Source of the DNA: Candidatus Cloacimonadota bacterium | GTDB taxonomy: Bacteria > Cloacimonadota > Cloacimonadia > Cloacimonadales > WRIO01 | Length of the DNA: 35,254 bases | Assembly: GCA_029564175.1 (NCBI GenBank) | Contig: JAKQQL010000350.1 | Location: forward strand, 1 to 35,254 | Direction of reading: 5' to 3' | Part shown: positions 1 to 35,254 of the stretch, one piece after another | How the letters are laid out: the number at the start of each line of letters is the position of its first letter | Position numbering within the stretch: the first letter of the stretch is position 1 | The notes under the pieces: model-generated | The model's database searches: none | Seen by the model: only the letters and a program-made list of their open reading frames with translations | Told to the model about the DNA's origin: nothing | Made by a program: the position numbers and the translations under genes

Positions 1-15
1 AAGCCGGTTAAATTT

Positions 16-2481
16 TTGTCTAACTTTTCGCTTCAGCGAAGCATAATAATCGGCGGCACAATTTCCGTCCTGATACCCTTTGCTATTACGGCGGGACTTC
101 TTTACACCAGACTTTCAAAAGATCTTTTGAATCAGAGCAAAGAAAAGTCAGCTCTCATCGCAAAAGATCTGGCAGCCTTAGTAGATAACTCTCTTTCAAG
201 CGAAATAAAAATAGTATCAACAATATCAGCAGACAGAAATATCATCAACGAACTTAATTCGGGCAATTACAGCAGACTCCGCGACAATCTTTCATCAATG
301 TTCAATGAAATCGGTTACGATTACATATCTTTTTTTATTACCGACCGCAATGGAATTATAAAAGTAGATTTGCCCGAAGGTGTACGAATAGGAACAGACT
401 TATCTGACAGAAGCTATTTTTATACAGCCAGGCAAGGGAAAGCAAATATCAGCGACCCTATATTCGTTCGTGGTCCTTCGAGTTCCAAATGGACAGGTGT
501 TCCGATGCTGATAACAGCGGCTCCCATCCGGCTGAAAAATGAATTTATCGGCATGATTGCAATAACGCATGAACTCAACACAATCAGTTCAAAAATGAAA
601 ACAATAAAGCTCGGTGAAACCGGATATGCTTACATAATCAATACCGACGGAATGGCGATAATTCATCCTAATCAGGAATTAGTGATGACAGTTAATGTAA
701 ACAACGAACCGGGCATGAAGCATATTGCGAAATGGCTGAAAGACATGAAACCGCTCGCCGGAAATTATTCATTCCGCGGTAAGGAGAAAATTGCAGGTTT
801 CGCTCCACTGAAAACTAAAAACTGGTTTATAATTTTTACACAAGACCGCGATGAAATAATGAAACCCGTAAATAAAATGCTGATAAGCATCATGATAATT
901 GCTTTTTTTTTCGTCGGCATGGCAATAATTTTAATAATATTTTTCTCAAGGAGAATCAGCTCTCCTGTTGAAAAATTTGTGGATATACTTCATCAATTTA
1001 CTACTCATACAAATGAGTTTGTTCTCGGAATAGGTTCAGATAAAAAAATCATGTTTGCAAATCCTTCCGCATCACTTTTTTTCGGAAAGACAATCGAAGA
1101 ACTCATCGGAACAGACCCCGTTTATAATTTCACAGAAAGTAATAGCGATCAGGAAATATGGGAAAAACTTGACAGCGGAATACCGTGGACAGGACGGATA
1201 AGTCCGCAAACGGACAATCAGAAAGATAAAGTATTTGAAATAACAATTATACCGGTAAAAGATAACAAAGGTATTGCTTTCGGCTATCTGGAATTCGGAA
1301 GAGATATTTCAAATGAAATTAGTCAGGAAAAACGAATAAATCAGGCTCAAAAGATCGAAGCAATCGGCACACTCGCAGGCGGAATAGCTCATGACTTCAA
1401 CAATATTCTAACAGGTATTTACGGATTTATTGATTTAACTCTTCTTACGCTTGATAAACCTGATGAAGCGAAAAAATATCTGCAGGAACTCGAGAAAGCC
1501 GCAAAACGTGCAGGAGATCTCGTAAGACAAATACTTACATTCAGCCGCCACACAAAATCCGAATTGCGCGCAATTATACCGAAAACAATTGCAGAAGAAG
1601 TAATTAAACTTATTCGCGCTACAACGCCTGCGGAAATTTCTATTGAAACCAAACTTGAAAGCGAAACAGCAATAATGGCTGATCCGATCCAGATACATCA
1701 GGTAATGGTAAACCTCTGCACTAATGCAATACATGCTATAGGAAACAGCCACGGAATAATCAAAATAGAAATTAAAGACATAATTATAGACAGACTCTTT
1801 GCAGAAAATCATCCCGGCTGCAATCCCGGAAAACATGTTATTATAAGCATTTCCGACAGCGGATGCGGAATTCCCCCTGAAATTATGGATCATATATTCG
1901 ATCCTTTTTTTACAACAAAAACGAACGGAAAAGGAACCGGACTCGGATTATCTGTCGCCCATGGAATAATTCATAGTATCGGCGGAATAATAACAGTTTA
2001 TAGCGAACCAGGCAAAGGCACGGCATTCAATATTATCATCCCTGCAGCCGCCCCTGCTTTAAAAGAAACCGAATCTAATGAAAACGCCCTGCTCCCCGGC
2101 ATTGAAAGAATTATGCTGGTAGATGATGAGCACGCAATCGTTAAATCATTATCGAGCATATTGAGAAGTGCCGGATACAGAATTACTGAATTTACAGACA
2201 GCATGCAGGCAGCTGACAATTTTACAAATAATTATCTAGATTACGATATTGTTATAACCGACAATTCAATGCCGAAACTTACCGGAACTGATTTAGCAAA
2301 AGAAATCAAACGGCACAATCCAGAAATTCCGGTAATTCTCATGTCCGGTTTTGTAAACAAAAACATAGAAAACAGCGCCAAAGAACTCGGCGTTGATATG
2401 ATAGTAAATAAACCGATCAGTGCAGTCAAACTGACAGAACTTATACGAAGATTTTTTGATAATAATGGTAGCAATGGATAA
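16..2481 (+). CDS. Hybrid sensor histidine kinase / response regulator (periplasmic Cache-like domain, PAS, HisKA, HATPase_c, C-terminal REC)
   Basis: 821-aa ORF. An N-terminal TM helix, a ~250-aa extracytoplasmic domain and a second TM (MLISIMIIAFFFVGMAIILIIFF) precede the cytoplasmic part. H-box AHDFNNIL, G2 box GTGLGLSV and a C-terminal receiver (LVDDE...ITDNSMP...NKP) follow. Confidence 0.85.
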   Translation: MSNFSLQRSIIIGGTISVLIPFAITAGLLYTRLSKDLLNQSKEKSALIAKDLAALVDNSLSSEIKIVSTISADRNIINELNSGNYSRLRDNLSSMFNEIGYDYISFFITDRNGIIKVDLPEGVRIGTDLSDRSYFYTARQGKANISDPIFVRGPSSSKWTGVPMLITAAPIRLKNEFIGMIAITHELNTISSKMKTIKLGETGYAYIINTDGMAIIHPNQELVMTVNVNNEPGMKHIAKWLKDMKPLAGNYSFRGKEKIAGFAPLKTKNWFIIFTQDRDEIMKPVNKMLISIMIIAFFFVGMAIILIIFFSRRISSPVEKFVDILHQFTTHTNEFVLGIGSDKKIMFANPSASLFFGKTIEELIGTDPVYNFTESNSDQEIWEKLDSGIPWTGRISPQTDNQKDKVFEITIIPVKDNKGIAFGYLEFGRDISNEISQEKRINQAQKIEAIGTLAGGIAHDFNNILTGIYGFIDLTLLTLDKPDEAKKYLQELEKAAKRAGDLVRQILTFSRHTKSELRAIIPKTIAEEVIKLIRATTPAEISIETKLESETAIMADPIQIHQVMVNLCTNAIHAIGNSHGIIKIEIKDIIIDRLFAENHPGCNPGKHVIISISDSGCGIPPEIMDHIFDPFFTTKTNGKGTGLGLSVAHGIIHSIGGIITVYSEPGKGTAFNIIIPAAAPALKETESNENALLPGIERIMLVDDEHAIVKSLSSILRSAGYRITEFTDSMQAADNFTNNYLDYDIVITDNSMPKLTGTDLAKEIKRHNPEIPVILMSGFVNKNIENSAKELGVDMIVNKPISAVKLTELIRRFFDNNGSNG

Positions 2482-2722
2482 AAAGTTCTTACCGGACTTT
2501 TATTGACGGAATATAATTTGAAGATTCGATTTAACGCAGATACTTAATTTTTATTTCCGGAGAAATGTGTCAGGTTAATACCTTCATTGTACACAATTTC
2601 TTTATCCGTTATCTGATTCTGTTATTTTCACAAGATTATTAACAGCATTTTCCGCATTTGCATCACAAACAATTGATACAGAAAATAATATCATCAGAGA
2701 AATCTTTTTTAAAAGTTTCAAT

Positions 2723-4015
2723 TTATAATCTTCTGTCTAAAAATTTCTGAGATTTTCTGCTTAATTCAGGAAATACTATTTTCCGTATAGTTTCACTTTC
2801 TTCGAAAACAATCTTAGGCGCAACTCTCACCTTTGCACGTATCTTATCTTTAATTAATGATTCAATTTTCTGCTGATCCCCTTTTGAATTTACATGAATG
2901 AGAATCTCATCTGTTCCGATTTCATTTGTGAAAACTTCAACATAATAAATGATGACTTCATTAATTGAATCAAGTACATCATACAACGCAGGCGGATATA
3001 AGGTAGTACCTCTGTATTTTATCATATGATGCCGTCTTCCGATGATCGGTCCGAGTCTTAACGTATTTCTTCCGCATTCACATGGAGAAGAAAAATACTG
3101 GCAAAGGTCACCGGATCTGTAACGAAGAAGCGGCATCCCTTCAACACCGAGAGTGGTAAACACCAGTTCTCCTGTTTCACCTTCGCCGACATCATTTCCA
3201 TTCTCATCGATCACTTCAGCAATAATCAATTCAGGATGCAGATGTCCGCCTGTTCCGGCACCGCATTCTGTAAACGATGTTCCTTTTTCTGTAGAAGCAT
3301 ATGTTGAATAAAGCTTAATATTCCATTTATCTGTTATATTTTTTCCGAGAGTATTGTAGCTGAAATCGCTTTTTCTGATATTTTCACCAATGCATATTGC
3401 TTTTACTACTGAAGTTTCATTACAGTCAATACCATTATGTTCTGCATACTCAATCATCTTTAAAATGAAAGAAGGAACTCCGACAAGCGCAGTAGGTTTG
3501 ATTCGTTTAATCGTATCCCATTGAAGTTCAGGAAGTCCGTTACCCACTCTGATAATTCCCGCACCAAGTTTTCTTATGCCGAGAAAGTATGCAAGCCCCG
3601 CCATGAATCTTCTATCAAGAGTGCACATCAGCTGATAGATATCTTCATTTGAACCGTCTGCACATATGAATGATATATATTCGTTATATGCGAGACGGTC
3701 AAGATCTCTGTCAGTCAGAGCAAATGTAACCGGATCGCCTATTGTACCGGAAGTTGTCACATAATCTGAAATCTGATCTTTACTGATGCATATAAAATCT
3801 TCATTGCGGTTATGGAGATCATCTTTGGAAGTAAATGGAATTTTTTTCAGATCTGAAACAGTCTTTATATCAGAAGGATTGATATTATTACGCTGAAACA
3901 TTTCCTGATAAAATTTCGAATTACTGTTAAGATACAAAACAGTCTCAATGAGTTTTTCATTCTGGCATTTTTCTATCTCTTCTGCAGAAGCAAATTCTAT
4001 TTCAGGAATGCGCAT
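2723..4015 (-). CDS. Phenylacetate-CoA ligase (PaaK / F390 synthetase) family adenylate-forming enzyme; probable aryl-acid starter-unit activator
   Basis: 430-aa ORF with PaaK-like N-terminus (FTSKDDL), P-loop-like TSGTIGDPV and C-terminal lysine region. Last gene of the cluster operon. Confidence 0.8.
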   Translation of the reverse strand: MRIPEIEFASAEEIEKCQNEKLIETVLYLNSNSKFYQEMFQRNNINPSDIKTVSDLKKIPFTSKDDLHNRNEDFICISKDQISDYVTTSGTIGDPVTFALTDRDLDRLAYNEYISFICADGSNEDIYQLMCTLDRRFMAGLAYFLGIRKLGAGIIRVGNGLPELQWDTIKRIKPTALVGVPSFILKMIEYAEHNGIDCNETSVVKAICIGENIRKSDFSYNTLGKNITDKWNIKLYSTYASTEKGTSFTECGAGTGGHLHPELIIAEVIDENGNDVGEGETGELVFTTLGVEGMPLLRYRSGDLCQYFSSPCECGRNTLRLGPIIGRRHHMIKYRGTTLYPPALYDVLDSINEVIIYYVEVFTNEIGTDEILIHVNSKGDQQKIESLIKDKIRAKVRVAPKIVFEESETIRKIVFPELSRKSQKFLDRRL

Positions 4016-4030
4016 ATCAACTTCCTTAAA

Positions 4031-5689
4031 CTATTTTTTCTCATCACATTTCAAGATCGATTCCTCAATCTTTTTACGTTCGGACAATCGTGCTATTTCT
4101 TTAGTCATAGCAGTAGAATAATATTTTTTGGCATTAACAAAATCATTACGCGAATAATAATAATCACCGACCAGCTGATATACCAGATACATTTGCTGAT
4201 TTGTTTTCACATACAAGTCAATTTCCGCATCCGCAAATACATTTCTATTACTAATTGCAGATTTAATAACACCTGTTAAGCGCTTATATTCCATTGCATC
4301 TGAAAATTGTTTCGTTATTAAAACTCTACTTTCTCCAATCTGTTTATCAAACTCATTTATCTCTTTATCCTTCTGAAGTTTTGCGAATTTTGAAAATACT
4401 TTCTTCAGATCATATGCGGCATATTTTCCGAATTGATACGGAGATGTTGAAACCCAGACAATAAGATCTTCCGGCTTAAAAATAATCGAATGATGAGCAA
4501 GGAGCTGATTAATCGTCTTTTCGTTTCCTTTACCTATATCAGCGCCGTTCTTTCCGTTCATATCACGCAATATATCCGCGACGTCATCAACTTTCATCCC
4601 TTTCTTTCCTGATATCATCTCATTAACACGGTCGAACCTGTAGACGGATGACTCTTCCTGAATGGGAGCCTTATTCTTTAGAAAATGATTTGTTGAGATT
4701 ATAAGATCATTCCCTGTATCATAAATATCAGTTTTATCGGGCTTCTTTTCAATTATAATTGTTTTCTTATCTTTTGCAGATCCGATCATTATTGATTCCG
4801 CTACAAATGATTTTCTTTTTGAGGCTATTGAATACGCCTCGTCAATATTTTGTGAATACTGCAGTATTTCTCTGGCAATTAATGCTATAGGTGTCGCAAC
4901 AGATTTCGGTATATCATTTTCAGCTGCATTTATCGTGACTGTCAATCCGGCTTCATTCATTCCGGAAACCACACCCGTCATTCCGCCCCAAGTGACCATC
5001 ATATATTTATAACCTGATGACGGCGCGTAAAACGCTACGATCTTGTCTTTCGCAAAATCATCACCCATATTGAAATCGAAATTACGGCCGATAAGCATCT
5101 TCCCATCTGAAGTATATGAACCTTTTACTGAAAATGATGTACATCCTACAAGATGCATATTTACCAAAGCATGTCCTATATCATGAGCTCCGTGATAATT
5201 AAGCATTCTCTGATATTTCGGTCCGATATAGTCATATGCATCAGGTGCCGAACGTGATATTCCGTATATTTCTGAAAGATATTCCTGTTTGATATATTTA
5301 TCCAGATCACGATTAAACCATGCGACAAATACTTTTAAAATATTCAGATACGTGTCTGATGGAATCATCACCTTAATCTGATCAATAAAATATTTCTCCT
5401 GAAGACCTACAAGTGTTGAAGATAACTTCCCGGCTGCAACTCCTCTCTCATACGGGTCACCTTCGATATACATCTCCCATAAGCCATTTTCGCTTTTCCT
5501 GATTCTGCTTTTCCCGAATGAATACAGGGATCCGTTTATCAAAACAGGGGATTCTTTTTCAATAGATCTATTGTCCGGTGCAGGCTCATGCAGCATTACT
5601 GAAAAATACAGATAAACAAAAAAAACAACAGTCAATACAGCAAAACCTGCTGAAGAGTATTTTGCAATTTTAAGAAATCTTCTACGCAT
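4031..5689 (-). CDS. Peptidase C45 / acyl-CoA:6-aminopenicillanic-acid acyltransferase-like Ntn protein with C-terminal TPR-like tail
   Basis: 552 aa. N-terminal signal/TM, GCTSF motif (Gly-Cys autoproteolytic site of the isopenicillin-N acyltransferase family) and a C-terminal Tyr-rich TPR-like segment. Confidence 0.6.
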   Translation of the reverse strand: MRRRFLKIAKYSSAGFAVLTVVFFVYLYFSVMLHEPAPDNRSIEKESPVLINGSLYSFGKSRIRKSENGLWEMYIEGDPYERGVAAGKLSSTLVGLQEKYFIDQIKVMIPSDTYLNILKVFVAWFNRDLDKYIKQEYLSEIYGISRSAPDAYDYIGPKYQRMLNYHGAHDIGHALVNMHLVGCTSFSVKGSYTSDGKMLIGRNFDFNMGDDFAKDKIVAFYAPSSGYKYMMVTWGGMTGVVSGMNEAGLTVTINAAENDIPKSVATPIALIAREILQYSQNIDEAYSIASKRKSFVAESIMIGSAKDKKTIIIEKKPDKTDIYDTGNDLIISTNHFLKNKAPIQEESSVYRFDRVNEMISGKKGMKVDDVADILRDMNGKNGADIGKGNEKTINQLLAHHSIIFKPEDLIVWVSTSPYQFGKYAAYDLKKVFSKFAKLQKDKEINEFDKQIGESRVLITKQFSDAMEYKRLTGVIKSAISNRNVFADAEIDLYVKTNQQMYLVYQLVGDYYYSRNDFVNAKKYYSTAMTKEIARLSERKKIEESILKCDEKK

Positions 5690-7196
5690 TGCGCACCTTT
5701 CTAATTATATTATTAAAACCTAATATCTCACCGCAGGTTAAAAGAGAACATATGGTTACACCAAGAACTCCATGAATACTAATATTTTGTCCCGTCATAT
5801 AAAGATTTGGAACCTTTGTTTTAGCGGGAATATAAGATGCCAGCGGATCATTGCAGTCTTTCATAACACCGTAAATTGAACCGCGGTATGTCCCGGTATA
5901 ATCACGATAAGTAAGAGGTGATGAAGTATAATAATTTTTTATTTTAGACCTGAAACCCGGGAAACGCTCTTCAACACTATCAAGCAGCTTTTCTGCTTTC
6001 TCTTTTTTAAAATCCCGGTAATCATCACCGCGCTGTTCAATATATGAATCATTCCATTTCTCTACATCATCATAACTCATATATGTCATAATAATTCCGC
6101 AGTCCGCCCAAACGTCAGATTTTGATGAAGCGGGTGTAAGCAGCATGTATCCTTTCGGCCATGTTTTATCATTATAATCCATTCCGCTCCATATATCATC
6201 TGTACCATAACAATAATAGTTGTGATTCATATACTTAAAACTGTTTTCTTTAAAAGAAGCGTATAAACAGAATGTTGATGGAGTATTCGGTGCTGATGAA
6301 ACCCGGCTGCGGTATGCATTTTTTATAAAAGATGAATCAGTCATCTTCAAGGTTTCTGCCGGATGAATATTTGATATGAAGCGTTTTCCTTCGATAACAT
6401 CTCCGTCAGCAGTTTTAATACCTGAAATTCCTTCCGGACTTGATATAAACTCGACAACTTTTTTTTTCGTTAATACAGTTCCGCCATTATTCCGTATTTC
6501 ACCTGCAAGAAGTGACGCAAGCTGATCTCCTCCGTCAACAAAACGGTATGCGCTTTCTATGAAATGATTATTGATTACTGCATGAATATAAATCGGAGAA
6601 ACATTACGCTCTCCGGCATAAAGAGGATTTGTTCCTCCGAGAATATTTCTTAACATTAAATTATCAGTACAGGAATCAATAAAACCTGAAGCACTCTGCA
6701 TCAGATATTCACTGCTTATAATATTCATCGCACTGTCAATTTCACGCAGATTATAAGGCTTGAGCGATGATGTAATTTCTTTAATCTTCGAAATATATTT
6801 ATCAAGTGCAGCTGCTTCTTCAGGAAAATATCCAAGCATTGTTTCTTTAAATCTGTCATAACCTGTTGCATAATCGTAATTTTTTGAATCATCATGAAAA
6901 TTGATACGGTGAAAACATCCGTCATCAAGCTTCTTCAGTTTCAGTTTATCCATTACATTGAAATATTTAAACAGTTGATTCAGCACCTGACCGTCATCCA
7001 TGCTTCCAATATAATGCATCCCCGTGTCGAATACGCAATTGTCTCTTTTAAAAGTCTGCAGACATCCGCCTATCTGAAAATGTTTTTCGACAACGCATAC
7101 ATTCAGACCTTCTTTTGACAGAATACATCCGCAAGCAAGACCTCCAAGTCCGCTGCCAACAATCACGACATCATAATTAGACATTTTATAATCCAT
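5682..7196 (-). CDS. FAD-dependent oxidoreductase, phytoene-desaturase (CrtI) family, paralog 2
   Basis: 504 aa. N-terminal Rossmann dinucleotide motif VVIVGSGLGGLACG...VVEK. Paralogous to the upstream gene. 8-nt overlap with the downstream gene. Confidence 0.75.
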   Translation of the reverse strand: MDYKMSNYDVVIVGSGLGGLACGCILSKEGLNVCVVEKHFQIGGCLQTFKRDNCVFDTGMHYIGSMDDGQVLNQLFKYFNVMDKLKLKKLDDGCFHRINFHDDSKNYDYATGYDRFKETMLGYFPEEAAALDKYISKIKEITSSLKPYNLREIDSAMNIISSEYLMQSASGFIDSCTDNLMLRNILGGTNPLYAGERNVSPIYIHAVINNHFIESAYRFVDGGDQLASLLAGEIRNNGGTVLTKKKVVEFISSPEGISGIKTADGDVIEGKRFISNIHPAETLKMTDSSFIKNAYRSRVSSAPNTPSTFCLYASFKENSFKYMNHNYYCYGTDDIWSGMDYNDKTWPKGYMLLTPASSKSDVWADCGIIMTYMSYDDVEKWNDSYIEQRGDDYRDFKKEKAEKLLDSVEERFPGFRSKIKNYYTSSPLTYRDYTGTYRGSIYGVMKDCNDPLASYIPAKTKVPNLYMTGQNISIHGVLGVTICSLLTCGEILGFNNIIRKVRNA

Positions 7197-7199
7197 CCA

Positions 7200-8687
7200 T
7201 TATTTAATTCCTATTTTTTGCATAAGTGAATCAAGCCCCAGTATACTGCCGCAGGCAACAATTGAATTTATCGTGACGCCAAGTACACCATGAAGACTCA
7301 CATTCTGTCCCGCTAAAAACAGATTCGGTATTTTCGTTTTAACTGAAAGATGGGAACGCATAAAATCTTTTGAATCATGAAATATTCCATACATCGATCC
7401 GCGTACTGTTGCCGTGTAATCGCGATAAGTGAGAGGTGTTGAAGTATAATATGAATCAATCATGCCGGAAAATCCTGGAAATCTTTCCTCGATAAGCTTA
7501 ATCAGAGCTTGTGCTTTTTTCTCTTTAAATGCTTTATAATCATCACCACGTTTGCCTACGGAAGTATCATTCCATTTTTCGACTTCGTCATATTTCATAT
7601 AGCAGAGAACATTTACACCTCGAGCCCATTTCCCGTCATCTGTCGGTGAAGCTACAGAAAGAAAAAAGTTTTCAGGCCATACAGCTTCATCATATGATTC
7701 AATAGTCCAGACATTATCATTTCTGTAATGATAATAATTCGATTCTTTGTAAGGAAAAGCATTTTCTTTCATGACGGCATAAAGACCGAAAACTGAAATT
7801 GTATTTTCAAGATTAGCAAGACGTTCAGCATAAGGTTTTCTTATATATCTATTGTCAATCATTCCAACCGTTAAAGATGGATGAATGCAGGAAATGAATT
7901 TATCACCTTCAACAATATCTCCGGAAGAAGTCAAAGCTCCCATTATCAATCCTGAATCATTATGAACATAACGCGTTACTTCATGATTTAATAATATCTT
8001 TCCGGAGTTATTTTCAATAAAATCTGCCAGAAAGTCAGCAATCTGACCGCTGCCGTTTACTATTTTATATGCACTTTCAATATATGAATGATTAACAAGC
8101 GCATGTATATACATCGGTGTACGATCAGATACTCCTGCATAAAGCAAATTGGATCCGGCCAGTACAGATTGAAGTTTTTCATTATCTGTAATTGATTTCA
8201 GAAAAGCGATTGTACTTGTAGTGAAGTAGACTGAATCAGGAATAGTATTCGAGGTATTCATCGAAAATGAATCATTAACCCGCCGAAGAGTTTCACAGTA
8301 TTTTTTTATGGCGTTTTTTTCATTAGGAAACTCAGCAGTTAAAATTTCCTGAAATTTATCATATCCTACAGCATGATGAAATTCTTTTCCGTCACTTCCG
8401 AAAGAAATAATGTCATATGCATCAGAATTCATTCTTGTAAAATTAAGAACATCCATCAGACCTAGATAATTAAAACACTTCTCAAGAATCTGTCCTTTAT
8501 CCAATGATCCGATATAATGCACTCCGGTATCAAAAACCACGCCCTTTCTTTTAAAACTCTGAAGACATCCGCCGATAAGTGAGTTCTTTTCAAGAATACA
8601 CACTTTCAATCCGTTTTTAGCGAGAATAGATCCACATACAAGTCCGGAAAGTCCGCTTCCGGTAATTACAACATCATACTTTGCCAT
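7200..8687 (-). CDS. FAD-dependent oxidoreductase, phytoene-desaturase (CrtI) family, paralog 1
   Basis: 495 aa. VVITGSGLSGLVCG...ILEK dinucleotide fold and a conserved C-terminal GQN.S.HGVLG motif shared with its paralog. Confidence 0.75.
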   Translation of the reverse strand: MAKYDVVITGSGLSGLVCGSILAKNGLKVCILEKNSLIGGCLQSFKRKGVVFDTGVHYIGSLDKGQILEKCFNYLGLMDVLNFTRMNSDAYDIISFGSDGKEFHHAVGYDKFQEILTAEFPNEKNAIKKYCETLRRVNDSFSMNTSNTIPDSVYFTTSTIAFLKSITDNEKLQSVLAGSNLLYAGVSDRTPMYIHALVNHSYIESAYKIVNGSGQIADFLADFIENNSGKILLNHEVTRYVHNDSGLIMGALTSSGDIVEGDKFISCIHPSLTVGMIDNRYIRKPYAERLANLENTISVFGLYAVMKENAFPYKESNYYHYRNDNVWTIESYDEAVWPENFFLSVASPTDDGKWARGVNVLCYMKYDEVEKWNDTSVGKRGDDYKAFKEKKAQALIKLIEERFPGFSGMIDSYYTSTPLTYRDYTATVRGSMYGIFHDSKDFMRSHLSVKTKIPNLFLAGQNVSLHGVLGVTINSIVACGSILGLDSLMQKIGIK

Positions 8688-8690
8688 AAA

Positions 8691-11600
8691 TCACTGCTTC
8701 TTCAATATGTATATTTCATTCGATGTTTTAATCGATTTGTCATATATTTCAAATGAAAAGTTATTTGCTGAAGCAGTTTCTTTTATGAGACTTCTTGAAA
8801 TGAAAAACATGTTTTTATATTTTGTTTTATTGAACTTCAAACGTGTTGAAAATATTTCAGAAACACGTGTATAAAAATGTCTTCCGGACAGATCTTTATT
8901 CGCATCCCTTATAATGATCATACCATCTTTATTCAATTTACTCATGCATTTCACAATAAGATTTACCTGAACATCAGAAGGCATATAATGAAGCATGTCA
9001 CTCATAATAAAAACATCACTTTCCGGGAACTGATAACTGACAGCGTCTGCAGATTCAAATGATACATTCAGATCCGGAATTGTAATATTTTTCGCAACGT
9101 TAATTTTTTCACTGTCATAATCGATTCCGGAAATAATACGGTCATTAGATGCGAGAGCCAGCATATACGAAAGAAAACCATAACCACATCCGATATCAAC
9201 TATTGAAGCATTATCAGGTATAATCGAATTTAAGAATTCATAGTTTTTTTCAATTTTAAGCTTGATACGCATATACCATTCGAGTATTGGATCTTTATAA
9301 ATATATTTATCCACAAGAAATTCCGAAAAATATTTCGGGACTTCCCTTTCTTTACGGATTTTAACAAATTCATCAGAAATAATTCTACGTATTGATTTTG
9401 ATTTTTCTGAATAACCCGGAGCAGCATCAGAATTATTGAACGATATTCTCTTATTAATTTTTATTAATGCTGATCCGCTGTAAATCGCAAGAGTATTCTT
9501 TCTGATTATATCACCGGTTCCATGAATAATCAATGGAATGATATCCAGATTAAGTTTATCAGCCAGAAGAAATGCTCCCTTTCTGAAACGTCCCACAGAA
9601 GCGTTTCCGGAACGCGTTCCTTCCGGAAATACAAGAATGGAATATCCGTCCTTAACTCTTTCTTTAAGATCGTCTATATAATTTTCTATTCCGGCAGTTG
9701 CAGGAAAATATCCGGCAAGACGGACTACTAAACCCATAATATGCGACTTCCAGACCCATTCTTTAGTGAGAACAATTATTTTAGGAGAAAGAGATAAAAT
9801 AAATATTATATCCAGCATCGACTGATGATTAGCAATAATAACTCCCGGTTTTTTAAATGTCTCATTATGAACATTTTCAACTTTAAAATTAGAATACAAA
9901 GGAAATATAATAGAATATCTGCTAAGAAATCTGCATGAATACATTATCATCAATGAAAATATCCGCTGTCGTCTTTTTTTACCGAGAGGTAAAAGCTGCA
10001 TCAGCATTCCTGAAAATGCGAGATTCATGCATCCGAGAACAAAAAGAAAATATATAATTGAGCTGTTAATGATAACAGAAATCTTTAAAGGTCTGATGCT
10101 GTGCTTTCTTTTTACAATAAATTTAAAAAGCAAAGGTGGAATGATATTTGAAATTATATAAACTGAAAGTATTCCGATCGAGGATATGACAGCAATTGAT
10201 TTCAGTGCAGGATGTTTAGCAAAAAATAAAACTCCCATACCGGTAATATTAGTAAGTGCTGAAAAGAATATTGATTCCCTGCTTGATTCAAGACCATGAC
10301 CGCCGAACCGGTATTGGTGAATAAGACCTTGTATCATAATTATACTGTAATCAACACCAAGTCCGAATATTATCGATGAAATTATTATATTGAAGATATT
10401 AAATTTTATACCGGTCATTCCCATTAAACCCAGAATCCAAACCCAGCTGAGCGCAATAGGAATAAATGATATTGCTGCAAGCTCAAATCTCCCGAGAAAA
10501 ATTAAAAGTATTGTAAAAATCAAAACACTGTCTATAATAGAAAGAGAATTAAATTCAGCTTTAATCATATCTATAAACTTGTTCGTGAGATATTGTTTGT
10601 CGGCAACAATTACATCTGAAAAAGTATTCCGGTCTTTTTCATACAGAGAATAAAACTTATCCATGCTGTTGCGTTCAGCTTTAATCATCGTGACAACACG
10701 TATCTGACCGTTATTCTCTGTAACAAGATCCGGAAAAACCGCATCTTTTAATGTTTTAAAATCTTTTTCACTAATTCTGGAAAAATCTTTTTCCAAAAGA
10801 GCGTAGAATTCAGAAAAGACTCCCGGTTTAAAAGAATATTCCAGTGAAGATGATTCAATGTTCCGCTTCACAGATAATATTCTTTCAGGAGTCCAGAACT
10901 TCTTCCATCGTTCAATTTTTTTATCCTGCTCAGAACCTGAATTTAAAAGCGGGCTTATCGAAATAATTTTTTCAACTGAACCGTTATTCTGAAGCGGTTT
11001 AATAGCATTATATATTAATTCATTTTTTGCCAAAGCTGAATCAAGATTACTGCTTTCTGTAATAAGCATAACCGATTTTTGTTTGATCTTATCAAACATC
11101 GCAAACTTTTTTTCCACCGAAGCAACTTTTTCAGAAGTATAATTCAATTTGATGAGATCATCTTCAAATTTAACTTTAGTAATAAAAAAGGAACAGACAA
11201 TGGTTATAGCAATTACTGCAAGAATCAGCAATTTGCTTTTTTCAAAATCATGACTGAAAAGCCACTTTATATACTTGTTGCTTCGATATCTGTATTCTTT
11301 ATGTTCTTTCAGATCCTTATACCGGTAAAAATGAGGGACAATTATCAGAGAAAAGAAAGCTGCTCCGATCATATTGAAAACCGCAAAAAGACTTAAATCT
11401 TTCAGCATATCAGATTTAACCAAGTATAGGCAGAGAAATCCTGAAACGTTTGTTGCACAGCACATAACCACAGGAAAAACAGTTTCCTTGAATTTAGAAC
11501 GCTCCGGATGCATTGATCTGAAATGCGTACTAACATGTATTGCATAATCGATCATGATTCCGAGTAAAGCCGAACCAATACCAAGTGAAATCAGAGATAT

Positions 11601-12563
11601 CTTTCCTTTAATTACAAAAAGCATTCCGATTGAAAAAGCAAATCCGAAAATAACCGGAAGCAGCAGAACAAAAAGAAGACGCTTTTCTTTTATTACTGCG
11701 AAAACAATAAACAGAATTATAATTAGCGCGATAGAAACAGTGAAGAAAATATCTTTTTGAATTTGAGATGCGTTATCTGCTGAAACTACAGGAACTCCAT
11801 AATAATCAATACTTATCTTACCATCATACTTTTTTACTATTTTAGATATTTCAATATCAAGCAATTTGAAAAAAGCTAGATTATCAGATGTCATATTTGA
11901 TGGAAATGCCGGATTGATAAAAATAAGCAGATTCCTGTCATCTTTAGTCAGGATATAATTACTGTAGAGATGATAATTATCATCAATCTGAAGTGTCTGC
12001 ATCTGGCGTAATGCCTGAAAAGAAATACCAAGCGGATCTTTCAGCATATATTCCTTCAAGACAATGCTGCCGGGACTCATAAGAAATTTATAATTACGCG
12101 CAATCGATTTATCGATGCCATCACGATCTAACCGAGTTTCTAGATTTTTATAATCATCTTCAGTCATGAATAAAGGAAGATTGTTATAAAATACAGAATG
12201 TATCTGAGAAAGATTTTCTTCAGAAACAGTATCTTTGATGGTTTTGACATATTTAGGTTGAAACTTCTCACGAAGAATCCCTGTAAATTCACCAGATGAA
12301 TTTACAAGCATATCAGGATCCGCAATATTTCCCTCATTGATACTTACAGATATGATTATCTTTTCCACCAATGGACTGTTCTGCAGAAAAGAACTTACCT
12401 TTTCAAAGTTTGAGCTTTTAGGAAAAAAAGAATATATATTTTCTTCAAAACGCAACTTCGTCACTGATAAAGAAGATATTAGCAAAAGCAGAAGAAGAAA
12501 TACAACAAAAAGCTTCCGGCGTTTGGAAAAAAATTGATATATTGCAAAAAATAATTCAGACAT
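8691..12563 (-). CDS. Tri-domain fusion: MMPL/RND-type exporter (aa ~1-820), PlsC-type acyltransferase (aa ~825-1045; HX4D NHQSMLD, FPEGTRS) and class I SAM-dependent methyltransferase (aa ~1075-1290; VDIGCGYG)
   Basis: Single uninterrupted 1290-aa ORF. The N-terminal part has two blocks of 5-6 TM helices with large loops (MMPL topology). The PlsC catalytic motifs and the methyltransferase motif I lie downstream in the same frame. Confidence 0.8.
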   Translation of the reverse strand: MSELFFAIYQFFSKRRKLFVVFLLLLLLISSLSVTKLRFEENIYSFFPKSSNFEKVSSFLQNSPLVEKIIISVSINEGNIADPDMLVNSSGEFTGILREKFQPKYVKTIKDTVSEENLSQIHSVFYNNLPLFMTEDDYKNLETRLDRDGIDKSIARNYKFLMSPGSIVLKEYMLKDPLGISFQALRQMQTLQIDDNYHLYSNYILTKDDRNLLIFINPAFPSNMTSDNLAFFKLLDIEISKIVKKYDGKISIDYYGVPVVSADNASQIQKDIFFTVSIALIIILFIVFAVIKEKRLLFVLLLPVIFGFAFSIGMLFVIKGKISLISLGIGSALLGIMIDYAIHVSTHFRSMHPERSKFKETVFPVVMCCATNVSGFLCLYLVKSDMLKDLSLFAVFNMIGAAFFSLIIVPHFYRYKDLKEHKEYRYRSNKYIKWLFSHDFEKSKLLILAVIAITIVCSFFITKVKFEDDLIKLNYTSEKVASVEKKFAMFDKIKQKSVMLITESSNLDSALAKNELIYNAIKPLQNNGSVEKIISISPLLNSGSEQDKKIERWKKFWTPERILSVKRNIESSSLEYSFKPGVFSEFYALLEKDFSRISEKDFKTLKDAVFPDLVTENNGQIRVVTMIKAERNSMDKFYSLYEKDRNTFSDVIVADKQYLTNKFIDMIKAEFNSLSIIDSVLIFTILLIFLGRFELAAISFIPIALSWVWILGLMGMTGIKFNIFNIIISSIIFGLGVDYSIIMIQGLIHQYRFGGHGLESSRESIFFSALTNITGMGVLFFAKHPALKSIAVISSIGILSVYIISNIIPPLLFKFIVKRKHSIRPLKISVIINSSIIYFLFVLGCMNLAFSGMLMQLLPLGKKRRQRIFSLMIMYSCRFLSRYSIIFPLYSNFKVENVHNETFKKPGVIIANHQSMLDIIFILSLSPKIIVLTKEWVWKSHIMGLVVRLAGYFPATAGIENYIDDLKERVKDGYSILVFPEGTRSGNASVGRFRKGAFLLADKLNLDIIPLIIHGTGDIIRKNTLAIYSGSALIKINKRISFNNSDAAPGYSEKSKSIRRIISDEFVKIRKEREVPKYFSEFLVDKYIYKDPILEWYMRIKLKIEKNYEFLNSIIPDNASIVDIGCGYGFLSYMLALASNDRIISGIDYDSEKINVAKNITIPDLNVSFESADAVSYQFPESDVFIMSDMLHYMPSDVQVNLIVKCMSKLNKDGMIIIRDANKDLSGRHFYTRVSEIFSTRLKFNKTKYKNMFFISRSLIKETASANNFSFEIYDKSIKTSNEIYILKKQ

Positions 12564-12610
12564 TATTTTCTCCCCAAATAATTAACAATAAATTGAATCT
12601 AAATAAACAT

Positions 12611-13822
12611 TTAATACTTATAATGTCTATATATCTTAAGCGGAATATAGCAAAGAATACCACCGGCAACAGCTACAGCAGATCCGAACACCAAACTCCC
12701 GATAACATACTGAAAAAGATGATCCTTTACAAAACTGAATGAAAAAGCTGAGGAATATGTAATCTCAGAATCACCGCAATTTAGAAGCAGAGTACCGGTC
12801 TTATAACTGAGAAATATTATCAAAGGAATAAACGGAGGAATACTGATATGAGCTGATGCTATAACTATAAATTTATTAAGTTTTAAAAATGAAGCAACTG
12901 CTATTGCAATGATAAGCTGGTAACCCCATACTGGAGCTATCCCCATAAATAAACCGAAGGCCACAGAGGAAACAATCTTAAGAGTAGGTTCATCTTTAAG
13001 AAATATATTTTTTTTTACATATTTTTTGATATTTGACGGCGTCAGACTTAAAATGAAATTCCTGGGTTTAATATATAAAAAAGCCCAAATGACAAATACA
13101 GTATTAAGAACACTTATTCTTGAGAAATCTTTAAACGGCCTGAAATGAGAAACTCTTTCCTCTTTATCCTGATAAACAACATGAATAGGTGCTGAAAAAA
13201 CATTAATTTTATTCCATGCAGCTCTGACAAGAACTTCAATTTCGAACTCAAACTTTCGTGTAAAATAACTTTTTTTTCCGACATGCTCAAGCGGATAAAG
13301 CCTGTAACCGGACTGAGTATCAGGCAGTGCAAAACCCGTTTCTAGTTTGAACCAGAAATTTGAAAATTTATTTCCGAAACTACTTTTTTTTGGAATATGA
13401 GACTGTTCCATATTTCTTGAACCGATAATAATTGATCCCGGTTCTGAAGATATCTTTTCGAGAAATACATGCAGATCAGAAGGAAGATGCTGACCGTCAG
13501 AATCTATTGTAATAGCATAGCTGTATTTTTTAGTATAAGCATAACGGAAAGCTTTTCGAAGCGCAGCCCCCTTTCCTCCATTTTTTTCAATTTGTATTAC
13601 CTGACATATTTTTTCATATTTTTTAAGAATCTTTTTCGTGGCATCAGTTGATCCGTCATTAACAACAATTATACGGTCAGTATAATTTAAAAGATCATCA
13701 ATCAAAGCGGACAAAGTTGAACAATTATTATATGTAGGAATAATTATACAGCAATTTAACCTTATAAACTCTGATCTAACTTTAGCCTTTGTCATTATTT
13801 TATTTTTTTTTGCGGATATCAT
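12611..13822 (-). CDS. Family 2 glycosyltransferase with C-terminal membrane (DUF2062-like) domain
   Basis: 403 aa. CIIIPTYNN...VVNDGSTD...DSDGQH motifs of GT2. C-terminal 150 aa are hydrophobic. Confidence 0.8.
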   Translation of the reverse strand: MISAKKNKIMTKAKVRSEFIRLNCCIIIPTYNNCSTLSALIDDLLNYTDRIIVVNDGSTDATKKILKKYEKICQVIQIEKNGGKGAALRKAFRYAYTKKYSYAITIDSDGQHLPSDLHVFLEKISSEPGSIIIGSRNMEQSHIPKKSSFGNKFSNFWFKLETGFALPDTQSGYRLYPLEHVGKKSYFTRKFEFEIEVLVRAAWNKINVFSAPIHVVYQDKEERVSHFRPFKDFSRISVLNTVFVIWAFLYIKPRNFILSLTPSNIKKYVKKNIFLKDEPTLKIVSSVAFGLFMGIAPVWGYQLIIAIAVASFLKLNKFIVIASAHISIPPFIPLIIFLSYKTGTLLLNCGDSEITYSSAFSFSFVKDHLFQYVIGSLVFGSAVAVAGGILCYIPLKIYRHYKY

Positions 13823-14181
13823 GAAAACTTCCCTTTAAACTTCATAAAAGTTTTTTCACCGTTAAGCAGAGACGATTTTACTTCATAATAATTGTTATCA
13901 TTAATTTTCACCGACAAATCAACTGTAAGCCTAGAATCAACAGTCGGATCCACTACCGAAAGATATTTAATATTTTCGCCTTCAACCATCATTCGTTTTT
14001 CGTTTGTAACTTTTTCAAGGACAGATCCAATTACAGCAATCATCAAAACACCAGGAAGAATCGGTTTATCCGGAAAATGACCCTTAAAAACATCATGTTT
14101 CTCATTAATAATAATTTCAGATATATATTTGCCTTCCGATGTCATTTCTATTTTCAATATGTTAAATACTTTATCATTCAT
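13819..14181 (-). CDS. FabA/FabZ-like hotdog dehydratase (APE-type DH subunit)
   Basis: 120 aa. HFPDKPILPGVLMIA matches the FabZ active-site region (His, then PG). 4-nt overlap with GT gene. Confidence 0.7.
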   Translation of the reverse strand: MNDKVFNILKIEMTSEGKYISEIIINEKHDVFKGHFPDKPILPGVLMIAVIGSVLEKVTNEKRMMVEGENIKYLSVVDPTVDSRLTVDLSVKINDNNYYEVKSSLLNGEKTFMKFKGKFS

Positions 14182-14887
14182 TATCGCCTACATTCTCCAA
14201 TTGAATAAATTCCATTTTAAGATCTATATTATAATGAGTAATAATTATTCTCTGCAAAACGTTTTTATCTGAATACAAATAATCCAATTTTACATTCTTA
14301 TAAGAACTTGATGAATTTTCAATACTTACCAGACGATCATTTTCATCTGTAAAATAGTAGTTAAAATCATTGCCCGTTTTATATTTATAAACTTTTCTCT
14401 TCGATAACAGATCAATAAATATTTCTGCAAAAGATGAATCATTATCTTCCATCAGCATTAATCGAAGATTTTTCTGAAGTGTCTTCATCACCATCTTTCT
14501 TTTTACAAAGTCAAGAGATCCATGATCTGTAAAAACACCATGATCAAGTTCAAAATCAAAAACTCCCATTCCGACTTCTGTGACGAAAACAATCCGATAA
14601 TGCGAATCACCCAGATTCTTAATAAACATAATCCCGCTAAAATGCCTTCCGTAAACATCAATACCGGTTTTAAAAAGAATCTTGTCTTTCTCCATACTGT
14701 TAAGTTTAAATTTTTTTAATTCAAACTTAACAGATCCTGCAGGTTTAAGGTCTCCGTACTGGGCAGTGGCACATCCGGAAAATATCAGCAGAAAACTACA
14801 TACCGGGATTAAAAATGCTGTCCGGAATATTTTTGTTAAATTCCCTATTTCTAAATACAATGTTCGTATAGTCGCCTGATTTTTCAT
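14174..14887 (-). CDS. Lipoprotein of unknown function (DUF3261-like partner of LolA-like protein)
   Basis: 237 aa. Lipobox LIFSGC after a hydrophobic leader. Its 5' end overlaps the upstream LolA-like gene by 92 nt, so the start is uncertain or a frameshift is present. Confidence 0.5.
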   Translation of the reverse strand: MKNQATIRTLYLEIGNLTKIFRTAFLIPVCSFLLIFSGCATAQYGDLKPAGSVKFELKKFKLNSMEKDKILFKTGIDVYGRHFSGIMFIKNLGDSHYRIVFVTEVGMGVFDFELDHGVFTDHGSLDFVKRKMVMKTLQKNLRLMLMEDNDSSFAEIFIDLLSKRKVYKYKTGNDFNYYFTDENDRLVSIENSSSSYKNVKLDYLYSDKNVLQRIIITHYNIDLKMEFIQLENVGDNE

Positions 14888-15446
14888 ATATATTCATTTC
14901 CGTTACTGCTAAATATTTATCATCAAAATATATTTCAATCCGTGTTACATATTTTAAAAGGTCATTTGACTTCGGTGAAAGCTTTACGAGATATTTATTC
15001 TGTAATTTGAAGAACGAAACAGAAAAATTAGGATTTTCCGTTATTACGCCTTTCATGCTTGATAATATTGTTCCGTTTATTTCCTGAAATATTCTATTCG
15101 CCTTTGCGTCGAATTGAGTTGTTTTTCCATCATCATTTATAAATACTTTTGATCCGTTATAGATTATAATATATTTGTACGGTTTTTGATATTCCCATCG
15201 TATCATATTGTCTTTCTTAAAATAGAAAACACCGCTTGATTTAATCTTTTCTGAAAGAACACTTATATTTTTCACCTGAACAAATGAGCTGTGAATACTT
15301 GTTGTATTTCGGGCGACCGCAGAAAGTTTGGCGCTGATTTCCGTTTTTTCAGAATCTGAAAGCTGACGCATATCTGCAGCTGAAAGTGTAGCTGCACATA
15401 ATATCGCAACAATAAATGCAAACTTAAACATAAGGTTTCCTCTCAA
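14796..15446 (-). CDS. LolA-like outer-membrane lipoprotein carrier family protein
   Basis: 216 aa with signal peptide (MFKFAFIVAILCAATLSAA) and LolA-like length and β-rich composition. An alternative start at 15431 (MFKFAF) would give an 8-nt ATGTTTAA overlap with the upstream gene. Confidence 0.7.
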   Translation of the reverse strand: MRGNLMFKFAFIVAILCAATLSAADMRQLSDSEKTEISAKLSAVARNTTSIHSSFVQVKNISVLSEKIKSSGVFYFKKDNMIRWEYQKPYKYIIIYNGSKVFINDDGKTTQFDAKANRIFQEINGTILSSMKGVITENPNFSVSFFKLQNKYLVKLSPKSNDLLKYVTRIEIYFDDKYLAVTEMNIYEKSGDYTNIVFRNREFNKNIPDSIFNPGM

Positions 15447-16197
15447 TTAAAATATTCAGCGGTTCGATAGAGAATCCCTCATTTCGAACAGCATTTATCA
15501 GTTCAGGTAGAATTGAAATCATCTTTTGATTATAATCGTGAAAATTTAATATTGACCCATTATCAATCTTTCTTAAAATTCTATCAATCATCTTTTTCTG
15601 ATCTTTAATAATTGTATCATAGGTTCTGAATGACCACCCGATCACAGTATAATCCATTTTTTTTAAAGCCCGCGACAAAGAGGGATTTGTAACGCCGTAT
15701 GGCGGTCTGAAAAAAAGAGGCTTATTGCCGGTTATCTCCTTAATTATTTTATCAGTTTCATTCAATTCATTGACCATCATTTTCGATGTAAAAAAATCAA
15801 ACCAGTATGAATGCGACCATGTATGATTTCCGATAATATGCCCTTCAGCAACTATTCTTTCAGCAATAACCTTATTCGACTTAATTGATTTTCCTGTACA
15901 GAAAAATGCCGCCTTAACCTTATGCGAAGCGAGAATATCTAACATTTCAGGTGTATATTCCCTTAAAGGTCCGTCATCAAAAGTTAAAGAAATCTGTTTT
16001 TTTTTCTGATTGCCTGAGCAGATAGCAGGAATATAGAATTGTGACGAAATATTAAACGAAAAAAAAGCAAGTAATGAAATATATATAATTACGCAAGCAA
16101 TAGGAATAATTAAACTGATATAATTATGATAATATAATACAATCGATGTGACTTCCACAATATTAAACAATGCGAGTGATATATAATATTTAATCAT
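15424..16197 (-). CDS. Polysaccharide deacetylase (CE4 / NodB-homology)
   Basis: 257 aa. N-terminal TM, then TFDDGP...H..SH NodB motifs. Confidence 0.8.
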   Translation of the reverse strand: MIKYYISLALFNIVEVTSIVLYYHNYISLIIPIACVIIYISLLAFFSFNISSQFYIPAICSGNQKKKQISLTFDDGPLREYTPEMLDILASHKVKAAFFCTGKSIKSNKVIAERIVAEGHIIGNHTWSHSYWFDFFTSKMMVNELNETDKIIKEITGNKPLFFRPPYGVTNPSLSRALKKMDYTVIGWSFRTYDTIIKDQKKMIDRILRKIDNGSILNFHDYNQKMISILPELINAVRNEGFSIEPLNILIERKPYV

Positions 16198-17200
16198 TTT
16201 CTACAGTCACAAAAGAATAATATTTATTATTAAATTTATTTATTAACACAATTTTTGATACAGTAGTTGAATTACCAGCATCAAATGAAATATTTTTCAA
16301 TCCATTTTTCAGCAGCATGCATGCAAAATACAATGCATATGATGTCGATGTAAAATATTCACCGCAGTACTTCTTAAACAAAATCACTCCGCAATCGGCG
16401 AAAATTTTTGAAACAGGAATCACTTCGTCTATCTCTCCACCGAACAGTACAAGATCAGTTTTATCTTTAATTGATTTGTTGTCATTATAATAATTTTCTA
16501 TTACATCAAGAATATTTTCATCTGAATTATTATAAATCATTTTAACAGATGAAATTTTTCCATAACGCATATTTTTCTTTTCACCAGATAAAAGAAAAAA
16601 AGCCGCCCCTTCACCATATGGAAATTTGTTTTTATTAAGATTTAAATTGAACGCGATTTCGAAATTTTCAAGAATATCCGCAAGTTTATCTGTAAGTTCA
16701 TCAACAGAACCTGCAAGGAATTTTAAGCCGGGTTTTTCATCAATCTGCATCATTGCATCCATTAAAGCAGATTCAAATGAAAATCCTCTACTTGAAAAAG
16801 TTGAATTATAGCCATGGCATTTTAGGGCAATAGCGATCTGGGATGATATTGAATTATGTGTTGATGAAATGAACGCACTCGGAGAAGGAAGCTCTTCATG
16901 ACCTTCAATTACTGAATTTAAAAACTTCTCGGTATCTTCAATACAGCCGATTGCAGTTCCCGTTATAATACCGTCAGGAATATCAACAGATGCATCATTA
17001 AGCGCCATCTTTGCTGAAGCGAGACCCATTTTGATGATCCTTGACAATCTGCGGGATATTTTAGGGTCAATATAATCTTTATACTGCGGTTCGACCGGAT
17101 GAAGAATACGGGAATCATTGATTGCCTTATTGTTCTGAAAATCATTATCAAAAGGTGACCCCGCAGATATATTCCCTAAACCGGATATGTACATATTCAT
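16190..17200 (-). CDS. β-ketoacyl synthase-like protein (KS N-terminal-domain fold, probably non-canonical or inactive)
   Basis: 336 aa thiolase-fold-like sequence (ISGLGNISA...) lacking the C-terminal His-His KS motifs. 8-nt overlap downstream. Confidence 0.6.
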   Translation of the reverse strand: MNMYISGLGNISAGSPFDNDFQNNKAINDSRILHPVEPQYKDYIDPKISRRLSRIIKMGLASAKMALNDASVDIPDGIITGTAIGCIEDTEKFLNSVIEGHEELPSPSAFISSTHNSISSQIAIALKCHGYNSTFSSRGFSFESALMDAMMQIDEKPGLKFLAGSVDELTDKLADILENFEIAFNLNLNKNKFPYGEGAAFFLLSGEKKNMRYGKISSVKMIYNNSDENILDVIENYYNDNKSIKDKTDLVLFGGEIDEVIPVSKIFADCGVILFKKYCGEYFTSTSYALYFACMLLKNGLKNISFDAGNSTTVSKIVLINKFNNKYYSFVTVEND

Positions 17201-17205
17201 AATTT

Positions 17206-18405
17206 CTACTCAACCTTTGAAAAAATAATACTGCTGTTATTTCCGCCGAAACCGAATGAATTGGACATTATATTACGAAGATTATCTTTTTTCATTATTG
17301 CCGAGACTGGAGCAGTGGAAAGCTCTTTCATCCTAGTTGCAAAATTTATATTCGGGTATATAGTATTTGTTTTTAAACTAAGAGCGGAAATAACAGCTTC
17401 AACAGCTCCTGCAGCACCTAAAGTGTGACCGGTATAAGATTTTGTTGAACTGTAAAATGGAATTGCTCCGGAAAAAACTTCTTCAATAGCAAGACCTTCA
17501 GATAAATCATTATTAGACGTTCCGGTACCGTGAAGATTGATATAATCAATTTCTGACGGATCAAGTAAAGCGCTATTCAAAGCAGATCTCATCGCAAGCT
17601 TTGGTCCGATTCCCTCTTCAGACATCGCAGTCTGATGGAAAGCGTCACAGCTGTTTCCGAATCCTTTTATCTCGCATATGACATCATTCATATGCGATGA
17701 AGCAGATCTTTCAGATTCTATAAAAAGAAATGCAGCACCTTCGCCGAGATTAAGCCCGTTTCTGTTTTCATCAAAAGGTGAACATAATTTTGAATCAAGA
17801 ATCTTCAGGGAATTAAAACCGTTAAGTGTAAATTTTGCTAGAGAATCAACACCGCCTGCGACTGCGGCGTCAATTATACCGGATTTTATCAACATTGATG
17901 CATGTATAATTGAATTTGCAGATGAAGAACATGCCGTACTGACAGTTGAAAGATAACCTTTGATACCTAATTTATCAGCGATAAACTCAGTCGAAAATCC
18001 GCAATCATGCTGTTTGAGATCGCTTATGTCAGCATCAATCCCTGCATAAACCGACTGAAAATATTTTTCACTTAGATCCATGCCGCCGACTGTACTGCCG
18101 GAAACAATTCCCAAACGGCTGGAATTATAATTTTCTATCATCTCACCTGCAGCTTCTCTCGCCGCAGCAAGCGCTAACAAATATGTTCGAGAATAGTTTT
18201 TAATCGGCAGTGAGAGATTATCACATAAATCCTTATTGGACAATTTCACTTCCCCGACAGGAAATAAATCCTTCAGCCGTGAATCAAGATACTGCATACC
18301 GGATATGCCGCTTTTCTGAGCAGCAAGCGATGAAAGTGTTTCTGAAGCGGAATTCCCCGCCGCACAAACAATTCCGATCCCGGTTACGAATATCCGATGA
18401 CTCAT
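17206..18405 (-). CDS. β-ketoacyl-ACP synthase (KS, ApeR-like)
   Basis: 399 aa. Active-site Cys in TACSSS, His in HGTGT and the C-terminal NSFGFGGNN motif. Confidence 0.85.
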   Translation of the reverse strand: MSHRIFVTGIGIVCAAGNSASETLSSLAAQKSGISGMQYLDSRLKDLFPVGEVKLSNKDLCDNLSLPIKNYSRTYLLALAAAREAAGEMIENYNSSRLGIVSGSTVGGMDLSEKYFQSVYAGIDADISDLKQHDCGFSTEFIADKLGIKGYLSTVSTACSSSANSIIHASMLIKSGIIDAAVAGGVDSLAKFTLNGFNSLKILDSKLCSPFDENRNGLNLGEGAAFLFIESERSASSHMNDVICEIKGFGNSCDAFHQTAMSEEGIGPKLAMRSALNSALLDPSEIDYINLHGTGTSNNDLSEGLAIEEVFSGAIPFYSSTKSYTGHTLGAAGAVEAVISALSLKTNTIYPNINFATRMKELSTAPVSAIMKKDNLRNIMSNSFGFGGNNSSIIFSKVE

Positions 18406-18410
18406 AATTA

Positions 18411-18680
18411 TTATTTCCTTTTCAACATGATAAAATCAGCCATCGATTTTACAGATTGCAGAATCGCTTTACCGTCATCAGCATCAGTCATCTTTATTCC
18501 GTATTTCTTTTCTAGAATCAGAATAAGTTCAAGAGCATCGATTGAATCTAGACCAAGTCCTTCCGGACCGAACAATGGACCTTCAGTTTCAATATCGTCT
18601 ATACTAAGATCCTCAAAATTCAGTTGTTCAATAATTTCCTTTTTCAGCTTTACGATCAGTTCGTCCATATATCCTCGCAT
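18411..18680 (-). CDS. Acyl carrier protein
   Basis: 89 aa with phosphopantetheine attachment motif LGLDSIDALEL. Confidence 0.85.
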   Translation of the reverse strand: MRGYMDELIVKLKKEIIEQLNFEDLSIDDIETEGPLFGPEGLGLDSIDALELILILEKKYGIKMTDADDGKAILQSVKSMADFIMLKRK

Positions 18681-18728
18681 TTTATCAATAAACTTATTTT
18701 TTCTTTATCAGCTATTTAAATATATTTT

Positions 18729-19382
18729 TCAGAGATGCTGCAAATCAAGTATTTTTAAAATATTGGCAGAATTAAAAATCTTTTTGCCTGCAGGCTGATC
18801 TCCTTTTTCAACAAAAAACAGATCTGTAGCAAAGTCCTCAAGAAACAGATCGCACCAGCCGCAAAGACATGCGTCAATTTTTGAGGTTATCATAAGAAAT
18901 TGAACAATTTCTGAAATAAATTTCCAATCACATTGATCATTTATAAAAACCGTATTTTCTCCTTTGAAATTATGGCGTATGCATATTTCACCTGCCATCA
19001 AATTCGGCAGAGTGTATACAAAAATTCCGGGGCTAGGATAATAATTTTCATTTGAAATTGATTCGAAATATCTGCAATCCGTATCCAGCGATGAATTGGA
19101 ACACATTAGAATAAGTCCGATTTTATCTGATTCATATCTTTTTTTAATATCAAGCCCGCCAAGTGCAAGTTCTGCTGCAATAAAAGCGAGCTTTGACAAA
19201 TTATCCATTTTGAAGAATTTCGGATATTTTATTGACTCATATTGATAGATACTCCTTATCCCTGATGAAAAATCTCCGACAAAAGGACGTTGTTTTTCAT
19301 TTACAACTACGCTATTTTTATTTATTGAACAATGAGATGTTATGAATATTTCAGACATGTTTTTTAAATATAACTCCAGCAT
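18729..19382 (-). CDS. KS-associated chain-length-factor-like protein (ApeC-like)
   Basis: 217 aa, KS N-terminal-like without catalytic Cys and immediately downstream of a KS. An alternative start at 19358 (MSEIF) would give an 8-nt ATGTCTGA overlap with the KS stop. Confidence 0.5.
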   Translation of the reverse strand: MLELYLKNMSEIFITSHCSINKNSVVVNEKQRPFVGDFSSGIRSIYQYESIKYPKFFKMDNLSKLAFIAAELALGGLDIKKRYESDKIGLILMCSNSSLDTDCRYFESISNENYYPSPGIFVYTLPNLMAGEICIRHNFKGENTVFINDQCDWKFISEIVQFLMITSKIDACLCGWCDLFLEDFATDLFFVEKGDQPAGKKIFNSANILKILDLQHL

Positions 19383-20526
19383 TGCATCCGCCGAAACCTG
19401 AACCGGTTTTTAAACAAATGTTATTCATCCTCTTCTCTGTCTTTTCAGATATTAATATTGATCCGGAAACTCCGTGTTTTTTAAATCCGCCGGAAGGCAT
19501 AATTATATTATTTTTCATCGCATGAATTGAAAGAACTGATTCAACTATTCCAGCAGCGCCGACAGTGTGTCCGAAAAAACCTTTCAGGCTGAAAACCGGT
19601 ACATTATTCAAACCGGCAAGTACAAATGCTTTTGATTCCATTTCGTCATTATAAACTGTGCCGGTTCCATGAGATGACAGCGAATCAATTTCATCAGCAG
19701 ATATATCGGCTTCAGTCATAGCTGATTTTATCGCATAATTTAATCCGCTCCCGTCTCTGGATGGCCCTGAAATATGGTTAGCATCATTACTCGACGCAGC
19801 GCCTGCGATCATAATTGGATGATCACCTAATGGATCAGCAGTCAATATGATTGTTGCACATGCTTCGCCCAAACTTAAACCATCTCTGTTTTCATCAAAA
19901 GGTCTGCAGGGTTCAGGGCTAAGCGCTTTAAAAGCGCTGAAGCCAGAAACAATAAAATCTGATACAATATCCCCTCCTGACACTATTGCATTTTTGTACT
20001 GACCGCTTGCAATAAGAAATCTCGCGGTTATTATCGCCGATAGTCCGGAGATACACGCATTTGATATAACTACTGGACGGTTTGGATTTTTAAAATAGCC
20101 GCTTATAAATTCTGCCATTTCATAAAGTTTTATCCGGCCTTTACCAATTTTATACGGATCATTGGAATCAAGATTATCAATATTGCCTTTTGCAGAAGAA
20201 ATCACAAAAACAGTCCCTGAATCTTTGGGATCAATAGAGGATTCGGAAAGAGCTGTACTGATAGAAAGAATAAAATACTTTTCAAGCTTTGAATAAATTC
20301 CGTCAGAAAATTTGTCAGAATCTGAATAAATGTTTTTGATCATCGAAACAGAAATCTTTTCATTCATGAATTCATCAGATTTTATGGAAGTTTCTCCTGC
20401 AAGAATTGACAGAAAATTATCCTCAACTGTTGCGCCGAGTCCGGTAAGAACACTGTAGTTTTCCGTAAAAACGTCAATCATTGTAACGGCTTCCCGGAAA
20501 ACCCCATGTGACTTTCCATTTTTCAA
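19351..20526 (-). CDS. β-ketoacyl-ACP synthase (KS, ApeO-like)
   Basis: 391 aa. Cys in NACISG, HGTGT and GFGG motifs. An alternative start at 20481 (MIDVF) would give an 8-nt ATGATTGA overlap with the upstream thioesterase stop. Confidence 0.8.
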   Translation of the reverse strand: MKNGKSHGVFREAVTMIDVFTENYSVLTGLGATVEDNFLSILAGETSIKSDEFMNEKISVSMIKNIYSDSDKFSDGIYSKLEKYFILSISTALSESSIDPKDSGTVFVISSAKGNIDNLDSNDPYKIGKGRIKLYEMAEFISGYFKNPNRPVVISNACISGLSAIITARFLIASGQYKNAIVSGGDIVSDFIVSGFSAFKALSPEPCRPFDENRDGLSLGEACATIILTADPLGDHPIMIAGAASSNDANHISGPSRDGSGLNYAIKSAMTEADISADEIDSLSSHGTGTVYNDEMESKAFVLAGLNNVPVFSLKGFFGHTVGAAGIVESVLSIHAMKNNIIMPSGGFKKHGVSGSILISEKTEKRMNNICLKTGSGFGGCNAGVIFKKHV

Positions 20527-20911
20527 AAAACTCTGGATGAGTTAATATCAGATTGCCTTTAATATCAGTAAATACCTGAATTGTTCTTCCGCTGGCGCAC
20601 AATAATTCTGATTTCTTATCAAAGATCTTATAATTAAATATCAGCTTTGCTGATTCGGAATATTCATATTCAGTTTCAATTACAGCTGTATCACCGAATC
20701 TAAGAGAACGCTTGTAATCACAGTATATTTTTACGATAGGAGCTAATATACTGTTATTAAAGTAATCCATATACGAGATGTTATATTGAAGTCCGAAAGC
20801 TTCTCTGCCATCTTCAAAATATTTTATATAATTACCGTGCCACACAACTCCCATCGGATCATTTTCGCTGAAACGTACCGGAATTTCTATGCGATTTATA
20901 AGTTTATTCAT
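20474..20911 (-). CDS. Hotdog-fold acyl-CoA/ACP thioesterase (4HBT / YbgC-like)
   Basis: 145 aa. DPMGVVWHGNYIKYFEDGR resembles the 4HBT catalytic region. Confidence 0.75.
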   Translation of the reverse strand: MNKLINRIEIPVRFSENDPMGVVWHGNYIKYFEDGREAFGLQYNISYMDYFNNSILAPIVKIYCDYKRSLRFGDTAVIETEYEYSESAKLIFNYKIFDKKSELLCASGRTIQVFTDIKGNLILTHPEFFEKWKVTWGFPGSRYND

Positions 20912-21375
20912 TTAAGAGCAACATCCTGGGAATTAAGTTCCGGATTTATATAAATTTTCATTTCACATGTTACAAGAATCTTATCCTCACATACTGTTTT
21001 CCCTGAAATAATAGTCATACCCATTACTGTATTTTCGATAACAATTTCCGTTATCAGCACAGATGATATTTTAGGAAGTGAATATATTTTAAGGTCTTTA
21101 ATTCCTGCAATAAAACCTATTGGTATTGCAGCAGATCTCTGCATCGCAATGTATCCGACACGTGCTGCCGCAGTCTGAGCAATATTTTCAATCATTCCGG
21201 ATTCCGATAAATATCCGTCACTTACAAATATATTATTCTTATCGACCTCAAATGACGAAACAGTTCGTGTCTCATCAGAGAAAATAAGCGCATCGATCAT
21301 GACAATCGGATCACGCTGCGGAATCAATTCTCTTATTCTGTCTTTACCAATCAGATTCTTATCAGATATTCCCAT
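20908..21375 (-). CDS. FabZ-like hotdog dehydratase (APE-type DH subunit)
   Basis: 155 aa. IRELIPQRDPIVMID matches the FabZ N-terminal motif (LPHRYPFLLVD). Confidence 0.7.
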   Translation of the reverse strand: MGISDKNLIGKDRIRELIPQRDPIVMIDALIFSDETRTVSSFEVDKNNIFVSDGYLSESGMIENIAQTAAARVGYIAMQRSAAIPIGFIAGIKDLKIYSLPKISSVLITEIVIENTVMGMTIISGKTVCEDKILVTCEMKIYINPELNSQDVALK

Positions 21376-22721
21376 AACAATCCTTTTTTATTTCTCTTGC
21401 GCATTTTCATAATTTCTTCAGAAAAATCTTCATCTGGAAAATACCACTTCTTACCGGTACTTTTCGCCCTTTCCTTAAGAGTATCAATATTTACATCTTT
21501 AGAAAGATAATAAATAGGATCAACAAGTAAATCATCTGCTGAAATTATGCCTTCACTGACAGCAATTTTCTGAAGTTCTGTTCCCGGATATATTCTCATT
21601 CCGACAAACGGGAAAAACACCGTATTGCTTATGAGTTTTGAATTTGCATAAGACTCATCAACAGTTTCATCCGTCTCGCCGATTCCAGCAAGAATGAGGA
21701 AATGAGCATAATTGATATCGAGATCACAGCATATTTTTGAAGTTTCAATAACTTCAGATACCGAAAAACTTTTTCCATATTTTTCAAGGACACGATCGGA
21801 AAGGGATTCCGTACCGAATTCAATGTGCTTTAACCCGCTTTTCTTAAAAAGCGTGAGAGTTTTTCTGTCAAGATTGCTTGGAGAAAAATATGCACCCCAT
21901 TTCATATCAATACCGCTGTCAACTATCGCTTCAGCAAGTCTGCAGTTGTAATCATTATCAATATTGAAAACGGAATCAGTAAAGAAAACATAATCTACTT
22001 GATGATCCAGTTTTAAATGAGTCATTGTTTCTATTATTCTTTCAATACTGTGAGTCCTTATATTACGTCCTTCAATAACCGGATAAGTACAGTAAACACA
22101 TCCATAAGGGCATCCGCGTTTTGTCTGAATATTCATCATTCCGCTGTACTTCCAGTAATACGGCACAAGGTCTTTTTCGTATTTTAACGGAAAATCATAA
22201 TTATTCTCAGGAATATTTCTCCTGGTACAGGAAACTGATTCATTACTGCGGTACAGCACTCCGCTAACATCGGCAATATTTCCGCCATTCTCCAGAGCAC
22301 TGATCAGTTTATAAAAGGATAATTCGCCTTCACCGGCAATGGCATAATCAGGATTTATAAAATTATACAACAGTTCAGGATAAAGAGAAAAACCTGCACC
22401 GCCGAGTATTATTACCGACTTCATACTTTTCCTGATATCAGATACAAGAGTTTTATATTCGTATATGAAGTTCTCCTGATTATAGAAATTGACATCATCA
22501 ATATTTCTCAACGATATTCCGATATAATCAGGTGCGAATTTTTTAATAGCCTCAACACAGTCGCCGTATTCAATAATATTCATATCAAATATTTGAACAT
22601 TCCACTCAGGCTGTTTTTCACGCAGATAAGATGCAATATATGATACGCCAATAGGATATACCGGATACGGCGCCTTATGCTTATTCACAGAAATAAAAGC
22701 AATTTTCAAAGGAGAATTCAT
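21351..22721 (-). CDS. B12-binding-domain radical SAM protein (class B rSAM, probable C-methyltransferase)
   Basis: CxxxCxxC cluster CPYGCVYCTYP preceded by a Rossmann-like B12-binding N-terminal domain. The ORF extends to 22793, but I place the start at M25 (22721, MNSPLKIAF, with a GGAG upstream), which avoids a 62-nt overlap with the upstream gene. Confidence 0.75.
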   Translation of the reverse strand: MNSPLKIAFISVNKHKAPYPVYPIGVSYIASYLREKQPEWNVQIFDMNIIEYGDCVEAIKKFAPDYIGISLRNIDDVNFYNQENFIYEYKTLVSDIRKSMKSVIILGGAGFSLYPELLYNFINPDYAIAGEGELSFYKLISALENGGNIADVSGVLYRSNESVSCTRRNIPENNYDFPLKYEKDLVPYYWKYSGMMNIQTKRGCPYGCVYCTYPVIEGRNIRTHSIERIIETMTHLKLDHQVDYVFFTDSVFNIDNDYNCRLAEAIVDSGIDMKWGAYFSPSNLDRKTLTLFKKSGLKHIEFGTESLSDRVLEKYGKSFSVSEVIETSKICCDLDINYAHFLILAGIGETDETVDESYANSKLISNTVFFPFVGMRIYPGTELQKIAVSEGIISADDLLVDPIYYLSKDVNIDTLKERAKSTGKKWYFPDEDFSEEIMKMRKRNKKGLLWEYLIRI

Positions 22722-22731
22722 ACTTGAAATT

Positions 22732-23622
22732 TCAACTCCAAAATTCGTAATAGTTGAACCATTGTTCAGGATACTTACTGAGTATAATTTCAAGTTCTTT
22801 TACGTATTCATCGAGAAGAAGCCCTGTTTGAATACTTCTTTCTGCTGGTGATTTGCACGATACAGGTTGTACTGGCTTTGATGCATAAAAATGGTAATGA
22901 TTAAAACCTTCTTTCATTGAAAAAACAAAAGTCACCGGAACATTGAACTTCAACGGAAGAAGAAAAGGTCCGGCAGGAAAATCAGCCTCACTTCCCAGAA
23001 ACATTTTTCTTATAGTATTCATTCCATCTACAAAACGGTCGCCATGAATACATATCAGCTCTTTATTCTGCAAAGCCTCTTTGATTTTCAACAGATGAGA
23101 AAAGTCATCACGAATAGGTATGACATTTACTGACAGATTTTTCATAACACCGGACAAATATTCTTTTATTCGACGATGTTCCGCATCAAGCATTACGACG
23201 TTTATTTTGGAATCAATCCTGTTCAGCATGCTTCCGGCAACGTCCCAATTACCTGCATGCGCACCAATCAGAAATCCGCCTACACCATTTTTCGCCATAT
23301 CATGAAGATACTCTTCACCGTCCATATCAAAAGTGAATGATTGGTTCTGCCCCGATAAAATAGCAATTTTATCAATTATTGACTGACCGAGATAATTATA
23401 ATTGCGCCATACAGATATAAAAGATTTCAATCTCCCGAATTTCTTTCTTTTCGAAAAATATCCGTATATCGATCTGAAGGCTTTTGGCGAAAAAAACATA
23501 AAATACAGAACAACAAAATTAAGTACAAAATATACTATCCGCAAATGAAAGACGGAAATCAAAAAGACAAATATTGTGTATCCGAATACTCCGCCTCGCG
23601 TTTTACCTTCCCAACGAGCCAC
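22732..23622 (-). CDS. LpxL/HtrB-family lysophospholipid (lipid A-type) acyltransferase
   Basis: 296 aa with an N-terminal TM and the fold and length of lauroyl/myristoyl acyltransferases. Typical component of APE and flexirubin clusters. Confidence 0.7.
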   Translation of the reverse strand: MARWEGKTRGGVFGYTIFVFLISVFHLRIVYFVLNFVVLYFMFFSPKAFRSIYGYFSKRKKFGRLKSFISVWRNYNYLGQSIIDKIAILSGQNQSFTFDMDGEEYLHDMAKNGVGGFLIGAHAGNWDVAGSMLNRIDSKINVVMLDAEHRRIKEYLSGVMKNLSVNVIPIRDDFSHLLKIKEALQNKELICIHGDRFVDGMNTIRKMFLGSEADFPAGPFLLPLKFNVPVTFVFSMKEGFNHYHFYASKPVQPVSCKSPAERSIQTGLLLDEYVKELEIILSKYPEQWFNYYEFWS

Positions 23623-23625
23623 TAA

Positions 23626-23868
23626 TCACTTAGCCCGGGCAGTTACATAATCATAAAAATCATTAAGATTCTTAATACCACCCATTTCCTCATTAACCAC
23701 CTTGAAACCGAAATTCTTTTCAATTAAAACAACAAGATCAACAAGATCAAGTGAATCAATCCCAAGCGTCTCAATAATATTTCCGGTAGGATCGATTACC
23801 GCTTCTTCAATCTCAAATTCTTCAATTAAGATCTGATTAATCTTTTTTACAACTTCTTCACGTGTCAT
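23626..23868 (-). CDS. Acyl carrier protein
   Basis: 80 aa with LGIDSLDLVDL phosphopantetheine site. Confidence 0.85.
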   Translation of the reverse strand: MTREEVVKKINQILIEEFEIEEAVIDPTGNIIETLGIDSLDLVDLVVLIEKNFGFKVVNEEMGGIKNLNDFYDYVTARAK

Positions 23869-23892
23869 TTGAACCTCATATAATTTTGACTT

Positions 23893-25131
23893 TTACTCAA
23901 AGTTTTTTGCTATCAATGTAGCATTTGTTCCGCCGAAACCGAAAGAATTCGACAACAAATAATCAATTTTTTTGCTCACTCTTTTATTAGGTATATTAAG
24001 TTTCGAACTGCTTTCATCACCTTCTGTAAAATTAATGTTTGGCGCTATAAAAGAATTTTTCATCATGATGATCGAGTAAATAAGCTCGCTTGCTCCGGCC
24101 ATCCAGCACTCATGCCCGGTCTGGGATTTTGTTGACGTCACATACGGCTTATATTTCCCGAAAACTTCAGCAAGTGCCTCAGCTTCATTCTTATCGCCGA
24201 CTGGCGTTGAAGTCGCATGGGCATTGACATAATCAATTTTATCAACGTCAATACCGGCATCATCAAAAGCCATTCTAAGTGATCTGACAGGCCCGTCTAC
24301 GTTTGGTACTGAAATATGCTCTCCGTTTGAAGAAAAACCATATCCAATCAATTCAGCAATAATATTAGCGCCCCTTCTGACAGCGCTTTCGTAACTTTCG
24401 ATAATAATTGTTGCAGCACCGCCGCTCGGAACAAGTCCGTCTCTTGTTTTATCAAAAGGACGCGATGCTTCATGCGGGGATGATTCCAATAATGAAAAAG
24501 CGCTCAAAGCATCAAAGCTTCCCATTGAGTAAGCATTAACTTCCTGAGCACCTCCGCAGATAATCATACTCTGCAGACCGTTTTTAATAAGAAAATATCC
24601 AAGACCTATTGCATGCGATCCGCTCGCGCATGCTCCACTTACCGTACAATTAATTCCTTTAAGCTTGTATATTACAGCCAGATTCATTGTTACTGTCGAG
24701 TTCATTCCCTGAAAAATAGATCCTGATCCGATCAGAGTAGTATCCTTTTTTTCTCTGACAATATCAACAGATTCAATAACAGCTTTTGCAGAACTGTCAT
24801 TTCCGTAGAGAATCCCGACTTCATTTTTCTCGAGATAATCCATATCGATATCAGCCATCTTCAAAGCTTCTTCAGTTGCTACATAGGCATATTCGCCCTG
24901 TTCTGCAAGTCCGATTCTCATTCTTCTTGGCAAAACGCCTTTCAGATCCGGACGTTCGACAATTCCGGTAAGTGATGATCTGAAACCGATCTCTTTGCGC
25001 TCAGGATCAATTCCGATACCGGATTTTCCGTCATAAAGTGATTGTTTTACTTCATCTACATTTTTACCGATACATGAATAAATTCCCATGCCGGTTATTA
25101 CAACTCTGTTCATGTTTTTACCCGAGATCAA
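23893..25131 (-). CDS. β-ketoacyl-ACP synthase II (FabF-like)
   Basis: 412 aa. GACASG (Cys), NAHATSTPVGD (His-His) and SNSFGFGGTN motifs. Confidence 0.85.
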   Translation of the reverse strand: MISGKNMNRVVITGMGIYSCIGKNVDEVKQSLYDGKSGIGIDPERKEIGFRSSLTGIVERPDLKGVLPRRMRIGLAEQGEYAYVATEEALKMADIDMDYLEKNEVGILYGNDSSAKAVIESVDIVREKKDTTLIGSGSIFQGMNSTVTMNLAVIYKLKGINCTVSGACASGSHAIGLGYFLIKNGLQSMIICGGAQEVNAYSMGSFDALSAFSLLESSPHEASRPFDKTRDGLVPSGGAATIIIESYESAVRRGANIIAELIGYGFSSNGEHISVPNVDGPVRSLRMAFDDAGIDVDKIDYVNAHATSTPVGDKNEAEALAEVFGKYKPYVTSTKSQTGHECWMAGASELIYSIIMMKNSFIAPNINFTEGDESSSKLNIPNKRVSKKIDYLLSNSFGFGGTNATLIAKNFE

Positions 25132-25856
25132 AATATTCCGCCGTTAATAGATAAAACTTCTCCAGTTATATATGAAGATTTCTCAGATGCAAAAAAAGCT
25201 ACAGCGTCCGCAACCTCTTCCGGTGTACCGAAACGCTGCATTGGAATAATATGTTTTAAATCTTTTTCGTTGAGATTTTTTGTCATATCCGAATGTATAA
25301 AGCCGGGGGCGACTGCATTTACAGTAACATTCTTTTTAGCAATCTCCTGTGCAAGAGAACGCGTCGCAGCAATTACTCCGCCTTTTGAAGCAGAATAGTT
25401 TGACTGTCCTGCCACACCTTTTAATCCTGATAAGGAAACAACATTTACAATACGCCCGTATCTGTTGGAAAGCATTCCTTTCAATAAAACACGAGTCACA
25501 TAGAAAAATCCGTTAAGATTTGTATTTATGACATCATCCCATTCTTCGGTTTTCATCCACAGCATAAGATTATCTCTTGTAATGCCTGCATTATTGATAA
25601 GAATATCAATTCTGCTGTCCGGATTCGAATCGATCCATGAATTAAGAGAGTTTTCAACATCAATGCGTTTTGACACATCGAATTTTAAAAGATCAGTCGT
25701 TCCGCCTATTTCTGAAATCATGGAAACAGTTTTTTCCGCTTCAACATCATTGGATCTGTAATTAATTATTACATGATATCCCATTTTCGCAATAGCAATT
25801 GATATTGCCCTGCCGATACCGTTTGAACCGCCTGTAACAAGAGCGCACTTTCTCAT
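25128..25856 (-). CDS. 3-oxoacyl-ACP reductase (SDR, FabG-like)
   Basis: 242 aa. TGGSNGIGRAI cofactor motif and the Y-x3-K catalytic dyad (YSASK). Confidence 0.85.
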   Translation of the reverse strand: MRKCALVTGGSNGIGRAISIAIAKMGYHVIINYRSNDVEAEKTVSMISEIGGTTDLLKFDVSKRIDVENSLNSWIDSNPDSRIDILINNAGITRDNLMLWMKTEEWDDVINTNLNGFFYVTRVLLKGMLSNRYGRIVNVVSLSGLKGVAGQSNYSASKGGVIAATRSLAQEIAKKNVTVNAVAPGFIHSDMTKNLNEKDLKHIIPMQRFGTPEEVADAVAFFASEKSSYITGEVLSINGGIF

Positions 25857-27418
25857 ATAAACATTTCCCCCGCTTCAGGAAAGACACTTAAAAGATATGA
25901 TTTCATAGCTTCTATACTTTTATACTTCGGAGTATCCTCAACAAATACCGGTACAACCTTTCTCAAGTCAGAAAAAATCTTTTTATTAAATGGAGAAAGT
26001 TTATCCTTATTTTTAAGATATTCAATAGATTGAATTAAAGCAATAAACTCTATTGATAAAACTTCATAACTGTTATCAATAATCTTTTTTGCTATTAATG
26101 CGGAATTTGTTCCCATACTGACAATATCCTGATTATCATTATTATTCGGTATAGTATGAAGGTACATCGGATATGAAAGAGTCTGATTTTCTGCAGCAGT
26201 TGATACCGCCGTAAATTGAACTCCCTGCATCCCAAGATTAAGACCGAGCGTGCCGAGATTTACAAAAGGCGGAATCTTTTTATTGAGATTGCTGTTCATG
26301 AGATAATTAATATGTCTCTCGGAAAGAAGTGAAAGCTTGGCAATTGCAATTTTTAATTTATCCATCTCAAGCGAAACATAATCACCATGAAAATTACCGC
26401 CGTGAAAAACATTTGAGTTTTCAACATCAACAATCGGATTATCGCTTACAGACTCAAACTCACCAAGCACTATTGATTCAGCGTAACGTATGGTATCAAG
26501 CACCGGACCTAAAATCTGCGGAACACAGCGGATAGAATAATATTCCTGAACTTTTTCTTCCAGTATTTCATCTACAATTTTTTTTTCATAAAGATGTTCA
26601 GATCTTTTTTTAATTAAAGCGCTTCCCTTGAGAATTGATGATATCGCTGATGCAACATCTCTTTGACCTTTATGATGTTTTACCCTGTTCAACTCATCAG
26701 AAAAATAATCGTCATAAGATGCTACAATTTCTCCAAGCATCGATGAAGCGATTATCATCCAGTTAAGAATATTTTTAGCATATATGAGATTTACTATACC
26801 GATACCGGTCATCACAGAAGTACCGTTAATAAGAGAAAGCCCTTCTCTAATATGCATTTTAATCGGTTTTAATCCAAAAGTTTTAAAAACCTCTGATGTT
26901 GATTTACGTTCACCTTCATAAAAAACTTCACCTTCACCTATCATAACAAGAGCAAGATGTGCAAGCTGAACAAGGTCGCCGCTTGCACCGACACCTCCAT
27001 GCTCAGGAATGAACGGAATAATATTTTTATTTATAAGTTCAGTTAAAAGCTCAAGAGCTTCAATGTGTATTCCGGAAAATCCTTTTGAAAGAGAACTCAG
27101 TCTGGCGATCATCGCAGCTTTAACACAAATAGAATCGATTGGATTACCGCAGCCGGCACTGTGACTTCTTATCAAATTATACTGAAGACTATTCAAATCA
27201 CTATTGTTAATCCGGTATTGAGTCATAGGACCAAGTCCGGTATTAATTCCATAAATCAGTTTATCCTGAGCAAATTTCTCAAGAAAACTATATGAAGATC
27301 TTACTTTTTCCAAAGCTTCGACGCCAACAGATATCTTGGAATCATTTAATATTATATTTCTCAAAGACAAAAGGGAAACTTCATCACCAGTCAAATCAAA
27401 CATGATAAAACATCTCAT
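25853..27418 (-). CDS. Aromatic amino-acid ammonia-lyase (MIO-dependent HAL/TAL family, probable tyrosine ammonia-lyase)
   Basis: 521 aa with the Ala-Ser-Gly MIO-forming triad in GGVGASGDL. First gene of the operon. Possible alternative start at M6 (27403). Confidence 0.85.
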   Translation of the reverse strand: MRCFIMFDLTGDEVSLLSLRNIILNDSKISVGVEALEKVRSSYSFLEKFAQDKLIYGINTGLGPMTQYRINNSDLNSLQYNLIRSHSAGCGNPIDSICVKAAMIARLSSLSKGFSGIHIEALELLTELINKNIIPFIPEHGGVGASGDLVQLAHLALVMIGEGEVFYEGERKSTSEVFKTFGLKPIKMHIREGLSLINGTSVMTGIGIVNLIYAKNILNWMIIASSMLGEIVASYDDYFSDELNRVKHHKGQRDVASAISSILKGSALIKKRSEHLYEKKIVDEILEEKVQEYYSIRCVPQILGPVLDTIRYAESIVLGEFESVSDNPIVDVENSNVFHGGNFHGDYVSLEMDKLKIAIAKLSLLSERHINYLMNSNLNKKIPPFVNLGTLGLNLGMQGVQFTAVSTAAENQTLSYPMYLHTIPNNNDNQDIVSMGTNSALIAKKIIDNSYEVLSIEFIALIQSIEYLKNKDKLSPFNKKIFSDLRKVVPVFVEDTPKYKSIEAMKSYLLSVFPEAGEMFI

Positions 27419-27689
27419 AAAAAATTAATTATTAATCGCAAATTCATCAAAAATCACAAAAAGCAGATGGAATTACAAAATCAGAAAGAAATATTGCATT
27501 CTATTTACTATAAACTCTTATATTATGTAAATCTTCATGATTGCCACAATATATGAGTTTGAAAACTCTACTTCTAAGTCAATCATTTTTTATTTGCATT
27601 AATTAACTTTAAATCTGCTTACACTTACTTGGCTACAGAAATAAAATTATGTTCAGTATTTAATTAAGTCAAGACCAACAGCTTAGCAG

Positions 27690-28390
27690 GTCGCTTGAAC
27701 AAACCCGATAAGGGTTATTACTGGCAAGGCTAAAGCCCTCTGAACAGCTTCCAACCGCATGAATTCTCAGGCTACCCCTAAAGGGGTCTAGATTTTGCCT
27801 TTATTTGCCGGCTCACCCGTAAACGGGTCAGTAAATTCTTTTAACGAAAGTTGATCAGACATCACATCTTCCTGCAACTGGTTTCGTACATACTCCGCAA
27901 TACGACGTTCGTTCTTTCCGACCGTATCAACAAAATATCCACGGCACCAGAAATGCCGATTCCAATACTTATATTTCAAATTCGCATGTCGATCAAAAAT
28001 CATCAAACTGCTTTTACCTTTAAGATATCCCATAATTTCCGAAACACTGTACTTCGGAGGTATTTCAAGCAACATATGGATATGATCTGAACATGCCTCT
28101 GCTTCCAATATTTTAACCCCTTTTCTTTCTCAAAGAGTTCTCAATATTTCTCCGATATCTTTCTTTATTTGACGATTGATTATCTGCCTTCTGTATTTTA
28201 CGGCAAAAACAATATGGTACTTGCAATTCCAACTGGTGTGCGCTAATGTATTTTTATCCATTCGGATAAACATCCTCTGTCTTTTTGGTTTTGGTTGGTA
28301 GCCATAACCATTCTGACTCAGGAGGTTTTTTTATCTACTCATAGCTAAAGCTTTTTTAGAACCACCTGCAGAGCAGGTGGTTTTCATTTC
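27690..28390 (-). mobile_element. IS200-like (IS200/IS605 family) insertion sequence, about 700 bp, carrying a disrupted tnpA
   Basis: A Y1 HUH transposase gene is flanked by a perfect stem-loop about 105 nt upstream of the start (ccacctgc-aga-gcaggtgg, 28362-28380, extendable to 28358-28384). Sub-terminal hairpins lie just after the stop (acccc-taaa-ggggt at 27774-27787, plus others down to about 27700). The boundaries are approximate. Confidence 0.45.
27788..28261 (-). pseudogene. tnpA: IS200-type Y1 (HUH) transposase TnpA interrupted by an in-frame TGA
   Basis: The translation reads MDKNTLAHTSWNCKYHIVFAVKYRRQIINRQIKKDIGEILRTL*ERKGVKILEAEACSDHIHMLLEIPPKYS...YWNRHFWCRGYFVDTVG... The HxH motif and catalytic-Tyr region are present. 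The TGA at 28130-28132 sits where a Cys codon is expected. TGA is a genuine stop in neighbouring genes. Confidence 0.7.
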
Positions 28391-28398
28391 ACAAATAG

Positions 28399-28434
28399 AT
28401 AGATGCAGCATTTATCAGACTGCTGCATCTATTA
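28399..28434. terminator. Perfect 12-bp stem-loop followed by a T-rich tract
   Basis: The arms atagatgcagca and tgctgcatctat flank a 10-nt loop, followed by tagtattttatt. It lies just 3' of the 28443..29051 gene and next to the IS left end. Confidence 0.45.
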
Positions 28435-28442
28435 GTATTTTA

Positions 28443-29051
28443 TTACGGTTTCACAGATGCGTCTTTAATAGTTCGGAACCAGAAATTACGGAATCCGAAG
28501 CCTCCAGCATCATTAACTTGACGTTTTGAAGATATCACCTCGCGAGTTGCTATGTCGAAATATACAACATAAATAGAACCTGCTTTTTCTATCTTATTAA
28601 AACAATCTGCTATGAAAACCAGACCCATGCCGCTTTTGGATTTGAGCGTATATCCTTTAACCTGTTTTGCAATTGCTTCATTTGAAATATTAGATTTTTT
28701 TGTTGAATCATCCGGTCCTGGAAAAGGTTTAATCTGTGTTTTAGATGCCTTTTTATTTACTTCAAATACACCTTCAACATCAACCTCAATTTTCTTGTCA
28801 ATTTCAGACGAGATTTTTTTCAATCTTTCTTTGACAAATAGATTATTCCATTTATCAAGCATGCCGGGAAAAATTTCATCAGGATTATTAAAATCCGGGC
28901 CAGCCATTTTAACTAATGAAAAATCTATACCAACCCATATTATTGAATCAACAGCGCTCAATGGACTTTTATCTTTACCGAAGCCAAGACCTGAAACAAC
29001 AACTGCAATAAAGACAATAGCCGTGTTAAAAAATTTTTTTTTCATAACCAC
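28443..29051 (-). CDS. Hypothetical secreted protein (signal peptide, Lys-rich)
   Basis: 202 aa with N-terminal hydrophobic leader. The antisense 148-aa ORF (28612..29058) is Ser/Leu/Thr/Pro-rich and judged spurious. Confidence 0.55.
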   Translation of the reverse strand: MVMKKKFFNTAIVFIAVVVSGLGFGKDKSPLSAVDSIIWVGIDFSLVKMAGPDFNNPDEIFPGMLDKWNNLFVKERLKKISSEIDKKIEVDVEGVFEVNKKASKTQIKPFPGPDDSTKKSNISNEAIAKQVKGYTLKSKSGMGLVFIADCFNKIEKAGSIYVVYFDIATREVISSKRQVNDAGGFGFRNFWFRTIKDASVKP

Positions 29052-29269
29052 TCCATAATTTTTTTTAGCTAAACTGAAATAAATTCAATTATTAAACAAT
29101 ATTTCAAGCATTTTTCAGGCAAAAGTTCAAACTTTTTTTGAGTTTTAAAACAACTTCAGCTTAATTACCTTACCTTATTACGCGCAATCCTCTCTCCAGC
29201 AATTCAAACAGATCAAAAGATTTAACCGGATATTTTTCCTTATTACACAATTTTTTAGGCAAAGTCTCC

Positions 29270-29870
29270 ATTTTAAATCTCTGAAGCATCGTTTCAGCGC
29301 TCCGAAGTGTCTCTTAGAGAAATATAGGAGTGTCTCGAAGACATAATTGAATGTCATTTCTAAATTTAAAATTATGAAGCATAATATAATTAAGCGTTTA
29401 CTTAGGGAAGCGGTCAAAACGCTTAATTATATTATAAAACGAATGAATCTGACAAAATCCAAAGTGCGCAAAGCACTTCAAATAAAGATGAATGAAATCT
29501 ACAATAACTAAAACATCTGCCGAAGGCAGATACCAAATAAGCTGAGCTTTCGCAATCCGCTGAAAGCGGTGCGAAAATCGAAGCGTAAAAAAGTAGGATG
29601 AGCGAGTGCTCAAATCAGAAGATGAATGATATCAGCTAACATCAAAACGTCTGTCAAAGACAGACACTAAGGCGGTAGGAAAACCGCCATCGAGGCGCTT
29701 CAATATCCGACAGGAAGTCGGAATAAAAGCGCCTCGTTAATAAGCGCAGATTTTCGCAATCCTCCGAAGGAGGTGCGAAAGTTATGTCGCGACAAAGAGC
29801 GGGCGGGGATTTCAAAAGGGGCGGGGCTGGCGACTGAAGCCCGGTCCCTTTTGATCTTTTTTTATTTCTT
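29270..29870 (-). other. Hairpin-dense, GC-enriched non-coding region; candidate structured RNA or array of palindromic repeat units
   Basis: Back-to-back stem-loops at 29649-29665, 29671-29688, 29693-29734 (nested), 29752-29780 and 29785-29794. Further stem-loops lie at 29515-29531 and 29548-29577, among others. Modules 29548-29577 and 29752-29780 share TTTCGCAAT-stem-loop-stem-T-GCGAAA with compensatory inner-stem changes. Read on the minus strand, the loops are C(UUCG)G tetraloops. The only ORFs are short and Cys/Arg/Leu-rich. Confidence 0.35.
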
Positions 29871-30743
29871 CCCGAAAATTCCCTTAACAGTTTCAAGAAT
29901 ATCAGGCGGAATCATTATAAACTTTGCATTCTGTGATTCACTGATTTTAGTGAGACCCTTTACATATTCCTGTCCGATCAAATAAACAAGAGGGTCTCCG
30001 CCGGTAGATTTCAGTGATTCGGAAACCATTCTGACAGCATTAGCTTCAGCTTCAGCAAGTCTTTCGCGTGCTTCTGCATCTCTCATTGCCGCTTCCTTTC
30101 TCGCTTCCGCTTCCAAAATCTGAGCAAGCTTAACACCCTGAGCTTCTTTCTCCGCAGCTTCTTTCTTTGCTTCAGCTTCAAGAACACGTGCGCGTCTTTC
30201 ACGTTCTGCCTTCAGCTGAAGAGCCATCGCTTTAGCAAGTTCTGCCGGAGGCGCAATATCTTTAAGTTCAACACGCGTGATTTTAGTTCCCCACGAATCC
30301 GTAGCGTCATCAAGAACAACAAGAAGTTCTTTGTTTATTTTTTCACGCAGTGAAAGCGATTCATCAAGAGTCATTTTACCCATTATCGAACGGAGTGTTG
30401 TCTGGGCAAGATTCATTATCGCCCATTCAAGATCCTGAATTCCGTAAAAGGATTTATAAGGATCCATTACCTTAAAGTAAACCACTCCGTCAACTTCAAG
30501 TATCGCGTTATCAGAAGTGATTATTCCCTGGCGGGGCATATCAAGAACACGCTCACGGATATCCACTTTTTTAGAAATTTTCGATAGAAGCGGATTAATA
30601 AGATTTAAACCGGGATTCAAAGTTGCCACGTATTTCCCTAGTCTTTCAACAACCCAGTTTTCTGCCTGCGGTACAACACGCACGCATTTAAAAAAAATGA
30701 CAATAGCAAAAAACCCAAGTGCTACAATAAGAACTTTCTCCAT
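29862..30743 (-). CDS. SPFH / band-7 (stomatin-prohibitin-like) membrane protein
   Basis: 293 aa. N-terminal TM, an SPFH core (RVELKDI...) and an Ala/Glu/Lys/Arg-rich coiled-coil tail. Confidence 0.85.
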   Translation of the reverse strand: MEKVLIVALGFFAIVIFFKCVRVVPQAENWVVERLGKYVATLNPGLNLINPLLSKISKKVDIRERVLDMPRQGIITSDNAILEVDGVVYFKVMDPYKSFYGIQDLEWAIMNLAQTTLRSIMGKMTLDESLSLREKINKELLVVLDDATDSWGTKITRVELKDIAPPAELAKAMALQLKAERERRARVLEAEAKKEAAEKEAQGVKLAQILEAEARKEAAMRDAEARERLAEAEANAVRMVSESLKSTGGDPLVYLIGQEYVKGLTKISESQNAKFIMIPPDILETVKGIFGKK

Positions 30744-31213
30744 TATTTACCTCCATTTACTTTTTTCACAAGAAGCTTTATTCCGCGGGATTCAAGAACC
30801 TCAACCTCTGAACCTTCAGGAATTGATTCTTCAGATTCAGCCTGCCAGATTTTCAAACTGTGATAGACAGAATACAATTCAACCTCGCCCGAACGATGAG
30901 GTTCGATAGCAGTTTTTGCAATTCCGCGCAATTTTAATAATGTCGGATCACGCGATTCGTCAGTTAAATTTTTACCAAAATGTTTCTTGAAATACAAATG
31001 CCATAAAAGAAGAAAAAGAAGTGAAGAACACAGAAATATTATCCAGGGAAATGTTCCGTCTGAGGGAACGCCGGCAAAAACGCAAATTGAAGTAATTACG
31101 GCACCGACACCGAACCAGAAAATAACAAATCCCGGAACTAAAATTTCCAACGCAATAATAATCAGTCCGGCAGCAAGCCAGAGTAAAGCTGGAGAAGGCA
31201 TAACACACTCCAT
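30743..31213 (-). CDS. NfeD-family membrane protein (partner of SPFH protein)
   Basis: 156 aa. Three N-terminal TM helices and a C-terminal OB-fold-like domain. Its stop overlaps the SPFH start by 1 nt, the classic nfeD-SPFH operon arrangement. Confidence 0.8.
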   Translation of the reverse strand: MECVMPSPALLWLAAGLIIIALEILVPGFVIFWFGVGAVITSICVFAGVPSDGTFPWIIFLCSSLLFLLLWHLYFKKHFGKNLTDESRDPTLLKLRGIAKTAIEPHRSGEVELYSVYHSLKIWQAESEESIPEGSEVEVLESRGIKLLVKKVNGGK

Positions 31214-31494
31214 AATTATGATTTTATATTCTATAAATTAACATTTATATATCAAGAAAAAAAAATTCCGGCAAATAAAAACTCAAAAGAAATGATATAA
31301 TAAATAAATATATATTGAACGGCAAATAACCTTTATTACTCTTGATAAAAGCCTAAATCGCCTCATACTTTCAATCGGCCGCCTTCTACAACCGATACAT
31401 TATTCTATCTTCATTTTTTTTCAGTCTACGTATTCTCCACGATGCGGATTTCGTCTGATTATGTTATCAATAATAGCAAATAAGGAGTTTTAAT

Positions 31495-31890
31495 ATGAAG
31501 AAAAAAATTCAACAGACTATTATCATGGTATTAATTGCAGTTATTCCGCTTTTATTGTCATGTAACGCAGAAGACAGTGAAGAAAGCAGAATCTATGTAA
31601 CAGATTCTACTCCGCTTGACTCATACGAAATTACCGCTCTTTATGTTGTTGAAAGCCCGAATGGTTATTCCGGCAATTGGGGGTCAAGCATCCTAGACGG
31701 AAATTCAGACGGCCCTTTCGGATGGCAGCAATATACCTTTGAACCAGGGGAATATGACTACCGCATAGAATTCAACGACGGATCAAACCAGTACATTGAA
31801 CACTTCGGCATGACAGCAAAAGACAAAAGAGGACTTAAATTTGACATGGATGGCCACAATTTATTCACTACAACTTTCACATTTGAGTAA
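31495..31890 (+). CDS. Hypothetical lipoprotein
   Basis: 131 aa with lipobox LLLSC. Preceded by AAGGAG 7 nt upstream of the ATG and followed by a strong terminator. Confidence 0.6.
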   Translation: MKKKIQQTIIMVLIAVIPLLLSCNAEDSEESRIYVTDSTPLDSYEITALYVVESPNGYSGNWGSSILDGNSDGPFGWQQYTFEPGEYDYRIEFNDGSNQYIEHFGMTAKDKRGLKFDMDGHNLFTTTFTFE

Positions 31891-31895
31891 TACAG

Positions 31896-31928
31896 AAAAC
31901 CGCTGCATTTTCAACGCAGCGGTTTTTT
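31896..31928. terminator. Bidirectional rho-independent terminator
   Basis: aaaaccgctgc-(9-nt loop)-gcagcggtttttt is a perfect 11-bp stem flanked by an A-run and a T-run. It sits between convergent genes ending at 31890 (+) and 31929 (-). Confidence 0.8.
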
Positions 31929-32747
31929 CTAAAGCATTTTTATTTTCGAAAAAAGAGACTCTGCAGCCGACTCAAAACAATTAATTAGATCTTTGTCAAG
32001 AGCCCTGTGATCATAACCTTCATAACTTTTTTCTATCACCATTTTCGACTTCGAAATTTCTATGGTTTTCCAAATCAGATTGGAATTTTTGCTGTAAACA
32101 GAACAAGTCAGAATCACAGCTGCAGAAATAGGACGCGGATGTTTCAACCCTGCGCTCTTTTGCTCTTTCAGAAACTGAATATCGATTACAACAAATCCGG
32201 AAACATTAAGTTCATCACATAAAGAAGTCATAAGAGCAGAGTTCCCGTAGTCTATTCTTCCGAAACCATCGGGATAATAAATATTATTTTCATCAGATGA
32301 TTCATTTTTTGAAAAAGTCATATATTTTCTATTCTTCAAAACTTTTTCAAACGGTATAAGTTTTATTTTTGATGATGAAAATTCACGTTCAATTACAGGA
32401 AGTACACCAGCCATCAAAGATGCAACAGGATGAGTAGAAAGTCTTTCATCTGAACGAGTCATTTCAACGGGACTCTCTCCCCCATGAGTCCGACCGGGCA
32501 TCTTAAGTGTCCCAATCGCATTATCCTCTTCATCACGGCTTGTGTCATCATAATAAGATACATGATGGTTTGAAGAAATTACCACAAGAGCATAAAAGTC
32601 TCCATCATTTAAATTAATTCTTTTTCCGCTAAATGTACATGCAGAAAGAAAAAGACAGAATATCACAATAAACTTAATCAGCTTCATGGAACACCTCGAA
32701 AAAGCAAATCGCGGAATCCATATTATCGATTCAGCGATTTGCTTCAA
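31929..32747 (-). CDS. Hypothetical lipoprotein
   Basis: 272 aa with lipobox FLSAC. The start is more likely at M21 (32687, MKLIKFIV...). No recognisable catalytic motifs. Confidence 0.5.
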   Translation of the reverse strand: MKQIAESIIWIPRFAFSRCSMKLIKFIVIFCLFLSACTFSGKRINLNDGDFYALVVISSNHHVSYYDDTSRDEEDNAIGTLKMPGRTHGGESPVEMTRSDERLSTHPVASLMAGVLPVIEREFSSSKIKLIPFEKVLKNRKYMTFSKNESSDENNIYYPDGFGRIDYGNSALMTSLCDELNVSGFVVIDIQFLKEQKSAGLKHPRPISAAVILTCSVYSKNSNLIWKTIEISKSKMVIEKSYEGYDHRALDKDLINCFESAAESLFSKIKML

Positions 32748-32766
32748 GAATAATTTAACATCATAT

Positions 32767-33681
32767 TTACTGATATAAAATAAGTCCCGGCTGTGGCGAT
32801 AATGCCAGAACTTCTTCGGGCTTCATAATCGGACGGTCGAAATGAACTCCGCGTTTATTAGAATAATGCATCCAAAGTTTAAAAGCCTTATAAGGTATAT
32901 TAACGACTTTCGCATTGCGCTCATGTGTCGCAATCTTAATGCCGGGTTTTCCCCAGCCGGATGTTGAATGAACCAGCATAACAGGATCATAGTCGGATTT
33001 CACTTTTGTAATATTGCGGACCATTTTTTTATGGAACTGATGAAATACCAGCTGACGTTTACCTTTTATATTATTTAAAAGAATATAATCCTGCATTGTT
33101 TTCTGAGCAGCATTAAGCTCATCAGCCGTAACAGAACCTATTTCCTTCATCGGGCGGCGCGTACGCCATTCTACATCAATAGCGAGATGAACATTTGAAT
33201 GTTTTAAAAATGGAAGAATTCTTTCAACCGCTTCGGTAACTTTATATTTTCCGATCTGATGATCTATATAAACAAGAAATCCGTTCTCGTAAGCGAATTT
33301 GATGTATGACTCAATTACTTCATCTTTAACAAAATTAATTTCACCCAAAGGCTGACATGTCCCGTAAACTATATAAATAGCCGGAATAACTCCTTTATCG
33401 CCGTTTACTTTATCATATTCAGCAGCTTTTTCTCTCAGCATTTCCGCAAGTTTTTCTTTCGAGAAACGTCCGAGAACTCCCATTATTTTTGAATTGGGAT
33501 TTCCGTAAAAACCGACTACATGATTTTTTTCAAAAAGATCAGGAGCTGTAAACTGCTCATCAAGAGAAGGAGTCTCTATTTCTGCGATCGATTTTTCTGG
33601 AGAAATATCAGATTCGCCATTAACAGTAAAAGCAGCTATAATTAAAACAAACGCAATTAATACTTTCTTCATTTTCAACAC
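32767..33681 (-). CDS. Hypothetical secreted protein
   Basis: 304 aa with a signal peptide. No motif I can assign with confidence. Confidence 0.55.
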   Translation of the reverse strand: MLKMKKVLIAFVLIIAAFTVNGESDISPEKSIAEIETPSLDEQFTAPDLFEKNHVVGFYGNPNSKIMGVLGRFSKEKLAEMLREKAAEYDKVNGDKGVIPAIYIVYGTCQPLGEINFVKDEVIESYIKFAYENGFLVYIDHQIGKYKVTEAVERILPFLKHSNVHLAIDVEWRTRRPMKEIGSVTADELNAAQKTMQDYILLNNIKGKRQLVFHQFHKKMVRNITKVKSDYDPVMLVHSTSGWGKPGIKIATHERNAKVVNIPYKAFKLWMHYSNKRGVHFDRPIMKPEEVLALSPQPGLILYQ

Positions 33682-33759
33682 CTGTTACTATTTACGGACG
33701 ATAGCAACTTAAGATTCAGAAAAAAATAAATTACAGATGAAAAAAGAAAAATCCTCTAC

Positions 33760-34782
33760 TTATCTAAGATATTTGCGCGGATTTACAGTATTGCCGTTTC
33801 TAATGATTTCAAAATGCAAATGAGGACCGGAAGAAAGTCCGGAATTTCCGCTCTGGGCAATTCCCTGACCCTGTTTAACATACTGGCCGCGTCTTACATA
33901 TATTCTGGAAAGATGTCCGTACAGAGTTTTGTGTCCGCCCGGATGCGCAATTACAACTGCGTTTCCATAGCCGCCCATCCAGCCTGCGTATGTTACTTTG
34001 CCGTATTTTGATGCCCTTACCGGAGCAAATACAACACCAATGTCGATTCCGCTGTGAAAATGCCTTCCGCCGCGTATCGGATGTATCCGCCAGCCGAAAC
34101 TGCTGGTTATGCGGCGGCTCGAAACCGGCCACATGAATGCTGCAATAATATTCTGGGGTTTCGCATCCGGAATAAAGATCTCAGTGCCGGTTGTAAGAAC
34201 TGTTGTATAAGTCAGATTATTTTCAGCAGCAATTTTATCCGCATTAACTTTGTAATTTGAAGCGATTCGCTGAATGGTATCGCCTTTTTTTATTTTATAT
34301 ACTATTCCGTCTTTATTCGGAATATTCAGCACCTGTCCGACATGTATAATGTCATAAGACGGAAGTTTATTTGATCCGCAGATAGTATCAACAGACACAC
34401 CGTATTCTTTCGCTATCTCGCCGAGAGTATCTCCGTCTTTTACCTTATATTGGGATATTTTCAAAGATGAAGAGTCTTCAGGATCGGAATAATTCGTATC
34501 TTCAGAATAAACTATGGAATCTTTTAATTTTTCGTCTTCTTCCTGAACAATATGAGTATCACCTCTTGACATGTATACGATTGACGCGGCAAGAGAAGCC
34601 ATTGACATAAAAAAGACTCCGGCTGCTACAGCCAAAGTCTTTCGCCAGTGAAAAACAAACGGTGAACTAATACGTTTTACTTTAACATTTCTCGCAGTAT
34701 AGATAACGAGGATTAAATTATCCTCGAAGCGGGAAAATGAAATCTTTCGTAAGCCGAATAATTTAATCTGAAATTCTTTCAT
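33760..34782 (-). CDS. LysM-domain M23-family metallopeptidase (murein endopeptidase)
   Basis: 340 aa. Two LysM repeats (VKDGDTLGEIAKEYGV; IKKGDTIQRIASNYKV) and the M23 motifs HSGIDIG and HLHFEI. Confidence 0.85.
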   Translation of the reverse strand: MKEFQIKLFGLRKISFSRFEDNLILVIYTARNVKVKRISSPFVFHWRKTLAVAAGVFFMSMASLAASIVYMSRGDTHIVQEEDEKLKDSIVYSEDTNYSDPEDSSSLKISQYKVKDGDTLGEIAKEYGVSVDTICGSNKLPSYDIIHVGQVLNIPNKDGIVYKIKKGDTIQRIASNYKVNADKIAAENNLTYTTVLTTGTEIFIPDAKPQNIIAAFMWPVSSRRITSSFGWRIHPIRGGRHFHSGIDIGVVFAPVRASKYGKVTYAGWMGGYGNAVVIAHPGGHKTLYGHLSRIYVRRGQYVKQGQGIAQSGNSGLSSGPHLHFEIIRNGNTVNPRKYLR

Positions 34783-34824
34783 TTTGTTAACGATACTTTT
34801 TTATTATCGTCAGAAAGTCCAGAA

Positions 34825-35235
34825 CTATTTATTTTCCTTGGTAGTAACCCCGGAATAATTATCCTCGATAAATTTTTCAACATCGCGCTTGTGAGCGCCT
34901 GTAATACAGGTATTTCCCTTAAAAACAACGCCTTTCATAATATTTATGCTCGGAGCATAAATATCTCCAAGAACCTTTGCAGTTTCAAGAAGACGGACTT
35001 CTTCGCGTGCAGTAATATTTCCGACGACAACACCGGCAACAACCACTGATCTCGCCTCAATATTTGTCTTAACTTTCCCTGATTCGCCGACAACCAGCTC
35101 GTCATCAGTCTTAATCTCACCCTCAAATTTTCCGTCGATTTTAAGAGAACCGCTGATATAAAACTTGCCCTCAAAAACCGAGCCTTCGCCGATTGTGCTG
35201 TTGAGAAGATCATTTCTTGCCATAAAATTCCTCAA
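34825..35235 (-). CDS. Bactofilin-family cytoskeletal protein
   Basis: 136 aa of β-helical repeat with repeated G-x-V/I-x-G pattern (GEIKTDDELVVGESGKVKTNIEARSVVVAGVVVGNI). Confidence 0.8.
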   Translation of the reverse strand: MRNFMARNDLLNSTIGEGSVFEGKFYISGSLKIDGKFEGEIKTDDELVVGESGKVKTNIEARSVVVAGVVVGNITAREEVRLLETAKVLGDIYAPSINIMKGVVFKGNTCITGAHKRDVEKFIEDNYSGVTTKENK

Positions 35236-35254
35236 TATAAATAGAGTATTGAAT

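What the first reader, a model, noticed from the sequence alone, without database searches (positions are those of the whole stretch)
8691..12563. Single 1290-aa polypeptide fusing MMPL exporter, PlsC acyltransferase and SAM methyltransferase
In described APE and flexirubin clusters the MMPL exporter, the glycerol/phospholipid acyltransferase and the methyltransferase are separate genes. Here one uninterrupted frame carries all three, with the HX4D motif at aa 912-917, FPEGTRS at 979-985 and GCGYG at 1124-1129. A fusion would couple late tailoring and lipid attachment physically to export across the inner membrane. It may also simply mark lineage-specific gene fusion.
Basis: seen in the sequence. 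Interest (0 to 1): 0.55.

Follow-up and report, generated by a model that had tools for sequence, protein, structure and literature searches.

The report
FlxU: known flexirubin transporter–acyltransferase–methyltransferase fusion
The 1290-residue three-in-one protein is real, but it is an ordinary copy of FlxU, a fusion protein found in hundreds of flexirubin-type pigment gene clusters and already named in public annotation, so the fusion itself is not a discovery.

Summary
Window 8691-12563 (minus strand) is one uninterrupted 1290-aa ORF. It carries a 12-helix RND/MMPL lipid transporter (aa 1-818), a PlsC-type acyltransferase with its two-helix membrane anchor (aa 828-1045; HQSMLD 913-918, FPEGTRS 979-985) and a class I SAM methyltransferase (aa 1116-1290; DIGCGYG 1123-1129).

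The novelty claim does not hold. The protein is the orthologue of FlxU (Cpin_1873) of the Chitinophaga pinensis flexirubin cluster. [quoted passage not shown] Full-length fusions are widespread. I found at least 499 relatives in species-representative genomes and 665 50%-identity clusters in metagenomes, in conserved synteny. The window sequence itself is already deposited. The three functions are separate genes only in the E. coli/Xenorhabdus-type APE clusters, and the fused methyltransferase is not an ApeB orthologue.

Residual points of interest:
- The host appears to be a Spirochaetota MAG lineage.
- Flavobacteriia copies carry an eroded methyltransferase remnant.
- I found no biochemical test of FlxU in the searchable literature.

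The parts
8691..12563 (-). Whole flxU-type gene: 1290-aa trifunctional RND transporter / lysophospholipid acyltransferase / SAM methyltransferase
   Evidence: Single ORF. Pfam and NCBIfam domains. Identical to P0129; independent assemblies differ by substitutions only. Gapless codon alignment to a 64% relative.
10110..12563 (-). RND/MMPL lipid-transporter module, aa 1-818: 12 TM helices and two periplasmic domains (about aa 36-256 and 464-655)
   Evidence: Pfam MMPL; NCBIfam HpnN/HAE3 partial hits. AF2 model pLDDT 80.5, pTM 0.71 with 12 long helices. Best fold matches are HpnN 5KHN/6WU0 (E 1e-22), then MmpL3/4/5, NCR1 and Patched.
11544..11549 (-). TM4 Asp339-Tyr340 pair (candidate proton-relay residues)
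   Evidence: Present in the window protein. Across 81 family members the Asp column is D33/N38/S9, so it is not universally conserved. The proton-relay role is assumed by analogy with MmpL3/HpnN (my own knowledge).
10347..10352 (-). TM10 Asp738-Tyr739 pair (candidate proton-relay residues)
   Evidence: D738 is invariant in alignment A1 and present in 80 of 81 sequences in the locus set.
9906..10082 (-). Two long helices, aa 828-886: PlsC-type monotopic membrane anchor linking TM12 to the acyltransferase core
   Evidence: AF2 helices 14-41 and 48-72 of the aa 815-1290 model. The PlsC 5KYM alignment starts at aa 837 by sequence and covers all of PlsC by fold, TM-score 0.83-0.86.
9429..9905 (-). 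PlsC/LPLAT acyltransferase catalytic core, aa 887-1045
   Evidence: PF01553 E 4e-19. 5KYM E 2e-14. E. coli ApeD aligns to aa 838-1008 at 26% identity, E 4e-13.
9810..9827 (-). HX4D catalytic motif, HQSMLD (aa 913-918)
   Evidence: H913 and D918 are each present in 80 of 81 sequences.
9609..9629 (-). FPEGTRS acceptor-binding motif (aa 979-985)
   Evidence: E981 is present in 79 of 81 and R984 in 80 of 81 sequences.
9219..9428 (-). Helical linker between the acyltransferase and the methyltransferase (aa 1046-1115)
   Evidence: AF2 helices with high pLDDT. Conserved residues E1095, Y1097 and K1101 are invariant. The linker is also conserved in the Flavobacteriia copies.
8694..9218 (-). Class I SAM-dependent methyltransferase domain (aa 1116-1290); substrate unknown
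   Evidence: Pfam Methyltransf_31/25/11. Rossmann fold matching generic small-molecule methyltransferases. D1123, G1125, C1126, G1127, G1129, D1148, D1150, D1189 and H1192 are invariant in 42 tri-domain homologues. No similarity to E. coli ApeB.
9177..9203 (-). SAM-binding motif I, IVDIGCGYG (aa 1121-1129)
   Evidence: Intact in 46 of 120 homologues and degenerate (ILHLANDYG) in 74 Flavobacteriia-type homologues.
12611..13822 (-). flxT-like GT2 glycosyltransferase with a DUF2062 membrane domain, immediately upstream
   Evidence: Pfam. Conserved neighbour in 65 of 80 related loci. Homologous to the N-terminal half of E. coli ApeJ.
14174..15446 (-). LolA-like (14796-15446) and flexirubin LolB2 (14174-14887) carriers: presumed periplasmic and outer-membrane hand-off partners
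   Evidence: Pfam LolA. NCBIfam LolB2_flexi scores 117 bits against a cut-off of 60.
2723..27418 (-). Whole flexirubin-type (flxA to flxY) type II PKS cluster in which flxU sits
   Evidence: Tyrosine/histidine ammonia-lyase, SDR, KS/CLF genes, two ACPs, dehydratases, thioesterase, LpxL-like acyltransferase, deacetylase, desaturase-like genes, C45 hydrolase and FlxY ligase. Collinear with Chitinophaga, Phocaeicola and Flavobacterium loci and with the flx gene list in PMC12968099.

Best explanation
The gene is the orthologue of flxU, the standard trifunctional protein of flexirubin-type aryl-polyene clusters.

Shown:
- An HpnN/MmpL-like 12-TM RND lipid transporter is followed in the same chain by a complete PlsC-type acyltransferase, including its two-helix membrane anchor, and an intact class I SAM methyltransferase.
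- All catalytic motifs are conserved across the family.
- The gene sits in conserved order between the GT2-DUF2062 gene and the desaturase-like gene, close to LolA- and LolB2-like genes.

Inferred mechanism:
- The N-terminus and the end of TM12 face the cytoplasm. Both enzyme domains therefore sit on the cytoplasmic face of the inner membrane, directly under the transporter.
- The acyltransferase takes a cluster-made acyl chain from one of the two cluster ACPs and esterifies it to a lyso-glycerolipid-type acceptor, the role assigned to ApeD in the Xenorhabdus APE-lipid pathway.
- The GT2/DUF2062, LpxL-like and deacetylase enzymes complete the glycolipid anchor.
- The methyltransferase methylates the pigment or its lipid intermediate; the substrate is unknown.
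- The RND module, probably driven by the proton gradient (Asp-Tyr pairs in TM4 and TM10), extracts the finished lipid from the inner membrane and passes it to the LolA/LolB2-like carriers for delivery to the outer membrane.
For: Identity as FlxU:
- Domain architecture.
- At least 499 confirmed relatives in species-representative genomes, nearly all single ORFs of about 1270-1300 aa, in Chitinophaga, Mucilaginibacter, Niabella, Phocaeicola vulgatus, Bacteroides, Alistipes and others.
- 665 representative clusters at E <= 1e-30; the top 150 all cover the TM-bundle + acyltransferase + methyltransferase query.
- Conserved synteny KS-CLF-deacetylase-LolA-LolB2-DH-GT2-FlxU-desaturase-FlxW-FlxY.
- Curated flexirubin NCBIfam models above cut-off on neighbours: FlxY 685 vs 520 bits, LolB2_flexi 117 vs 60 bits.

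Mechanism:
- PlsC fold including the anchor helices and the HpnN/MmpL fold.
- Invariant H913, E981, R984, D738 and the GxGxG residues.
- ApeD and ApeM are distant homologues of the matching parts.
- Roles assigned to ApeD, ApeJ, ApeM, ApeL and ApeN in the APE-lipid pathway.
- Flexirubin is located in the outer membrane, and flxP-flxU were proposed to act in export.
- Several MmpL4/5-type transporter structures among the fold hits were solved in complex with the acyl carrier protein AcpM. This shows that an RND lipid transporter can dock ACP-linked chemistry on its cytoplasmic face.
Against: - I found no biochemical or genetic test of FlxU in the searchable literature. The acyl donor, the acceptor, the methyl acceptor and the transported species are all inferred.
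- The methyltransferase is not homologous to ApeB, the ring methyltransferase of the E. coli-type cluster. Chitinophaga pinensis also has a separate methyltransferase, FlxJ, so a ring-methylation role is not established.
- The TM4 Asp is replaced by Asn or Ser in more than half of family members, so the proton-relay analogy is imperfect.
- No darA/darB genes are visible in the window, so the final product may not be a true flexirubin ester.
Confidence: 0.9

Rival explanations
1. The long ORF is an assembly or annotation artefact: three adjacent genes merged by a missed stop codon or frameshift.
For: Nothing positive. Reads could not be inspected, and in E. coli-type APE clusters the three functions are separate genes.
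Against: Seven independent 1290-aa assemblies differ by substitutions only. There is a gapless 1290-codon alignment to a 64% relative, with many synonymous changes across both junctions. Hundreds of orthologues from isolates and MAGs have the same length and architecture. The AF2 model is confident across the acyltransferase-methyltransferase linker; it does not resolve the short TM12-to-anchor connector.
Confidence: 0.01
2. The tri-domain fusion is a new, lineage-specific invention of this organism.
For: The nearest Bacteroidota orthologues are only 42-43% identical. The host appears to be a Spirochaetota lineage, where I found no paper describing flexirubin clusters.
Against: The same architecture is present throughout Bacteroidota, was described in 2014 and has a standard product name. 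An identical sequence is already deposited.
Confidence: 0.02
3. Same protein, different chemistry: the PlsC-like domain forms the pigment's defining ester bond directly, by transferring the aryl-polyene acyl chain to a dialkylresorcinol or other phenolic or sugar acceptor, rather than acylating a lysophospholipid.
For: Flexirubin is an ester of the polyene acid with a dialkylresorcinol (abstract). The enzyme for that step is only guessed to be FlxW. The domain is catalytically intact.
Against: The domain is a typical PlsC, with the glycerolipid-type FPEGTR motif and the PlsC membrane anchor. Its closest APE counterpart, ApeD, is assigned lysophospholipid acylation. The fusion is also conserved in gut Bacteroidales loci, and no dar genes are seen in this window.
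Confidence: 0.15
4. Same protein, reversed logic: the transporter module retrieves or flips a lysolipid acceptor to the cytoplasmic face for re-acylation, as in the LplT-Aas lysophospholipid repair system, instead of exporting the product.
For: NCBIfam model NF006386 (acyl-[ACP]--phospholipid O-acyltransferase, 1147-position profile) matches the acyltransferase region. From my own knowledge, not tested here, that family includes transporter-acyltransferase fusions, so there may be a precedent for an importer coupled to a PlsC-type enzyme.
Against: The closest transporters by fold (HpnN, MmpL3/4/5) are outward lipid transporters. The cluster encodes LolA- and LolB2-like carriers, and flexirubin and APE pigments end up in the outer membrane.
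Confidence: 0.08

Closest known systems
[quoted passage not shown]
   Same: Same three domains in the same order and similar length: 1282 aa in C. rupis against 1290 aa here. Same catalytic motifs and the same position between the GT2-DUF2062 and desaturase-like genes.
   Different: Only about 36-38% identical to Chitinophaga copies, and 42-43% to the nearest Bacteroidales MAGs. The host appears to be Spirochaetota. This cluster variant adds a B12-radical SAM gene and a second desaturase-like gene and lacks a standalone FlxJ-type methyltransferase.
Fjoh_1078 and other Flavobacteriia FlxU homologues (about 1200-1236 aa, annotated '1-acyl-sn-glycerol-3-phosphate acyltransferase')
   Same: Transporter and acyltransferase parts are as conserved as in tri-domain relatives (34% and 50% identity to the query). 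The synteny is the same.
   Different: Their C-terminal tail is an eroded methyltransferase remnant: motif I is ILHLANDYG, the post-I acidic residue is lost, about 55 residues are missing, and identity is 21%. The window protein has an intact methyltransferase.
ApeM + ApeD (+ ApeB) of the E. coli CFT073 / Xenorhabdus aryl-polyene lipid cluster
   Same: ApeM (RND) and ApeD (LPLAT) are distant homologues of the matching parts (18% identity, E 1e-10; 26% identity, E 4e-13). Both clusters have two ACPs, LolA/LolB-like carriers, and GT and LpxL-like functions.
   Different: They are three separate genes in E. coli. ApeB does not match the fused methyltransferase domain. E. coli instead fuses GT2 with the LpxL-like acyltransferase as ApeJ, and those two are separate genes here.
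HpnN (hopanoid transporter) and the mycobacterial MmpL3/4/5 RND lipid transporters
   Same: Best fold matches for aa 1-830: 12 TM helices with two periplasmic domains, and an Asp-Tyr pair in TM10. Several MmpL4/5-type entries were solved with the acyl carrier protein AcpM bound, a non-covalent version of coupling ACP-linked chemistry to a transporter.
   Different: No solved RND transporter returned by the PDB searches carries covalently fused enzyme domains. Structure-based sequence identity is only about 10-14%.
Thermotoga maritima PlsC (PDB 5KYM)
   Same: The whole fold, including the N-terminal two-helix membrane anchor, HX4D and FPEGTR (E 2e-14; TM-score 0.83-0.86).
   Different: PlsC is a free-standing housekeeping enzyme. 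Here the domain is tethered to TM12 of a transporter and followed by a methyltransferase.

Membership tests
FlxU-type trifunctional protein of flexirubin clusters | Single polypeptide with MMPL/RND, PlsC-type acyltransferase and class I methyltransferase domains, in that order, about 1250-1300 aa | tested here: met
   The same architecture is seen in 46 of 120 retrieved homologues and in about 70 of the 80 genome loci examined.
FlxU-type trifunctional protein of flexirubin clusters | Full-length homology to FlxU orthologues of Chitinophaga and other Bacteroidota | tested here: met
   tblastn matches over query residues 1-1290 to Chitinophaga rupis, C. alhagiae, Chitinophaga sp. YR627 and others at 36-38% identity, E = 0. 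C. pinensis Cpin_1873 itself was not retrieved; the equivalence goes through its genus-mates and the description.
FlxU-type trifunctional protein of flexirubin clusters | Genomic position inside a flxA-flxY-type cluster, between flxT (GT2-DUF2062) and flxV (desaturase/reductase-like) | tested here: met
   gene list.
FlxU-type trifunctional protein of flexirubin clusters | Requirement for flexirubin production or localisation | not testable with these tools
   The only indirect evidence is that the Fjoh_1078-1089 fragment complemented a pigment-negative F. johnsoniae mutant.
RND superfamily, MMPL/HpnN-like lipid transporters | 12 TM helices as two 6-TM repeats, with large periplasmic domains after TM1 and TM7 | tested here: met
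   AF2 secondary structure, hydropathy and fold matches to HpnN and MmpL3/4/5.
RND superfamily, MMPL/HpnN-like lipid transporters | Charged or polar proton-relay residues in TM4 and TM10 | tested here: inconclusive
   D339-Y340 and D738-Y739 are present in the window protein. The TM10 Asp is invariant, but the TM4 Asp is D33/N38/S9 across the family. No functional test was possible.
PlsC / LPLAT acyltransferases (PF01553) | HX4D catalytic dyad and the FPEGTR motif | tested here: met
   HQSMLD 913-918 and FPEGTRS 979-985; conserved in 79-80 of 81 sequences.
PlsC / LPLAT acyltransferases (PF01553) | PlsC fold with the N-terminal two-helix membrane-association motif | tested here: met
   5KYM aligned over its whole length, TM-score 0.83-0.86, rmsd about 3 A; helices at aa 828-855 and 862-886.
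Class I SAM-dependent methyltransferases | Rossmann-like fold with the GxGxG motif I and an acidic residue at the end of strand 2 | tested here: met
   DIGCGYG 1123-1129 and GIDYD 1146-1150. Invariant in 42 tri-domain homologues. Fold matches to many SAM methyltransferases.
ApeB-type aryl-polyene ring methyltransferase | Sequence homology to ApeB of the E. coli / Xenorhabdus cluster | tested here: not met
   BLASTP of CFT073 ApeB against the protein gives no alignment to aa 1100-1290.
True flexirubin (aryl-polyene dialkylresorcinol ester) producer | darA/darB dialkylresorcinol genes in the genome | tested here: inconclusive
   No gene in the window has a DarB-like (KAS III/FabH-type) best match, but I ran no DarA/DarB-specific search. 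In C. pinensis the dar genes lie outside the flx cluster, so their absence from 35 kb is not decisive.

The most novel reading that the evidence does not exclude
A Spirochaetota lineage carries a diverged, horizontally acquired Bacteroidota-type flexirubin cluster whose FlxU works as an obligatory synthesis-to-export machine. In this reading the fused methyltransferase, intact here but decayed in Flavobacteriia, is the enzyme that decides whether the pigment or its anchor is methylated. Presence or decay of this domain would then predict pigment chemistry across phyla.
Probability: 0.25. Interest if true: 0.4.

Novelty: already known. Interest (0 to 1): 0.15.

Why it matters
The fusion itself adds nothing new: it is a standard, named component of a well-known pigment pathway.

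What is still worth knowing is that FlxU has, as far as I could find, never been studied biochemically. A transporter covalently tied to two lipid-tailoring enzymes is a natural test case for coupled synthesis and export of outer-membrane lipids. This is the covalent counterpart of the MmpL4/5-AcpM complexes. The intact versus eroded methyltransferase split gives a ready comparative handle.

The apparent presence of the whole cluster in a Spirochaetota lineage slightly extends the known range of flexirubin-type clusters.

Tried and rejected
- The first genome-collection scan, with the single protein, found nothing because exact peptide patterns reach only close relatives. I repeated it with a profile.
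- My first two motif-based tallies of the 80 loci used regexes that were too strict (NHQS, FPE[GAS]) and wrongly dropped 16 or more loci, including all Chitinophaga. Direct ORF listing showed those are intact, and I redid the tally without a prefilter.
- I tested the idea that the fusion equals ApeM+ApeD+ApeB. It holds for ApeM and ApeD only as distant homology, and it fails for ApeB.
- Fold searches did not identify the methyltransferase substrate; only generic small-molecule methyltransferases were returned.
- Literature searches for functional work on FlxU, Fjoh_1078 or Cpin_1873, and for Bacteroides aryl-polyene MMPL methyltransferases, found nothing beyond Schoner 2014.
- Rfam and tRNA scans of the window were empty.


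Full report

Yes. Window 8691..12563 on the minus strand is a single ATG-initiated ORF of 1290 codons with one terminal stop. The two alternative frames of that strand contain 89 and 136 stops.

- Pfam finds MMPL (two stretches), Acyltransferase PF01553 (aa 895-1013, E 4e-19) and several class I methyltransferase models (aa 1117-1224).
- NCBIfam adds partial HpnN/HAE3 RND hits, AGP_acyltrn and UbiG-like hits.

Reads are not available, but the indirect evidence is strong:

- The protein is identical to a catalogued sequence (P0129 / MGYP000989625634).
- Six other independently assembled 1290-aa versions differ by 2-43 substitutions and no indels.
- A 64%-identical relative aligns over all 1290 codons without a single gap. 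Synonymous-only differences make up 26 of 50 and 15 of 34 codons in the two junction windows.

**2. What is it?**

The surrounding genes form a flexirubin-type type II PKS cluster from about 27418 down to 2723 on the minus strand. In order, it contains:

- aromatic amino-acid ammonia-lyase, SDR ketoreductase, KS, ACP
- LpxL-like acyltransferase, B12-binding radical SAM protein
- ApeP-like dehydratase, thioesterase, KS, ACP, KS/CLF
- polysaccharide deacetylase, LolA-like, LolB2-like, ApeI/FabA-like dehydratase
- GT2-DUF2062
- the 1290-aa gene
- two CrtD/CrtI-like oxidoreductases, a C45/Ntn hydrolase and an acyl-CoA ligase

Curated NCBIfam equivalog models score above their cut-offs on three neighbours: FlxY (685 vs 520 bits), flexirubin LolB2 (117 vs 60 bits) and the 'lipid biosynthesis B12-binding/radical SAM protein' TIGR04072 (417 vs 360 bits).

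The gene order matches the flx gene list quoted in PMC12968099. [quoted passage not shown] Its F. johnsoniae homologue Fjoh_1078 is listed as 'predicted exporter- and acyltransferase domain' (PMC3992019). The window gene is therefore an flxU orthologue.

**3. How common is the fusion?**

- A word-indexed search of 5.8 billion proteins returned about 45 full-length tri-domain clusters (1251-1301 aa, 32-67% identity) and many MMPL+acyltransferase proteins of about 1225 aa from Flavobacteriia.
The top 80 include Chitinophaga, Mucilaginibacter, Niabella, Terrimonas, Phocaeicola vulgatus ATCC 8482, Bacteroides, Alistipes, Muribaculaceae, Prevotellaceae and Marinilabiliales.
- These are single intact ORFs, for example 1282 aa in C. 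rupis and 1287 aa in locus L001. Most of the 80 fall in the 1250-1300-aa bin.
- An exhaustive phmmer search of 1.84 billion 50%-identity representatives, using aa 640-1290 as query, gave 665 hits at E <= 1e-30. The best 150 (all E <= 1e-123) cover the entire last-TM-bundle + acyltransferase + methyltransferase query, and most are 1256-1301 aa.
- Synteny around the gene is conserved: GT2-DUF2062 lies upstream in 65 of 80 loci and a desaturase-like gene downstream in 63 of 80. The full KS-CLF-deacetylase-LolA-LolB2-DH-GT2-FlxU-desaturase-FlxW-FlxY order is seen in Chitinophaga, Phocaeicola, Bacteroides, Alistipes and Flavobacterium.

**4.

In the E. coli CFT073 APE cluster the RND transporter (ApeM), the lysophospholipid acyltransferase (ApeD) and the methyltransferase (ApeB) are indeed separate genes.

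- ApeM and ApeD are distant homologues of the matching parts of the window protein (18% identity, E 1e-10 over aa 262-810; 26% identity, E 4e-13 over aa 838-1008).
- ApeB shows no similarity to the C-terminal methyltransferase domain. The fusion is therefore not 'ApeM+ApeD+ApeB in one chain'.
- E. coli ApeJ is itself a fusion of two genes that are separate here, GT2 (12611-13822) and the LpxL-like acyltransferase (22732-23622). Domain fusion and fission go both ways between the cluster subfamilies.
- For flexirubin clusters, the statement that the three functions are separate genes is simply incorrect.

**5. Anatomy and likely mechanism**

*Transporter.* An AlphaFold model of aa 1-830 (pLDDT 80.5, pTM 0.71) shows 12 long helices and two periplasmic domains. 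Its best structural matches are the hopanoid transporter HpnN (E 1e-22), then MmpL3/4/5, NCR1 and Patched, all of them lipid- or sterol-handling RND proteins. The TM10 Asp738 is invariant. The TM4 Asp339 is present here but is Asn or Ser in over half of the family.

*Enzyme module.* A model of aa 815-1290 is confident (pLDDT 88.8, pTM 0.86). It has two long helices (aa 828-855 and 862-886), an alpha/beta acyltransferase core, a helical linker and a Rossmann methyltransferase.

- T. maritima PlsC (5KYM) superposes over its entire length, including its two-helix membrane-association motif (TM-score 0.83-0.86).
- The methyltransferase resembles generic small-molecule methyltransferases.
- H913, D918, E981, R984 and the GxGxG, post-I Asp and D1189/H1192 residues are conserved across tri-domain members. 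Both enzymes therefore look active.

*Inference.* The positively charged N-terminus and the basic stretch after TM12 place both chain ends of the transporter in the cytoplasm. The anchor helices behave like PlsC's monotopic motif. Both enzyme domains would then sit on the cytoplasmic membrane face beneath the transporter.

By analogy with the experimentally dissected Xenorhabdus APE-lipid pathway (ApeD acylates a lyso-glycerolipid, ApeJ adds sugar and the aryl polyene, ApeM/L/N export), I propose the following:

- The acyltransferase domain loads a cluster-made acyl chain from ACP onto a lysolipid acceptor.
- The methyltransferase modifies the pigment or the anchor.
- The RND module hands the product to the LolA/LolB2-like carriers for outer-membrane delivery. 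This fits the outer-membrane location of flexirubin and the export role suggested for flxP-flxU.

Several MmpL4/5-type transporter structures among the fold hits were solved with the acyl carrier protein AcpM bound. They show that ACP-linked chemistry can dock on RND lipid transporters, and FlxU would be a covalent version of that. None of these functional steps has been tested.

**6. An observation beyond the finding**

The roughly 1225-aa Flavobacteriia proteins are not truly two-domain. Their C-terminal 220 residues align with the window protein's linker and the start of its methyltransferase (E 1e-11 to 1e-20). In all 74 examined:

- motif I is degenerate (ILHLANDYG instead of I[VL]D[IL]GCGYG)
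- the post-I acidic residue is lost
- about 55 residues are missing
- identity to the query drops to 21% in this region (against 43% in the 41 tri-domain homologues from outside the window's own lineage), while the transporter and acyltransferase parts remain equally conserved

Intact copies occur in Chitinophagales, Sphingobacteriales, Cytophagales, Bacteroidales and at least one Flavobacteriales MAG. Decay within Flavobacteriia is therefore the parsimonious reading. This matches the 2014 annotations of Cpin_1873 versus Fjoh_1078.

**7. Host and cluster variant**

- The 97%-identical proteins are deposited as Spirochaetota MAG proteins (HPY02736.1, HQE59162.1) and named '1-acyl-sn-glycerol-3-phosphate acyltransferase'.
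- A flanking stomatin-like gene has named relatives at 66-100% identity that are almost all Spirochaetota, Spirochaetes or Leptospirales MAGs.
- The nearest Bacteroidota FlxU is only 42-43% identical.
- I found no paper linking flexirubin clusters with Spirochaetota.
- An IS200-type transposase fragment abuts the flxA end of the cluster.
- This lineage's cluster, including its 64%-identical relative L082, has two tandem desaturase-like genes and a B12-radical SAM gene.

**8. Verdict**

The claim of an unusual fusion is not supported, because this is FlxU, a common, previously described and routinely annotated trifunctional protein.

Novelty: already known. Interest is low. The residual value lies in the uncharacterised biochemistry of FlxU, the methyltransferase decay in Flavobacteriia and the apparent Spirochaetota host.

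Noticed in passing
window 27788-35235 and the whole contig: The host looks like a Spirochaetota MAG lineage rather than Bacteroidota. Near-identical FlxU proteins are deposited as Spirochaetota bacterium. The flanking stomatin-like gene (29862-30743) has almost only Spirochaetota-labelled relatives at 66-100% identity. I found no paper linking flexirubin clusters to this phylum.
   Followed up: partly
related proteins P0048-P0120; loci L076 and L079 (Flavobacterium), match at 10001-13531: The roughly 1225-aa Flavobacteriia FlxU homologues, annotated as two-domain, carry an eroded methyltransferase remnant. Motif I is ILHLANDYG, about 55 residues are deleted, and identity is 21%. Their transporter and acyltransferase parts stay conserved.
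   Followed up: yes
window 5682-7196 and 7200-8687 (minus strand): There are two tandem CrtD/CrtI-like FAD oxidoreductase genes downstream of flxU, where Bacteroidota relatives show one. Both window copies map to the same single gene in the related loci. The duplication is shared with the 64%-identical relative L082.
   Followed up: partly
window 21351-22793 (minus strand): A B12-binding radical SAM gene sits inside the cluster and scores above cut-off for TIGR04072, 'lipid biosynthesis B12-binding/radical SAM protein' (417 vs 360 bits). It was seen in only 5 of 80 related loci, although it lies near the 10-kb flank limit. It is present in L082. It is a possible methylase of the polyene or lipid; no standalone FlxJ-type methyltransferase is present in the window.
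   Followed up: partly
window 27788-28108 (minus strand): A truncated IS200/Y1-type transposase ORF (it matches only positions 45-121 of the 121-position Pfam profile) lies directly beside the flxA end of the cluster. This would fit past mobility of the cluster.
   Followed up: no
L081 (E. coli CFT073) 41212-42888, compared with window 12611-13822 and 22732-23622: E. coli ApeJ is a fusion of a GT2 glycosyltransferase and an LpxL-like acyltransferase, which are two separate genes about 9 kb apart in the window. Fusion and fission run in opposite directions in the two cluster subfamilies.
   Followed up: yes
window 1-35254: No gene in the 35-kb window has a DarB-like (KAS III/FabH-type) best match, though I ran no DarA/DarB-specific search. 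The product may therefore be an aryl-polyene lipid rather than a true flexirubin ester. In C. pinensis the dar genes lie elsewhere in the genome.
   Followed up: partly
window 18729-19382 (minus strand): A 217-aa ORF lies between a KS gene and an ACP gene and has no Pfam or NCBIfam hit. Its counterpart in L082 (203 aa) has only a faint ketoacyl-synt hit. It may be a degenerate KS/CLF-like partner.
   Followed up: no
window 16-2481 (plus strand): A hybrid sensor histidine kinase (dCache, PAS, HisKA, HATPase and receiver domains) is encoded divergently next to the flxY end of the cluster. It is a possible regulator; I did not examine it further.
   Followed up: no

Follow-up and report, generated by a model that had tools for sequence, protein, structure and literature searches.

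The hairpin-dense block that follows the NfeD-SPFH operon, at positions 29270-29870 of the 35,254-nt stretch of DNA analysed here (the window), is almost certainly one copy of a repeat family that is dispersed, previously undescribed and restricted in lineage to a few uncultured digester spirochaetes. We scanned bacterial and archaeal genomes, one per species, with the module pattern TTCGCAATCC-N(7-11)-GGTGCGAA and obtained 112 matches, of which about 87 would be expected by chance according to our own arithmetic. The chance matches came from unrelated taxa and were without the flanking context of the family. The excess consisted of 22 intergenic matches of the form TTCGCAATCC-N9-GGTGCGAA, on separate contigs, in 4 MAGs of Spirochaetota: 8 in AMR_MDS_3480, 6 in UR.bin167, 6 in AMR_MDS_4958 and 2 in OH_SDB_63. 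The MAGs are fragmentary, so that these 2-8 exact modules per MAG are an estimate of per-genome copy number. One of the 22 copies, in UR.bin167, is the SPFH locus itself, and all 22 had homologous flanks with the parts in the same order. The original prediction had favoured an RNA-level function and had offered a palindromic repeat family, to be recognized by scattered copies at unrelated loci, as the alternative. Scattered copies are what we observed, with 22 exact modules in 4 MAG species; the observation behind the prediction was largely right, and its alternative explanation was right in broad terms.

In blastn comparisons of the spacer with the other loci, every part of the segment 29375-29861 recurred elsewhere, and 29052-29374 did not. 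A covariance model built from hairpin H1, the linker and the module (Table 1) recovered family copies at 80-95 bits; within the window it scored 95.3 bits at 29514-29576 and 41.6 bits at 29739-29780, and it gave no other match in the 35-kb window, in SPFH loci that are empty of the block, or in RAYT loci. A k-mer scan of ~157 kb outside the seed regions detected 2 further arrays, or about one per 60-80 kb. Viral, phage and plasmid collections contained no similar sequence (by blastn in the case of plasmid and phage), and 5 matches from a viral collection that were inspected with regard to a viral origin proved to be coding sequence with no hairpin. The sole verified orthologous pair among the copies is L080 and L082, the flanks of which are 92% identical. 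L044 and L115 were rejected as orthologues; their similarity is confined to the array, and they are therefore paralogous copies.

The spacer between the SPFH gene and the next gene on the left is 810 nt long, and the ORFs within it are short and unsupported, which bears out the prediction that the block holds no credible ORF. A further 1.2 kb away is the remnant of an IS200-like transposase. The SPFH protein bears the database name 'stomatin-like protein [Spirochaetota bacterium]', and the lineage with the SPFH locus is uncultured and comes from anaerobic-digester and activated-sludge metagenomes.

The block had been described as far more GC-rich than its surroundings, which is an overstatement: 29270-29870 has a GC content of 41.1%, which exceeds the window mean (35.8%) by 1.6 sd of 600-nt segments (sd 3.4), and 6% of such segments are equally rich. 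The SPFH gene itself has 42% GC, and the remainder of the spacer, at 29.7%, is poorer than the block. Folding of 29260-29875, in contrast, was far better than that of shuffled sequences for both strands (z = -10.2 for the plus strand and -7.8 for the minus strand), and 5 of the 18 distinct perfect hairpins of the window with stems of at least 6 bp fall within 29462-29722. The predicted density of stem-loops is thus real. The leftmost 100 nt of the block (29270-29374) differ in kind from the rest and are not family material. The 2 predicted modules were found at 29548-29576 and 29752-29780 and occur nowhere else in the 35-kb window, where chance would give 0. They differ from each other at 4 positions that make up 2 fully compensated pairs (G-C to T-A and T-A to C-G), in agreement with the compensatory changes claimed for them, and each is preceded, as had been noticed, by AATAAGC and a hairpin (29515-29531 and 29706-29722). 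The C(UUCG)G tetraloops reported for the minus strand are really perfect palindromes with 3-nt loops (GAA on the plus strand, UUC on the minus strand): a tetraloop register at the CUUCGG strings would break the next pair, and RNAfold predicts triloops.

Table 1. Features of the block and of its surroundings in the window
Feature	Position	Strand	Remarks
IS200-like transposase remnant	27788-28273
Neighbour gene	28443-29051	-	no Pfam match
Non-family spacer with TGTC/GACA and GACATAAT motifs	29270-29374		no similarity to other family loci; common only to an L006-type strain, in which the GACATAAT motif is multiplied
Degenerate counterpart of the family left-end box	about 29352-29369		within 29270-29374; the only version of this box in the window copy
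Family 5' hairpin (ACGCGTTT...AAACGCGT type)	29381-29435	+	inverted repeat I1; here a perfect 19-bp stem (19 nt, 100% complementary); homologues in L070, L074, L081, L030 and L045
Box 1 (CGAATGAA), hairpin AAGTGCGCAAAGCACTT (29462-29478), box 2 (AAGATGAATGA, 29485-29495)	29441-29495	+	order recurs in L063, L068, L070, L074, L081 and L125
Hairpin H1 (ATCTGCC GAA GGCAGAT)	29515-29531	+	covaries across the family
Linker ACCAAATAAGCTGAGC	29532-29547	+	near-invariant in 22 copies
Module M type 1 (TTTCGCA AT CCGCT GAA AGCGG TGCGAAA)	29548-29576	+
Post-module linker ATCGAAGCGTAAAAAAG and GAGCGAGTGCTC hairpin	29577-29618	+	common to L011 and every type-1 copy up to ...AAAAAAG
Second partial unit: box 2' and hairpin H1' (GTCTGTC AAA GACAGAC, 29649-29665)	29619-29670	+	direct repeat D1, 73% identical to 29485-29536; covariance-model match at 29648-29671
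Optional insert: hairpin GGCGGTAGGAAAACCGCC, composite hairpin CGAGGCGCTT...AAGCGCCTCG around TCCGACAGGAAGTCGGA	29671-29736	+	inverted repeat I12; between H1 and the AATAAGC linker also in L036, L069, L075 and L080
Linker TTAATAAGCGCAGAT and module M type 2 (inner stem CCTCC GAA GGAGG)	29737-29780	+
Type-2 3' flank GTTATGTCGCGAC and tail-A hairpin (29812-29854, loop GGCGACTGA), then T run	29781-29861		inverted repeat I3; terminator-like match; stems covary
SPFH gene	29862-30743	-
NfeD gene	30743-31213	-

Judged by the parts collected in Table 1, 29375-29861 is family material throughout, amounting to ~1.5 units in a chimeric copy that breaks off at the SPFH stop codon. The evidence for truncation comes from the full copy at locus L122, the tail of which is 89.7% identical to 29752-29858 over 107 nt, with a tail-A hairpin core that is seemingly identical in the two sequences. 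The L122 tail runs on into further hairpins, so that the window copy has been cut off where the SPFH gene ends.

A full element measures ~0.45-0.8 kb and has a fixed polarity. From its left side it consists of a ATGAATGA box, hairpin AAAGTGCGCWAAGCACTT, a AAGATGAATGA box and an A-rich stretch ending in CCTAAAC, followed by hairpin H1, linker ACCAAATAAGCNGAGC, the module and ATCGAAGCG(T)AAAAAAGCC; the right part is one of 2 alternative tails and then hairpin doublets in varying number, AAAGGCGAAGCCTTT, TTGCATGATCCATGCAA and CCGACACTCGG among them. The palindromes are short and perfect, with stems of 5-9 bp and mostly 3-nt loops, and conserved A-rich linkers lie between them. Optional hairpin domains enter at fixed points, and loops are expanded in L063, L069 and L140. 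The family has no coding capacity: small conserved ORFs that seemed to start from the ATGAATGA boxes were dismissed, since in other copies they meet stops inside hairpin loops and no frame is conserved.

The left end is marked at 8 of 24 loci by a box, GTCAAAYYCAAAATAAAC, situated 190-320 nt 5' of the module. No inverted copy of this box was found at the other end of the element with up to 4 mismatches allowed, and with no terminal inverted repeat the element is not a MITE. Read on the other strand, the box is GTTTATTTTGGaTTTGACA, and after it come a non-conserved spacer of 17 nt and a conserved cATAAAgATTTAA; there is a conserved -35 sequence, TTGACA, with an A/T-rich box upstream, and a -10-like CATAAA. 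By its sequence, the whole has the form of a putative sigma70 promoter that faces out of the element. In all 7 copies with a known flank, a gene starts on the strand of the box 90-280 nt beyond it. The promoter-like box may be either a part of the element or the mark of a preferred insertion site. Insertion sequence ends can carry outward-facing promoters, and the family resembles them in its outward promoter-like box, but it has neither a transposase nor an inverted repeat.

Comparison of the same locus in relatives at graded SPFH distance bears directly on the prediction that the block is an RNA specific to the operon, that is, a structured 3' UTR, an sRNA or a set of attenuators or terminators. 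The position of the block directly after the SPFH stop codon, and the several hairpins that are followed by short U runs in the minus sense, would suit a cis-acting RNA of the NfeD-SPFH operon, either a structured 3' UTR or operon-specific tandem attenuators/terminators. Yet orthologous operons with SPFH identities of 91%, 82% and 76% do not have the block: the gap after SPFH is 31 nt with one terminator hairpin in the first (L013), 32 nt followed by a RAYT-like gene in the second (L015), and zero in the third (L016). A relative at 96% has a 417-nt version that adjoins a convergent DUF362 gene. Contigs that encode an identical SPFH protein fall into 2 groups, one of them 100% identical to the window. 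The other has only 29375-29576 (at 90% identity) and one module in common with the window; different hairpins replace the remainder, and the downstream gene differs. Two more alleles were obtained from a metagenome scan anchored on the 3' end of SPFH. In the aggregate, there are at least 5 array alleles, with 4 different left-hand neighbours, among strains with identical SPFH ends, and this locus, rich in array alleles, marks a breakpoint of synteny.

Elsewhere the same sequences adjoin unrelated genes in either orientation; the right-hand genes point away from the array at 9 loci and towards it at 9 loci. Neither position nor orientation, the properties by which we judged cis-regulation, is conserved (absence in L013, L015 and L016; orientation 9:9). 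Content that differs among strains with the same SPFH protein, together with the lack of any Rfam match, also speaks against the operon-specific RNA, and we regard a cis-acting RNA of this operon as scarcely credible. The locus-specific element is refuted, and a generic terminator role of the last hairpin alone survives. As regards that role, the tail hairpin at 29812-29854 combines a GC-rich hairpin with a U tract, and with its flanking A and T runs it is a probable two-way terminator, an assignment that for the SPFH site is based on a consensus scan. At least 5 T (or A) within the adjacent 8 nt were found for 8 of 115 hairpins in the plus sense and for 13 of 115 in the minus sense.

One of the alleles gives an indication of how the arrays change. 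The module in L006 and L070 is a hybrid, with a type-1 5' flank joined to a type-2 core and 3' flank, and is explained by a deletion between the tandem modules of a window-like allele, recombining in the shared TTTCGCAATCC. We had also considered that such repeats might be relics of gene ends, with the L011 homologue of 29568-29629 as the 3' end of DUF362. This depended on an incorrect reading frame; alignment with the L013 orthologue extends to the very end of the DUF362 protein, and the stop of the gene falls immediately before the repeat.

With regard to gene context, the arrays occupy gaps of 0.3-1.4 kb between diverse housekeeping genes, for example those for pyruvate kinase and phosphoglycerate kinase. 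The 99 flanking ORFs showed no enriched Pfam family, and no transposase except for one IS that truncates a copy, and we accordingly gave up the idea that the arrays are tied to one family of neighbouring proteins or to a transposase. A replication-strand bias was likewise discarded, as the 16 of 24 copies on the C-rich strand do not depart significantly from parity and the count samples some loci repeatedly (L080/L082, and the SPFH locus in the window, L070 and L011). We found no mobilising enzyme, no target-site signature and no clean empty/filled polymorphism. The family appears to shape its host genomes, and to judge from the many copies at contig ends, the arrays may cause MAG assemblies to break up.

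The original prediction held that structure, rather than sequence, is under selection. The inference of structural constraint is right, as covariation is strong across the family, but the RNA nature of the structure does not follow from it. H1 comes in roughly a dozen forms, which differ on both sides at 5 of the 7 pairs and retain pairing in 99.3% of cells; in the tail-A hairpin the loop GGCGACTGA is constant and 8 pairs have compensated changes. In the orthologous pair L080 and L082, compensated changes occur within the array, and the 5' part has been replaced as well. The variants are discrete and are common to unlinked loci and species, so that much of the apparent covariation is between subfamilies that were later exchanged.

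Several features of the family would fit multi-copy modular structured ncRNAs of ~0.4-0.7 kb, transcribed from the plus strand (antisense to SPFH), ending at the tail hairpin and acting in trans or as protein-binding scaffolds. Module order and polarity are fixed, A-rich single-stranded linkers lie beside covarying stems and are more conserved than the stems, and domain expansions are situated within hairpin loops. Among curated stems, wobbles are found only on the plus strand (5 G-T versus 0 A-C), although an unfiltered census gave 20:20. On the plus strand a 3' hairpin is followed by a T run, and the folding z-score is very low. Polarity, conservation of linkers over stems, loop expansions and G-T-only wobbles are equally expected of a structured RNA. 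Against these stand the near absence of G-U from the stems (2 of 380 cells, 0.5%), the predominance of perfect palindromes with 3-nt loops, and the truncated or chimeric state of many copies, that of the window included. RNA folding energy showed no strand preference (10 of 24 copies, p = 0.63). There is no conserved promoter on the plus strand, and the sole conserved promoter-like box faces outward on the other strand. No long-range helix is supported: the one candidate, CCUAAACC/GGGAUGGG, had one-sided changes only and was missing from half of the copies, including those with tail B, and it was rejected. A CsrA-type sponge with GGA loops was rejected too, on a rough count in which GGA frequency was about that expected from composition.

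Searches for known RNAs point in the same direction. As predicted, there was no tmRNA, RNase P, SRP or 5S signature, and the whole window gave 0 Rfam matches. The proposed Rfam search of the block (29000-29950, with E up to 10) gave only sub-threshold matches of miRNA-type hairpins, and at 19 other family loci there were tRNAs elsewhere and nothing on the arrays. The families absent at the gathering score include tmRNA, RNase P, OLE, GOLLD, ROOL, HEARO and raiA, and ARAGORN found no tRNA or tmRNA. On this evidence we consider the multi-copy structured RNA unlikely.

The loops themselves lead to a different view. Perfect hairpins occur at 8.9/kb in the elements and at 2.6/kb elsewhere. Half of the loops are triloops, with GAA present 17 times and GNA accounting for 25 of 58 triloops; the TNC complements are absent from the listed loop counts, and a control sequence was symmetric. 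The strand with the GNA loops also has the A-rich linkers. Loops of the type d(C-GNA-G) are exceptionally stable DNA mini-hairpins (PMC13037366, PMC3201870), and C-GAA-G/C-GNA-G, on one strand, is the commonest loop context of the family, with the heptamer GCGAAGC literally present in several modules. The d(GCGAAGC) hairpin is a structural motif and not a genetic element, and its likeness to the family implies that a single-stranded DNA form may matter here; by analogy, the GNA loops hint at such a form. Taken together, the perfect Watson-Crick stems, the 3-nt loops and the lack of strand preference look more like a DNA palindrome than an RNA helix.

We therefore favour, as the probable though by no means certain explanation, a mosaic element that works at the level of DNA, has its parts rearranged by recombination and provides the operon with a terminator. 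Maintenance and rearrangement of the copies would take place in DNA, through ectopic recombination or gene conversion among them, possibly with the involvement of an enzyme acting on single-stranded DNA, and hairpin formation on the GNA-loop strand would keep the stems complementary. At the SPFH locus, intrinsic termination of the NfeD-SPFH operon would fall to the last hairpin and its A/T runs, and the next gene would be insulated by the array.

It is conceivable, if doubtful, that the arrays amount to a new class of autonomous-looking non-coding element, either an insulator and promoter cassette or a multi-copy modular RNA. If the former, the cassette would be portable, its strand-specific GNA mini-hairpins would serve, in single-stranded DNA, as recognition sites for an enzyme that duplicates or recombines modules, and the outward promoter would be co-opted by neighbouring genes; if the latter, the family would be a large modular RNA in which domains may come and go. 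Both versions would account for linkers that are better conserved than stems and for the intact state of all hairpins in each copy. The combination of head-to-tail GNA-loop mini-hairpins, conserved linkers and an outward promoter with no tag or transposase has not been described before, and it is a candidate for a new way in which non-coding DNA spreads, or is maintained, in a lineage of uncultured spirochaetes. Its terminator and promoter, if functional, might be of use as genetic parts. For RNA discovery there is a warning: a dispersed palindromic repeat can yield strong covariation and extreme z-scores, and can thus mimic RNA signals, so that a specific RNA should not be deduced from paralogous copies within one locus.

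The repeat proposed as the alternative in the original prediction was of the REP/BIME kind, and here a scattered palindromic repeat was correctly anticipated but membership of REP/BIME proper fails. Strictly taken, this explanation supposes palindromes that are mobilised by a REP-associated tyrosine transposase (RAYT) of the Y1/HUH family. The family does consist of short extragenic palindromes in mosaic arrays, its strand-specific loops suit a single-strand mechanism, and its lineage has Y1 genes, namely the IS200-like remnant in the window and the RAYT-like gene after SPFH in L015, the homologues of which are named RayT. The hairpin units are extragenic and 13-43 nt long; REPs are extragenic units of 20-40 bp that are present in many copies. 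However, an unpaired GTAG or CGTC tag is found in most REPs (PMC3733652), and among our 115 distinct hairpins GTAG was present in 0, CGTC in 1, CTAC in 0 and GACG in 1. No Y1 gene lies within 3.5 kb of 21 copies, and the RAYT-like flanks in L015 and L136-L139 are without a family module; an association with RAYT was thus negative in the few loci examined. These results, together with the head-to-tail hairpins, the asymmetry of GAA loops over their TNC complements in the listed counts, and the presence of more than 8 hairpin types in fixed order with long linkers, make a strict REP/BIME origin very unlikely.

The family nevertheless has much in common with known repeats. BIMEs are regularly spaced REPs in alternating orientation (PMC2817692), and BIME/REP clusters, like the present arrays, are extragenic, non-coding, high-copy mosaics of palindromes that are species- or lineage-specific, keep their stems complementary, may act as terminators and promote rearrangements (PMC2817692, PMC3733652). 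They differ from the family in that its hairpins are arranged head-to-tail and not alternately, that it has no GTAG/CGTC tag and no cognate RAYT at the few loci examined, that its more than 8 hairpin types follow a fixed order and are joined by long conserved linkers, and that its units are 0.45-0.8 kb long with a defined left end. REPINs (PMC3116915) likewise form within-genome families of hairpin variants with compensated substitutions, but a REPIN is a single long hairpin of 2 inverted REPs tied to one RAYT, whereas the family is made of many short independent hairpins. The BOX element of Streptococcus pneumoniae, boxA-boxB(n)-boxC (PMC3049150), is also modular, with conserved outer and variable inner modules, and is also intergenic, strongly folding and without a transposase of its own; the family has no sequence similarity to it, belongs to another phylum, is longer, and is built of mini-hairpins with 3-nt loops and no terminal inverted repeats. 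In kind, the family is an interspersed mosaic palindromic repeat, like BIME and BOX, that stands outside REP/BIME membership.

At the sequence level, one variant (GTCCGCTGAAAGCGGAC, at locus L125) of H1, the hairpin located upstream of the module in this array family, matched the module's inner hairpin (CCGCTGAAAGCGG) exactly, and another array-bearing site, L036, carried a chimera of the two. From these two observations it follows that different types of hairpin in the family share sequence and recombine. A longer 5' module, CCAACCGGCTTACGGATAAGCGGCCTTATG..., was common to several arrays, two of which belong to one MAG, and the module types of the family are therefore more numerous than those present in the window. 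In some copies, we also observed multi-hairpin domains of 130-170 nt inside the loop of a family hairpin, either the tail or the 5' hairpin; these are nested insertions or domain expansions. Coordinates of these and other features are collected in the table.

Features of the window and of other loci (L-numbers denote fetched contigs or loci)
Feature	Location	Strand	Content
Chimera of module inner hairpin and H1 variant	L036 ~1640-1680		
Longer 5' module	L027 1850-2215; L044 ~6990-7365; L115		CCAACCGGCTTACGGATAAGCGGCCTTATG...
Loop-inserted multi-hairpin domains	L069 ~2500-2650; L140 60-200; L063 ~100-290		
Promoter-like site within array	window 29426-29455	minus	TTGTCA, 18 nt, TATAAT; 11/12 matches
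Stretch between array and next gene	window 29270-29374		TGTC/GACA half-sites, GACATAAT motif
IS200-like Y1 transposase gene, two ORFs	window 27650-28440 (ORFs 27788-28108, 28130-28273)	minus	
RAYT-like Y1 transposase, 207 aa	L015 2437-3060		Homologues named RayT
Putative biosynthetic gene cluster	window ~19350-27418	minus	Pfam: aromatic amino-acid lyase, short-chain dehydrogenase, two ketoacyl synthases, acyl carrier protein, lipid-A-type acyltransferase, B12-radical SAM enzyme, ApeP-like protein, thioesterase

The left ends of seven arrays (L030, L038, L068, L074, L075, L081 and L122) exhibited a conserved, outward-pointing promoter-like sequence, which consisted of an A/T-rich box, TTGACA, a variable 17-nt spacer and CATAAAGATTTAA, and which had the start of an unrelated gene ahead of it in all 7 copies. 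The array of the window contains a near-consensus promoter-like site of its own, directed towards the next gene (200 aa), with its -10 element inside one arm of a 19-bp palindrome; this site was not conserved in the other array copies. The short stretch separating the window array from that gene has a counterpart in L141 and L143, ~500-650 nt before the SPFH stop codon. Its GACATAAT motif, which may be an operator-like repeat, occurs once in the window versus 3-4 times in the L006-type strain, which has a different array allele at the same SPFH locus.

Many array copies, including those of L030, L038, L045, L063, L080, L094 and L125, were only a few hundred bases or less from the end of their contig, a placement suggesting that short-read MAG assemblies break at the repeat.

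The IS200-like Y1 transposase gene of the window is split and probably a pseudogene, and the hairpins flanking it showed no relation to the array family. In L015, from the relative with 82% SPFH identity, the RAYT-like gene lies 32 nt after SPFH, the same place as the array of the window, and its flanking hairpins differ from those of the array.

The window also contains a gene cluster for which the Pfam content was taken from contig L001. In the 1.7 kb compared (window 28301-30000), this contig and the window showed 100% identity, and their ORF sizes agree across the cluster. The genes resemble those of a specialised lipid pathway, aryl-polyene or other.
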